Source of the DNA: Berkelbacteria bacterium GW2011_GWA2_35_9
Lineage (GTDB): Bacteria > Patescibacteriota > UBA1384 > GWA2-35-9
Direction of reading: 5' to 3'
Assembly (NCBI GenBank): GCA_000991185.1
Contig: LBRB01000005.1
Coordinates: forward strand, 1-45,810
DNA length: 45,810 nucleotides
Part shown: one piece after another, positions 1 through 45,810 of the stretch
Layout of the letters: every line of letters starts with the position of its first letter
Numbering within the stretch: the first letter of the stretch is position 1
Made by a program: the position numbers and the translations under genes
The notes under the pieces: model-generated
Told to the model about the DNA's origin: nothing
Seen by the model: only the letters and a program-made list of their open reading frames with translations
Database searches by the model: none

Positions 1-233
1 TGGCGAAGTGAATAATTTTTTTGGGTTAAAATTGTGTATAAATCTATAAAATCCCTTTTTGTTCCTCTCGATTGCAAAGCGTCTACCTTCATCGCCACCA
101 AGTCTTGGAGCGAAGCAATCTTGATATTGTGATAATTTGCAAACTCACCGATACTGGGATAATGATAATAGAAAAAACTAATTTTTACTTTGTCAAAAAC
201 ACCCAAAAAAGTATCGTCTGCGAAAAAAACCAT
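1..233 (-). pseudogene. C-terminal part of an AbiEii/AbiGii-family nucleotidyltransferase; 5'-truncated and running off the window edge
   Basis: Not in the ORF track. Manual translation from 233 gives MVFFADDTFLGVFDKVKISFFYYHYP...IKIASLQDLVAMKVDALQSRGTKRDFIDLY, which carries the family AMK...RG..RDF.DLY motif. The N-terminal GGTAL/HR.S.DLDF motifs are absent. Confidence 0.65.
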
Positions 234-271
234 ACATAGTGAAGGTTTTTCTATCTGCTGATTGCTATCGG

Positions 272-835
272 CTAAAACTCAACTTTCGGTGGTGTTTTGG
301 ATTTTTCCGCCTCTTCGCCTTCCATCTCAAAAAACGGCTGGCTTTCGAACTTAAGCTGGCGACCGATGGTATTAGTCGGAAATGTTTCTAGTTTTGTGTT
401 AAAGTCCCGCACCTGACCGTTGTAAAACCGACGACTGGCTTCTATTTTATTTTCCGTGTCGCTTAATTCATCTTGCAAATCCAAAAAGTTTTGGCTGGCT
501 TTTAAATCCGGATAGCTTTCCGAAACCGCAAACAAGCTTTTCAGCGCCCCGGTTAACATATTCTCCGCCTGCCCCTTTTGTTCTATGCCAGTAGCCCCCA
601 TCGCTTCGGTTCTGGCTTTGGTAACATCCGTTAAAACCGATTTTTCAAACTTAGAATACCCCTTAACCGTTTCAATCAAATTAGGAATCAAATCGTAACG
701 CCGTTTCAACTGAACCGAAATATCGCTCCACGCTTCTTTTACCCGATTTCTCAAGGTTATTAAACCATTATAAACCGCAATTATCCAAAGAATAATTACC
801 CCAAAAACTATCAAAACAATTGTGCCAATTCCCAT
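272..835 (-). CDS. lemA: LemA family protein
   Basis: N-terminal TM helix; motifs YNGL, QLKRRYDLIPNL, YPDLKAS, RRFYN, FP; AAAGGAG SD upstream. Confidence 0.95.
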   Translation of the reverse strand: MGIGTIVLIVFGVIILWIIAVYNGLITLRNRVKEAWSDISVQLKRRYDLIPNLIETVKGYSKFEKSVLTDVTKARTEAMGATGIEQKGQAENMLTGALKSLFAVSESYPDLKASQNFLDLQDELSDTENKIEASRRFYNGQVRDFNTKLETFPTNTIGRQLKFESQPFFEMEGEEAEKSKTPPKVEF

Positions 836-856
836 AAATGCTCCTTTTTTTTATTA

Positions 857-898
857 TTATTGGTTATTAGCTATTAATTATTAGTTATTAGCTAATTT
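857..898. repeat. Heptamer array (TTATTAG-type, 6 units) overlapping the stop of the 881..1888 gene
   Basis: ttattgg ttattag ctattaa ttattag ttattag ctaattt. Confidence 0.75.
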
Positions 899-1888
899 GT
901 AGTATATCAGACCGTTTTCTTTAATACCAGCTGGGTCTTCACCGTTTTCAAGTCGGGCTTTTAGCTCATAATTAATTCCATCTTCTGATTTGTAGGTATA
1001 GTTAAATTCTTCGCCGACTCTCGGATCAAATGCAATTGAGTCAATATATGTCGAAACTAGTTTTAGCCCCGTATCCGATCCATTTGAAATTTTTTCTTCC
1101 CCACTGCTGGTTGGATAACTATTATTCACTGAAAAATAGGCATCAAGACCTTTTTTTACCATCTCTAAATCTCTTTTCCTCTGAGCATCTCGAGTCAATT
1201 CAGTACTTAACTCCTCTGATTCTGGAACACTTGTCGCCCCAAACTCAAAACTTTTTTCACTATTTCCTGGACTATAACTATAAACCGTTGTTGTTGTTTC
1301 TGAATTACCTGGAATCAAACCAACATACATCCCTAATGGAGTCAATATTAATCCATACGATAGAGCCGATAAAACAATAATTATTATCAACCCAAACAAG
1401 AAAAATTTGCTCACTCCAACTTTGGCTATCGTTTCTTTCGGATTATCATTTACTGTTTTCTCGATATTTTCCAATTTTTTATTCTCAGGCTCTTTTGCCT
1501 GTTTTGGTTCCTCATCAATTTGTTCAGCATTATTCGCTACAATACTTTCAATATCATCTTTTTTTTCTTCAATTTTTTCATTCGTTTTTTCTATTTCTGA
1601 TTGATTCTCCCCAATTGCCGGAATATCAATCGGCTCGTCGGGAAATTGAGTATTTGCCTCCGGTGATGGTTGAGCTGTATTTGAATTTTCAATTTTTTCT
1701 GAAAGGTTAACCGATTTTTCACTTTTAACCGGAATAATTTTTTGAGGATTGCTTTCAGGATTTGTTTCGGGTTGAATTGGAGCCACAGTTGGATTTGTAG
1801 CTAAATCAATATTTTCCGTATTCAAAGTCGCCACTTTCTGCAAGTCGCTTTTCGGTTTAACTAATTCATCTCCAAACTGCAGTTTCAT
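881..1888 (-). CDS. Membrane protein: acidic low-complexity N-terminus, one TM helix, C-terminal GspG/pilin-like domain
   Basis: RDAQRKRDL...L..YF.....YP...DP....Y.Y.S.DG..YEL.A.LEN resembles the pseudopilin globular domain. Confidence 0.7.
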   Translation of the reverse strand: MKLQFGDELVKPKSDLQKVATLNTENIDLATNPTVAPIQPETNPESNPQKIIPVKSEKSVNLSEKIENSNTAQPSPEANTQFPDEPIDIPAIGENQSEIEKTNEKIEEKKDDIESIVANNAEQIDEEPKQAKEPENKKLENIEKTVNDNPKETIAKVGVSKFFLFGLIIIIVLSALSYGLILTPLGMYVGLIPGNSETTTTVYSYSPGNSEKSFEFGATSVPESEELSTELTRDAQRKRDLEMVKKGLDAYFSVNNSYPTSSGEEKISNGSDTGLKLVSTYIDSIAFDPRVGEEFNYTYKSEDGINYELKARLENGEDPAGIKENGLIYYKLANN

Positions 1889-1923
1889 CGTCCCCGCCTT
1901 TTTATAATTTATAGTTTACTGTA

Positions 1924-3093
1924 TTATAACTCAATTTCTAAAGCTTTCTCAAGTTGATTATCAACATTTTCTTGTTTTATAACCTCAATATCAGGTTTAA
2001 TACCGTTTTTATCTATTTCTTGATCCTTAGGTGTCAACCACTTAGCGATCGTTAATCTTAACGATCCGCCATTCGATAATTCTTCCAATTTTTGAACCGA
2101 ACCTTTGCCGTAAGTTTTTTCACCAATTATTTTAGCTTTCTGATTATCTTGCAAGGAACCAGCCACAATTTCAGAAGCACTGGCTGACCCGCCATTAACC
2201 AAAACGACTGTTTTAATTTCAGTTAAAATATTTTTCCGATTCGATTTCAATTCCTCAATTTCACCTTTTTTATTTTTTTCCTTGACAATCACTCCATCTA
2301 TCCAATGTGATCCGATGTCAACCGAACTATCTAAATACCCTCCGGGATTACCACGAAGATCTAGCACAATTCGATCGATATTTTTCAAATCGTTATTTTT
2401 AACTACTTTTTCAAACAATTCGGTCGTATCACTCCCAAACTGAATTATTTCAATATAAAGTATTTTTTTACCGTTTTTTTCAATAATTTTACTACTAACC
2501 GAATCGTATTTAATCGTGTCTCTAACTATTTCATACTCTTTAGCTTGATGATCGCTTTTTTCAACTAACAATTTAACTTTCGAACCCTTTGGTCCACGAA
2601 TTAATGATATTGCTTCCGGTAAAGAAACTTCTTGGCTGTTTTTGTCATCAATCTTTAAAATAATATCTTTTGTCTCAAGACCAGCTTTTTCAGCTGGAGA
2701 ATTTTTAAGTGGGCTGACGACAGTCAACTTCCCATCATCAAGTGAAATTTCAACCCCGATTCCATCAAATTTCCCATCTAACTCTGAGATTAAATCCTTT
2801 GATTCTTCTTGGCTTAAATAAGACGAATGGGGGTCGCCTAAACCTTGAACAATTCCCGCCAACAAGCCGTCAATTATTTTATTTCGATCTATTTCACCTA
2901 CGAAATCATTTTCAATTTCCGACAGCTCTTCGTTGATTAAATTAATTTCGTCTTGTGCTAATTTTCCTGACTGTTGATTTGTTTGCTCAAGAATTATTTT
3001 TTTTGAATAATCCTGCCAATTATAACCAAGATAAAATGACAGCAAGACTAACAAAATAACTGCGACGATTTTAGGTCGTTGATTAAGTTCCAT
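1924..3093 (-). CDS. ctpA: S41 C-terminal processing peptidase with PDZ domain
   Basis: DPHSSY, GIGV (PDZ), LDLRGNPGG, SASASE, TYGKGSVQ. Confidence 0.93.
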   Translation of the reverse strand: MELNQRPKIVAVILLVLLSFYLGYNWQDYSKKIILEQTNQQSGKLAQDEINLINEELSEIENDFVGEIDRNKIIDGLLAGIVQGLGDPHSSYLSQEESKDLISELDGKFDGIGVEISLDDGKLTVVSPLKNSPAEKAGLETKDIILKIDDKNSQEVSLPEAISLIRGPKGSKVKLLVEKSDHQAKEYEIVRDTIKYDSVSSKIIEKNGKKILYIEIIQFGSDTTELFEKVVKNNDLKNIDRIVLDLRGNPGGYLDSSVDIGSHWIDGVIVKEKNKKGEIEELKSNRKNILTEIKTVVLVNGGSASASEIVAGSLQDNQKAKIIGEKTYGKGSVQKLEELSNGGSLRLTIAKWLTPKDQEIDKNGIKPDIEVIKQENVDNQLEKALEIEL

Positions 3094-3107
3094 ATAAATT
3101 CATTATA

Positions 3108-4199
3108 TCAGTTTGAAATTATTGCGCCACCTAGCACTTCATCGCCTCGATAAAAAACTACGTGCTGACCAGGAGTAATTGCTCGAACTGTCTCATTAAG
3201 CTGAATTTTGAACTTTGGATTTTGAAATTTATTTGGACTTTGGATTTTGAAATTTGAAATTTCCGAAATCTGTGTTTCATCAAAATCAACCACCAATTTA
3301 TTGTTCTCAATATCCTTGTAAATTACATATAATGCCTTCCTTGAGTCAGATAGTAATTTTGAATTTTGAAATTTATTATGAACTTTGAACTTTGAACTTT
3401 GAACTTCGGAAGCACTAATGCGCTCTCCGATTGTATAATAAAACGCCCCATCATGCTCCCCGACTTTAGTATTGTTGCTCAATACAACATCTCCAATTTT
3501 TGGTTTAATCATCATTTTCAAAAACTCTTTCAGTGGTAATTTTCCAACAAAACAAATCCCTTGTGAATCTTTTTTGGTCGCATTCGGCAACCTATTTTTT
3601 TTAGCAATTTCTCGCACTTCAGTTTTCATCATCCCACCGATCGGAAAAATAACTTTTTCAAGTTGTTTTTGCCCAAGCTGCCAAAGGAAATAAGCTTGAT
3701 CTTTTGAAGGGTCAACACCACGCAAAAGATAAAAATATTTTGCTAAATTTGAAATTTGAAATTTTAAATTCGCTCGGCGAAGCCGAGCGTAGTGTCCCGT
3801 CGCTAAATAAGCGTTTGGTGAAATTTTTTCAACGAATTTTAATAACGCTCCAAACTTAATAAATGTATTACACCAAACATCCGGATTGGGCGTAATGCCT
3901 TTTTCATAACCTTTAATAAATTTTGAAAATACATTTTTTGCATACTCTTTTTCAAAATTTAAAACATAAAAAGGAATGTCGAGAAAATTTGCCACTCGTT
4001 CCGCCATTTTTTGATCAGCTAAATCTGAACAACTGTCGGTAAATTTTTCATTTTTATTATTTTCGGTTAGCCAACTTTTTATATCAAAGTTTTTCAAAAA
4101 AACGGCGGTCAGATCAAAACCGGCTTTTTTTAAAAGCAATGCCGAAACTGCGCTATCTACTCCGCCTGAAAGAGCAATAACAGCTTTTTTAGATTTCAT
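3108..4199 (-). CDS. mnmA: tRNA 2-thiouridylase MnmA with three in-frame repeat insertions and an apparent C-terminal internal deletion
   Basis: SGGVDS, TPNPDVWCN, ATGHYAR, KDQAYFL, DSQGICF, YTIGER, ITPGQ. Confidence 0.93.
   Translation of the reverse strand: MKSKKAVIALSGGVDSAVSALLLKKAGFDLTAVFLKNFDIKSWLTENNKNEKFTDSCSDLADQKMAERVANFLDIPFYVLNFEKEYAKNVFSKFIKGYEKGITPNPDVWCNTFIKFGALLKFVEKISPNAYLATGHYARLRRANLKFQISNLAKYFYLLRGVDPSKDQAYFLWQLGQKQLEKVIFPIGGMMKTEVREIAKKNRLPNATKKDSQGICFVGKLPLKEFLKMMIKPKIGDVVLSNNTKVGEHDGAFYYTIGERISASEVQSSKFKVHNKFQNSKLLSDSRKALYVIYKDIENNKLVVDFDETQISEISNFKIQSPNKFQNPKFKIQLNETVRAITPGQHVVFYRGDEVLGGAIISN
3204..3263. repeat. In-frame heptamer array in mnmA (4 units + 4 nt + 4 units = 60 nt)
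   Basis: aattttg aactttg gattttg aaattta tttg gactttg gattttg aaatttg aaatttc; encodes EISNFKIQSPNKFQNPKFKI. Confidence 0.9.
3355..3408. repeat. In-frame heptamer array in mnmA (3 units + 5 nt + 4 units = 54 nt)
   Basis: aattttg aattttg aaattta ttatg aactttg aactttg aactttg aacttcg; encodes EVQSSKFKVHNKFQNSKL. Confidence 0.9.
3745..3789. repeat. In-frame heptamer array plus GC hairpin in mnmA
   Basis: aaatttg aaatttg aaatttt aaattcg adjoining CGCTCGGC-GAA-GCCGAGCG (3771-3789); encodes ARLRRANLKFQISNL. Confidence 0.85.
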
Positions 4200-4971
4200 T
4201 TTGAATATTATAAGCTTTGATTAAATTTGAAAATAGATTAGCTACCGTTAGTGGTCCAATTCCGCCAATTGGCGGTACAATCGCTCTGACCAAGCTTTTT
4301 ATTTTTTCAAAATCGGTATCTACCCCACTTGCATCAATGACAATTTGATTTTTAGAAACTAAATTTGGTTGAATAAATTTATGACTGCCGGAGGCTCCAA
4401 TAACAATCTCCGCCTCTAATATTTTACTCCGATAATCACGGTCATTTTTTTCAGTAATATTGACAAAGGCACCTTGTTTTTTAAGCAAAGTTGCTAACGG
4501 TCTGCCAATTAAAAAACCATAACCGACAATCACAAACTTTTTATGATATATATCAATTTTATTATGAAGTAAAAGATTAATTATTGCCATTGGTGTTGGC
4601 GGGCGAAACAGATGCATCCGGAAACCATCAACATCTTTTTTAGGATCGATCGCCCATATTATTTTTAAGCGATCAAGATTGTTTGGAATTGGCATTTGGA
4701 CAATTATCCCATTGACACTTTTGTTTTTGTTTAACTCATCTATTAAATAAACAATATTTGATATTTCAATATTTTCTGGAAATTCAAATAGTTTGAAATT
4801 AACGCCAATTTTTTCAGCGATTTTTTGTTTAATTTCGATATATTTTCGGCTTTGTTTGTCGTCGCCAATTAAAATTACTGCCAATCCCGGGTCACTCGGT
4901 AACATTTTGACTTCAACAGTTAGCTCTTTGATTATTTCATTAGCAATTTTATCGCCCTTGATAATCTTCAT
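4189..4971 (-). CDS. folD: Methylenetetrahydrofolate dehydrogenase/cyclohydrolase
   Basis: PGLAVILIG, Y...K, GIIVQMP, KDVDG, GRPL, PIGGIGPLTV. Confidence 0.9.
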   Translation of the reverse strand: MKIIKGDKIANEIIKELTVEVKMLPSDPGLAVILIGDDKQSRKYIEIKQKIAEKIGVNFKLFEFPENIEISNIVYLIDELNKNKSVNGIIVQMPIPNNLDRLKIIWAIDPKKDVDGFRMHLFRPPTPMAIINLLLHNKIDIYHKKFVIVGYGFLIGRPLATLLKKQGAFVNITEKNDRDYRSKILEAEIVIGASGSHKFIQPNLVSKNQIVIDASGVDTDFEKIKSLVRAIVPPIGGIGPLTVANLFSNLIKAYNIQNEI

Positions 4972-6124
4972 AAACTTCAGTTAATATTTTTAAAAATGTT
5001 TCGATTTCAGTATTACTAGTTGCAAGTGCAATACTTATCCGCAATGTTTCTCTAATTGTCTTTTCGTCAACCTGCATATTTTCTAATACATAAGAAAGCT
5101 TTTGGCTTTTACTGGAACAAGCGCTTCCAATAGAAACTGAAATATTTTGCTTGTCTAAAAGAACAAATAGATTTTGGTGTTCAATATTTTTTAGAGCAAT
5201 TAAACTTATATGTGGCGATCTAGAGCTAGTCTTGAACAATATTTTTGCATCTGCAATTTTTTCAATTCCATTTTCTAATTTGGTTTTTTTGAACTGCAAA
5301 ATTTTTGTATTTTTAATTCTTTTTTGCACAATATTTTCTAAAACTTTAGTCATATAATATATTCCATAAACATTCACTGTTCCTGATCGCTTATCCATTT
5401 CTTGCCCACCCCCGCAAATTAATGGGAAAAATTTCTCCGTCTTAGAAATCATCACTCCAGTTCCTGGCAATGACCCAAATTTATGACCAGAAAAAGTGAC
5501 AATATCGATTAAATCTCTTTCTAAATTGATCGAATAATATTCAACTGCCTGAGTTATATCGGTATGTAAATATGGATATTTTGTATCGTTAGTCAATTTA
5601 TATTTTTTTAATTCCCGACCGATTTTTTTAATATCTTGCACAACACCAGTTTCGTTATTTACAAAACCAACCGAAATTAATACTGTTTCTGGCTTGATTA
5701 GTTCAATAATTTTTTCGGAAATAAAAAGTCCATCTTTTTCTGGATAAATAAATGTTACTTCCGCCCGCTTAAGATTGTTAAGAATTTTAGCGGTTTCAAT
5801 TATAGATGGGTGTTCAATCGAGCTAATAATTAAATGAGGCAATTTTTCACCGGTAGTATTATAATACAATGCATAATCCACCATACCTTTTAAAATTGTA
5901 TTATTGCCTTCGCTAGCCCCACTATTAAAATAGACCATCTCTGGTTCGACTGAAAATATATGGGCAATTTTTTCTCGACATTTTTCCAAAATTTTTGACA
6001 TTTCTCTGCCATGCGAGTGGAGCGAAGAACTATTGCCATAAGATTTTTTAATTAAACTAAAATACTCTTCGGCAATTTTTTCATCCGGTTTTTTTGTCCC
6101 TGCATTGTCTAAATAAATTTTCAT
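4949..6124 (-). CDS. iscS: Cysteine desulfurase (IscS/NifS group I)
   Basis: IYLDNA, IEHPS, VNNETG, SGHKF (PLP Lys), RSGT, GSACSS (catalytic Cys); operonic with mnmA. Confidence 0.9.
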   Translation of the reverse strand: MKIYLDNAGTKKPDEKIAEEYFSLIKKSYGNSSSLHSHGREMSKILEKCREKIAHIFSVEPEMVYFNSGASEGNNTILKGMVDYALYYNTTGEKLPHLIISSIEHPSIIETAKILNNLKRAEVTFIYPEKDGLFISEKIIELIKPETVLISVGFVNNETGVVQDIKKIGRELKKYKLTNDTKYPYLHTDITQAVEYYSINLERDLIDIVTFSGHKFGSLPGTGVMISKTEKFFPLICGGGQEMDKRSGTVNVYGIYYMTKVLENIVQKRIKNTKILQFKKTKLENGIEKIADAKILFKTSSRSPHISLIALKNIEHQNLFVLLDKQNISVSIGSACSSKSQKLSYVLENMQVDEKTIRETLRISIALATSNTEIETFLKILTEVYEDYQGR

Positions 6125-6144
6125 TTTTTATTATTTGCAGGTTA

Positions 6145-6173
6145 ATTTTATAAGAATAACTTTTATAAGTCAA
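6145..6173 (-). promoter_or_regulatory. Sigma70-type promoter of iscS-folD-mnmA
   Basis: TTGACT-17 nt-TAAAAT on the minus strand. Confidence 0.6.
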
Positions 6174-6205
6174 GAATCAAAATTACACTTTCTTACAGGA
6201 GCACA

Positions 6206-6376
6206 TTATTCTTTTGAATAATATTTATACTCGGTAATCATATTTTTTTCAAGTTGTCTCAGGTGATTGTCATATTTTTTAATTAATAAATATTTAATTA
6301 AAATAGCACTTAGATAAAATATTAAAATAACAACAATAAATATATTTATCAAAAATAATGCATTTTTTTTATTCAT
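6206..6376 (-). CDS. Small single-TM protein (56 aa), below the ORF-track cutoff
   Basis: Manual translation MNKKNALFLINIFIVVILIFYLSAILIKYLLIKKYDNHLRQLEKNMITEYKYYSKE; its start overlaps the stop of the upstream gene. Confidence 0.5.
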   Translation of the reverse strand: MNKKNALFLINIFIVVILIFYLSAILIKYLLIKKYDNHLRQLEKNMITEYKYYSKE

Positions 6377-7448
6377 TAATCCACCCCATTTCTTTTGCGG
6401 TTCTTTTATTAATTAAAGAGGAGTAATTTGAATCTAGATCAACGCTTCCACTATTACACATTAAACTATAATGGTTACCTGTAATAGTTTCGTCAAATGT
6501 ACCATCCTGACATGGCTTATTAATATCTCCACCTATAATGTATTGGTCTGACGCTCCTAAAGAATGAGCCATTTCGTGAACTAAAGTACCAATATGTATC
6601 CCCCATTGATTAGGAAACAACCATGTTAAGCTTGATCTGACCGAACTAAGTGAATGAGAGACTAAAAGAGCGCCAATGTCATTTGGAGCATAAACAACTA
6701 CTCCAATTGCATCATAATCTCTTATGTCGATATTTTGTTTTTTAAAATTTTTAATCATAAAATTATCAGAAATTCCCCATTCTCCAATAGCTTCATCTCG
6801 ATTGCTAGCTGTTAGTTGAGGAAGCTTTTCATCAATCTTGATGGGTTCCTTAACGGTTAAATTTACAGTTAAATCTGCATTAAAACGCTTTGCTTGAGCT
6901 TCATAATAAGTTTTAATATACCTAAAAGTTGGATTAGAAATTTCTGAACCAGGAAGTTTTATTTTTTCTTGTTCACTATTTAAAGCTTCTATATATTTTT
7001 TAATAATTTCATTTTCTTGATCAACATCCTGAGGTATCAGTTGCACAATTAAAAAATTAAGGTCTCCGACTGCTTTTGTTAAAACATATGCACAAGTCGA
7101 ATGGTCAGTAATTTTCCTCCATGGTTTTTCATATTCCTGACAGTTGTTATTATCTTCAACTATTTTAGAGCCATTCTCGCCACTGTTTAAATATTTGTAT
7201 ATTCTATTGGTTGTATCTTCACTAAATTTTATTTCTGATGTCTCTTTAGTTATTAAATCTTCATTTTTTTGTAACGCTAGATTAATAATATCTTCATATT
7301 TATCGTGTATTGCTAGAACTTTACTAAGATATTCTTGATAATATTTATGATTATAACGATAGTATATAATATTAATAAATACTATTAGCAATGCCAAAAA
7401 CCAGAATAAACATATTTTTAAATCTTCTTTTTCAATCTTGATTGACAT
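6369..7448 (-). CDS. Membrane-anchored zinc metallopeptidase-like protein
   Basis: N-terminal TM helix; HEMAHSLGASD (HExxHxxGxxD) and a YSLM Met-turn-like motif. Confidence 0.75.
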   Translation of the reverse strand: MSIKIEKEDLKICLFWFLALLIVFINIIYYRYNHKYYQEYLSKVLAIHDKYEDIINLALQKNEDLITKETSEIKFSEDTTNRIYKYLNSGENGSKIVEDNNNCQEYEKPWRKITDHSTCAYVLTKAVGDLNFLIVQLIPQDVDQENEIIKKYIEALNSEQEKIKLPGSEISNPTFRYIKTYYEAQAKRFNADLTVNLTVKEPIKIDEKLPQLTASNRDEAIGEWGISDNFMIKNFKKQNIDIRDYDAIGVVVYAPNDIGALLVSHSLSSVRSSLTWLFPNQWGIHIGTLVHEMAHSLGASDQYIIGGDINKPCQDGTFDETITGNHYSLMCNSGSVDLDSNYSSLINKRTAKEMGWINE

Positions 7449-7456
7449 TTTTGTGT

Positions 7457-9082
7457 CTAATATCCTTCAGGATAGAAATAATTTTGGGTTAAAAATACAT
7501 CAACTATTTTTTTAGGAATAGATGAACCTGTGCTAGTAATGTAGTTTGCTGTTTCAGCTGTTTTTACAGAACTAAAGATAATATAATTTTCGTTGTTTAC
7601 AAAATAAAAATCTCCCGAAACAGTTCCAAGATTAGTAATGTTCTTTTCAACGTTTGTACTTTTTTCTTTTAAGAAAAGATCAGTCTTCCCATCTCGTGTT
7701 TCTTTAAATATTTCTATATTTCCGTCTTGAGTAAATATCCTCTCTCTTCTACTGTTAGCTGAGTCCGGTGTATAATTACTAATATTACCGGTTTCTATAT
7801 TATATTGTTTATACAGCGTTTTACTTTCTTCAGTGTCATAGTATGAATATAGCAAATACTGATTATCTTGCGAGTACTTTAAATCACTGACAGAGCTATC
7901 TGTAATTTTTTTTGTTGAATTGTTAGAAAATCTATATATATATGTTCCCTTTTCAGAATTAATATCTCCATAAATAGTATTTTGTATCCAACTTATTGTT
8001 TTTCCTGAAAAACTAAATGCAAAACTATTCAAACCTCCATTTTCTGCTAATTTAATTGTGCTCTCGCTCGTCACATTATAAATATATAATTTATTACTGA
8101 AATCATCTTGACCTTCTTTTCCGATCCACGCAATATATTTATTATCAGAAGACCACCTTACTCCATTTATGCTATATTGATTTCCAATTTTCTTCAAACT
8201 CTCTCCTGAACTTTTAATTAAATAGATATAATCACGAAAAGTTCCGTCTGCCTTTTTTTCTTGATCTCGTGTTGACATAAATACAACCCAGTTTTTATCA
8301 GGACTAGATTGAGCATTATAATCCTCACCCTCTCCAAGTCTTTTTACCAGCTGACTTAATTCCGTACCATCATAATTTGCTAAATAAACTCCTTTTTTCC
8401 CACCATCTCTATTTGAAACAAAATATAATTTTCCAGATGGAACTATTTCAATGACTTGATCTTTGTTGTCGGAAAAAATAATATTTTTTTCTATTTTATT
8501 ATATCCTTCTTTTTCTATAGTTACTTTATGGTCGTCAATTGCAATTTTTTCAAATAGAGCAATTCCCTTTTCGTCGGTTTCTCGTTCTTCCCCTAAAATT
8601 TTTATTTTTACACCTTTTATTGTTTGACCATTAATATAATTTTTAGTTGTAATAGAAACATTATCGGTAACAATTGTTTTTCTCAACTGTACCAGCTTGT
8701 TATTTACTCCTTTTTTCAATTTTATTTTTTCTTCGTAATTGTCAAATCCGCTTGTGGTAATTAATAGTTTGTACGTTCCTGCATGTAGATTATTAATAAT
8801 TAGCAACCCTTGATTGTCACTTATTTTATCAATCCCATTGATATTTCCTTTAGCACCAATAACGGTTTCGTTGTTTTCATCAGTTATTTTAACCTCGAGT
8901 TTGGCAGGAAATATTTTCAATAATAAAAAACTATAACTATCAGTCTGCCATATCAATACTAAAATAGCTATTAGCAATACAAACAACGAACTAATTCTAA
9001 GAAAATTTTTCGATATTACAAAATAACGGCTCTTCTCAGTATTTAATGTATTTCCTGAAACGGTTTCTTGATATTTTTTTAT
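7457..9082 (-). CDS. Exported protein with carboxypeptidase-regulatory/PEGA-like domains and a TolB-like beta-propeller; start uncertain (ATA 9082 or TTG 8986)
   Basis: FVSNRDGG...ANYDG, SPDKNWVVFMSTRD, WSSDNKYIAW repeats; the frame is open up to an SD-preceded ATA at 9082. Confidence 0.75.
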   Translation of the reverse strand: MKKYQETVSGNTLNTEKSRYFVISKNFLRISSLFVLLIAILVLIWQTDSYSFLLLKIFPAKLEVKITDENNETVIGAKGNINGIDKISDNQGLLIINNLHAGTYKLLITTSGFDNYEEKIKLKKGVNNKLVQLRKTIVTDNVSITTKNYINGQTIKGVKIKILGEERETDEKGIALFEKIAIDDHKVTIEKEGYNKIEKNIIFSDNKDQVIEIVPSGKLYFVSNRDGGKKGVYLANYDGTELSQLVKRLGEGEDYNAQSSPDKNWVVFMSTRDQEKKADGTFRDYIYLIKSSGESLKKIGNQYSINGVRWSSDNKYIAWIGKEGQDDFSNKLYIYNVTSESTIKLAENGGLNSFAFSFSGKTISWIQNTIYGDINSEKGTYIYRFSNNSTKKITDSSVSDLKYSQDNQYLLYSYYDTEESKTLYKQYNIETGNISNYTPDSANSRRERIFTQDGNIEIFKETRDGKTDLFLKEKSTNVEKNITNLGTVSGDFYFVNNENYIIFSSVKTAETANYITSTGSSIPKKIVDVFLTQNYFYPEGY

Positions 9083-9087
9083 AAACT

Positions 9088-9121
9088 CCTCCTTATTTAT
9101 ATGTTATTATTTATTATAACA
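9088..9121 (-). promoter_or_regulatory. Extended -10 promoter and strong SD
   Basis: TGTTATAAT (9121-9113) and AAGGAGG (9094-9088). Confidence 0.6.
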
Positions 9122-9134
9122 AATAATTTACATT

Positions 9135-9917
9135 CTACCTATCAAAATTAAAAAGATTAACGCTGTTTTGATTGATAATTAATTTAGTTTCCTCAATCTT
9201 TACATTTTTTATTTCGGCAATTTTTTTATAAACAAATTTGACATCGCTTGGCAGACTGTAATTTCTTCCAGTCTTTTTATTCGGAATAAATGGTGCATCG
9301 GTTTCACATAGAATTTTATTAATATCAATTTCGCTTATTATTTTGTCAAAATCTTTGCAATTGCAAATTATATTGGTTAAACCGATGTAAAATCCCAAAT
9401 TAATTATCTTTTGAGCTTGTTTAAAATTACCGGTAAAACAATGAAATACACCAGACAATTTTTCTTTTTGCGCTTTTCTTTTTTCTATATTTTCAATAAT
9501 TTTATTGATTGCGTTTTTTCCACGAGCGTGGATAATTATTGGTATATTGTTTGCAACTGCAATGTCTATAAATTTATCTAAATATTTTTCTTGATCCTCT
9601 GATGAAATATTTTCTATTTTTTCATCCAGCCCAATCTCTCCAACCGCCACAATATTATCTTTTTCTTTTATTACTAACTCCTCCAAAACCGTTTGCACAC
9701 CTACGATGTGTGTAAACGGTTTTATCTCACTGGGATGTATCCCAACCGATGCAAAAACATGTGTGTTTTTTTTAGCTAGTGCGATATTTTTCCGTGAATC
9801 ATCTAAATTTGTTCCAACCGAAACCATCAGCAAATCTTTTTGCTCAACAATTTCTTTCACCATTTTATTTAATGGATTGTATGTTAGATGGCAATGAGTA
9901 TCAATCAGTCGGCTCAT
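9135..9917 (-). CDS. tatD: TatD family DNase
   Basis: DTHCHL, GIHP, GEIGLD, IIHAR, HCFTG, ETDAPF. Start placed at the second Met because ATG 9935 lies in a repeat terminus. Confidence 0.92.
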   Translation of the reverse strand: MSRLIDTHCHLTYNPLNKMVKEIVEQKDLLMVSVGTNLDDSRKNIALAKKNTHVFASVGIHPSEIKPFTHIVGVQTVLEELVIKEKDNIVAVGEIGLDEKIENISSEDQEKYLDKFIDIAVANNIPIIIHARGKNAINKIIENIEKRKAQKEKLSGVFHCFTGNFKQAQKIINLGFYIGLTNIICNCKDFDKIISEIDINKILCETDAPFIPNKKTGRNYSLPSDVKFVYKKIAEIKNVKIEETKLIINQNSVNLFNFDR

Positions 9918-9929
9918 AATATTTTTTCG

Positions 9930-9969
9930 TGTCATCCTCGACCGAATAAAATTCGAGACCGGGGATCCA
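9930..9969. repeat. Half copy of the TGTCAT palindromic element
   Basis: TGTCATCCTCGA...CGGGGATCCA matches the left half of the 18339 and 29181 copies. Confidence 0.8.
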
Positions 9970-9973
9970 TAAA

Positions 9974-11348
9974 TTACGATCTTGGAAATAGTGGTTTGGC
10001 TTTTCCACTTTTAAGCTGTCTAAGAGTTTTCTCTGAAGTATCAGGTATAAACGGTGCTAAATCGTATGCAATCAGCTCCACTTTACGCAAAAGTAATTTA
10101 ATTGTTTTTTTATCACCCGTTTCTACAATAATCGGGGTTCTCAGGATTAAATTTAATAGTAAATTTTTTTGCTAAAACGACAGTCCGTTGCACCAAATTT
10201 CCAAGCTCGTTAGCTAATTCACTTTCATACCTGCGATCTAATTCTTCAAAACTAAAGTCGCCGTCGTTACCAAACGGAAAACTTGAAATGAGTAAATAGC
10301 GAGTCGCATCCAAACCATACTTATTTATTAATTCTTGAATAGATATTATATTTCCCAAACTTTTCGACATCTTTTGCTTATTGATCGTAAAAAACCCGTG
10401 CGCAAAAAGCTCTTTTGGTAATTCTAGCTCGGCTGATAATAATAATCCAAGCCAGGTAACTCCATGAAAACGCAAAATATCTTTACCAATCAACTGCAAA
10501 TCCGGACTCCAAAATTCCTTATGTTTCGGGTTTCGGATTTCGGATTTCGGGTTTTGAATTACAGACAGGTAATTCAAAAGTGCATCTACCCAAACATAAA
10601 TTGTTTGCTCTTTGTCCCACGGCACCGGAATTCCCCACTCTACTTTGCTTCTTGAAATCGCCGTATCTTCTAGTTTGTTTTGTAAAAATCCCAAAACTTC
10701 GTTTTTGCGTTCAAGTGGTCTAATTTTAACTTCATCCGATTCAATTAATTGAATAATTTTATCTTGATATTGTGATAACTTGAAAAAATAGACTGCTTCT
10801 TTAACATTTTCAACCGGTTTTTTGTGAATTGGACAGTTGCCATTTTCTAAATCTTCAGCTTTTTTATACTCTTCGCAACCAACACAATACAAACCCTCGT
10901 ATATTCCCTGATATATATCACCTTTACTGTAAAGTTTAGTCAAAAATTCCTGAACGAATCTTTCATGGTTTTCATCCGTCGTTCTAACAAAATAATCGTA
11001 ATTAATATTTAAAAGCTTCCACGCATTTTTAAACTCATGCGATATTTTGTCTGTATAATTTTGGATTTTTTCCGACGATCCAATTGTATCGGATGTCGGA
11101 ATCCCGACCGAAGCGTCGGGAAAATTGTGTTTTTTATCTTTTATTTTTAATCTTTGCTCTCCAAAATCCAGCGCCGAGCGCTGTATTTTGGCGCCGTGTT
11201 CATCCGTTCCCGTCAAAAAGAAAACTTTTTCACCCCAACTTTTGTGCGCACGACAAAGAATATCAGCCGCTATGGTTGTATAAGCATGACCAATATGCGG
11301 ACTGGCATTAACATAGTAAATCGGGGTTGTAATATAAAACTTGTTCAT
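9974..11348 (-). CDS. metG: Methionyl-tRNA synthetase; frameshifted with an internal deletion near 10128 as assembled
   Basis: HIGH, TGTDEHG, CxxC knuckle, YVWVDAL, GKDI, KMSKS. The C-terminal VETGDKK...LAPFIPDTSEK...PLFPRS* lies in another frame (10126-9974). Confidence 0.92.
10523..10557. repeat. In-frame heptamer array in metG
   Basis: gtttcgg gtttcgg atttcgg atttcgg gttttga; encodes QNPKSEIRNPK. Confidence 0.88.
11070..11158. repeat. In-frame GC double hairpin plus heptamer array in metG
   Basis: TTCCGAC..GTCGGAA and TCCCGAC-CGAAGC-GTCGGGA (11070-11121), then 4 cttttat-like units (11131-11158); encodes QRLKIKDKKHNFPDASVGIPTSDTIGSSE. Confidence 0.88.
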
Positions 11349-11444
11349 AATATATAGCTATATTACCCTAATCCTTGACATTTTGCAATTTACAGTTCGA
11401 AGTTCGAAAGGAGCTTGAAAATACGGAAAGTCACTCAAACAGCT

Positions 11445-11469
11445 ACCGTGCACTGCGAGGGTGCACGGT
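11445..11469. repeat. GC-rich hairpin just after the NRAMP stop (REP-like or terminator)
   Basis: ACCGTGCAC-7 nt-GTGCACGGT; no clear U-tract. Confidence 0.6.
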
Positions 11470-11475
11470 TGGTTC

Positions 11476-12834
11476 TTATAGATATATAAACATTGCTATG
11501 ACTGCAATCAACATAATCGCAAATGTTAACCAACCTAATACTTTTGAGATTGGCTTGTTAGTATATTTTCCCATAACATCTTTTCTCGAACTAATTAAAA
11601 CGATCATCGCAATCAACGGCACCGCCACAATGCCGTTTAATACTGCCGAATAAAACAACCCCTTGATCGGGTCAATGCCGATAAAATTGATCCCTAAACC
11701 ACACAATGTCGAAATAATAATTATGCCATAAAACCCACTCGCTTCTTTAAACTTATGAAACAAACCCTCTTTCCAACCAAATGCCTCGCTCAAAGCGTAG
11801 GCTGCCGATCCAGCTAATATTGGGATTCCCAATAACCCTGCTGCAATAATTCCAATCATAAAAAACAGACCTGCCATATCGCCGACTAACGGCTGTAAAG
11901 CTAAGGCGGCATCTTGAGCTGATGAAATATTATTAATTCCATTTTTATTCAAAACTGTTGCACAAGTTACTACAATCGAAAAAGCAATTAATTGCGATAG
12001 AACCATCCCTAAAACTGTATCAACCCGCATCTTTTTTAACATTTTAGGATGAACATATTTACTACTAGCATCATCGTTAAGTGCTTTTTCTTCAACTTCT
12101 TCAGACGCTTGCCAGAAAAAAAGATAAGGTGAGATTGTTGTCCCCAAAAAAGCTACTGTCGTCATAATATATTCACCATTAAATTGCCAATTGCTATAGG
12201 TAAATAATGACTTGCCTATGTCTGTCCAGTTTTGAGGCACAGCAAAAAGAGTTAACAAATAAGTTAATAAAAATATTGTCAACCATTTCAAAATATTGGC
12301 ATAGATACGATAGGATATAAAAACTTCAAGAAAAATAATAATTAGTGTAGTGATGATTGCCCAAAAACTGATTTTACCACCCAATATTAAACTTAATGTG
12401 GCTGACATAGCTGAAATATCGGCTCCAATATTGAAAATATTAGCGCCAACTAAAACGAAAACAACTAAAAAGAGAAGATACTTTGAATAATGTTTCTTAA
12501 TATTTCCAGCCAAACCATGACCAGTTACAATTCCAATTCGAGCACAAATTTCTTGAATTGCGATCATCAAAGGAATCTGAATTGGCATCAACCAGTTCAA
12601 TCCCAAACCATACTTTGCTCCCGTAATCGAGTAAGTTCCAATTCCGCTTGGATCATCATCTGAAAAACCAGTAATCACTCCTGGTCCAACGACTTTTGAT
12701 GCTTTTTTTACATTGTCTGAAATTTTTTTCTGATCTTTTTTAATTTCATCTGAAATTTCCCCCAAATGGACGCTCGAAGCTTTTTCAAACTCTTCAATAA
12801 AATCTTCAGTTTTTTCAATTGTTTTCTTTTTCAA
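11476..12834 (-). CDS. NRAMP-family divalent metal transporter
   Basis: DDDPSGIGTYS..GA.YG, GTTISPYLFFWQ, ~11 TM helices. Confidence 0.88.
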   Translation of the reverse strand: MKKKTIEKTEDFIEEFEKASSVHLGEISDEIKKDQKKISDNVKKASKVVGPGVITGFSDDDPSGIGTYSITGAKYGLGLNWLMPIQIPLMIAIQEICARIGIVTGHGLAGNIKKHYSKYLLFLVVFVLVGANIFNIGADISAMSATLSLILGGKISFWAIITTLIIIFLEVFISYRIYANILKWLTIFLLTYLLTLFAVPQNWTDIGKSLFTYSNWQFNGEYIMTTVAFLGTTISPYLFFWQASEEVEEKALNDDASSKYVHPKMLKKMRVDTVLGMVLSQLIAFSIVVTCATVLNKNGINNISSAQDAALALQPLVGDMAGLFFMIGIIAAGLLGIPILAGSAAYALSEAFGWKEGLFHKFKEASGFYGIIIISTLCGLGINFIGIDPIKGLFYSAVLNGIVAVPLIAMIVLISSRKDVMGKYTNKPISKVLGWLTFAIMLIAVIAMFIYL

Positions 12835-13628
12835 TTGTCCAAATTATTTTTTAGAATCGTATACAAATTTTGCCAATCTAAAACCGTTAGATCTTCAGCT
12901 CGATACCCCTCTTTGATCTGACTTTTCTCCATTATATCAAATAAATCCGTTTTATCGAAATTCAAAATCGGAAAGAGGGAATTGATCAGTTTTCGTCTTT
13001 TTTGGGAAAAACCAGCTTTAATTAAACGCATCATTCCCACCTCAAGTGGAGTAATATTATTTTTTTTGCTTAATTTAATGACCGCCGAATCAACTTGAGG
13101 AATTGGTTGAAAATTTTCTTTTGAAACCTCAAATAATATTTCTATTGCGTAATAATACTGCAAAAAAACGGACAAAATCCCACGATTTTTTTCACCCGCT
13201 TTTGAAGCTAATCTTTCAGCCACTTCTTTTTGAACCATCAAAACCGCCATTGTTGGTTTTTCAATTTCACCGGTTACAAAATATTTATTAATTATTGGCG
13301 AAGTAACTGCATAGGGTAAGTTGGAAATTAGCTTATAATCATTTTTAGTAAATCTTGCTAGATCAGTTGAATTAAATTCTAATGCATCTCGATTGACCAC
13401 TTTAATATTTTTGCGATTTTTATAAACTTTTTTAAGTTTTTCCGCTATCCCAAAATCTTTTTCCAAGGCTAAAATGTCAATCGGTTTTTCAATCAATAAA
13501 TCCGTCAAAGCGCCTCTACCCGGACCAATCTCAATTATCTTATCACCAGTTTGCGATTCAATTGCTTCAACAATTTGTTGAGCAATAATTTGGTTAGTTA
13601 AAAAATTTTGACTGAGTTTTGTTTTCAT
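12831..13628 (-). CDS. rsmA: 16S rRNA dimethyladenosine transferase
   Basis: SQNFL, EIGPGRG, NLPY, MVQKEVAER, PQVDS, FSQKRRK, RAEDL. Confidence 0.95.
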   Translation of the reverse strand: MKTKLSQNFLTNQIIAQQIVEAIESQTGDKIIEIGPGRGALTDLLIEKPIDILALEKDFGIAEKLKKVYKNRKNIKVVNRDALEFNSTDLARFTKNDYKLISNLPYAVTSPIINKYFVTGEIEKPTMAVLMVQKEVAERLASKAGEKNRGILSVFLQYYYAIEILFEVSKENFQPIPQVDSAVIKLSKKNNITPLEVGMMRLIKAGFSQKRRKLINSLFPILNFDKTDLFDIMEKSQIKEGYRAEDLTVLDWQNLYTILKNNLDN

Positions 13629-13644
13629 AACTCAAATTATACTT

Positions 13645-14203
13645 TGGAAAACAAAGGAGTACAAGGGAGAACAAATAAATTAATATGGTAAATTCCCTAT
13701 TATTTTTCTTTTAATATTTTGTTTTCGTTTGAATATCAGATCTTCTTTCTGATCTCCGGAATTGATATATTTATTTTCCAAACCTTCAATTTGCCTCAAA
13801 AGCATCATTTTCTCACCCATTAACAATTTGATGGTTTTTGATATTTCATCTAATTCTTGCCCCTTTGTTTTCCTTAGTCTTCCTCTATATTCCCTTTCGA
13901 GCTCAAAATAATCCTCTAATAATTCTATTAGTGACGCTAAACTAAATTTCAAAAACTCAATGTAATTTTTCGTTTGGTTACGGCTCCAACCCTCTGAAAT
14001 ATTGGCAGTAATAGACCGTCCGCATAATTGCATTTGTTCTATTAACCGACGATCTCTATAAGAATCTAAATAACTCCGACAAAATTCCTTAGTCAATACT
14101 TCGATTTCTTTTCCTTGTTGAAAAGTCCTCAATGCTTTATACCCCAATGGATTGAATGTGTTACTTTGCCGCATTGCCCTCCTTTGTACTCCATTGTTTT
14201 CCA
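13645..14203. mobile_element. Putative cassette: four-helix-bundle gene enclosed by 30-bp inverted arms made of 10-mer units
   Basis: 13645-13674 TGGAAAACAAAGGAGTACAAGGGAGAACAA versus the reverse complement of 14174-14203, TGGAAAACAATGGAGTACAAAGGAGGGCAA (26/30 identical). Confidence 0.65.
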
Positions 14204-14204
14204 T
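13680..14204 (-). CDS. Four-helix-bundle protein (23S rRNA IVS-protein/Avd-like family)
   Basis: L..QM....RSI.ANI.EGW.R....YI.FL..S..SL.EL signature. The real start may be the second Met, since the first 10 codons are the repeat arm. Confidence 0.85.
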   Translation of the reverse strand: MENNGVQRRAMRQSNTFNPLGYKALRTFQQGKEIEVLTKEFCRSYLDSYRDRRLIEQMQLCGRSITANISEGWSRNQTKNYIEFLKFSLASLIELLEDYFELEREYRGRLRKTKGQELDEISKTIKLLMGEKMMLLRQIEGLENKYINSGDQKEDLIFKRKQNIKRKIIGNLPY

Positions 14205-14209
14205 CTTAT

Positions 14210-15151
14210 TTATGGTTTAGTAAGCTTAACTTGTATTGTTCCAGCACCAAGCGGAGCTAGTTGGGAAAAAGCGTCGGGTGAAAGATCGATAATTGCATTA
14301 GACTGAATTCCGGGACCGACAATTTTAACCATCACCTGTTTACCATTTGAAATGTTAGTCACTAAAACCATAGTTCCACGAGGCAATGTGTTATGTGCCG
14401 CACTCATAGCTGGAGCACTATACCAAGTTGCTTTTCCAACTCCGTATACCACCTCTTTTGTACCGTAATAAATTATTTCCTCAACCGCCTCTTTGGTTGT
14501 CTCAGTTTTAATTAGTTTACGGCTTTTTTCAATTCCGTTTTCCCGAGTTACTTCATAAGTTAATTTTTTCTCGCCATTTTGTCCTTTTTGAGTGACTTTT
14601 TCTTCGCCTTTCCACATTTCCGGATCCTCTTTTCTGATAGTTGTGTAAGCAATTTTTTCTTTTTCATCAATATTTGTTTTTTCAACTCTAATTATCTCTA
14701 TCTCGAGACCAGCATCAATTTCATGTGCTAAAACCGGGTCGATTTTGTCTAACCCCCCAAGCTCAATCGATTTTTCCTTTAAAAATTCATCAACGTTTTT
14801 TGCAAAAGTTCGATGTTCTCTTGAATATTTTGCGTCAAGAACGGTAACATTTAAAGATCGTTTAATCGAAATTTTTGCGCCTAACCCCAATCCTAAATCA
14901 GGAAAAATCGTAATTTTATCTTGTGGATAAATTGTTAATTCATTTTTCTTAACAAAATCTTTAAAATTATTAATTGATGAATCGGCAAAGTAATTTTCGA
15001 TTTTGATCCGTGAATCTTCTTTATCTTGCTCAGCTTTGGCTACACTGACACCTAAAACTTGTCCTTCAGTATTACTCTCTTCCGGGACAATATTGATAAC
15101 AAATACAAATAACACCGGTAATAAAACTAATGCCAATAATTTTTTCAACAT
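14210..15151 (-). CDS. YabE/RpfB-like cell-wall protein: DUF348 + G5 + RlpA-like DPBB domain
   Basis: Signal/TM segment; G5 (QKGQNGEK.L.Y.V..ENG.E...YGTK); ATWY..AAH.TLP.GT.V.V.N...IIDLS..AF. Confidence 0.85.
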   Translation of the reverse strand: MLKKLLALVLLPVLFVFVINIVPEESNTEGQVLGVSVAKAEQDKEDSRIKIENYFADSSINNFKDFVKKNELTIYPQDKITIFPDLGLGLGAKISIKRSLNVTVLDAKYSREHRTFAKNVDEFLKEKSIELGGLDKIDPVLAHEIDAGLEIEIIRVEKTNIDEKEKIAYTTIRKEDPEMWKGEEKVTQKGQNGEKKLTYEVTRENGIEKSRKLIKTETTKEAVEEIIYYGTKEVVYGVGKATWYSAPAMSAAHNTLPRGTMVLVTNISNGKQVMVKIVGPGIQSNAIIDLSPDAFSQLAPLGAGTIQVKLTKP

Positions 15152-15170
15152 ATTCTTTATTATTTACTAA

Positions 15171-18100
15171 CTAGACAATAAATTCAACCGCTTCGCCGTC
15201 AAGATGTGAAATTTCATCAATAAATCGAGAACGGCTTTGATATTGAAACGATCCGAAAATAAAACGATTTCTGGAGTAGATTAAATAGAGACGGTTTTTG
15301 GCTCTTGTCATACCGACATAACACAACCGTCGCTCTTCTTCTAACTCACTTTCATCCTGTAAACTTCGACCATGAGGCAATAGCCCTTCTTCAAGACCGA
15401 CGACAAAAACCGTCTCGAATTCCAATCCCTTGGCTGAATGTAAAGTCATTAAAGTAACTGCTTGATCGTCGCTATTAATTTTGTCTGTGTCCTGGACCAA
15501 CGCCACTTTTTCTAAAAATCCATCAATTGTTTGGTATTGGCTAGCAACAGTTTTTAACTCTAAAATATTTTCCAAACGACTTTCATTTTCAATCGTTCCA
15601 TCGTCGAGCCATTTTTTATAACCGGTTTTATACATAATTAAATCAATTATTTCCGCCGGTGTTTTAAACTCGATTTTTTCTCGCATACCATCAATCATCT
15701 TCAAAAAATCTTGCACCTTGATTGGTATTTTTTCATTTTGAATTTTAAATTGTGATTTTGAATTTTGCATTTTGAATTTTGCATTCGAAAAACTTTCATA
15801 AGTTTTTCGTCCTATTCCTCTTGTCGGTGTATTGATTATTCTCTCCATTGACACGCTATCATTTGGGTTAACTAAATATCTTAAATAAGCAATTATATCT
15901 TTAACTTCTTTCCGTTCATAAAATCTAATTCCACCAATTAAACGGTACAAAATATTGGCTTTTATTAATCCTTCTTCCAAACTTCGGGATTGAGCATTAG
16001 TACGGTATAAAATTACAATCTCGTTCAGTTTTTGTTGCAAGGCTTTTATCTCACGAATTATAAAATCGATCTCTTCATTTTCGTCTTCAACTTCAAGCAC
16101 CGTAACTGGTAAGTTAGATTTTATTTCAGTCCACAATTTTTTTTCACTGCGAACTCGATTATTTTTTATCAATGCTTGAGCGCCGGTTAAAATATTTTCT
16201 GTCGAGCGATAATTTTGTTCAAGCTTAAAAGTTTTAGCATTCGGATAATCCCGCTCAAAATTCAAAATATTGCGAAAATTTGCGCCTCGCCACGAGTAAA
16301 TTGAATTATGCACTACCACTCCATTCGCTACATAATTATGTAACTTATCTATTTCTAAATCATAAACAAAACCTTGATAATCGATCATTTTAATATCAAC
16401 AATTTCGTCTTCAACAATATTATTATTTTCAATAATCGCAATTTTCATTGATTTTCGAAGATGAGACGCCGGTGTAAAATGCATTCTTTTGCCCTCAACC
16501 AAACAAGCAGTTTTAACTATATTAAAACCTCCTCTGATGCTCGATACTATTTTATTTAATATAATTTCGATTTCACCATAGTCAAGCCTCGTTATTTCCG
16601 TTCGCCAGTCGGATGATTTTCCTTTTCTCGTCATAATTCCTAATTTTTCAATATGTGATTTTAATTCAATATCGCTAGAATTGATTGATAAACGACTCAT
16701 CCCCCAAGGATTGAGAATGCTCTTTCTGCGATCATCAAACAATGCCAACCTTATATTTATCCTCTTGGTGCTATTTCGAATAGTAGCTTGTGGTGTCCAG
16801 TGTGAATATTCTTCAAATAAATATTGATCTGCCATTAATATCTTGGCTTTTTCAACAGTATCGATATTTTTATAAAGGTCGTCTATTTGTTTCTGATCCA
16901 TTATTGTACTTCTTCCTGCTGTAAAAAATATTACTGTCGGTATTCCATATTTAAACGCAAAAAATGATTCCCAATAAATTGCTTCCGCTGAACCATCACA
17001 AACCCTCAATATCCACATTTTATCTGCCTTTTCTTGATTGCCTCTGACTAGTAATCCATTTTGTGGTTTATGTTTTGTTATTCTTGTCCCTTTTGCAATA
17101 CCGACCCTAAATCCTTTATCCTTCCTAAACATTAAATAGACATAAAATATATTTGAATTAATCCCTAATCTTGAAAATACAATATGATTTGGAGTTAATA
17201 ATAATATTTTATTTTTTTTAGTTTTTACCCTAATTAATTTTCCTTTATATGAATATTTTTTTATTTTTTCAATTCCCTTAAAGACTGAACTACCATTGCC
17301 GGAAGCAACTCGAATATTATCTTTCAGTGTAATATTGCAAATATTCTTTAATCCTTTTTGAGTTATTAATTTTGTTAATGGATGGAAGCATTGAAAATCG
17401 TCTCCGACGACGCAGATGTTTTTTGTCTTTTGGCTTAGTAATTTTATTAGCTGATATTGCGGTTCGTTAGTATCTTGATACTCATCAACCATAATGTATT
17501 GAAACTGGTTTTGATAACGATCCAATATTTCCTGAGTGGTTTTAAAAAGCTTAACCACATTGATTAATAAATCATCAAAATCCATGGCGTTATTTTCAAC
17601 CAATCTTTTTTCATAGAGCGTATAAATTTCTGAAATAATTCGAGTAAAATAATCATTTGCAATTTTTTTATATCCAGCACTATCGATCAGTTCAGATTTT
17701 GCGGATGAAATTAATGCCGAGACTAAACCAGGATTAAATTTTTTTGGATCGTATTTGAGATCTTTGACAATTCTTTTAATTAACTGCTTTTGATCATCGC
17801 TATCATAAATTGAGAAATTATTGGTATATTTTAACAACGATTGATCGACTTCTCGACGCAAAATCTTAGCACAAATCGAATGAAAAGTCCCAGCCCATGG
17901 CAATTTATTATTTTGATATTTGGAATTTGAATTTTGTTTAATATTTGAAATTTGAATTTTGGAATTTGAGATGATTAAAAGATTTTCGATTCTTTTAATC
18001 ATCTCTTGCGCTGCTTTATTGGTAAAAGTGACCGCTAAAATCCGAAATGGGCTGACTTTTTTTTCTAAAATCAGATAGGCGAGTCGATGAGTCAAAGTTT

Positions 18101-18206
18101 TTGTTTTCCCACTTCCAGCACCAGCAAAAATCAAAACCGGTCCTTCAGTCTGAAGCACCGCATTTGCTTGTTCTTTATTAAGCCCGTCTAGTATTGAAAT
18201 CGACAT
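15171..18206 (-). CDS. pcrA: PcrA/UvrD SF1 helicase containing an intein and two in-frame repeat insertions
   Basis: AGAGSGKT, TFTNKAA, DEYQD, GDDFQ|SIYSWRGA, LEQNYRS, TLHSAKGLEF, YVGMTRA. Confidence 0.93.
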   Translation of the reverse strand: MSISILDGLNKEQANAVLQTEGPVLIFAGAGSGKTKTLTHRLAYLILEKKVSPFRILAVTFTNKAAQEMIKRIENLLIISNSKIQISNIKQNSNSKYQNNKLPWAGTFHSICAKILRREVDQSLLKYTNNFSIYDSDDQKQLIKRIVKDLKYDPKKFNPGLVSALISSAKSELIDSAGYKKIANDYFTRIISEIYTLYEKRLVENNAMDFDDLLINVVKLFKTTQEILDRYQNQFQYIMVDEYQDTNEPQYQLIKLLSQKTKNICVVGDDFQCFHPLTKLITQKGLKNICNITLKDNIRVASGNGSSVFKGIEKIKKYSYKGKLIRVKTKKNKILLLTPNHIVFSRLGINSNIFYVYLMFRKDKGFRVGIAKGTRITKHKPQNGLLVRGNQEKADKMWILRVCDGSAEAIYWESFFAFKYGIPTVIFFTAGRSTIMDQKQIDDLYKNIDTVEKAKILMADQYLFEEYSHWTPQATIRNSTKRINIRLALFDDRRKSILNPWGMSRLSINSSDIELKSHIEKLGIMTRKGKSSDWRTEITRLDYGEIEIILNKIVSSIRGGFNIVKTACLVEGKRMHFTPASHLRKSMKIAIIENNNIVEDEIVDIKMIDYQGFVYDLEIDKLHNYVANGVVVHNSIYSWRGANFRNILNFERDYPNAKTFKLEQNYRSTENILTGAQALIKNNRVRSEKKLWTEIKSNLPVTVLEVEDENEEIDFIIREIKALQQKLNEIVILYRTNAQSRSLEEGLIKANILYRLIGGIRFYERKEVKDIIAYLRYLVNPNDSVSMERIINTPTRGIGRKTYESFSNAKFKMQNSKSQFKIQNEKIPIKVQDFLKMIDGMREKIEFKTPAEIIDLIMYKTGYKKWLDDGTIENESRLENILELKTVASQYQTIDGFLEKVALVQDTDKINSDDQAVTLMTLHSAKGLEFETVFVVGLEEGLLPHGRSLQDESELEEERRLCYVGMTRAKNRLYLIYSRNRFIFGSFQYQSRSRFIDEISHLDGEAVEFIV
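15734..15787. repeat. In-frame heptamer array in pcrA (54 nt)
   Basis: cattttg aatttta aattgt gattttg aattttg cattttg aattttg cattcg; encodes NAKFKMQNSKSQFKIQN. Confidence 0.88.
16305..17390 (-). mobile_element. Intein (362 aa, C273-N634) in helicase motif III
   Basis: Starts Q|CFHPLT, has block B LTPNHIV, ends VYDLEI...HNYVANGVVVHN|S; removing it restores GDDFQSIYSWRGA. Confidence 0.95.
17909..17968. repeat. In-frame heptamer array in pcrA (4 units + 4 nt + 4 units = 60 nt)
   Basis: tattttg atatttg gaatttg aattttg ttta atatttg aaatttg aattttg gaatttg; encodes SNSKIQISNIKQNSNSKYQN. Confidence 0.9.
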
Positions 18207-18212
18207 AGAATT

Positions 18213-18221
18213 AGTATAACA
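18213..18221 (-). promoter_or_regulatory. Extended -10 element 6 nt upstream of the pcrA ATG (leaderless-type)
   Basis: TGTTATACT-aattct-ATG. Confidence 0.6.
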
Positions 18222-18240
18222 CTCAAAATTTGTAATTAAT

Positions 18241-18329
18241 AATTAATATCTCAGAATTAAGTCCCGACGATTAATAAATGTCGGGATCCCGATCGAAGCA
18301 TCGGGAAATCTAATTTAAAATTAATAATC
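18241..18329. repeat. Inverted copy of the junction repeat interrupted by a 45-nt GC double hairpin (18262-18306)
   Basis: The flanks match the reverse complement of 22297-22340; the insert is the same family as 11070-11121. Confidence 0.85.
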
Positions 18330-18338
18330 ATTGTTTTA

Positions 18339-18428
18339 TGTCATCCTCGAGCCGGTGTGAGTATATCGAACACCGACATCGGGTATCCAGTGATTAATAC
18401 TGGATTCCGGATCAAGTCCGGGATGACA
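18339..18428. mobile_element. MITE/REP-like palindromic element, full copy (90 bp)
   Basis: TGTCATCC...ATCCAG-spacer-CTGGATTCCGGATCAAGTCCGGGATGACA. Confidence 0.8.
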
Positions 18429-18436
18429 CAGGGATC

Positions 18437-19330
18437 TTAATTCTTAACTTTATTTATCACCCTCAACTTAGCACTCCGTGCTCGTGGGTTTTGAGCAATT
18501 TCTTCCGCACTTGGTGTAATTAATTTTTCGCCTAAATATTCAAACTCACCACTTTCAACCAGTTTTCTAAAATAATTTTTAACTAAACGATCTTCAAGCG
18601 AATGAAAAGAAATTATTGCCACAATCCCGCCGGGATTAAGAATGTTTTTTATCGATTTTAGAAAATTTTCTAAATTTTTCAATTCATTGTTAACTTCAAT
18701 TCGCAATGCTTGAAAAACCAATGTGGCTGGATTAATCTTGCCTTTTCGAGTTTGGTAATTTTGTTCCAATATTTTTTTCAACTCAAGCGCCGTTTTGATC
18801 GGTCTGGCTTCAACTATTTTCTTTGCCAAACTGAATGCGCCTCTAATTTCTCCATATTTGGCTAAAATATTTCCCAACTCTTTTTCGGAATAATGGTTGA
18901 CAACGCTTCGAGCAGTCAAATTTTGCGATTCATCAAATCGCATATCCAGTTTTTCTGCATTAAACGAAAAACCTCTTTCAAGATCACCAAACTGAGCAGA
19001 ATTAACACCTAAATCCAACAATATTCCATCTGCGCCTGTTAATTGATAATTTTTTAAAACTAAATACAATTCAGCATAATTTTCTTTTTTTAGATAAATT
19101 TCACATTTAGTTTTATTTTTTTTAATATTTTCCAACGCCAAAGTCAACATTTTTAAATCTTGATCAATCCCAATAATTATGACTTTCTTTTTTTGTCTAT
19201 CAAAAGTTTTTGCCAATTCGATTGTATGCCCCGCTAATCCAACTGTTCCATCTACAAAAACCGACTTATCGGACAGATGTTTGCTAAATATTTGGCTAAT
19301 TTCTTTGGCTAATACTGGCAAGTGTTGCAT
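18437..19330 (-). CDS. rsmH: 16S rRNA m4C1402 methyltransferase
   Basis: HLPVL, DGTVGLAGH, DLGVNS.Q, RGFSF, LDMR, FQALRIEVN, ISFHSLEDR, NPRARSAKLR. Confidence 0.95.
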   Translation of the reverse strand: MQHLPVLAKEISQIFSKHLSDKSVFVDGTVGLAGHTIELAKTFDRQKKKVIIIGIDQDLKMLTLALENIKKNKTKCEIYLKKENYAELYLVLKNYQLTGADGILLDLGVNSAQFGDLERGFSFNAEKLDMRFDESQNLTARSVVNHYSEKELGNILAKYGEIRGAFSLAKKIVEARPIKTALELKKILEQNYQTRKGKINPATLVFQALRIEVNNELKNLENFLKSIKNILNPGGIVAIISFHSLEDRLVKNYFRKLVESGEFEYLGEKLITPSAEEIAQNPRARSAKLRVINKVKN

Positions 19331-19373
19331 ATTACTTTAGTTTATCTTAATTCAGAATGGGTGTAAAATTAAG

Positions 19374-19432
19374 TAAGACATTAGACATTAGATTTAAGAC
19401 ATTAGAATGAATAAAGAATTTAGAATAAAGAT
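19374..19432. repeat. Heptamer array overlapping the DUF2207 start
   Basis: taagaca ttagaca ttagatt taagaca ttagaat gaa taaagaa tttagaa taaagat. Confidence 0.85.
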
Positions 19433-21064
19433 ACCATATATTACAAATTTAATTTTATCTGTATCTTTGATTTTTGCTCTTTTATCTTTTATTTCACCAG
19501 ATATAATCTCGGCACGAGATTTTTCTGGCGAGTGGTATGTGAAAAATCTTGAAAGCGAGATAATCGTTAACAAAGATTCATCTTTGAACATCACCGAAAA
19601 AATCACCGCCGATTGTCCGCAATGTTTTGACAAGCACGGAATTTTTCGAACTCTCGCTACTTACTATATAACCGATAATAATAAAAAAATTAATTTGCCG
19701 ATCAAGCTGGAATCGATTACTGATTTTAAAGGCAAATCACATAAATTTGAAGCCAGCAAAGATCCATTTTCGAAAAATATTACTTGGAAAATAGGCGACG
19801 CTGGCAAAACCGTCAGTGGAGAAAATTATTATCAAATTAAATACAAAGTAAAAAATGCTGTTCGCTCAAATAATGATTTTGACGAACTGTATTGGAATGT
19901 TGTCGGAACTAGTTGGGATATTGAGATTGAAAATTCGCAAACTAAAATAATATTTCCTAACGGCATTGATCAATTAACAACTAAAATTAATCTATATTCC
20001 GGCGCTCTGCTTGAAAAAAGTAATCTTTTTGCCAATTATGAATGGGATAAAAATAGTTTAATAATTAATCAAACCCAAACCCTACCAGCCTACACCGGCA
20101 TCACCGCATCAATTACTTTTCCAAAGAATATTGTTCAGCCCTATACCCCAAGTTGGTGGGAAACAAATCAAAATAATTTTTGGTACTTTTTGCCAATAAT
20201 CGTTTTTATAATCTGTTTTTCTCTCTGGAAAAAATACGGTATTGACCCAAAAATTCGGGCTGGTCGAGTGCCAGAATTTGGACCACCCAACAATTTTAGC
20301 CCTTTATATTTAGGACTAATTCAATCCGGCTGGAGCGTTGACAACCGCTCCATTACCGCTGAAATAATCAAGGACAAAACGAACTAATAAAAGCTTTGTT
20401 TAATAGATTAGAAAACAGGAATTCAGTTATTCTATCAAGCTTAAAAAATAAATTATACCTTGAAGTACCAAAAATTCTTGATGCGGTAAAAAATGATTTA
20501 GCTCAACAAAATTTGCTTAATCAACCAATAAATAGATATATTGCTGTGCCAATTTTGTTATCAATTTTCAGTTTTAGTTTGATTTTTATAGCTATTTTCA
20601 GTTTCGGGTCACTTTTGGGCATGGGAATGTCGATGGTTGCAATGCTTTTTTCAATCTGTTTCGCTATCTTAATGCCAAGACGAACCGAAAAAAGTGAACA
20701 AATGTTGTTTAAAATTCGTGGTTTTAAATACTATATGCAAACTGCCGAAAAGTTTCGTCAAAAATTTAATGAAAAAGAAAATATTTTAGAACGCTTTTTA
20801 CCTTACGCTGTATATTTTGGAATAACTGGTTTGTGGCTTAAAAAAATGAAAGATATTTACGGCGAGCAGTATGTGAATAATTATCTACCGGCGTGGTATG
20901 TTGGGAGTTCGATGAGTAATTTTAATATTGATAATTTTACAACCAGTTTAAACAGCGTTTCTTCGGCAGTGACTAGCGCATCCGCTTCGCCTTCCAGCTC
21001 TGGGTCAGGAGGAGGTGGATTTTCCGGTGGTGGCGGAGGCGGAGGGGGAGGCGGAGGTTGGTAA
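19407..21064 (+). pseudogene. DUF2207 membrane protein split into two ORFs (19407..20387 and 20396..21064) by a frameshifting deletion near 20370
   Basis: N-terminal HGIFR, DELYWNVVG; C-terminal LPYAVYFG and SSGSGGGGFSGGGGGGGGGGGW. The second frame is open from 20372 (GQNELIKALF). Confidence 0.8.
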
Positions 21065-21086
21065 AAATATAATATAAAGGAAAACA

Positions 21087-21968
21087 ATGAAAACATACTT
21101 ATGGATCGTGGTAATTATTTTGGTTTTAGGTTTAGTTGGGGGAGGAGTTTATGTATTTGGATTTCGTAGTAGAAATAGTGATAACAACCCTACGAATTTA
21201 GCTAGTGAACCTTCGAATGGGACAGTGACAAAATTTATCCAAGCAGATTTTATAGATTTGGATAAAATATTTTCCGTTTCTAAATTCCGCTCCGGTAGTG
21301 GACATGACTTTTCCGGCAATGGCGAGACATGCCGGAGTATGAAGCACTACTTTGCACCAAATTGGAGTCAAGCCGGTGAGAATTTACGTCAAGCAAATAA
21401 TGGAATGCCACCAGCACCAAATGGCACAAACGACATTAATATTTATAGTCCTGTGGACGGGACGATAACTGGAATTAAAACTGAGAAATCTCCGATTGGG
21501 GAACAAATTTACATTCAACCCGATTCGCAAAAAGATTATACAATCAGACTTTTTCATGTTTACAAAAACACGGGAATCGAAAAAGGATCTAAGCTTACAG
21601 CCGGACAAAAAATTGGTGTCATAGGTCAGTATTCAACAACTGATATCGCCGTTCAAAAAGGTCGTAACAATTTTATCTCATATTTTGATGTCATGCCGGA
21701 CAGCATTTTTGCCAAATATATCGCCCGTGGGATCAAAAGCAAAAACGAGTTAATTATTTCTAAAGCCGAGCGGGATGCTAATCCCTTGCAATGCAACGGT
21801 GAAAACTTTACCAAAAACTACGACAGCGACCCCAGCTTCGGCAACTATGTATTTTTAAGCGGTTACACCGGCGACACCGCTAGTCCGTCTAGTAATTCAT
21901 CAAATCCGTCCAGCCAAAACCCAGCAGAAACTGGAGGTAACGGTATTTCTCGTGAAGGTGGTGGTTAG
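21087..21968 (+). CDS. Membrane-anchored protein with a degenerate M23-peptidase-like segment
   Basis: N-terminal TM helix; IYSPVDGTI...G..I.I...LFHV...G.KL.AGQ.IG; lacks the terminal HxH motif. Confidence 0.6.
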   Translation: MKTYLWIVVIILVLGLVGGGVYVFGFRSRNSDNNPTNLASEPSNGTVTKFIQADFIDLDKIFSVSKFRSGSGHDFSGNGETCRSMKHYFAPNWSQAGENLRQANNGMPPAPNGTNDINIYSPVDGTITGIKTEKSPIGEQIYIQPDSQKDYTIRLFHVYKNTGIEKGSKLTAGQKIGVIGQYSTTDIAVQKGRNNFISYFDVMPDSIFAKYIARGIKSKNELIISKAERDANPLQCNGENFTKNYDSDPSFGNYVFLSGYTGDTASPSSNSSNPSSQNPAETGGNGISREGGG

Positions 21969-21971
21969 TAA

Positions 21972-22013
21972 ATAAGAATTTAGAATAAAGCGTTAAGGTT
22001 GAAGAATAAAGGA
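21972..22013. repeat. Heptamer array between the 21087 gene and the tRNA promoter
   Basis: ataagaa tttagaa taaagcg ttaaggt tgaagaa taaagga; 21974-21990 is identical to 19414-19430. Confidence 0.7.
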
Positions 22014-22038
22014 TATAATGCTACAATAATTCAATCGT

Positions 22039-22114
22039 GGCGCCATCGTCTAGTGGACTAGGACATGAGATTCTCATTCTTAAAACCGGGGTTCAATTCC
22101 CCGTGGCGCTGCCA
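22039..22114 (+). tRNA. tRNA-Glu(CTC)
   Basis: Acceptor GGCGCCA/TGGCGCT, D-loop AGTGG, anticodon arm TGAGA-TTCTCAT-TCTTA, T arm CGGGG-TTCAATT-CCCCG, encoded CCA; TGCTACAAT upstream. Confidence 0.95.
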
Positions 22115-22116
22115 AA

Positions 22117-22256
22117 TTATTCACCAATAATTTCTATCAGCACTGCTTCGGCGAGGTTTTTTTGTCGTTTTTCTTTCATATCCTCGCTCATTAATTCAAA
22201 ATATAATTTATCTCCGGTTTGAATACTTTTAGGCAAACTAAATTGGATATGATCAT
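22117..22256 (-). pseudogene. Small DUF3006-like gene with an internal deletion/frameshift near 22236
   Basis: MIISNLV in one frame joined to LPKSIQTGDKLYFELMSEDMKEKRQKNLAEAVLIEIIGE* in another. Confidence 0.45.
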
Positions 22257-22270
22257 ATTAAATAATTTAT

Positions 22271-22347
22271 AATCAAATTAAGAATTAAGAAACTTAGATT
22301 ATTAATTTTGGATTAGGTTCTTAATTCTGAGATATTAATTTTGAATT
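22271..22347. repeat. Gene-junction arm/anti-arm heptamer repeat; 22302-22347 is identical to 31951-31996 (46 bp)
   Basis: ttaattttggattaggttcttaattctgagatattaattttgaatt, preceded by the complementary aattaagaattaagaa. Confidence 0.88.
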
Positions 22348-22350
22348 TTA

Positions 22351-24375
22351 TTATATTATCAGCTTTACGATCAACAACGCCACAATGTTCAGAATTTTGA
22401 TCATCGGATTGATAGCTGGACCGGCAGTATCTTTATAAGGATCGCCGACCGTGTCGCCAGTAACTGCCGCTTTGTGCGCTTCACTTCCTTTTCCACCATA
22501 TTTGCCATCTTCAATTAATTTTTTGGCATTATCCCAAGCTGCTCCACCGGTTGTCATCGAAATAGCAATAAATATTCCAGTTACAATCGAACCAACTAAC
22601 ATGCCCCCTAAAGCTTCGGCACCGAGTAAAAATCCGACTAAAATTGGAGCTACCACTGGAATTAATGCTGGAACAATCATCTGCTTCAAAGCCGATTTAG
22701 TCACAATGTCAACTGCTTTCTGATAGTCTGGTTTAGATTCTCCAGTCATAATTCCTGGAATTGCTTTAAACTGTCTTCTCACTTCTTCAACAACTGCCGA
22801 AGCAGCTTTTCCTACCGCTTCCATTGCTTTTGCGCCAAAAAGATAGGGAAGCATTCCACCAATAAATAAGCCAATGATAACTAAATGGTTAGATAAATCA
22901 AAGCTCATTTTTTCACCCAATAAATCAATTTCTGCAGTATAAGACGCAAACAAAACTAAAGCCGCCAACCCAGCAGAAGCGATCGCAAAACCTTTGGTTA
23001 CCGCTTTGGTAGTATTGCCAACCGCATCAAGCGCATCGGTTACATTTCTCGTTTTTTGTGGCAATCCAGCCATCTCGGCTAAACCACCTGCATTGTCAGT
23101 AATTGGACCAAAAGCATCAATCGCTACCACAATTCCAGTTAATGATAACATTGCAAATGCCGCTAAAGCGACACCATACAAATCTGCCCAAAAGTAGGAT
23201 AGAAAGATACCAATCGCAATTAAAATAACTGGCAGAGCAGTTGATTTCATCGAAAGTGCCAAACCGGAAATAATATTTGTTCCGTGCCCGGTCGTTGAAG
23301 CTAATGCAATTGATTTTACTGGACCAAATTCTTTTGAAGTATAATAATCGGTCAAAGCAAAAATTCCAGCTGTCACAAGAATTCCAACTATCATTGGATA
23401 AAATATTTCTAATCTGCCGTATTCAACAATTATTTGTTGATTGCTTAAATAACTGGCAAAAAACCAAAAACCAATCGCTGAAATCAAACCCGCCACAGCT
23501 AATCCCCGGTACATTCCGCTCATAATTTTAGCTTTGCTTTTGACCGTTACGAACCAACTACCAATAATTGAACCAACAACCGCAATTGACCCTAAAAATA
23601 ATGGAATAACAATAACTTCTTCGTTGCCACCAAAAATCAGTCCACCCAAAAGCATTGTTGCCACCGCTGTTACGCCATAAGTTTCAAAAAGATCAGCTGC
23701 CATACCAGCACAATCACCAACATTATCACCAACATTATCGGCGATTGTGGCTGGATTTCGTGGATCGTCTTCCGGGATATTGGCTTCAACTTTACCAACT
23801 AAATCTGCGCCAACATCTGCCGCTTTAGTATAAATTCCTCCACCAAGACGAGCAAAAATTGAAATTAACGATCCGCCTAACCCAAAACCAATCATCGGTG
23901 CTAAATCTCGAGTAAAATAGTAAAATATTGAAACTCCAAAAAGTGCTAACCCAACCACTAACAAACCCGTAACTGAGCCTCCCTTAAAAGCTAATGCAAA
24001 TGCTTGAGGTAAACCTTTTGAAGCAATATGAGCCACTCGCAAATTGGTCCTAACTGAAATAAACATACCAGCAATACCAGCTAGGGCAGATAAAATAGCG
24101 CCAAGTAAAAAACCAATTCCGCTGATTAAACTAATCTGCCACCAAATCAGAGCAAAAACAATCAGTGCTACAATCGCTAAAGTCTGAGTTTGTCTTTTCA
24201 TATACGCATTGGCGCCAACTTGAATTGCTTGAGCAATTTCCTGTAACTTTTGACTACCCCGATCTTTTTTTAAAATCTGCCAACCTAATCCAATCCCATA
24301 TAAAATTGAGATAAGACCGGTAATTATCCCCGAATAAATTGAAAAATCTACAAAATTCATAAACAAGACCTCCAA
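22351..24375 (-). CDS. hppA: Membrane pyrophosphatase, K+-independent H+-pumping type
   Basis: [32 protein letters not shown] (Lys variant), [10 protein letters not shown]. Confidence 0.95.
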
Positions 24376-24448
24376 AAATTTAATATTTTTCTACTCTAAA
24401 TTTAGTACAAAACGAGAGAAAAGTAAAGAGAAGACAAGCAATTAAGAA

Positions 24449-24555
24449 TGTCATCCCCGATCTAGTTGGGGATCCAGTATGATAAATCCTGGATTCCCAA
24501 CGTCGAAGCACTCCGCCTGCCTACCGTCAGGCAGGTTTTCGACTTGAGAATGACA
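24449..24555. mobile_element. MITE/REP-like palindromic element, full copy (107 bp) with nested hairpins
   Basis: TGTCATCCCC...GGGGATCCAG...CTGGATTCCCAA[GTCGAA..CCTGCCT-6-AGGCAGG..TTCGAC]TTGAGAATGACA. Confidence 0.8.
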
Positions 24556-24589
24556 AAAAATAATATTTTAATTATTTGTTTTAGTTTTT

Positions 24590-24646
24590 TCCGCCATAGG
24601 CGGATCAGCCTTTGGCTGAGAGTTCTAAATTTTGAATTTTGCATTC
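24590..24646. repeat. 30-nt GC double hairpin next to a heptamer array
   Basis: TCCGCC-ATA-GGCGGA TCAGCC-TTT-GGCTGA, followed by aattttg aattttg cattc. Confidence 0.8.
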
Positions 24647-24660
24647 ATAAACCGTGAGGT

Positions 24661-25086
24661 TTATGCTCTGTACACCCAGAATTTATTCATAATAAAGTTC
24701 CAAATAGTTGAGAAGAAAGTGGCAATCAATAATGCCATTATTTCATGGTAGCCAATTAGATCATAGAATAGATATAGTCCGCTGGCATTAATAGTTGCGC
24801 CAACGCATTGAACTATGTAAGATTTGATCAATAACTTTGCGCCTCGCAATTCTTTGCGTCGAAACGACCAACGAGAATTCATTTCGTAACTGTAATACGA
24901 TGCAACAAAAAAAGACATCACTTTAGCGACAATATGGTGGATGAAAAAATATCGAGTAAATAGAGCATAACCAAACATATCAATCACAAAAGCGGTAGCG
25001 CCAACAATCGCAAATTTAACAAATTGGCGAACAACTTTTCGCTCTTTTACTTTATTGACTTTTTCTGAGGATAATAATTTTTTCAT
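24661..25086 (-). CDS. GtrA family lipid-linked sugar translocase
   Basis: QFVKFAIVG, N..WSF, WNF.MNKFWVY; 4 TM helices. Confidence 0.88.
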   Translation of the reverse strand: MKKLLSSEKVNKVKERKVVRQFVKFAIVGATAFVIDMFGYALFTRYFFIHHIVAKVMSFFVASYYSYEMNSRWSFRRKELRGAKLLIKSYIVQCVGATINASGLYLFYDLIGYHEIMALLIATFFSTIWNFIMNKFWVYRA

Positions 25087-26950
25087 TGCGTATAACTATT
25101 TTATAATTATCTCCGCCATTTAGATAGCCATTACTAATCGTTTGATACTCGTCGTCAGTTAATGGGTAACGACTTAATTGTGGCACCAAAACAATATATT
25201 CAGCGCCATCAACTCTAGGAAAAAGATAGATAGTATCTCGACCACTCAATATTGGAGCCAGAGTATTTTGAGCTGAAACTGATGCTTGAGCTGGAATAAT
25301 TTTAAGTGGTTCTATAATTTCTCGATCTAAAACTAATTGAGACAATCTAAAATTTTTTAATCCAATAAATGGACTGCGTAAAAATAGAGAAGTCAATAAT
25401 GAAGCCGAAAGTAAATAGACTGCACCAAAAATAATAATTTTTGGTTTTTGGTAACGCTTAAACAAATAATAAATCGATAAAATTGCGGATAAAGCTAGGA
25501 TAGCTGAAAATTGAGCTTGGTAATGAAAATTCCAATTGTACTGCACAAAACGACTCGACAAAAAATTTTCTCCAAACATCGGAAAGGCAATAATTGAAAT
25601 TGGAACCAAAATTAAACCGCCAAAAGAAATTATTATTTTAAGCAGAGTGTACAATTTCAGATCAGGATGAAAAAAAACATAAAATGTATGTAGGGGATTG
25701 GTCAATATTGATTTAGCGATTTGCGGAAATGAACTACCGAAATCTTGATAATTGTTGGCATAAATATAATTACTAGCTGAAGTTTTTGCCCATGGATAAA
25801 AATCTTGCGCATGGGCTGGAATAATAATTTTAGTCGCAAGTAAAAACCAAACTATCGAAATAATAATAGTTGCAATTGCAGTCAGTTTATAGCGTTTAAT
25901 ATTTAAATTAAATCTTAAATCTTTCCCCCAAAAATAGATAAATATTCCCAGCATAAATGCGTGAAGCGGAATGCTCTCTTTCAATCCAATCCACAATATT
26001 AAGAATAAAAAGTATTTCCATATATTATTATTTATCAAAAACCAAAACGCCCAAAGAAATAATGCCGGTGCCATATTTTCAGGGTAAAATCCAAAACTTA
26101 ATGCCATCTGCAAACCTGGATAGAGAACGAAAACCAACATTGCTGTTAGCGACAACCAATAATTTTTTGTCAATTTATTAATCACTAAATAGAGCGGAAT
26201 TATACCAGAAACAGCAATTAAAGCTTGTAAGATTAGTAAAGTGATTGGACTTTTAAATAACCAGTAAAATGGCACTAATAGCATAATCGTCGGGTGAAAA
26301 TGGTCCGCCCAAATATGAGTCACTCCTCGAATTGTGCTGTAGGGCGTAATGAAACGACTGTAATTGTAAAATACTTGATTAAAGAGACCAACATCCGAAG
26401 CCGGCGCATTAAAAGTTGTTAATGGCAAGCAAGAAATTAGCAAAAATATTAAAACACCAATAATTACTACCAGCCACCAAACAATTTTTTTAATTTTTGA
26501 TGATATTTCAATACTTGAAAAATTAATAACGCTCGTTAAATATAACGAACAGGAAAACGCTAAAATTAAAACAACTATTTCTTCACTGCCAATTATTTGT
26601 GAAAAAGAAAAAAACTGACTATCAAGCAAAAATATTAAATTACTTTTTCTAAAAATAAAATAAATAAAAATCAATAAACCAGCTTTTAATATGCGTGTCC
26701 AATTTGGGAAATTCATTGATAATTTTTTATCATTATTAAAATAGGCAATAATATTTACCCCTAGGATAATCGCTAAAACAACTAGAAAAACAATAATCTG
26801 AAAACTTGTTTTAGGGTGTGGATTATTGATTACCCAATCCATAAAATCGCCCTTATTTAAAAGAGCCATCATCCCCAAACTGAAAAAATAACCAAATATT
26901 AAATTGGTTAACCAATATTTTAAACCTAATATTTTTTCCTTATTTAACAT
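25052..26950 (-). CDS. DUF2079 family GT-C-like membrane protein with an N-terminal TM extension
   Basis: DVGLFNQ, ADHFHP, LLILQAL, LKE, FHYQA, SVSAQ. Confidence 0.8.
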   Translation of the reverse strand: MLNKEKILGLKYWLTNLIFGYFFSLGMMALLNKGDFMDWVINNPHPKTSFQIIVFLVVLAIILGVNIIAYFNNDKKLSMNFPNWTRILKAGLLIFIYFIFRKSNLIFLLDSQFFSFSQIIGSEEIVVLILAFSCSLYLTSVINFSSIEISSKIKKIVWWLVVIIGVLIFLLISCLPLTTFNAPASDVGLFNQVFYNYSRFITPYSTIRGVTHIWADHFHPTIMLLVPFYWLFKSPITLLILQALIAVSGIIPLYLVINKLTKNYWLSLTAMLVFVLYPGLQMALSFGFYPENMAPALFLWAFWFLINNNIWKYFLFLILWIGLKESIPLHAFMLGIFIYFWGKDLRFNLNIKRYKLTAIATIIISIVWFLLATKIIIPAHAQDFYPWAKTSASNYIYANNYQDFGSSFPQIAKSILTNPLHTFYVFFHPDLKLYTLLKIIISFGGLILVPISIIAFPMFGENFLSSRFVQYNWNFHYQAQFSAILALSAILSIYYLFKRYQKPKIIIFGAVYLLSASLLTSLFLRSPFIGLKNFRLSQLVLDREIIEPLKIIPAQASVSAQNTLAPILSGRDTIYLFPRVDGAEYIVLVPQLSRYPLTDDEYQTISNGYLNGGDNYKIVIRNEKIIILRKSQ

Positions 26951-27669
26951 TACAAATGCTTAAATCTTTCTAATGCTAAGCGTAAAACTATTTTGGCAGA
27001 TTTTTTCAGTTCACCGCTAATTTTTGATTCGCCAGCTCGGCGATCAAAAAACACAATTGGAAATTCGGCAATTCTGTATTTTTTTCTTTTTGCAAAATAG
27101 ACTGTTTCAACCAACATAGCATAGCCACTCGATTTAATTCCAAAATTAATAATTTCTGCTAATAATTTTCGACTAAATCGTTTAAAACCAGAAGTAACAT
27201 CGTGAGTTTTTATACCCAACATAATTCGGGTCGCTAAATTTGCTCCTCTTGAATTTAATTGCCTTTTCCAATCCCAGCCGACCACACCCCCATCCTTTAT
27301 ATAGCGAGAACCAACCAATAAATCGATCTTTTTATCCCCGTCCAACATATTTTGCAAATATTTTGGCTGGTGCGATAGATCAGCATCCATCGAAATAATA
27401 TAATCATAATTCTTCTCAAGCGCCCACTTAAAACCGGCTTCATACGCTTTACCCAGACCCTCTTTATTCATCCGATGAAGAAGATTGACTCTATTATCTT
27501 TTATTGAAAATTTTTTGACCACATCATAAGTTTTATCCGGACTATTGTCATCCACCACCAAAATATCTAAAACTTTTTCATTTGTATCTGAAATTACCAA
27601 AACCTGCGGAATTATTTCAGCAATATTTTTCCGTTCGTTATAAGTTGGAACAATAACTAAATATTTCAT
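26950..27669 (-). CDS. Polyprenol monophosphomannose synthase-like GT2
   Basis: PTYNE, VDDNSPD, GLGKAY..GF, MDADLSH.P, GSRY, DRRAGESK. Confidence 0.9.
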   Translation of the reverse strand: MKYLVIVPTYNERKNIAEIIPQVLVISDTNEKVLDILVVDDNSPDKTYDVVKKFSIKDNRVNLLHRMNKEGLGKAYEAGFKWALEKNYDYIISMDADLSHQPKYLQNMLDGDKKIDLLVGSRYIKDGGVVGWDWKRQLNSRGANLATRIMLGIKTHDVTSGFKRFSRKLLAEIINFGIKSSGYAMLVETVYFAKRKKYRIAEFPIVFFDRRAGESKISGELKKSAKIVLRLALERFKHL

Positions 27670-29162
27670 TCTATTTGATTATTTTTAAATAAATAAGTTG
27701 AATAACTTTCTTGCTCGTCTTTATAGACTAACTCATAATACCCCCATCCTTCAAGTGTCCCTTTTGTAATTAACTCATCAATTAATGGTTTAATGTTAGC
27801 TAGCTCTTTCGGTGCAAAACTCGAACCATAGCGGGTATCTAGCAAAACATAATTATAAATTCGGTTACTAGGCGCATTACAAAATGGGCATTGCAATAGA
27901 TAAATTGATTTTCGATTAGTCAAATGCGGTACAATATTATTTTGGGTAACAACTGATGCCTTTTTCGGAATTAAATTTATTGCTTGATTTATTCCCGAAT
28001 AATCATTAATCGTTTTCCAGCGAGAGGGGCTTATTCCATCCCAAAAAGTTGTTTTGGCTTTATAAAAATTTATATAACTAGTATAAATCAAAAAAAAGAT
28101 TGACCAAACTATGACTATGATATTTCTATATTTTTTATTAGTTATTAATGCTGATAAACGAGCTATTGTGTAGATTGTCGCTAGAGATAAAATAAACATT
28201 CCAATTACTCCATATTGAGCTGATAGTGTCCATAAAACATCTCGGTCGGAAACAAATTTAGTTAATAGAAATGGGACTGAAAAAATTAAAATATCTGGAC
28301 TAAAAAAAGGCAAGTACCAAAAACTACCGAAATATGTTTTAAATGTATTAACTTTAACGAGATTATTAATGAAAGAATCCCAAATTTTTTGCATAGTACT
28401 AATTGGAAATTTAATAGTATTGTAAATCACGTCTATGTAACTATTACCTAAATAGTGATAGTCAAAATAATTTTGCTTGAAAGAACTAAAGGATAAAACA
28501 GGCATGATTTTATAAATTGCTAAAAATGACATTAACGATAAAATCAATAACTTAAAATTATTTTTAACCTCATCTTTCTTTTGACAACTATTTATCATTA
28601 ATCCTAGTGCCGTAAACCCGATATAAATAGGCATATCTTCTTTAGTTAGCACAGCTAAAAAAGCAAAAGCAATTGACCACCAATATTTTTTTTCTAGCCA
28701 AAAATAGACAAAATAAGCATAGAAAAAAACAGCAATTGTGGCTAAATGAAAATCAAAATCAATTGCCGATCTTATCCCGATGGATGATAAATAGGCAATA
28801 ATAATTACCCAACTAATTAAATTATTATTTAATTTTTTTTTAGAGATCAAATAAAGTGGGTAAGCACTCAAAACAACCAATAACGCTTGAATAATTAATA
28901 ATGTTTCAGCGTGAGGATAAATTAAATAGATCAAGCCAATTGGATAGAGGATTAAGCCAAAATGATCACTCAACAAATTTAATCCTCTAACAGTATTAAA
29001 AATTGATTGGAAATGACTATAAAGCCAAGTTTGTTGATCGTAAATTCCCAAATCCCAAGCATGAGTACTAAAATTCCAATGGTTCAATAAACTATGCAAA
29101 GAAAATAGGACAAAAAAAATAAGGATTACTACCCAAACCAAATAATTCTTAATAAAATTCAT
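27666..29162 (-). CDS. DUF2079 family GT-C-like membrane protein
   Basis: WDLGIYDQ, SDHF, LLIIQAL, FDFH, KED, PHLTNR. Confidence 0.82.
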   Translation of the reverse strand: MNFIKNYLVWVVILIFFVLFSLHSLLNHWNFSTHAWDLGIYDQQTWLYSHFQSIFNTVRGLNLLSDHFGLILYPIGLIYLIYPHAETLLIIQALLVVLSAYPLYLISKKKLNNNLISWVIIIAYLSSIGIRSAIDFDFHLATIAVFFYAYFVYFWLEKKYWWSIAFAFLAVLTKEDMPIYIGFTALGLMINSCQKKDEVKNNFKLLILSLMSFLAIYKIMPVLSFSSFKQNYFDYHYLGNSYIDVIYNTIKFPISTMQKIWDSFINNLVKVNTFKTYFGSFWYLPFFSPDILIFSVPFLLTKFVSDRDVLWTLSAQYGVIGMFILSLATIYTIARLSALITNKKYRNIIVIVWSIFFLIYTSYINFYKAKTTFWDGISPSRWKTINDYSGINQAINLIPKKASVVTQNNIVPHLTNRKSIYLLQCPFCNAPSNRIYNYVLLDTRYGSSFAPKELANIKPLIDELITKGTLEGWGYYELVYKDEQESYSTYLFKNNQIE

Positions 29163-29180
29163 TTTTTCAGCTGATTAATT

Positions 29181-29277
29181 TGTCATCCTCGAGCTGATGT
29201 GAGCTTGTCGAACATCAACATCGGGGATCCAAGATAAAATGCTTAATACTGGATTCCCGATCAAGTCGGGAATGACA
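29181..29277. mobile_element. MITE/REP-like palindromic element, full copy (97 bp)
   Basis: TGTCATCCTCGAG...GGGGATCCA...CTGGATTCCCGATCAAGTCGGGAATGACA. Confidence 0.8.
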
Positions 29278-29303
29278 TTTTGTAATTACGAATAAAATAG
29301 TTT

Positions 29304-30866
29304 CTATTTTATTCTCTCGTATTTATCCACCCCAACACTAACCATATCCTGACTTGAAATCAGTTTTAAATTTGGGTCATTTGGCTGACAATTACCAACG
29401 TCTTTTGGATTGCGGATAAAATAAATTATATCAGCCGATTCTCTCCAATCTAATTTTTCGTTCCACTTAAACAAAAAATCATAAGCTGGTTGGTAAGAAA
29501 AACAGCCTGGATAAAAAAACTTATAGCAAACATTAATCTGAACCGGTTGACCTTGCGCATCGTCCACAATATAATTAGCTAAATTTCTTAAATCAATATA
29601 GAGCAAATCGGAAGGTTGAACCGGGTTGTGAGTGGCACGAATCTCTCCTTGATAAATTTCGTTAAAAATTGGCTGACTATTTGAATAAATATAGTAACCG
29701 CCAACGATAATCAATATGATCGTTCCCCAAATTTTAGTTTTTGAAATTAAATATCCTAAAATATCAGCCAGTGCAATAAATAACATTGGATAAATTGCGA
29801 TAAAATAGTAATCCCACAAGGGGAATCGAAATAGTCCAGCTGAAATTAAAAAGAAAAACACCCAAAGCGCAGAAAACAGATACCAATCTTTGAGTTTTTT
29901 TCGACCAAAACATGCAAAAATAATTGTTGCTACCAGTGCTACAACCCACCCAATCGTAATGCTCAATTTTCTTTCCCCGTTTCCCCATCGAATAAAACTC
30001 TGCATTGAGACATCTAAACTGGTGATTACTCGCTCAATCGAAGTTACCAAACCAAGATTATTGACTGCGTTTGGGTCCTCCGCTTTAACCAAAGCGCCAT
30101 AATATTGACGAATATCAGCCAGATTATGGGTAGCTTGATAATAAATGTAAGGGGAATAAAGTGCTAAAAATATTACTAACGCAATTAACCAATTTTTGAC
30201 CCCTTGGCGATAAGATTTTTTCCAAAAAAGATAAATAAAAATTGGCAAAATTAGTAGAAAACAAGAAGAGTGAATTTGTAAAGTTGCCGACAAACTAAAA
30301 CCAAAAAACGCCCACCAGCCCCAATGAGCTTTTTTATTTTGACTGATTGTCCAAACGCTATCCATAAGCATCAACAAAAACGGTAATAAATAAAACGGGT
30401 TAGTGAAACCACGACCCATGGCGGTAAATTTATAAGTAAAAGCTAAAAGAAAAGCGACAATTATGCCTTTAATTGAAGAATCAAATATTTTTCTAACTAA
30501 ATAATAACTATAAACTACTGATATCAAAGCTAAAATACCGGAAAAATAACTAGCTGACAAAGCATTTAAATTAGTTAATAATAACGGAATTGCTAATAAG
30601 TAGTAATAAAACGGACCTAAATAAGCTTTGTAGCCACCTTTTTCCAAAGCTGCCGGTCCTTGATACAAAATATTTTTATTTCGAATTGAATCTGCAACTG
30701 GGTTTAAATGATTACCTTGATCAAAACCAACGATGGCTGTCATGTTTACTTTATAAAACATCAGAAAAGCTGAACCAATTAAAATTACGGTCAGTACAAT
30801 ATTTTGCCAACTTAAAAATTGTTTTTTCTGAAATTTTTTTATTTTTTCCATCTCAATTATTAGCAA
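29304..30866 (-). CDS. ArnT/PMT-like GT-C glycosyltransferase
   Basis: FDQG, GP...YLGPFYYYL, NP, QIH; multiple TM helices. Confidence 0.78.
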   Translation of the reverse strand: MLIIEMEKIKKFQKKQFLSWQNIVLTVILIGSAFLMFYKVNMTAIVGFDQGNHLNPVADSIRNKNILYQGPAALEKGGYKAYLGPFYYYLLAIPLLLTNLNALSASYFSGILALISVVYSYYLVRKIFDSSIKGIIVAFLLAFTYKFTAMGRGFTNPFYLLPFLLMLMDSVWTISQNKKAHWGWWAFFGFSLSATLQIHSSCFLLILPIFIYLFWKKSYRQGVKNWLIALVIFLALYSPYIYYQATHNLADIRQYYGALVKAEDPNAVNNLGLVTSIERVITSLDVSMQSFIRWGNGERKLSITIGWVVALVATIIFACFGRKKLKDWYLFSALWVFFFLISAGLFRFPLWDYYFIAIYPMLFIALADILGYLISKTKIWGTIILIIVGGYYIYSNSQPIFNEIYQGEIRATHNPVQPSDLLYIDLRNLANYIVDDAQGQPVQINVCYKFFYPGCFSYQPAYDFLFKWNEKLDWRESADIIYFIRNPKDVGNCQPNDPNLKLISSQDMVSVGVDKYERIK

Positions 30867-31890
30867 TAAATTCTTTTAAAATATTATATGCCGGTCTTGG
30901 CTCACCTAACTCAAATTCACCAGCGCTATTTTTCTTTAGATTCAGAATTCCATTAAATTGATTTGGTCCACCGAGTAAAAAAGCTTGATCGTAAAGATTG
31001 AGGTTTATAATCCCTTTGACCTTGCCACTCTTAGCAATTTCGTCTAAGCGAATTTGATAATATTCAGCTTGTGCTTTTTCGTCATCACCTCTTTCTCCAA
31101 ATTCCATTATCCAAACATCTTTACCAAGCGATGCAATTCTATCAAGAACTTTTACCTCCCCCTTATCCGTTTCAACACTCAAAATATTACTCTTTTCGGC
31201 GAACCAATCCCAGCCAATAATATCAAATTGAATTCCGTCATTAATTAACATATCTACAAAAGCAATATGGAGCCAATGCCCAGTAATAATTTTTTTTGCT
31301 TGACTATTTCCTATCTTGACTCCCTCGCTAGCACCTTTTAGCCAAGTCGAAACTTTTTGATAACGATCCGGCTCATAAGCACTGCCGACAATACCAGACC
31401 AGCCCGGCTTAATCGCATCGGTGGCTGGCTCATTGCCTAATTGAAAATAATTTATGTAATAATAGTGTTTAGAAATTTTTTGAGCAATATCAAAACCATC
31501 TTGATAAGGGTCGCTGATTTCGTTATAGGCTTTTTTGGGTTGAATTAGTAGAATCACTTCAAAACCAGCATCGAAAACTTTTTTGATTGTTGGTTCATGT
31601 ATTGCCGGTTCTTGACCATCGTTTGGATATTCAAGACGAACATATTTAACCCCTAAATCTTTAAGTGACGCAATTACTCCATCAAGCTCTTTTTGATCAA
31701 TTTTTCCCGTTGGGAAAGGATTAATACTTGTTCCCCAAATGAAATCATTCTTTTTTTTATCCTCTTTCGAAGTATCTTTATTACTAATTTGGGTATAATA
31801 GTCAGCGATTTTGACACGATTAACAATTATTAAATACGAAAGCCCGAAAATAATGATAAAAAATAGAATGTACTTCATGATAACAAACAT
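30853..31890 (-). CDS. Membrane-anchored clan GH-A glycoside hydrolase
   Basis: DLGVKYVR, QLGNEP (acid/base), DIIG.D, WIMEFG (nucleophile). Confidence 0.75.
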   Translation of the reverse strand: MFVIMKYILFFIIIFGLSYLIIVNRVKIADYYTQISNKDTSKEDKKKNDFIWGTSINPFPTGKIDQKELDGVIASLKDLGVKYVRLEYPNDGQEPAIHEPTIKKVFDAGFEVILLIQPKKAYNEISDPYQDGFDIAQKISKHYYYINYFQLGNEPATDAIKPGWSGIVGSAYEPDRYQKVSTWLKGASEGVKIGNSQAKKIITGHWLHIAFVDMLINDGIQFDIIGWDWFAEKSNILSVETDKGEVKVLDRIASLGKDVWIMEFGERGDDEKAQAEYYQIRLDEIAKSGKVKGIINLNLYDQAFLLGGPNQFNGILNLKKNSAGEFELGEPRPAYNILKEFIANN

Positions 31891-31891
31891 T

Positions 31892-31996
31892 AATTAAGAA
31901 TTAAGATCTCATAATTCATAATCAAATTTAGAGTTTATAAACTATAATTTTTAATTTTGGATTAGGTTCTTAATTCTGAGATATTAATTTTGAATT
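31892..31996. repeat. Gene-junction arm/anti-arm heptamer repeat supplying the last codons of the 31970 gene
   Basis: aattaagaattaagatctcataatt versus aattctgagatattaatt; 46-bp identity to 22302-22347. Confidence 0.88.
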
Positions 31997-33184
31997 ATTG
32001 TCTGGTTTACTAACAATCCCCAATGTCAAAAATATCCAAAAGATTATCACCAAATCGTTTTTCCAGTATGGTGTGTCAACTAATCCAATAATGATTATTG
32101 TCAACAAACCAGCTAAAATCGGATATTTTTGATTTTTATAACTCTTAATAAATGCCAAAATGATTAAGTAAATAAAAACACACAGCATTAATAACCCGCC
32201 CTGGACCCAAAATGACAAGAAAAGATTGTGGGGCATTAAGGCTCGAGGAGAAATAAATTCAGGATAATTGCCTTGATCAGCGGTATAATTAGTAAAATAA
32301 TTTTGATAATTTCCAAGCCCAACTCCCAAGAAAAAGTTTTTGGTATTTTCTGTTTCAATCTTTAAAGTAGTTTTCCAAATTTCATACCGAATATTGTTAG
32401 AATTTGATACCCTGCCACTACCTTCTTTTGCCGATAAATTAACCCGTGCTAAGTAGGTAGCAATTAATAGTAATAGTGCTAAACCAATGCTCATTCCAAT
32501 TTTGTAAACTTTTGAAATCTTATTTTTATCAGCTATATATTGCCATAAAACTATGAAAACGGCGATTATATCAGCTAAAATTGCTCCCCTGGAACCAGTT
32601 AAATAAACTCCAATAATAATTAAAATAGAGGCAATTAAATAATAAATTTTATATCTTTTTGAACAGACAAATCTAAGGGTTGAAAGCGCAAAAGCGGGTG
32701 CTAAATACATCGCTAAATAATTGGCGCTGGCATTGGCTTCGAATGAAAATATGCCAACAATTCTGCCATCGTTAGTTGTAATGTCGAGACATTTTTGACT
32801 AATTGCCAATATTGCCATCAAGGTGGATGAAACAATTAGGCTATCACAAATAATTGTTGGACGTACTTTAGAAACTCTTGGTTGGGTTCGCCAAATTAAC
32901 CATGCAAAAATAATCGGATCAATAATAAATGCCTTCAACTGACCAAGGGCAATGTTTTTATCTGGTGCAATTAAAGTTGAAATAGTACCAGCCAAAATGA
33001 TTAGCCCCAAACTAAGATAAATTTTAATATTTTTTGGTAAAATTAACTTTTTATCTAGAACGATTTGGATTAGAAAAGCTAACCAAATCAAAACTTCTAA
33101 CAAAGTTGTTGGAATATTAAGTACTTCAAAACGCACCATATAGACCGGAAGAAAGATAATGATTAAAGAAAGTAAATAAAGCAT
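31970..33184 (-). CDS. O-antigen ligase/Wzy-like protein
   Basis: N.LA.YL, TGSRGA, R..IW, GVGLGNY, PHNLFL. Confidence 0.85.
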   Translation of the reverse strand: MLYLLSLIIIFLPVYMVRFEVLNIPTTLLEVLIWLAFLIQIVLDKKLILPKNIKIYLSLGLIILAGTISTLIAPDKNIALGQLKAFIIDPIIFAWLIWRTQPRVSKVRPTIICDSLIVSSTLMAILAISQKCLDITTNDGRIVGIFSFEANASANYLAMYLAPAFALSTLRFVCSKRYKIYYLIASILIIIGVYLTGSRGAILADIIAVFIVLWQYIADKNKISKVYKIGMSIGLALLLLIATYLARVNLSAKEGSGRVSNSNNIRYEIWKTTLKIETENTKNFFLGVGLGNYQNYFTNYTADQGNYPEFISPRALMPHNLFLSFWVQGGLLMLCVFIYLIILAFIKSYKNQKYPILAGLLTIIIIGLVDTPYWKNDLVIIFWIFLTLGIVSKPDNNSKLISQN

Positions 33185-33192
33185 AATATATA

Positions 33193-33277
33193 AATTAAGA
33201 ATTCAGATCTCAGAATTAATAATCTAATTTTTAATTTTTAAATGTGATTCTGAATTCTTAATTCTTAACTTTGAATT
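33193..33277. repeat. Gene-junction arm/anti-arm heptamer repeat supplying the C-terminus of the 33224 gene
   Basis: aattaagaattcagatctcagaattaat versus ttctgaattcttaattcttaactttgaatt; encodes NSKLRIKNSESHLKIKN*. Confidence 0.85.
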
Positions 33278-34609
33278 ATCATCTGCAATAATACCGTACA
33301 ACGCCACCAATATCCCAGCATACACCCATATCCCAATAATCGCTAGGGTTGAGAAGAAATTGTACTGCACCAACACCGCTACAAAACCAATCGTTAAAAT
33401 AGCTAAATAACTGCCTATTTCACTCTCTTTTGCTAATTTTACTCCCCGAAACCCAGCATAGATTATTAGTAAAATTATGCCTACAAAAAGAATCAATCCA
33501 AACATTCCAATTTCTGCCAATATCTCTAAATATTCATTATTAACAATTTGCTGGACAAAAGGATTTTCTAAATCATAACCGGTCGCATACGGTCCATAAT
33601 TGAATACTCCAATTCCAGTTAACGGTTTTTCTTTGAAGGCTTGCCAAGCGACTTCGTAAGTATTTAATCGCCCCATTACCGATTCGGTAATTTGGTAATC
33701 TTTCAAAGTTAATTGATTATAAAAACTGGCTCTTTTATCAGCTCCTAAAACTGAAAGAATTATTACAACTAAAATGATTGCCGTTGATAAAATCGAACTA
33801 AATAAAGTTAAATTTTTTACCGTCAGGGTTTTTTTAGGGTAGAAAAAGAAAAGCAATAAAACAAAAACTAAATAAGCTAAAATTGCTCCTCGTGACAAAG
33901 TCATAAAAATTACCATTGAGGTTAACACAAACCCGACTAAATTAATCCAGTTTTTTTTACCCTGAAAAATCTCCGCAACAAAAATTGATAACGGTAAAAA
34001 AAGATAATTACCTAAATAGAGCGGTTCTAGAGAAAAAGCGTGTACTCTTGGAAAACCAAAAACTTTTTGCGTATAAAGATCTCTCAGCCCAGTTAGCCAA
34101 ATTGGCAAATTAAGCATATCGCCAACAAATTGCCAACCAGTAAAAAGTATCACGATAAAGGCTGATATTTTAATTATGTGAACAATTTTGACAAATTTTT
34201 GGATCGAGTCAATTTGGCTAGTTATGATTTGAAAAAGTAAAAAAGTAAAACCTATTTGAAAAAAAGTTACTAGACTCATAAATGGTCGAATTGTTTGAAA
34301 TAGAGATAATGAGATAAAAAATAACAATCCAAGCAAGGGGATTGTTAAATAATTAATTTTAAATTTTTCTCGTTTCTTAAGCAAACGAATTGCGTAGAAC
34401 AAAATTAATAATAATCCCAAAATATGATTTACTTTAAGCGTGAAACCAGCGATCGGCAAGGACGGAATTCGTTCAAATGGTAAAGCAAAAATTATTGCTA
34501 AAACAAGCCAAAAATAATCACGGCAGGTCTTTTTAATTACCCAAAAAAGAGTCGCTAATCCTGCAACACAGCCAACGAAAAAACCTAACATTTGGATAGT
34601 TTCGTTCAT
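33224..34609 (-). CDS. O-antigen ligase/Wzy-like protein
   Basis: R.HAFSLEP, TLSRGA, GR, P.TGIG, NNEYLEILAE.G; start placed at ATG 34609. Confidence 0.82.
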   Translation of the reverse strand: MNETIQMLGFFVGCVAGLATLFWVIKKTCRDYFWLVLAIIFALPFERIPSLPIAGFTLKVNHILGLLLILFYAIRLLKKREKFKINYLTIPLLGLLFFISLSLFQTIRPFMSLVTFFQIGFTFLLFQIITSQIDSIQKFVKIVHIIKISAFIVILFTGWQFVGDMLNLPIWLTGLRDLYTQKVFGFPRVHAFSLEPLYLGNYLFLPLSIFVAEIFQGKKNWINLVGFVLTSMVIFMTLSRGAILAYLVFVLLLFFFYPKKTLTVKNLTLFSSILSTAIILVVIILSVLGADKRASFYNQLTLKDYQITESVMGRLNTYEVAWQAFKEKPLTGIGVFNYGPYATGYDLENPFVQQIVNNEYLEILAEIGMFGLILFVGIILLIIYAGFRGVKLAKESEIGSYLAILTIGFVAVLVQYNFFSTLAIIGIWVYAGILVALYGIIADDNSKLRIKNSESHLKIKN

Positions 34610-34651
34610 TAAACTTCTCTTATAATAGCACACTTATCTTCTTTTGGTAAA

Positions 34652-35740
34652 TCACCGTTCAGCTACTCGTCTAAAAAGCGCTATTGTTTCGGTTACCGTT
34701 TTATCCCAACTAAATTTTTTAGCCTGTTTGAGGGAAGCATCAGATAATTTTTCTTGCAATTTAGTATCAGCTAAAACCATTGCTATTTTTTGGGCTAATT
34801 CTTCTTTATCTCGTGGATTTTTTAAATAGAGGGCGCCATCACCACCGGCTTCGGGTAGCGATGAATTAGCGGAAGTAATTACTGGTGCACCACAACTCAT
34901 TGCCTCTAAAATTGGTAACCCAAAACCTTCAAATAAACTTGGGTAAACAAACAGCGCCGTTTGATTGTAAAGTTCAATCAATTTGTTGTCCTCAACCCGA
35001 CCAAGCAAATCAATTTGATTATGCAAATTCGCCTTTCTCAATTCTTCTTCAAATTCGTGATTATTCCACCCTAAATTGCCGGCAATTTTTAACCGGTGCT
35101 GATTTTTCAAATCTTCAGGCAAAATTTGGTAAGCCCTGAGTAGAGTAATAAAATTTTTTCTCGGTTCTAGGGTCGAAACTGAAAGAATAAATTTTTCTCG
35201 TTTCAATTTCAGATTAATAAATTCATCGCCCATTGCGTACTGAGTTAGATTAATTTTTTGAGCTAAATATTGACCAAAGCGACACAAAATATCATTTTTG
35301 GTCGATTTTGACGGAACAATAATAGCGGTGCTTTTTTTGACTGTCCAAGGCAATAACATTTTTTCGATTAATTTAGTTTTTAGTTTTGGTTGTGTGTCTT
35401 CTCGGTAAACAGCTAGGTCGTGAATTGCCACAACTGTTTTGACAGGTGAAAATATGACTGGCAAAAAACCGGTTGGCGCAAAAAAGAGATCGTATTTTTC
35501 CCGTTTCAATTTTTTTCTGAGCCAAATATTAGTTGAAAATGGATAGCGTGTTTTAGGTAATTGACAAAATTCAATTTTGGAATTAATTTCAAATTCAAGA
35601 GGTGATTTAGCCAAAATAGTTATTTGAAAGTCGTCTGGTAAACACCGGCTTAATCCTTTGATAATTTCCCGAATATAGCGAGCTTTTCCATCGCTACCAT
35701 TGGCTTCTCGCCCATCAATTGCTATTTTCATTATTTTCAT
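34652..35740 (-). CDS. GT4 glycosyltransferase
   Basis: IHDL, EPRKN, PSLFEGFGLPILEAMSCG. Confidence 0.92.
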   Translation of the reverse strand: MKIMKIAIDGREANGSDGKARYIREIIKGLSRCLPDDFQITILAKSPLEFEINSKIEFCQLPKTRYPFSTNIWLRKKLKREKYDLFFAPTGFLPVIFSPVKTVVAIHDLAVYREDTQPKLKTKLIEKMLLPWTVKKSTAIIVPSKSTKNDILCRFGQYLAQKINLTQYAMGDEFINLKLKREKFILSVSTLEPRKNFITLLRAYQILPEDLKNQHRLKIAGNLGWNNHEFEEELRKANLHNQIDLLGRVEDNKLIELYNQTALFVYPSLFEGFGLPILEAMSCGAPVITSANSSLPEAGGDGALYLKNPRDKEELAQKIAMVLADTKLQEKLSDASLKQAKKFSWDKTVTETIALFRRVAER

Positions 35741-35748
35741 TTTATTTT

Positions 35749-35795
35749 TGTCATTCTCGAGCCGGAAGCGAAGCGTTACGACATCGGGAATCCAG
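35749..35795. repeat. Half copy of the TGTCAT element, providing the last 14 codons and stop of the GT2 gene
   Basis: TGTCATTCTCGAGCCGG...GACATCGGGAATCCAG reads LDSRCRNASLPARE* on the minus strand. Confidence 0.82.
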
Positions 35796-36554
35796 TTTTT
35801 TAATTTTTAACGCCGTTCTAAATCGATAATAACTCGCCATTAAAGCAAATCTCAAACCGTGAAAACCATCTCGATAACCTTTTAATTGAACAAAGCGCCA
35901 AAAAAATTCTTTTAATGGTTTGCCAATTAAATATGTAAGAGAAAACTGTCTACCTTTTTTGATTAAAAAGTTAGCTTCTAAATCGGTATAAAGAGGAATT
36001 TTCTTCAACCATTGGCTAAAATAAGTAACCGAATAATGTTCAATATGACCATCAATCTCTCCAATTTTTCCATCTACGAATAATAATTCATGAATAGTAT
36101 GGCGATATTTTGCTTTTCGTTTGTCAAATAATCGAATGTGCAAATCAGGATAAGTGCCACCGTATCTGAGCCAATGGTTGAAGAAATAGGTTTTAAATTT
36201 GATATTGTAGCCAAAATCTAAAACTTTATCGTTCTGGCGAAATTTTTCTAAAGCATCAGTCAGTTGACCATCAACAATTTCATCAGCGTCTAACAGTAAC
36301 ACCCAATTATTTTTCGCCTGTGCTATTCCAAAATTTTTATGATCCCGAAAATTTTGCAGTTTTTTTATCACAATATCGGCTTGAAATTCTTGTGCTAAAT
36401 CTTTAATTTCAGGCAAAAATCCTTCATCTAAGACCACTAATAATTGATCGCAAAATTTCGGATTGGAAGCATGCTCTAAAACCCGTTTAAAAGTTATTGT
36501 CTCGTTTTTCGCAAAAATTAAAACGGTAATTTTGTTCATTATACTCGACTCCAA
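35751..36554 (-). CDS. GT2 glycosyltransferase (beta-1,4-glucosyltransferase-like)
   Basis: KNE, WVLLLDADE, YPD...RLF, IHE, GYRDG; the start may be Met6 (36539). Confidence 0.88.
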   Translation of the reverse strand: MESSIMNKITVLIFAKNETITFKRVLEHASNPKFCDQLLVVLDEGFLPEIKDLAQEFQADIVIKKLQNFRDHKNFGIAQAKNNWVLLLDADEIVDGQLTDALEKFRQNDKVLDFGYNIKFKTYFFNHWLRYGGTYPDLHIRLFDKRKAKYRHTIHELLFVDGKIGEIDGHIEHYSVTYFSQWLKKIPLYTDLEANFLIKKGRQFSLTYLIGKPLKEFFWRFVQLKGYRDGFHGLRFALMASYYRFRTALKIKKLDSRCRNASLPARE

Positions 36555-37228
36555 TCAATTAATGGAGCTAAAAATTTTGGTTCAGCGTGAGTGCTCAATG
36601 ATGGAATAGGAGTAATTAATTTGCGTCCTCGACGACGCAAATCCCGGAAAGCTTTAAAATCATAAGGGTAAGTATCAACTAAACGCCTCTCCCAAAGTTT
36701 ATAGTCAGCTTTGAGAGTTTTAACTTGTGACGCAAATGTCATTGTGCTTGAATTAGTAAATTTCCAGTGAGACGACTGAGTCAAAATCACTTTTGTTTTT
36801 TCTCCGCCATCTTTAACAAAAGGATTGAGCCCGTCTTGATATTTGTCCGGATGATCGTAAAGACTGACATAATCAGCTCGCCCTAAACCTTCTTTGAGCA
36901 CTTGGTCGGAGTTGGGTAAATATAAATAATCATCTTCGGCAAAAAATATCATTTCGTCTAAATCGTCAAGTTGGCAAGCTTTCTTTAAAACATATTTAAA
37001 AGATTGAGTATTGCCAAGAGCCGTTTCTTCGATTGAAAGATTTTTTTTCTGTTGGGAAAAAATAAAATCTTTCAGTTTTTTTTCAGTCACATTGTCGGCA
37101 ACAATTTCAATTTGATTGTCTTCACGATCAAATTCTCGCAAAAAAATTGTCAAACAATGCTCTTTAGTAGCGTTAGACAACCTTTCTTTTTTTTCAGAAT
37201 TATTGCTGATTCGATAATAAATTTTCAT
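36539..37228 (-). CDS. GT-A-fold glycosyltransferase-like protein
   Basis: ADN, GN..SF, FFAEDDY, YDHPDKY; locus context. Confidence 0.65.
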   Translation of the reverse strand: MKIYYRISNNSEKKERLSNATKEHCLTIFLREFDREDNQIEIVADNVTEKKLKDFIFSQQKKNLSIEETALGNTQSFKYVLKKACQLDDLDEMIFFAEDDYLYLPNSDQVLKEGLGRADYVSLYDHPDKYQDGLNPFVKDGGEKTKVILTQSSHWKFTNSSTMTFASQVKTLKADYKLWERRLVDTYPYDFKAFRDLRRRGRKLITPIPSLSTHAEPKFLAPLIDWSRV

Positions 37229-37274
37229 ATATTCAACCGATGTTTTAACCTCAATTTATATGCAAAAAACAGTT

Positions 37275-38369
37275 TTATGTATTTTTACAAACCACATAAT
37301 GTAAATATTCAATCGTTTTTTTTGCCTTATAATACCTATTTTCAGGTTTATCAGCCATAAAACGATTATATTTTTTTGTAAAATAACCATATCTGCCCTT
37401 TAGCGCCATTATTTCCCTAATATCTTTCAAGGTCATTAAACCTTCGTTACTATAGCTCAAAAAGATATATTTAGTTTTAGCTTTTAATATTAAATCTTTA
37501 AATACCTTTTTTATATGGGTTCTTGAGCAATAAAGCGATTTCTGATTTTGGTATTCTCGCAAGCCAGTTTTCCCGTATATTTTGGGATTATCATATTTTG
37601 CAATTGTTTCGAGTAAGTGATAATTTGTCGCATATTGCCGATGATTATATGGCGGATCTAAATATAAAATATCGCTCTTAATTTTTCCAACTATATCGTT
37701 TATATCCTCATTAAAAACACTATGTTCTCTATCATTTATAATCAACTCAGCTGGCTTCAAAATTAAATTATTTTGAGCTGTTTTTTTTAATTTTTTCAAA
37801 AAAGCACCATAAACAGAAGCTGTGTTTGCGTATTTATCAATAGATTCAACTAAACTAGTAATTAAAAAATAGTATTCATCATCGGAAATTAAATTTTGCT
37901 CTTTCCAGTTTTCAATTTTTTGACGGATAGCATCGCATCGCATTCCATTTTCATCAGAAAAATATTGTCGTTGTTCTTCTTCGTCTTTGGTTCCACTAAG
38001 ACAATAATTTTTATAAATAAACCCCTTTACTCCTCTTAAGTTTGACAAATAATCACAAACAAATTTTTTACGGTTTTTCACCCCGATATTAATTAAATCA
38101 GGAATTTCTTTTGTTAATTTCGCAAAATATAATTCTTTATGATTCCCGATATAATGCCTATTTAAAACATAACTATAATATTGAATATCGTTGGCAATTA
38201 TTTTGTAACCTTTTTTTTTAAAATAACTTCCGACAATTCCAGTTCCTGCAAATAAGTCGCAAAAAATATCACAGTTTCTATCAGCTCTGTTTTTTTCCGG
38301 GTCGACTACTTTATTGATTGATTCTTCCAAAAATTTCAACAATGATAATTTACTGCCGATATAATTCAT
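37275..38369 (-). CDS. DNA adenine methyltransferase (D12 class, M.NlaIII-like)
   Basis: MNYIGSK, DLFAGTG, NTASVYGAFLK, YLDPPYN.RQY..NYH, SYSNEG. Confidence 0.88.
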   Translation of the reverse strand: MNYIGSKLSLLKFLEESINKVVDPEKNRADRNCDIFCDLFAGTGIVGSYFKKKGYKIIANDIQYYSYVLNRHYIGNHKELYFAKLTKEIPDLINIGVKNRKKFVCDYLSNLRGVKGFIYKNYCLSGTKDEEEQRQYFSDENGMRCDAIRQKIENWKEQNLISDDEYYFLITSLVESIDKYANTASVYGAFLKKLKKTAQNNLILKPAELIINDREHSVFNEDINDIVGKIKSDILYLDPPYNHRQYATNYHLLETIAKYDNPKIYGKTGLREYQNQKSLYCSRTHIKKVFKDLILKAKTKYIFLSYSNEGLMTLKDIREIMALKGRYGYFTKKYNRFMADKPENRYYKAKKTIEYLHYVVCKNT

Positions 38370-39001
38370 AATTTTTTAGTTATGCAATAAAATCACAAAG
38401 GTATCCATTTGCCAGCTGTATATTTATCGCCGATGACGATTGCCAAGTATCTGCCATTTTCTAAAATTTTAATTGTATTTATTAAAACTTCGGCAAATTG
38501 CCCTAAAAATTCTTTTAGAGATTTGGCATTTGATAAATCATTTTTTAAATCACTAAATTTAATTATATCGGCATATGGCGGATGTAAAATTGCCAGTTGG
38601 ACATTTTTCTTTCTGTGATCTTTTAAAATTTCTTTTACTTTTTCAAATGTTTCAAATTTTGCGCTATCACCAGCAATCAAATCAGAGAAATTGTTTTTTG
38701 GCTCAATATTTTTTTTAACATAATCAACTAGTTTTGTTTGAATATCTATGCCAATAAAATTTCTGTTTAAACTTTCCGCTTCATAAGCAGTCGTTCCGCT
38801 CCCTAAAAATGGATCAAAAACAATTTCATTTTTCTTTGTATATCTCAAAATAAATCGGTGTGGAATTTGCGGGATAAAATTTCCATGGTAAAAGCCATTA
38901 TGCTTTCCCGTTTTATCTCTTTCGAGAATAATCCAAAGGCTATCAGTTAAAATTTCTGACTCTTTCCAATTTTCTAATATTAAATCATTAAATATTGGCA
39001 T
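38369..39001 (-). pseudogene. Truncated amino-methyltransferase (N4/N6 DNA methylase type)
   Basis: HGNF.PQI, DPFLGSGTT, HPPY. It ends WIPL*FYC: a TGA where Gly is expected, then loss of the C-terminus. Confidence 0.7.
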
Positions 39002-39016
39002 AATTAATTAAATTGT

Positions 39017-40351
39017 TTATGTTTTTGTTGGAATTAGTTCCTTGATAGTATCACGAGAATATATTTTTAACCAAAAAACCATTAAGAAATAGAGAGCGCC
39101 TCCAGTTAAAATCAAAAATAGTAAATTTTCGTCTTTAAAAATAAGCAGAAACAATGCTAATGGCAGAGTAGCCAAAATTATTTTTCCAATAATGGCAAAT
39201 GAAATTTTCATACCGGTTGTTTTAACAAAAATTGAATAGGCGATAACAAAGATTAACAATTCGGTTAATGAAGTTGAAGCACTCGTCGCAATATAACTAA
39301 AACGGGGGATAAATATTAGATTAAAACCAATATTAAAAATTGCGTAAATAATTGTCGGCAAAACTAATTTTCTCTGTGCGCCAGCGATCACGACTGTGGT
39401 TGAAATAATGGCATAAATTGATTTGGCTAAAATCATACCTGAAATTCCCAACGGAATTGAAATTGAAAGCAAAACTGTAAATATTTTCTGCACCACTCTC
39501 TGACAGCGGGCTTTATCAGTTTTATACAATAAACCAACAACTGGAAAAGCGGCGCCAACCAAAAATGACGGCACGGTGATTAGAATTTCAAAAATTTTAT
39601 AGGTCGGACCATAGATTCCCACATCATAACTATCTTTCATAAACGAGAGCAATAATACATCCGATTTGAAATAAAAATATCCAAAAACTCCCATCAAACC
39701 AATTGGCACCGCTTCCGACAATATTTTTTTCCAAACTTTAAAATCAAAAGCTAAATGAACTTTCACGATCGCATTGGCATATAAATAACTCAAGTAAATA
39801 TTTATCAAATTACCAGCCACATAAGCCGTTATCAATGTATAAAAACTGGCTTCCAAATTGACAGTTAAAATTATTAACCCTAAAATTGTCGCTTTTCCAA
39901 TCGCATCTGTTATCACCCCTTTGTACATTTGAAAACTATTTTGAAAAACAGAGACAAAAGTCATATTCAAAGTTTGCAACAAAAATGCCAAACTCATAAT
40001 CGCAATGCCATTTTTTGTTTCGATGTCGTAACCGAGAAATCGGGAAATAACAACTGAAAGCAAAATAACCAAAATCGATAAAATAATTCGAAAAGTCCAG
40101 ACATTGTTAAGAATTTTTTCTTTTGCTTGTTGGTTTTGAGCTAATTCACGGTTTAAAATAGTCAAAATTCCAAAATCTGTCAAAATAGTCCAAAATCCGA
40201 CATAGGCAAAAATAATTGTGTAGCGCCCGTATCCTTCAACTCCAAGATAGCGAGTTAATAGATTTACTGAAATGATAGAAAATATCGTCGCAATAATTCT
40301 GCCAATGACTTGAATAAAAGTATTATATGCAACTTTTTTTGTGTAAGACAT
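39017..40351 (-). CDS. Wzx-like flippase, lacking ~40 aa relative to its paralog at 42423
   Basis: TRYLG..GYG.Y, DFG, SD..LS, DVGIYG; multiple TM helices. Confidence 0.85.
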   Translation of the reverse strand: MSYTKKVAYNTFIQVIGRIIATIFSIISVNLLTRYLGVEGYGRYTIIFAYVGFWTILTDFGILTILNRELAQNQQAKEKILNNVWTFRIILSILVILLSVVISRFLGYDIETKNGIAIMSLAFLLQTLNMTFVSVFQNSFQMYKGVITDAIGKATILGLIILTVNLEASFYTLITAYVAGNLINIYLSYLYANAIVKVHLAFDFKVWKKILSEAVPIGLMGVFGYFYFKSDVLLLSFMKDSYDVGIYGPTYKIFEILITVPSFLVGAAFPVVGLLYKTDKARCQRVVQKIFTVLLSISIPLGISGMILAKSIYAIISTTVVIAGAQRKLVLPTIIYAIFNIGFNLIFIPRFSYIATSASTSLTELLIFVIAYSIFVKTTGMKISFAIIGKIILATLPLALFLLIFKDENLLFLILTGGALYFLMVFWLKIYSRDTIKELIPTKT

Positions 40352-40398
40352 ATATAAAAATTTAATTTAAATTTTTTATCAATTTCAAATTTTTAATT

Positions 40399-41307
40399 TT
40401 AAATTATCTTATGTTGACATTTACCAAAATTTCCTAAAATAAAATCGCTTAATCCGAGCCAAGCGCCCATTACTCTTTTCCATTTGCCTTTTTGAGGCTT
40501 AATTAATGCCCCCATAATGTTCCAAAGAAAATCTTTGTAAAGAGTATAGAGAATTACTGTTGGAAAGTGGTACCACCTGCCATTTTTTGAAAGAAATAAC
40601 AATTTGTTTCTAATATGGTAATAGATTTGCAACGGATTTCGAGAACCGAGTGTCGCATTAACTTTATGATAGACAACTGCCTCCGGTTCGAAATAGAGTA
40701 AATTACCCGCTTTTTTTATCCTTTCGGAAAGATCACTATCTTCATTGTAGGCAAAAAAGCGTTTATCAAATCCGCCTAATTTTTTGTACAGTGAATTATC
40801 AATTAGCATACACCCTCCGGAACAAAATTGAGTTGGTTGCAAGTGCAAATTATTTGGCAATTTTTCATAGCTATAGCTGGTCCCAGTTATAAACCAATTA
40901 GTTTGCCCGCCAGCATACCAAATCCGCTTTTTGTCCATATAGTAAATTAAAGGTGAAACGGCTCCAAATTTGTCAGTTTTTTCAGTCGCTTTTATCAATT
41001 TATCCACCATGTCTGGCTCGATTGTCATATCATTATTGATCAATAGTAAATAATCACAACCATCTTTATCGGCGACTTTGGCTAAATAATTATTGCCTTC
41101 GGCAAAACCCAAATTTTCCTCCGAGCGAATAACAATTTCGTTTTGATTGACAATTTTTTGCAATTTTTCAAAACTATTATCGCCCGAGCCATTGTCTAAA
41201 ATGTAGGTTGTAAAAACAGAGCTAGATTTCCTGAGACTTTTCAAACATAAAACGGTATCATCATACCCGTTGTAATTTAAAATTATAATTGAAAGTTTTT
41301 TATTCAT
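40399..41307 (-). CDS. GT2 glycosyltransferase (rhamnosyltransferase-like)
   Basis: IILNYN, DNGS, NLGFAEGNN, NND, GGFD..FF.Y.ED; start placed at Met9. Confidence 0.88.
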   Translation of the reverse strand: MNKKLSIIILNYNGYDDTVLCLKSLRKSSSVFTTYILDNGSGDNSFEKLQKIVNQNEIVIRSEENLGFAEGNNYLAKVADKDGCDYLLLINNDMTIEPDMVDKLIKATEKTDKFGAVSPLIYYMDKKRIWYAGGQTNWFITGTSYSYEKLPNNLHLQPTQFCSGGCMLIDNSLYKKLGGFDKRFFAYNEDSDLSERIKKAGNLLYFEPEAVVYHKVNATLGSRNPLQIYYHIRNKLLFLSKNGRWYHFPTVILYTLYKDFLWNIMGALIKPQKGKWKRVMGAWLGLSDFILGNFGKCQHKII

Positions 41308-42373
41308 TAACAACTTTTTCATAAACTCCAATAGTTTGTCGAGCCGTTTCTTCCCAACTAAATTTTTTTGCTTGCTGTAAACCCAACACTGAAAACTTAC
41401 GCCTTAAATCGCTCAATCTCGTAAATTCTAACATTGTTTTACTCCAGCTTTCTTCGTCGTGTGGGTCAAGCAGAATTCCCGCATCACCAACCACTTCTGG
41501 CATCGAAGAAACGCTCGATGAAATTACTGGTACCCCAGCCGACATTGCTTCCAGTGGTGGCAATCCAAAACCTTCATAGACCGAAGGAAATACCAGTGCT
41601 CCCGCTCCCCAATAGAGTTGATGTTTTTCATCGTCATTAATATAGCTAGTAAAAATAACTCGTTTTTCAAGTCCCCTTTCTTTAACTAATTTAAATAGAT
41701 TATCGTAATACCAGCCCTTTTTGCCGGTGATAACTAAATTCCAATTATCATTTTCGTGAACAATATTTGAAAATGCTTTAACTAAAAATTCCAAATTTTT
41801 TCGTGGATTAATCGTTCCAACATGGATAAAGTAATTTTTTCCGGTTTGAAATTTTTTCTTGACCGCTTCAATTTTGGCTTTTTCCGGCTGAATAAAATAC
41901 TTTTTGTCTGCGCCTAGATAAATTACCGTAATTTTTTCTTCAGGAAAAGCTAAAAGTTTGACAATATCTTTTTTGGTTTGTTCTGAAATTGCGATAATAT
42001 GATCAGCTTTACGGTAAGTAAACGGCATCCATTTACCAAAATATTGCCTGGAAACAAACGGAATATCTTGACCAAAAAAAACCGAAATTAAATCGCAGAC
42101 TGTTACAACTAATTTTCCGGAATAAAAAATTGGAGCTGAAAAAGCTGGTTGGTGTAGAAGATCAACTCTGTTCTTATTAGCATACAACGGCACTTTCACT
42201 TGGTCCCAATAGAATCGTTTTAAGGTCGAAAAATCTTCTTCTGTTTTCGGTTTAATTAACAAATAGTCTGAATTTTTATCAATTTTTTCTAAATTCTCGA
42301 CTAAATTTTTAACATAATAACCGAAACCTGTTTTTTGACCAAGGGCGGTCTGATAGTCAATAGCTACTTTCAT
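41300..42373 (-). CDS. GT4 glycosyltransferase
   Basis: GT.NPRKN, PSVYEGFGLPPLEAMSAG. Confidence 0.92.
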   Translation of the reverse strand: MKVAIDYQTALGQKTGFGYYVKNLVENLEKIDKNSDYLLIKPKTEEDFSTLKRFYWDQVKVPLYANKNRVDLLHQPAFSAPIFYSGKLVVTVCDLISVFFGQDIPFVSRQYFGKWMPFTYRKADHIIAISEQTKKDIVKLLAFPEEKITVIYLGADKKYFIQPEKAKIEAVKKKFQTGKNYFIHVGTINPRKNLEFLVKAFSNIVHENDNWNLVITGKKGWYYDNLFKLVKERGLEKRVIFTSYINDDEKHQLYWGAGALVFPSVYEGFGLPPLEAMSAGVPVISSSVSSMPEVVGDAGILLDPHDEESWSKTMLEFTRLSDLRRKFSVLGLQQAKKFSWEETARQTIGVYEKVVNE

Positions 42374-42422
42374 ATACTGAGTTTAGCAAAAAATCTTCCT
42401 TTTTCCAAATAATTTAGAATTA

Positions 42423-43889
42423 TCAAACCAATTTTTTAAGATTTTTTAGATTAAATACTTTAAACCAATAGAGCATTACTAAATAAATTATCAGAGCTAA
42501 AAATAGTTGCCAGATAACCGAATAAATTGTGCCATAAAATAATTGATTGGTTGCTAATAAAAATAGCGTTGAAGGCAATAATGAAATTATGCTAACCAAC
42601 AATATTTTAAAGTTTATTCGATGCTCAAATATTTTTTTCGACAAATTATAAACTACGATTAGCACAATTATTTCATTTAATAATGTAATAACGCTACTCG
42701 CAAAGTAACTATATGCCGGCACAAATATAATGTTTAAAAATACATTTAGTAATACATATAAAATCACCGGAATTAACAAAATATTTTGCTTACCACTAGC
42801 AATTAACATATAGTAAAAAACTTGATGCAAGAAAACAAAAAATACTGCTATCAACAGTATTGAAAGGATGGTTGGAGTAGTAATATTGTTACCTAAAAAA
42901 ATTACTGTTGAAGAATTAACAAAATCATAACCGGCAACGATGCGAATAATTTGACTGCTTTTTATAATCCCAAAAATAACAATTGGTGTTGCCGACAATA
43001 ACATAAAATTGATAATTTTTTGTAGGTTCTGATTAAAATACAGTCGGTCTTTCTTAGTTATTATTGCCATAATTGGATAGGTAACCGCTAAAAAAACAAC
43101 TGGAAAAGAAAGAATAATATCAATAATTTTCACACTAGCACCATAAATTCCAACATCAAAATCCGGTTTTAATAAGGACAAAACTACAATGTCAGAACGA
43201 AAATAGATGGTCGTCAAAATCATAACTATTCCAAGCGGAAAGCTCTCTTTAACAATCGAAATAAAATGATTCCAACTAAAGTCAGTTTTGAAATTAAACG
43301 GAATTATTTTTTTTAACCAAATAAAAGACAAAATATAAGTAAAAATATCACCTGCTACATAACCGCTAATAATTCCAAGCAAACCGAGATCGTTTTTTAT
43401 TGAAAAATAGACCCCAATTAAAATAATTAGTCTGCCAATCACATCTGCCAAAACAAATTGCTTAACTTTTAATTTTCCGTGGTAGAGCGCTGAGTTGAAG
43501 GCAAAGAGAGCGGTTGAAATTCCTGCTACTGAGAAAATTGTGATACCGATTTTAATAATATTTTCATACCCCAGAGTCCAGGCTATCACTACTGAAGTTG
43601 AGTAAACAATCAGTGATAAAATAATTTTAAAAATATAGAAACGGGAAATTTGATCCCTGTCCTCAGTTTCACTAGTGGCAATTTTACGAGTTACGGTATT
43701 GTGCAAACCAAAATCAGACAAAACTCCAAAAAGCAAAATGTAAGATAAAATTGTTGAATACTGTCCAAAACCAGCTACGCCTAAATACCGTGTGATTAAT
43801 GCAATTAAAACTGCCGTAATAATCAAATTTATCACCCGACCGGATAACATAATTAGTGTATTGTGGCTAATAATTTTTGAATACAACAT
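42423..43889 (-). CDS. Wzx-like flippase
   Basis: TRYLG..GFG.Y, DFG, SD..LS, DVGIYG; 12-14 TM helices. Confidence 0.88.
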   Translation of the reverse strand: MLYSKIISHNTLIMLSGRVINLIITAVLIALITRYLGVAGFGQYSTILSYILLFGVLSDFGLHNTVTRKIATSETEDRDQISRFYIFKIILSLIVYSTSVVIAWTLGYENIIKIGITIFSVAGISTALFAFNSALYHGKLKVKQFVLADVIGRLIILIGVYFSIKNDLGLLGIISGYVAGDIFTYILSFIWLKKIIPFNFKTDFSWNHFISIVKESFPLGIVMILTTIYFRSDIVVLSLLKPDFDVGIYGASVKIIDIILSFPVVFLAVTYPIMAIITKKDRLYFNQNLQKIINFMLLSATPIVIFGIIKSSQIIRIVAGYDFVNSSTVIFLGNNITTPTILSILLIAVFFVFLHQVFYYMLIASGKQNILLIPVILYVLLNVFLNIIFVPAYSYFASSVITLLNEIIVLIVVYNLSKKIFEHRINFKILLVSIISLLPSTLFLLATNQLFYGTIYSVIWQLFLALIIYLVMLYWFKVFNLKNLKKLV

Positions 43890-43901
43890 TACAATAATTC
43901 A

Positions 43902-44450
43902 TTATTTGAATCCAGAATCTAAGTTCAATTTTTTATAATAGAGTTCTCTCTCCTGTGCTTGACCCTCAGCTAGAATTTTGTCAATTTCATTATAAGCTTT
44001 TTGGAAATCTTTATTTTCAGTCTCAATTTTTTTGCCTGCCATATTAGCAAATCTAACTATTTGATATGTTTTAACCAATGTTGATTCTAAAATCATTTCT
44101 GTTGAAAGTGGTAATAATTTAATTAATGGTGTGATTATCCCGCTTTCTTTTTTGATCATAATCGGCAATTGCATTTCATTTTCGTTTAGCATTTCTCTTT
44201 GTTGATTAATTATTTCAAGGCTAATCCCAGCCACTTCAGCATAAGTTCTGTTAGGGAAGAATGCTAAACCATAAGTCGTACTGCCAAAAATTTTGTGTTC
44301 TGATGGTGTATAAATTAAACCTGGGCTCAATCTTCCTTCTTGCTCTCGAGCACTGTAATCATCAAGACTTTTTTTAATTAAAGAAAGCTCATACGCTTTC
44401 GCTTGTTCAATCTTTGGATCAATTTCCAAATTATTTGTTTCATTTAACAT
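43902..44450 (-). CDS. Hypothetical protein
   Basis: 182-aa ORF with a TGCTAATAT extended -10 element 6 nt upstream; no motif recognised. Confidence 0.6.
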   Translation of the reverse strand: MLNETNNLEIDPKIEQAKAYELSLIKKSLDDYSAREQEGRLSPGLIYTPSEHKIFGSTTYGLAFFPNRTYAEVAGISLEIINQQREMLNENEMQLPIMIKKESGIITPLIKLLPLSTEMILESTLVKTYQIVRFANMAGKKIETENKDFQKAYNEIDKILAEGQAQERELYYKKLNLDSGFK

Positions 44451-44567
44451 AATTCTATATTAGCACAGAATTTATAGCTTTAAGCACAGGATCGAAAAAA
44501 TAACTAGATTATTTTCTACTAAATAGTAGATCGTACAATGCAACCACAGTAAAAACTAACTTCAAAA

Positions 44568-44909
44568 TCAAGAATATTGATTAAAATAATCTTTTATCCT
44601 CTCGTAATTTTCATTTTCTTTCTCTCCTTTAAAATAAAGCTCTATAAACTCAATTTTACAATCTTGATAATGAAAAGCATAAATAATTCGAAGCGACGAG
44701 CCTTTTAAGTAACAACAAAATAATCGTGCTTTAACAATGACACATTGCTCATTTTTTGTAATAATATTAAAGTGTTTACTATTGCCTAAAGGTACAACAT
44801 CAACTACATGCTTAAATTCTTCTAAGTCTTTGGATAGTGATTTATATTTTTTTGAAAACCGCTTGAATTCCTTAGAAAATTCAGTTAATTCATTAAAGTT
44901 CATCTTCAT
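44568..44909 (-). CDS. Putative RelE/HigB-fold toxin
   Basis: EFSKEFKRF.KKY.SL..DL, K.R, LRIIY, ELYFKG.KEN; overlaps the antitoxin stop. Confidence 0.65.
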   Translation of the reverse strand: MKMNFNELTEFSKEFKRFSKKYKSLSKDLEEFKHVVDVVPLGNSKHFNIITKNEQCVIVKARLFCCYLKGSSLRIIYAFHYQDCKIEFIELYFKGEKENENYERIKDYFNQYS

Positions 44910-45666
44910 AATTTCTTACAGAGTAATGTTCATCACGATAAAAAACACTCTCATAAGAAAGTGGTTTACCGTTTTCGGCCGATTTCCAAGGGATGTCCTC
45001 ATGTGAATAATTTTCCATCTCTTTGGCATTTTTATCAGAAAGCCGTGCTAAAACATCGTCAATATGCTCTATCTCACGACCAGTTAAAATGTTAAGATTT
45101 GGTCGCCTGACTGCTAAATATTTTCTTTGTGGATAATTAAAATATTTTCCTTCAACCTTTATTACCTCTTCGCTTTTTATCATATCGTCAACAACAGCTT
45201 TAAATTCAATAGGAGTGGGACCATAATAATTTTTAATGTAAGTCGCACCAACTAACTGTTCCTCAAATTTTTCGTAATAATCAAAATCAATAAAATAAAG
45301 CAATTTGTAAATCACTGCTTCGCCTACATTTGACTTACCACCAACTTTTGACAATAGATAAAGTAGAACCTCTTTAAATTTATTAAGGTTTTTTTGCGGA
45401 ATGCTAATTCTTATTTCGTGTTTTTTTATATTTGATTTCATTTTTTTTTCAATCCCAGCAATAATAGAAGAGTCTTTTCCTCGCCTAAAATCATCAAATG
45501 GAATACCAAAAATAGAGGCTAGCTTTTCCGCTTCAGTAATAGTTAGATCTCGTTCACCCCGTTCTATTTGCATATAGGTTGGGCGGGAAATACAAATTTC
45601 AGACGCTAAAAATTCTTGCGATAGATTATGTCTTTTTCTTAATTGTAAAATAAATTTTGCAAGCAT
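44893..45666 (-). CDS. Xre-HTH + Panacea (DUF4065/SocA) antitoxin
   Basis: LR....LSQE.LA....ISR.TY..IERG; KLLYFIDF, YYGP, SHED.PW. Confidence 0.85.
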   Translation of the reverse strand: MLAKFILQLRKRHNLSQEFLASEICISRPTYMQIERGERDLTITEAEKLASIFGIPFDDFRRGKDSSIIAGIEKKMKSNIKKHEIRISIPQKNLNKFKEVLLYLLSKVGGKSNVGEAVIYKLLYFIDFDYYEKFEEQLVGATYIKNYYGPTPIEFKAVVDDMIKSEEVIKVEGKYFNYPQRKYLAVRRPNLNILTGREIEHIDDVLARLSDKNAKEMENYSHEDIPWKSAENGKPLSYESVFYRDEHYSVRNYEDEL

Positions 45667-45691
45667 AATAATTACTATTCAACTAACTCCA

Positions 45692-45720
45692 ATTATAAGC
45701 AATGTAATATTATTTGTCAA
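45692..45720 (-). promoter_or_regulatory. Consensus sigma70 promoter of the TA operon
   Basis: TTGACA (45720-45715), 17 nt, TATAAT (45697-45692). Confidence 0.85.
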
Positions 45721-45810
45721 GTTCTATGTCAAATAGTTATACTTATAGCTGAATGTAAAAATTGGCGGTGTTTCTTGGACGAAGTTCGAACATTCTTTGA
45801 GCAAAATCCC

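Follow-up and report, generated by a model that had tools for sequence, protein, structure and literature searches.

The heptamer arrays found inside three core genes of Berkelbacteria bacterium GW2011_GWA2_35_9 are not gene-specific but belong to a genome-wide period-7 population of about 120 loci. With moderate confidence we regard them as the in-gene members of a population that is tied to four-helix-bundle cassettes (PF05635 / TIGR02436) and is kept, within genes, in tolerant loops. The window is a stretch of 45,810 nt, whereas genome-wide counts refer to the genome it belongs to (G000, 85.6% complete). The nearest comparison is a same-genus genome of a sister species (G001). Gene calls were made with a simple ORF caller of our own. 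Coordinates are collected in Table 1.

All seven arrays which a preliminary description had placed in mnmA, metG and pcrA are recovered as period-7 rows of TRF in the window, with ends off by 1 to 3 nt; for the bipartite mnmA array the second sub-array begins at 3356. The host frames are open on the minus strand at all seven sites and the products are MnmA, MetG and PcrA by NCBIfam. The shared architecture claimed for the arrays holds: a 25-nt period that occurs twice (three heptamers plus 4 nt) is present in two genes (3207-3255, 95% match; 17912-17961, 92% match). The exact totals of '4+4+4 = 60' and '54' nt hinge on fuzzy ends. Genome-wide, TRF reports 11 rows at period 25 against at most 3 for periods 22-24 and 26-31. 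Similarly, the arrays do hold the reading frame, but mnmA and metG are damaged nearby, in both cases outside the arrays. In the ortholog alignment about 41 conserved MnmA residues, a segment of the C-terminal domain, are gone directly beside array 3204-3263, and a frame-shifting gap near 10123 breaks metG. Such anomalies resemble mis-joins (mnmA at 3270, metG at 10123) and might be taken to mean that the arrays are artefacts of a metagenome assembly. This is hardly credible, given that an independent same-genus assembly has arrays at the same sites, that a public contig is identical over 3000-3270 with the array included, and that the same architecture is found in 79 independent assemblies.

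Table 1. Repeat arrays, palindromic elements and cassette in the window (a dot in the strand column marks features listed without a strand).
Feature	Position	Strand	Details
mnmA array	3204..3263	-	TRF 3202-3262, 9.1 copies; MnmA residues ~313-332
mnmA bipartite array	3355..3408	-	TRF 3379-3406, 4.0 copies, 100% match; residues ~264-282
mnmA short array	3745..3772	-	TRF 3745-3770, 3.7 copies; residues ~143-152
metG array, unit AAAYCCG	10523..10557	-	TRF 10523-10554, 4.6 copies
GC-rich double-hairpin mini-element, 42-nt, in frame beside metG array	11082..11123	-	codon alignment; missing in G001
metG weak array, unit AAAAGAT	11131..11158	-	TRF 11132-11155, 3.4 copies, weakest of the seven
Four-helix-bundle cassette (TIGR02436 / PF05635)	13630..14210	-	ORF 13680-14204
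pcrA array, past GIGRKT motif	15734..15787	-	TRF 15735-15785, 7.4 copies
pcrA array	17909..17968	-	TRF 17910-17967, 7.6 copies
Palindromic composite element with heptamer arms, upstream of pcrA; two GC-rich hairpin inserts nested within	18207..18436	.	
Single arm of palindromic element family, intergenic	22296..22347	-	nhmmer E = 3.8e-11
Full-length 106-nt imperfect palindromic element, heptamer arms	31891..31996	.	orthologous G001 site empty, 19-nt spacer
Palindromic family element, spacer into 3' end of ORF 33224-34633	33192..33277	.	

Period 7 accounts for 198 of the 760 TRF rows in the whole genome. At a score of at least 40 there are 66 rows at period 7 compared to 2 at period 6 and 6 at period 8, and five order-5 Markov simulations yield only 0 to 1 period-7 rows at this score. 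Our own lag detector finds 32 arrays at lag 7, at most 2 at any other lag between 4 and 15, and none in three simulations. Chance is thereby excluded as the origin of the arrays. The 120 loci divide into 45 coding and 75 non-coding ones, and the density is about 13.6 times higher in non-coding DNA (1.11 against 0.082 per kb). The unit sequence varies by site, with several unit types within one genome, while the period stays 7. The genes that host arrays are housekeeping genes (MnmA, MetG, PcrA, LeuRS, ValRS, ProRS, GltX, DnaX, TopA, EF-P and others).

Tandem 7-nt units are also the hallmark of heptameric SSRs, such as the STRR of cyanobacteria, the GGGAATC-type of Xanthomonas and GGGGAYT of Nostoc. 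According to the available text of PMC4692102, these mostly have about 4 units, with several unit types per genome, and are strongly intergenic, some as inverted pairs; the heptamer excess is ascribed there to polymerase slippage, not to cassettes. The present arrays share at least 3 copies, a period excess, a mainly intergenic location and several units with them. They differ in being AT-rich, in serving as arms both for a dispersed palindrome and for four-helix-bundle cassettes, and in their frequency within housekeeping genes, where about 45 of the 120 are placed in frame.

Slippage alone is a possible but clearly less probable explanation of the present arrays. In this view heptamer arrays would arise in place, through a preference of slippage for units of about 7 nt, and then evolve in concert, based on the polymerase-footprint idea set out in the accessible part of PMC4692102, and the cassette association would be secondary, for example when cassettes land in existing arrays or recombine with them. 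Several observations agree with it: the change of unit from site to site at constant period, the heptameric SSR excess that published text, as far as available, reports for Xanthomonas and Nostoc, and the fact that MutS_V was not found in this 85.6% complete genome. In addition, orthologous mnmA arrays have the same length in both species with a concerted change of unit (AAAGTTC in G000, AAAAATC in G001), and two orthologous spacers contain a plain heptamer array in G001 where G000 has the cassette or the composite element. On the other hand, the metG arrays are stable across the two species, which slippage would not lead one to expect; further points against it are given with the cassette results below.

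Alignment of MnmA, MetG and PcrA with their orthologs puts the arrays in variable loops, as the preliminary description had expected. Compared with 9 of 11 MnmA relatives, and with all 8 MetG and all 8 PcrA relatives that do not belong to the genus, they are insertions; several of these PcrA relatives are themselves variable at site A. Structure mapping of MnmA gives the same picture, with array positions (Table 1) that coincide with low-confidence AF2 segments (pLDDT below 50 at residues 148-152, 265-286 and 315-326). Both alignments and low pLDDT show in-frame placement in a tolerant part of housekeeping proteins. All seven array sites are common to the sister species, the only genome that shares them, and array length is kept at four of them. 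At mnmA 3355..3408 the sister has an insert of equal length with a different unit, at pcrA 15734..15787 one equal in length but different in sequence, and at mnmA 3745..3772 a longer in-frame insert in which an A-rich arm is followed by a T-rich arm. The metG array at 10523..10557 is almost unchanged, and the one at 11131..11158 is the start of an insertion which relatives outside the genus are without. The loop of pcrA 17909..17968 contains palindrome-coded inserts in two other genomes, G005 and G011.

The unit is not a multiple of 3 and a one-unit change shifts the frame, as would be expected of contingency loci, at which phase-variable repeats turn a gene on or off by frameshift. Such loci switch non-essential, usually surface-related genes. 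Here the hosts are housekeeping genes, the arrays are imperfect, and length is kept between the two species at four of the seven sites, which makes phase variation very improbable.

The link with four-helix-bundle cassettes, put forward earlier from the window, is borne out by gene flanks, a cross-genome correlation and loci of other species. Each of the five PF05635 genes of the present genome has short tandem-unit arrays on its flanks, in four cases as inverted pairs, and for 12 of 16 PF05635 genes from six genomes the flanking inverted repeats reach at least the 95th percentile of random windows. The cassette in the window has 24-nt inverted repeats (13646-13669 / 14179-14202) with units of about 10 nt and lies between protein-coding genes. 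It is missing at the orthologous site of the sister species, where a 52-nt spacer with heptamers is found; the cassette has been gained or lost between the two.

Among 31 genomes, array load increases with PF05635 copy number (rho 0.78; partial r 0.72 given GC), phylogeny not being corrected for. The ten related genomes without PF05635 are all nearly array-free (at most 0.035 arrays per kb), including the AT-rich G025 (37% GC), and G015 (33% GC, 2 PF05635 genes) has no arrays in 40 kb; both observations argue against slippage alone. Three genomes (G016 with 7 genes and 0.025 arrays per kb, G009 and G019) are rich in PF05635 but poor in arrays within the sampled stretches.

In other species we inspected 79 loci; these are the top-scoring relatives of a single PF05635 subfamily rather than a random sample of the family. 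Period-7 arrays are present at most 260 nt from the gene at 74 of these 79 loci, usually as complementary arms (both sides at 48, one side at 26, neither at 5), and also at 16 of the 17 loci not labelled CPR. There are 134 such arrays within 260 nt (3.32 per kb) against 96 beyond 700 nt (0.31 per kb), while the other periods from 5 to 12 occur at most 3 times each near the gene. Arrays near cassettes have a median of 4.3 units (IQR 3.9-4.7). Flanks of the same locus pair better than flanks of different loci (median -42.5 vs -28.3, Mann-Whitney p 4e-19). These cassette-specific complementary arms, the dispersed element of about 106 nt described below (37 arms in one species) and the 7n+4 architecture are left unexplained by slippage. 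Units of distal arrays are within one mismatch of the arms of their own cassette in 19% of cases and of other loci's arms in 11% (36 loci, 81 arrays, other species). As they are barely nearer to their own cassette, copy-and-paste from one cassette cannot explain most arrays.

Many non-coding arrays pair as complementary arms and form imperfect palindromes of about 106 nt, whose folding energies are far below those of shuffles. This family has 47 arm matches, and nhmmer finds 55 arms at E <1e-3, which combine into 18 paired copies and leave 19 arms single. In the comparison across genomes the present one has 37 arms, the sister species 2 and five further members of the order 0-1; a control with the pattern reversed gives 1. 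The full-length element of the window, of which an 88% identical copy is located elsewhere in G001, has been gained or lost as well; at the single empty site compared, the flanks have diverged and no target-site duplication is readable. The composite element is replaced in G001 by a short spacer with (GTATTAT)3. Terminal inverted repeats together with presence/absence polymorphism are what characterizes MITEs, and the 106-nt element has both. One copy (C4) encloses a PF05635 gene, and the design of n heptamers plus 4 nt is common to genes and spacers.

Members of the family also occur inside genes. Both arms are found in frame in fpg, at the mnmA site of the sister species and in PcrA of G005 and G011, and significant single arms are present in ValRS (nhmmer E = 3e-6) and TsaD (E = 2.8e-8). 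The seven arrays of the window have no significant nhmmer match to the arm profile (the best, pcrA 15735-15767, has E = 1.7); all seven are direct repeats on one strand, and none has a complementary partner arm in the genome. In Rickettsia, RPEs are small palindromic repeats located between genes and also in frame in unrelated housekeeping genes, where the peptide is tolerated (PMC10969869, available text). What the present arrays have in common with RPEs and with other intragenic MITEs is in-frame insertion at a place where a housekeeping protein tolerates it. However, RPE families conserve sequence and peptide, whereas the present arrays share period and architecture but not sequence, and most of the in-gene copies are single arms. 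Like RPEs, the ValRS and TsaD arms are recognisable members of a dispersed family and the copies in fpg, G001 mnmA and the two PcrA genes are palindromic; the seven arrays are neither.

The in-gene repeat units of Borg elements are reportedly multiples of 3. The present unit of 7, in contrast, is read in three frames in turn, and the frame is kept by total length only. In Borgs, tandem nucleotide repeats in ORFs give low-complexity, probably disordered segments (PMC9879509, available text).

The proteins of 23S-rRNA intervening sequences and DGR Avd belong to the PF05635 / TIGR02436 family. The PF05635 protein is not a known transposase. Y1_Tnp genes are present but have other hairpins as flanks, and their number adds nothing beyond PF05635 to array density (partial r -0.01). 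From the accessible part of PMC10053308, PF05635 resembles Avd, with which it shares a protein superfamily. RVT_1 reverse transcriptase has no match in the 85.6% complete genome, nor was a template/variable repeat pair observed, which sets the present system apart from DGRs.

An independent precedent is the 23S rRNA IVS of Coxiella burnetii, for which the available text of PMC4990558 describes an S23p (PF05635) ORF in the loop of a long terminal-inverted-repeat stem, preceded by 2-3 tandem GACAGAT heptamers whose copy number is strain-variable. The IVS is regarded there as selfish, with mobility only hypothesised. The present cassettes likewise have a PF05635 / TIGR02436 ORF, and their termini are complementary and could pair into a stem. 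Unlike the IVS, they lie between protein-coding genes and not in helix 25 or 45 of 23S rRNA, their arms are tandem arrays, and ORF-less derivatives and in-gene arrays are numerous.

The same source (the portion available) reports that RNase III cleaves the stem of the Coxiella terminal inverted repeats, and it cites a homopentameric structure of a family member. Arrays could be selected as putative binding or processing sites, for a pentameric four-helix-bundle protein or for RNase III on paired arms, regulating expression or RNA stability, core-gene mRNAs included. The spatially tight arrangement of arrays and PF05635 gene and the narrow array size near cassettes are in line with such a function. 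We nonetheless consider it improbable: the units are highly varied in a genome with only 5 such proteins, coding arrays have no partner arms and hence no stem, and the 13.6 times depletion in coding DNA points to tolerance rather than selection.

The strand polarity reported for the arrays has another basis than originally proposed. The coding strand is A-rich in six of the seven, whereas array 3745-3770 has equal numbers (A = T = 12). Transcription-oriented deposition, which had been proposed from this, is not supported: arrays are denser in non-coding DNA, there is no intergenic polarity, and polarity within genes follows survival of the frame. Where the neighbouring genes run in the same direction, 30 spacer arrays have their A-rich strand in sense and 26 in antisense orientation. 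Because 7 mod 3 = 1, a heptamer array is read in each of the three frames, and inversion creates an in-frame stop in 27 of the 45 coding arrays; the reverse complements of AAATTTC, AAAATTC and AAAGTTC, for instance, hold TGA. At least one strand is free of stop triplets in 19/45 coding arrays against 8/75 non-coding ones (Fisher p 1e-4). T-rich arms do occur in genes when stop-free (fpg on C6, G001 mnmA, PcrA of G005 and G011), and the unit AAAYCCG of metG 10523..10557 (peptide NPKSEIRNPK) has no stops on either strand. The A-rich polarity is the result of a survivor filter. Nonetheless, of the 12 arrays in which neither strand has a stop, 10 remain A-rich on the coding strand, which counts against this reading; the bias that is left may reflect selection against hydrophobic loops.

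For the preferred reading, i.e. in-gene members of a cassette-linked population, a course of events can be proposed. A cassette consists of an array, the four-helix-bundle ORF (PF05635 / TIGR02436) and the reverse-complement array. Before the two species split, genes may have received such arms, either one half or the complete palindrome, or else arrays that the same process had seeded. Survival would have been limited to copies that lay in tolerant surface loops, kept the frame open and read as hydrophilic peptide, and this filter on frame and hydrophilicity would account for the A-rich coding strand as well as for the peptides rich in K/N/Q/S/F/I. If translation turns the arrays into disordered insertions in loops, no removal step is required. 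Coding arrays would accordingly descend from element arms, the cassettes or their protein may generate or spread arrays, and any reason for the 7-base unit is likewise something that we infer.

A smaller element is found in metG as well. The 42-nt mini-element beside the array belongs to the same family as the inserts nested in the intergenic palindromic elements, and its motif TCCCGAC..GTCGGGA occurs at 12 loci, 5 of them inside genes.

Tandem repeats with a 7-nt unit, which the preliminary description had placed at seven sites inside mnmA, metG and pcrA, indeed exist at all seven: TRF returns a period-7 row at each, and MnmA, MetG and PcrA are the NCBIfam names of the array-bearing open frames. 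A higher-order period of 25 nt (three heptamers plus 4 nt), repeated twice, is found at 3207-3255 (95% match) and at 17912-17961 (92% match) with the same program. The window is contig C5 of the source genome G000 (619 kb in 37 contigs, approximately 33% GC, 85.6% complete), and the signal extends over this entire genome. Period 7 accounts for 198 of 760 TRF rows, and at a score of at least 40 there are 66 rows of period 7 against 2 of period 6 and 6 of period 8. Five genomes simulated with an order-5 Markov model yield 0 to 1 period-7 rows at that score. Using a lag detector, 32 arrays are found at lag 7 and at most 2 at each other lag from 4 to 15, while three simulations give none at lag 7. 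The period-7 observation is confirmed as a strong excess over both other periods and simulations.

After merging, G000 contains 120 period-7 loci: 45 within ORFs (as called with a simple custom ORF caller), 63 intergenic and 12 on boundaries. Array density amounts to 1.11 per kb in non-coding against 0.082 per kb in coding DNA. The arrays are not specific to mnmA, metG and pcrA. NCBIfam naming covered 23 of the 29 other array-bearing ORFs, and those with a match are mostly housekeeping genes. One intergenic array (contig C13, 8369-8394) has the unit AAACCCT, which equals the plant-type telomere repeat; this is probably a coincidence within the heptamer population.

Features located in the window and in other contigs (C) of the source genome G000
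Feature	Location	Setting	Basis
Period-7 array in mnmA	window 3202-3262	minus-strand ORF	TRF
Period-7 array in mnmA	window 3379-3406, second sub-array from 3356	minus-strand ORF	TRF
Period-7 array in mnmA	window 3745-3770	minus-strand ORF	TRF
Period-7 array in metG	window 10523-10554	minus-strand ORF	TRF
Period-7 array in metG	window 11132-11155	minus-strand ORF	TRF
Period-7 array in pcrA	window 15735-15785	minus-strand ORF	TRF
Period-7 array in pcrA	window 17910-17967	minus-strand ORF	TRF
Other array-bearing ORFs		LeuRS, ValRS, ProRS, GltX, GatB, DnaX, TopA, EF-P, LepA, YchF, TsaD, RecJ, Fpg, UDG, MurB, MurJ, FtsW, FolD	NCBIfam
Hairpin mini-element loci	window 11082-11123, 18262-18306; C17:8967-9011, C11:24268-24312, C3:18867-18911, C7:17237-17275, and others		
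Composite elements with second insert type	window 18207-18436; C30:3450-3600, C7:12663-12866		
PF05635 gene	C4	an arm of the 106-nt element family on each side	
PF05635 gene	C23	between inverted heptamers	
PF05635 gene	window 13680-14204	between 24-nt inverted repeats of ~10-nt units	
PF05635 gene	C7	between arrays of ~9-nt units	
PF05635 fragment	C32	heptamers on one side only	
Y1_Tnp genes	C21:693-1346, C15:7089-7763, C9:20430-21086, C6:36704-37369		
Y1_Tnp gene, apparently broken	C15:14970-15326		

From the A-rich coding strand of the genic arrays it had been proposed that the signal is deposited, or selected, in a transcription-oriented way. The polarity itself is seen in 38 of the 45 coding arrays of G000 and in six of the seven in the window, the seventh being a tie. 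Since 7 mod 3 = 1, arrays are read in three frames in turn, and the reverse complements of the units AAATTTC, AAAATTC and AAAGTTC contain TGA. Inversion introduces an in-frame stop in 27 of the 45 coding arrays; if stops in any frame are counted, the number rises to 33. Arrays without stop triplets on at least one strand make up 19/45 of the genic against 8/75 of the non-genic ones (odds ratio 6.1, p = 1e-4). Spacers that separate co-directional genes hold 30 arrays with the A-rich strand in sense orientation and 26 with it in antisense. Moreover, stop-free T-rich arms do stand in genes, namely in fpg (peptide FRISDFGFRI) and, among relatives, in mnmA of the same-genus genome G001 and in PcrA of G005 and G011. 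Given the stop-filter counts, the intergenic orientations and these T-rich arms, transcription-oriented deposition is not supported. Twelve arrays contain no stop on either strand, and 10 of these are A-rich, a residual bias that may reflect selection against hydrophobic loops. Arrays far from a cassette in long open frames of other genomes are A-rich in 19 cases and T-rich in 20, at a crude assignment of frame.

Alignment of MnmA with 11 relatives, and of MetG and PcrA with nine each, shows that the arrays coincide with short or variable loops of the relatives. MnmA was modelled with AlphaFold2 from a 12-sequence alignment (mean pLDDT 80.3), and the model agrees with the loop placement expected beforehand: the three arrays correspond to residues 143-152, 264-282 and 313-332, and each overlaps a segment with a pLDDT below 50 (148-152, 265-286 and 315-326, respectively); the other segments below 50 are 48-52 and 54-56. 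The nearest solved MnmA is 9hlv_A (E = 1e-64). Among the aligned relatives only G001 has all seven array sites. Both metG arrays are near-identical there, the arrays at mnmA 3355-3408 and pcrA 15734-15787 are of equal length with other units, and the remaining three differ in length. At mnmA 3355-3408 the unit is AAAGTTC in G000 against AAAAATC in G001, with the same change in all four copies. Period-7 TRF rows lie within mnmA of G001 and of G005 (another family, 44% GC), and none within mnmA of the other nine relatives. In the PcrA loop after motif Ia, G005 and G011 carry inserts that are encoded by two arms, the first A-rich and the second T-rich. PcrA of G000 also contains an intein (window 16302-17390, residues ~273-635), with N- and C-terminal splicing regions over the NCBIfam cut-offs, that is missing from G001 and the eight other aligned relatives.

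A 21-nt motif taken from a recurrent intergenic composite gives 47 arm matches in G000 at up to 4 mismatches. When eleven short full copies are aligned, they show an imperfect palindrome of approximately 106 nt, with arms made up of heptamers and a phase shift of 4 nt. A profile of these arms finds 55 at E < 1e-3, 19 of them single and the others paired into 18 elements. Elements of this family often adjoin genes and fold far below shuffled sequences (e.g. -23 against -12 +/- 2.6). Their motif occurs 37 times in G000 (1 for a reversed-pattern control), twice in G001 and 0 to 1 times in each of five further genomes from the order. The copy at window 31891-31996 has no counterpart at the orthologous G001 site (19 nt in place of 124 nt), where no target duplication can be read; an 88% identical copy is present elsewhere in G001. 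Single arms are significant within ValRS, TsaD and the ORF at 33224-34633. For the seven window arrays no match to the arm profile is significant (best E = 1.7), and their probable descent from element arms is therefore inferred from the period, the 7n+4 architecture, the nested hairpin and the palindromes in the same loops of relatives.

Some copies of the 106-nt family contain nested GC-rich hairpins. A hairpin mini-element TCCCGAC..GTCGGGA, often followed by TCCCGAT..ATCGGGA, occurs at 12 loci in G000, five of them in genes. The mini-elements are nested where the phase of heptamer elements shifts, and in metG and ValRS they keep the reading frame; the one beside the metG array (11082-11123) is not present in G001. 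A second type of nested insert in the loops of heptamer palindromes reads gtcat(c/t)cc...ggaatccag ... cgaggatgac. When the whole window is searched against Rfam at gathering thresholds, the tRNA at 22039-22111 is the sole hit; none of the curated RNA families matches the elements. The better-folding strand of the palindromes is antisense to co-directional neighbours in 10/14 cases, which is not significant, and we therefore make no claim on the RNA strand.

The suggested link to four-helix-bundle genes is well supported. PF05635, the family of these proteins, matches at five places in G000, all flanked by short tandem-unit arrays and four as inverted pairs. In six genomes, flanking inverted repeats reach at least the 95th percentile of 300 random windows for 12 of 16 PF05635 genes. 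The G001 site orthologous to the window cassette (13630-14210) is free of a cassette and has a 52-nt spacer with heptamers in its place. Motifs from the arms of the window, C23, C7 and C32 cassettes are barely dispersed (2 to 5 matches each), and therefore most arrays are not copies of these particular arms. RVT_1 and MutS_V have no match in G000, a genome that is 85.6% complete. Four or five genes of ~220 aa with the IS200/RAYT-like Y1_Tnp domain are each bracketed on both sides by their own GC-rich hairpin. The encoded proteins are candidates for moving hairpin DNA; no link to heptamer arrays was found.

In 31 genomes from 29 families, we measured the density of period-7 arrays in stretches of 9-40 kb per genome that were picked arbitrarily. 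As had been anticipated, density tracks PF05635 copy number (rho 0.78, p = 2e-7, a p-value that ignores relatedness). The partial r is 0.72 given GC and 0.72 given Y1_Tnp count (p-values again ignoring relatedness), and the Y1_Tnp count adds nothing (-0.01). A first version, which included contigs picked for holding a PF05635 gene, gave a rho of 0.76. All ten genomes without PF05635 have at most 0.035 arrays per kb, and those with at least four copies range from 0.025 to 0.67.

We also searched one genome per species with three aligned PF05635-family proteins, which yielded 590 relatives; the following figures concern the best 79 loci. Within 260 nt of the match we count 134 period-7 arrays (3.32 per kb) against 96 (0.31 per kb) more than 700 nt away, and near the gene each other period from 5 to 12 gives at most 3. 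At least one period-7 array is present in 74 of the 79 loci: on both sides in 48, upstream only in 15 and downstream only in 11 (neither in 5). The median distance is 33.5 nt from the end of the upstream array to the conserved core and 3 nt from the stop to the start of the downstream array, and median array size near cassettes is 4.3 units. The flanks of a cassette form a stronger duplex with each other than with controls from other loci (median -42.5 against -28.3, p = 4e-19), falling below the control 5th percentile in 31 of 78 loci. Arrays also occur in 16 of the 17 loci without a CPR label. Far arrays are within one mismatch of same-locus cassette arms in 19% of cases against 11% for arms of other loci, a weakly raised value.

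Parallels exist in known systems. The Coxiella 23S IVS, as described in a published account, encodes a PF05635-family protein inside an RNase III-cut stem-loop, with 2-3 tandem GACAGAT heptamers before the ORF in strain-dependent number; its mobility is put forward as a hypothesis only (PMC4990558). That account reports heptamers in one element only. Intergenic DNA of Xanthomonas and Nostoc is described as having heptameric repeats in excess, mostly of four units and some inverted, for which polymerase slippage is the proposed cause (PMC4692102). DGR Avd is reported to resemble PF05635 (PMC10053308), and Rickettsia palindromic elements to insert in frame in genes (PMC10969869). In the literature searched we found no published link of genome-wide heptamer arrays to four-helix-bundle cassettes.

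The best reading of the genic arrays is that they belong to a population of heptamer arms tied to four-helix-bundle cassettes, and that they are translated in frame and filtered by selection. What the data establish is the association of arrays with cassettes, as distinct from its causal direction, the mechanism of spread and the cause of the 7-nt unit. More tentatively, and with some doubt on our part, the arrays might be the cis-acting arms of widespread, so far undescribed selfish cassettes encoding a pentameric Avd/S23p-like four-helix-bundle protein, in which case the cassette would generate and spread the arrays via its protein or RNA stem. If true, a single cause would underlie the heptamer excess of some bacteria (the CPR lineages studied here, the Coxiella IVS, possibly Nostoc and Xanthomonas), the palindromes without an ORF and the in-frame low-complexity loops of core proteins. 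Two old questions become jointly testable, namely the reason for the heptamer surplus of certain bacteria and the nature of the four-helix-bundle 'intervening sequence' proteins with their inverted repeats. To these the data add a concrete, nearly invariant layout across many lineages (array, ORF, complementary array), a dose relation across genomes, and gain or loss from one sister species to the other. Although the genome is tiny, the arrays extend far into its core proteins (aminoacyl-tRNA synthetases, DnaX, TopA, EF-P, PcrA), which exemplify how selfish repeats can reshape protein loops subject to a simple filter for stop codons and solubility. In practice, assembly and annotation of metagenome-assembled genomes are likely to go wrong at heptamer arrays.

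Some further observations concern the sequence of the window itself. MnmA of G000 lacks ~41 residues of the C-terminal domain (the EPLWRK...RYHQ.. segment) that are kept in 11/11 relatives; the gap (window 3264-3275) ends exactly at the array at 3204-3263. A public contig equals window 3000-3270 without difference and then has 91 letters off the window; a mis-join or variation between strains may explain the gap. At the 3' end of metG (9975-10125), ~165 nt of the anticodon-binding domain are absent compared to G001 and the frame is altered: stop codons lie at ~10105-10115, and the C-terminal tail of MetRS can still be read in another frame at 9975-10100. Here a public contig matches window 9828-10123 and continues with 109 letters that differ from the window, and the assembly is probably wrong at this spot. 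Finally, contig depth in four groundwater runs, which is summed over all organisms, spikes exactly in bins with arrays (3000-3510, 10154-10664 and 15264-15774), where contigs of other organisms bring it up to ~1200, as compared to single digits in the remaining bins. We do not count these spikes as evidence, but they suggest that arrays of this kind are frequent in other organisms that are more abundant in the samples.

Follow-up and report, generated by a model that had tools for sequence, protein, structure and literature searches.

A four-helix-bundle gene between inverted decamer arms at a G5-rsmA junction of Berkelbacteria: a candidate intervening-sequence-like cassette outside rRNA

What is a single small gene doing between two protein genes of an operon, closed in on both sides by inverted repeats and accompanied by nothing else? 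The arrangement occurs in Berkelbacteria bacterium GW2011_GWA2_35_9, whose CPR-type genome of 619 kb (~0.6 Mb) has 34% GC and is 85.6% complete. A first-pass annotation of the window (here, the whole 45,810-nt stretch of DNA that was analysed) had read the locus as a cassette resembling the intervening sequences (IVSs) of 23S rRNA, with arms that form a stem. The gene was assigned to PF05635/TIGR02436, a very large family for which we know of no function outside diversity-generating retroelements (DGRs).

Layout of the cassette and its predicted stem

Along the window's minus strand, the genes follow one another in the order UvrD (15171-18206, minus strand, intein-bearing), a G5/DUF348/DPBB gene, an ORF of 174 codons, rsmA and an Nramp gene. 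ORF calling and profile searches identified the upstream host gene as a G5/DUF348/DPBB (RlpA-like) gene of 313 aa (14210-15151, minus strand) and the downstream host gene as rsmA/ksgA, a 16S rRNA dimethyltransferase gene of 265 aa (12831-13628, minus strand). The two are 581 nt apart, a distance made up of a 6-nt spacer from the G5 stop codon to the 5′ arm (14204-14209), a unit of 559 nt measured arm to arm, and a 16-nt spacer from the 3′ arm to the rsmA start codon (13629-13644), which carries TATAAT at 13641-13636. The unit consists of an arm, an ORF and an arm, and lies between G5 and rsmA, not inside the 23S rRNA gene (helix 25 or 45).

Inverted arms had been noted at 13645-13674 and 14174-14203, identical at 26 of 30 positions, and a repeat search recovered them as 30 nt of 87% complementarity, 499 nt apart. 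Each arm had been described as three 10-mer units, and TRF called the left one accordingly (13646-13675, period 10, 3.0 copies). Read on the sense strand (minus), the 5′ arm (14174-14203) is built of three purine-rich 10-nt units, GGAAAACAAT GGAGTACAAA GGAGGGCAAT, with 10 G and 3 C, and the 3′ arm (13645-13674) of three pyrimidine-rich ones, TTGTTCTCCC TTGTACTCC TTTGTTTTCC, beginning 6 nt past the stop codon. The 3′ arm is anti-Shine-Dalgarno-like: it reads CUCCC / CUCCUUU, the complement of the Shine-Dalgarno (SD) sequence. Alignment also bore out that two of the four mismatches become G:U on the transcribed minus strand, so that 28 of 30 positions can pair in RNA. When the RNA of 13625-14225 was folded, as had been suggested, a long-range 30-bp stem appeared in both the MFE and the centroid structure, at -136.8 kcal/mol against -109.9 +/- 7.7 for 20 shuffles (z -3.50), none of which folded as well. 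Folded alone, the single arms were unstructured (0 and -2.3 kcal/mol). The ORF itself holds a purine-rich decamer array (13842-13883, minus strand), which encodes the helix 3-4 loop RLRKTKGQE and offers the 3′ arm an alternative pairing partner (26/37).

The arms are private to this locus. With up to three mismatches the arm sequence had one occurrence in the window and none in 100 shuffles, with up to six substitutions its only matches in the genome were the two arms themselves, and the 10-nt arm unit is absent from the rest of the genome outside the cassette. We then scored flank-to-flank complementarity for all 557 genome ORFs of at least 90 codons. The cassette ORF ranked fifth, scoring 24.0 where the median was 10 and the 99th percentile 21.2; ranks 1, 2 and 4 are IS200-like Y1 transposase genes between palindromes. 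The cassette shows no target-site duplication, its flanks being AAGA and AAGT.

The family assignment made at first pass held in profile searches, with 47.2 bits for PF05635 (cut-off 33.8) and 47.5 bits for TIGR02436 (cut-off 24). The longest ORF, 13680-14204 (174 codons, 174 aa), overlaps the 5′ arm. Because seven relatives begin, with MRNPLGYK, at the aligned position of Met11, the real start is most likely Met11 (ATG at 14174-14172), which would give a gene at 13680-14174 on the minus strand and a product of 164 aa; genome searches matched from residue 17 on. With this start the 5′ arm would lie wholly upstream of the coding region, its last base being the A of the likely start codon, and AGGAGG at 14183-14178, within the arm, would stand 3 nt from the proposed ATG. 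An AlphaFold model built from an 8-sequence alignment (pLDDT 81.3) has helices at 16-35, 42-63, 68-97 and 106-138 and a fifth, C-terminal helix at 143-160 of lower confidence. Its PDB matches supported the Avd-like fold that had been claimed, with target-normalised TM scores of 0.73-0.77 for 2gsc (XCC0516), 0.80 for 2rld (BT_0352) and 0.77 for 4dwl (Avd); XCC0516 and BT_0352 stood on top and Avd lower in the list.

The 6-nt spacer upstream of the 5′ arm is too short for a promoter, and a promoter scan of 13400-14500 found no excess of sites (3 against 3.0 expected by chance). A TTGTAC-N17-TATAAT arrangement across the 3′ arm, spotted by eye, fell below the threshold of that scan. No terminator was detected in 13400-14500. 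Rfam returned no family for the five PF05635 loci of the genome, including the cassette locus, and PADLOC gave none apart from one weak match, probably due to chance (E 0.0043). The genome encodes RNase III (134.6 bits) and gave no match to the reverse transcriptase (RT) profile PF00078 (RVT_1) at its 85.6% completeness. The first-pass annotation had stated that the window contains neither RT nor transposase. As to RT, the statement could be extended to the genome; three IS200-like Y1 transposase genes, flanked by palindromes, lie outside the window.

Gain, loss and replacement of PF05635 cassettes

The linkage of yabE/rpfB (G5) to rsmA that the first-pass annotation had mentioned is indeed common: of the 11 relatives looked at, 8 have G5 upstream of rsmA. 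The same annotation had proposed a search for an empty site, and one was found in a same-genus genome (G001), where G5 and rsmA are 52 nt apart with no PF05635 gene between them. G001 keeps the UvrD-G5-rsmA-Nramp order, and its G5 and rsmA proteins are 82% and 86% identical to those described here. The filled site in one genome and the 52-nt spacer in the other bear out the description of the 559-nt unit as a discrete cassette, one that comes and goes as such. In 6 of the 8 relatives having G5 upstream of rsmA no ORF intervenes, so the empty state is the common one. A search for sequence runs over 13300-14600 turned up no RNA run. Logan contigs from groundwater metagenomes matched parts of the filled site (13637-13806 and 14189-14478 among others) with zero differences; no joint skipping the cassette was seen among them, their cover leaving gaps in parts of the stretch.

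The junction holds other things elsewhere. In a further relative (G011) it is occupied by a canonical PF05635 gene (87 bits), unrelated to the one described here and enclosed by inverted heptamer arms of its own, the G5-rsmA spacers of G001 and G009 contain solo heptamer arrays, and that of G005 an inverted heptamer pair without a gene. The G5-rsmA junction has evidently been visited more than once.

PF05635 matches occur at five places in the Berkelbacteria genome, four of them full-length genes and one, C32, a fragment. Inverted arms, which the first-pass annotation had proposed to look for at all four-helix-bundle (4HB) genes of the genome, flank two of the remaining three full-length genes. 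These are the short-type copies C23 and C4, which have 33-nt inverted heptamer arms and rank 11 and 9 of 557. The third is the C7 copy (182 aa, conserved in G001), which has no inverted arms around the gene and has an upstream 9-nt array complementary to a stretch within its own ORF. The arms of the C4 copy are members of a dispersed family of repeats, which lie beside other genes too. In G001 the C23 site lacks the cassette, and the C4 site, between flanking genes 71-85% identical in the two genomes, is taken by another PF05635 cassette. That one scores 41 bits, encodes a protein of 37% identity, has inverted heptamer arms that are its own and does not match at the DNA level.

A search of genome contigs with the single protein found no relative of the cassette protein; a profile search from a 6-sequence alignment yielded 13 loci, 48-57% identical, in MAGs titled Berkelbacteria, Saccharibacteria, Woesebacteria and Patescibacteria. 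The flanks of these genes contain the same ~10-nt unit as the window, mostly in direct orientation. Counts of its core, CCNTNGT or the complement, come to 35 in 3,360 nt of subfamily flanks and 71 in 58,717 nt of background (10.4 vs 1.2 per kb). The core turns up in distant lineages, before as well as after the gene, and mostly in the pyrimidine form (26 vs 9). In all 14 genes the helix 3-4 loop (GGxRKTKDNxGA) is encoded by a purine-type decamer array whose unit is that of the window's 5′ arm. Two relatives with direct arrays folded no better than shuffles (z -0.72 and +0.21), and of the 14 subfamily loci none but that of the window forms a clean hairpin. In the subfamily, then, the repeat unit is conserved and the inverted arrangement is not.

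Inverted arms in the family and short-period arrays in the genomes

Is the enclosure of the gene by inverted arms a property of the family or of this one locus? PF05635 was matched in 158 of 301 phylum genomes, up to 15 times in a genome of about 1 Mb; one genome flagged as unpublished (G188) entered into this tally and into nothing else. We surveyed +/-3 kb around the first-listed PF05635 match of 60 other phylum genomes; a match was left out if it had internal stops or if a contig began less than 1.5 kb away. Among the 429 ORFs called, an HMM built from the targets recognised 65 family members, 64 of them scorable, and 312 neighbours served as control. The arm score was the best ungapped helix between start flank and stop flank, counting Watson-Crick pairs only. 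Median scores were 16 for the PF05635 genes and 8 for the neighbours. A score of at least 12 was reached by 49 of 64 PF05635 genes and 14 of 312 neighbours, and one of at least 16 by 34 and 8 (Fisher p about 4e-23). Direct repeats between the flanks were not enriched (at least 12 in 5/64 PF05635 genes vs 22/312 neighbours). The first-pass annotation had counted a lack of inverted arms in other family members among the things that would refute its proposal. Most PF05635 genes (49/64) are armed; the 13 closest relatives of the cassette gene are not, their scores being 6.5-13.5.

In the 49 armed genes, the arms are tandem arrays with a median length of 29 nt; a period of 7 fits best in 37, one of 8 in six and one of 9 in two. 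The 5′ arm ends a median of 6 nt before the start codon, the 3′ arm sets in a median of 5 nt past the stop, and the upstream arm is G-rich (G>C) in 41. The cassette described here fits this layout, with a G-rich arm upstream that ends at the start codon and a 3′ arm 6 nt after the stop, and deviates in its arm period of 10 nt. The gap between cassette ORF and neighbour has a median of 38 nt, which leaves no room for a promoter, so the cassettes must ride on host transcripts. Where the neighbours are co-oriented, 48 of 51 cassettes point the same way as they do (controls, 72/84). On the sense strand the arms of the 49 genes contain 38 G:T and 40 A:C mismatches, hence no excess of G:U wobble and no sign of selection for RNA pairing in particular. 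We also considered whether each repeat unit carries a stop codon, so that an arm would block three frames; only 23/49 5′ arms and 11/49 3′ arms do so.

Duplication of a whole cassette is seen in G048. Its two copies lie 2.6 kb apart; their identity of about 92% extends exactly to the outer ends of the arms, beyond which the flanks are unrelated. These copies show no target-site duplication and, compared by eye, no clear compensatory pattern; two same-genus genomes (G075 and G122) have almost no DNA alignable with the G048 locus. Among 20 further paralogues from three genomes, 14 score at least 12 for inverted arms, the arm units differ from cassette to cassette and there is almost no mutual DNA similarity. 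Since the arms vary in this way, it is complementarity and periodicity that are kept, not a fixed end sequence.

Short-period arrays are also abundant away from the genes. TRF (at least 3 copies) found 95 arrays of period 7 in the Berkelbacteria genome, compared with 6, 5, 10 and 8 for periods 6, 8, 9 and 10, and 65 of the 95 lie outside ORFs, though ORFs make up 81.5% of the DNA. The 93 arrays with a consensus of exactly 7 nt comprise 48 different units, counted as exact canonical units, against four full-length PF05635 genes; one protein per repeat unit is thereby excluded as a general rule. We compared 20 genomes without a PF05635 match at 1e-8 and 20 genomes with 7-15 matches, taking from each the initial 20 kb of contig 1, or less in the case of a shorter contig. 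The PF05635-rich group had 75 period-7 arrays in 335 kb and the negative group 1 in 385 kb, with a p-value of 1e-5 that is overstated since related genomes are not independent. Periods 6, 10, 11 and 12 were similar in the two groups; periods 8 and 9 were somewhat higher in the PF05635-rich group (13 vs 3 and 11 vs 0). All but three of the 75 arrays (72) lie more than 200 nt from any PF05635 family member. The difference is not accounted for by GC content: those 11 genomes of the negative group with GC <=0.41 hold 1 array in all.

What the arms may do, and comparison with known systems

We give roughly even chances to the reading in which the locus is an IVS-type gene cassette outside rRNA with a role at the RNA level, placed between co-transcribed G5 and rsmA. 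For want of promoter space, the cassette would be transcribed with the host operon. Once made, the 3′ arm would pair with the 5′ arm into the 30-bp stem of 28 pairs and bury the cassette's own AGGAGG and start codon, and translation of the 4HB protein would be limited to a short co-transcriptional window. The stem that would hide the ribosome-binding site (RBS) is probably also an RNase III target, a substrate of the type cut in the Coxiella IVS experiments, and once cut it would set the insert free from the host mRNA. The Coxiella precedent, the predicted burial of the RBS, the fixed polarity of the arms relative to the gene, the shared direction of cassettes and host genes and the missing space for a promoter would all point this way. 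Against a role in RNA stands the wobble count of the 49 family arms (38 vs 40), and so do the unarmed flanks of the closest relatives, with two folds no better than shuffles. Cutting a polycistronic mRNA, moreover, brings the host no obvious benefit, and AGGAGG is only 3 nt from the proposed ATG.

Several of these observations would be accounted for if the arms acted in DNA instead, as the ends of a small mobile or recombining element (through a single-strand hairpin or paired arrays), a possibility that we hold to be on the unlikely side. The 4HB protein, or a host function working with it, would then also spread and maintain short-period arrays, and RNA pairing would be a by-product. Such an element would suit the presence and absence of the cassette between congeners, the arm-to-arm duplication in G048 and the different PF05635 cassettes that the C4 site holds here and in G001, between flanks 71-85% identical and with proteins 37% identical. 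The varied fillings of the G5-rsmA junction (G011 with an unrelated cassette, G001 and G009 with solo arrays, G005 with an inverted pair that encloses no gene), the abundance of period-7 arrays (75/335 kb vs 1/385 kb, 72/75 not adjoining a PF05635 gene) and the missing wobble excess fit it too. However, the cassette carries no nuclease, transposase or RT, and no RT was found in the genome; neither the cassette nor the G048 copies has a target-site duplication; the arms differ between paralogous cassettes of one genome, which means that there is no common transposase end sequence; and the fixed G-rich/C-rich polarity (41/49) would be unexpected for symmetrical DNA ends. Quite improbable, in our estimate, is that the repeat units serve as binding sites of the encoded protein, for operator-like autoregulation or a nucleoprotein complex, with their inversion in the window incidental. 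Avd, a relative of the PF05635 protein, binds nucleic acids, which would favour such sites. The density of the CCNTNGT core in subfamily flanks of distant lineages (10.4 vs 1.2 per kb, mostly in direct orientation) and the pentameric rings known among relatives (excerpts of PMC4990558 on the Xanthomonas protein) point in the same direction, but the canonical family is enriched only for the inverted arrangement (49/64 vs 5/64 direct), one protein per unit fails in view of 93 period-7 arrays with 48 units and four full-length genes, and the window's arm unit is nowhere else in the genome outside the cassette.

Two further explanations seem to us hardly credible. Chance, or generic low-complexity intergenic repeat DNA unrelated to the gene, might produce inverted repeats in an AT-rich genome (34% GC) with many short tandem arrays (95 of period 7), and the C4-copy arms do come from a dispersed family that flanks other genes as well; against this, a second arm copy arose in 0/100 shuffles, the arms are unique in the genome, the ORF ranks 5/557, and the arms are enriched specifically at PF05635 genes (p about 4e-23 at score 16). 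An origin of the gene as the leftover Avd accessory gene of a DGR is scarcely compatible with a genome that lacks an RVT_1 match (at 85.6% completeness), with a repeat search of 13300-14600 that gave no template/variable repeat (TR/VR) pair, or with housekeeping genes flanking the gene directly, and has in its favour the Avd-like fold (4dwl, target-normalised TM 0.77).

A more far-reaching proposal, speculative and rather unlikely as we see it, is that 4HB proteins drive a selfish element of a new kind, one without a nuclease, transposase or RT of its own, in which a ring measuring a fixed step promotes the birth and spread of short-period DNA arrays. If it were true, armed cassettes would be the autonomous form, and hundreds of solo arrays, gene-less pairs and ORF-less rRNA IVSs its non-autonomous offspring, which would explain why period-7 arrays of many unrelated sequences occur almost only in genomes that carry PF05635. 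The 75 vs 1 co-occurrence turns the origin of heptamer repeats and the function of PF05635 into one testable question. The window supplies a clean case, with a filled site and an empty site in a congener, a predicted stem over the cassette's own RBS and period-7 arrays about tenfold over other periods, and its 10-nt variant, set beside the direct-array relatives, is a natural contrast between a role of pairing and a role of the unit sequence.

In the literature that we searched, rRNA IVSs, the excess of heptamer repeats and the PF05635 family are treated separately; the window joins all three. We found no publication describing repeat-armed PF05635 cassettes outside rRNA within the reach of the search, most subscription journals lying beyond it, and titles and abstracts of papers on PF05635, TIGR02436 or S23 proteins have nothing on flanking repeats. 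PF05635 ORFs inside rRNA insertions of CPR bacteria appear in excerpts of PMC11270868. The excerpts of Warrier et al. (2016; PMC4990558) describe a 23S IVS of Coxiella burnetii (helix 45) that carries an S23p ORF of PF05635 type, has upstream of the start an SD-like AGAAGA followed by three tandem heptamers of strain-variable copy number, and is excised by RNase III with a cut that removes the SD-like region. The cassette resembles the 23S rRNA IVSs, as sketched there for C. burnetii and known also from Leptospira, in its single PF05635-type ORF looped out by a stem of flanking inverted sequence, in the tandem repeats just upstream of the start codon with an SD-like region inside the stem, and in its sporadic occurrence among relatives without a mobility gene. 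It differs in sitting between protein genes of an operon, in units of 10 nt, not 7, and in encoding a longer subtype of the protein (164 aa, including a fifth helix and a loop encoded by repeats); excision by RNase III, which in these IVSs goes without religation, is reported for Coxiella and is a prediction for the cassette.

With Avd of DGRs (4dwl) the product shares the four-helix-bundle fold; unlike Avd, it belongs to the PF05635 sequence family and is encoded alone in a repeat-armed unit, with no RT or TR/VR. Integron cassettes are likewise promoterless single-gene cassettes inserted in a transcribed array. Their attC site is one imperfect palindrome at the cassette 3′ end, and an integrase is required; the ORF described here has an arm on either side, and cassettes of its kind are spread over operons. 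MITEs and REP/RAYT elements are also small and bounded by inverted repeats, and the genome does hold three palindrome-flanked IS200-like Y1 genes, but the arms described here are tandem arrays private to their cassette, with no conserved terminal repeat or hairpin and no target duplication seen, and the cargo of armed cassettes is always the same gene family. The closest parallel to the arrays themselves comes from Rehm et al. (2015; PMC4692102), whose main text reports over-represented heptamer arrays in bacteria, with convergent pairs in Xanthomonas and arrays in Nostoc, and draws no link from heptamer repeats to a gene family ('S23' and 'helix bundle' have 0 occurrences in it). Both sets are intergenic period-7 arrays that sometimes form inverted pairs; compared with the repeats of that main text, those described here enclose a gene and co-occur with PF05635 at the level of the genome.

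The G5-rsmA junction in other genomes

The junction between the G5 gene and rsmA is a site used repeatedly, as seen from its contents in four other genomes. In G011 it holds an unrelated PF05635 cassette (locus L035, 821-1339), and in G005 an inverted heptamer pair without a gene (L037, 1405-1473). Solo heptamer arrays are found there in G009 (L028) and in the same-genus genome G001 (L027, 1449-1500).

Period-7 arrays between and within genes

Tandem repeat analysis of the whole genome (G000) showed 95 arrays of period 7, versus 5-10 for each neighbouring period. These arrays comprise 48 different units and 65 of the 95 lie outside ORFs; examples are found on contigs C1 (10270-10311), C14 (496-550) and C35 (4675-4704). 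Two are located within the reading frame of uvrD (window 15171-18206, minus strand), at 15735-15785 and 17910-17967, each with about 7.5 copies of the unit ATTTTGA, and therefore tandem arrays enter coding DNA too in this genome. Both are translated as low-complexity peptide stretches of UvrD, which also contains an intein (Intein_splicing, 56.5 bits). In another genome, G097, 23 period-7 arrays were observed within 20 kb of contig C1 (L175), where intergenic stretches (5537-5789, 7448-7871 and 11084-11736) are made up of up to seven arrays in succession, the unit being different in each.

Other PF05635 genes, dispersed repeats and transposases of the genome

A pair of genes encoding a nucleotidyltransferase (37 bits) and a HEPN protein (62 bits) adjoins the C23 PF05635 cassette on its upstream side (L001, 2084-2778), and this entire block is absent from the matching site of G001. 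The C7 PF05635-like gene (182 aa) adjoins tsaD. A 9-nt array upstream of it (L004, 1380-1410) is 77% complementary to a stretch within its ORF (1750-1780, codons about 110-120), as if a former 3′ arm had turned into coding sequence. Arrays of a single dispersed unit family, TCTGAGATCTTAATTCTTAATT and its complement, bracket, in inverted orientation, several unrelated genes (C4, 12749-16743; window 31970-33184), including that of a 404-aa membrane protein in the window.

Three genes for IS200-like Y1 transposases (217-221 aa; Y1_Tnp, 30-36 bits) are present on C21 (693-1346), C9 (20430-21086) and C6 (36704-37369). Each lies between palindromic repeats of 39-47 nt, an arrangement that resembles REP/RAYT systems.
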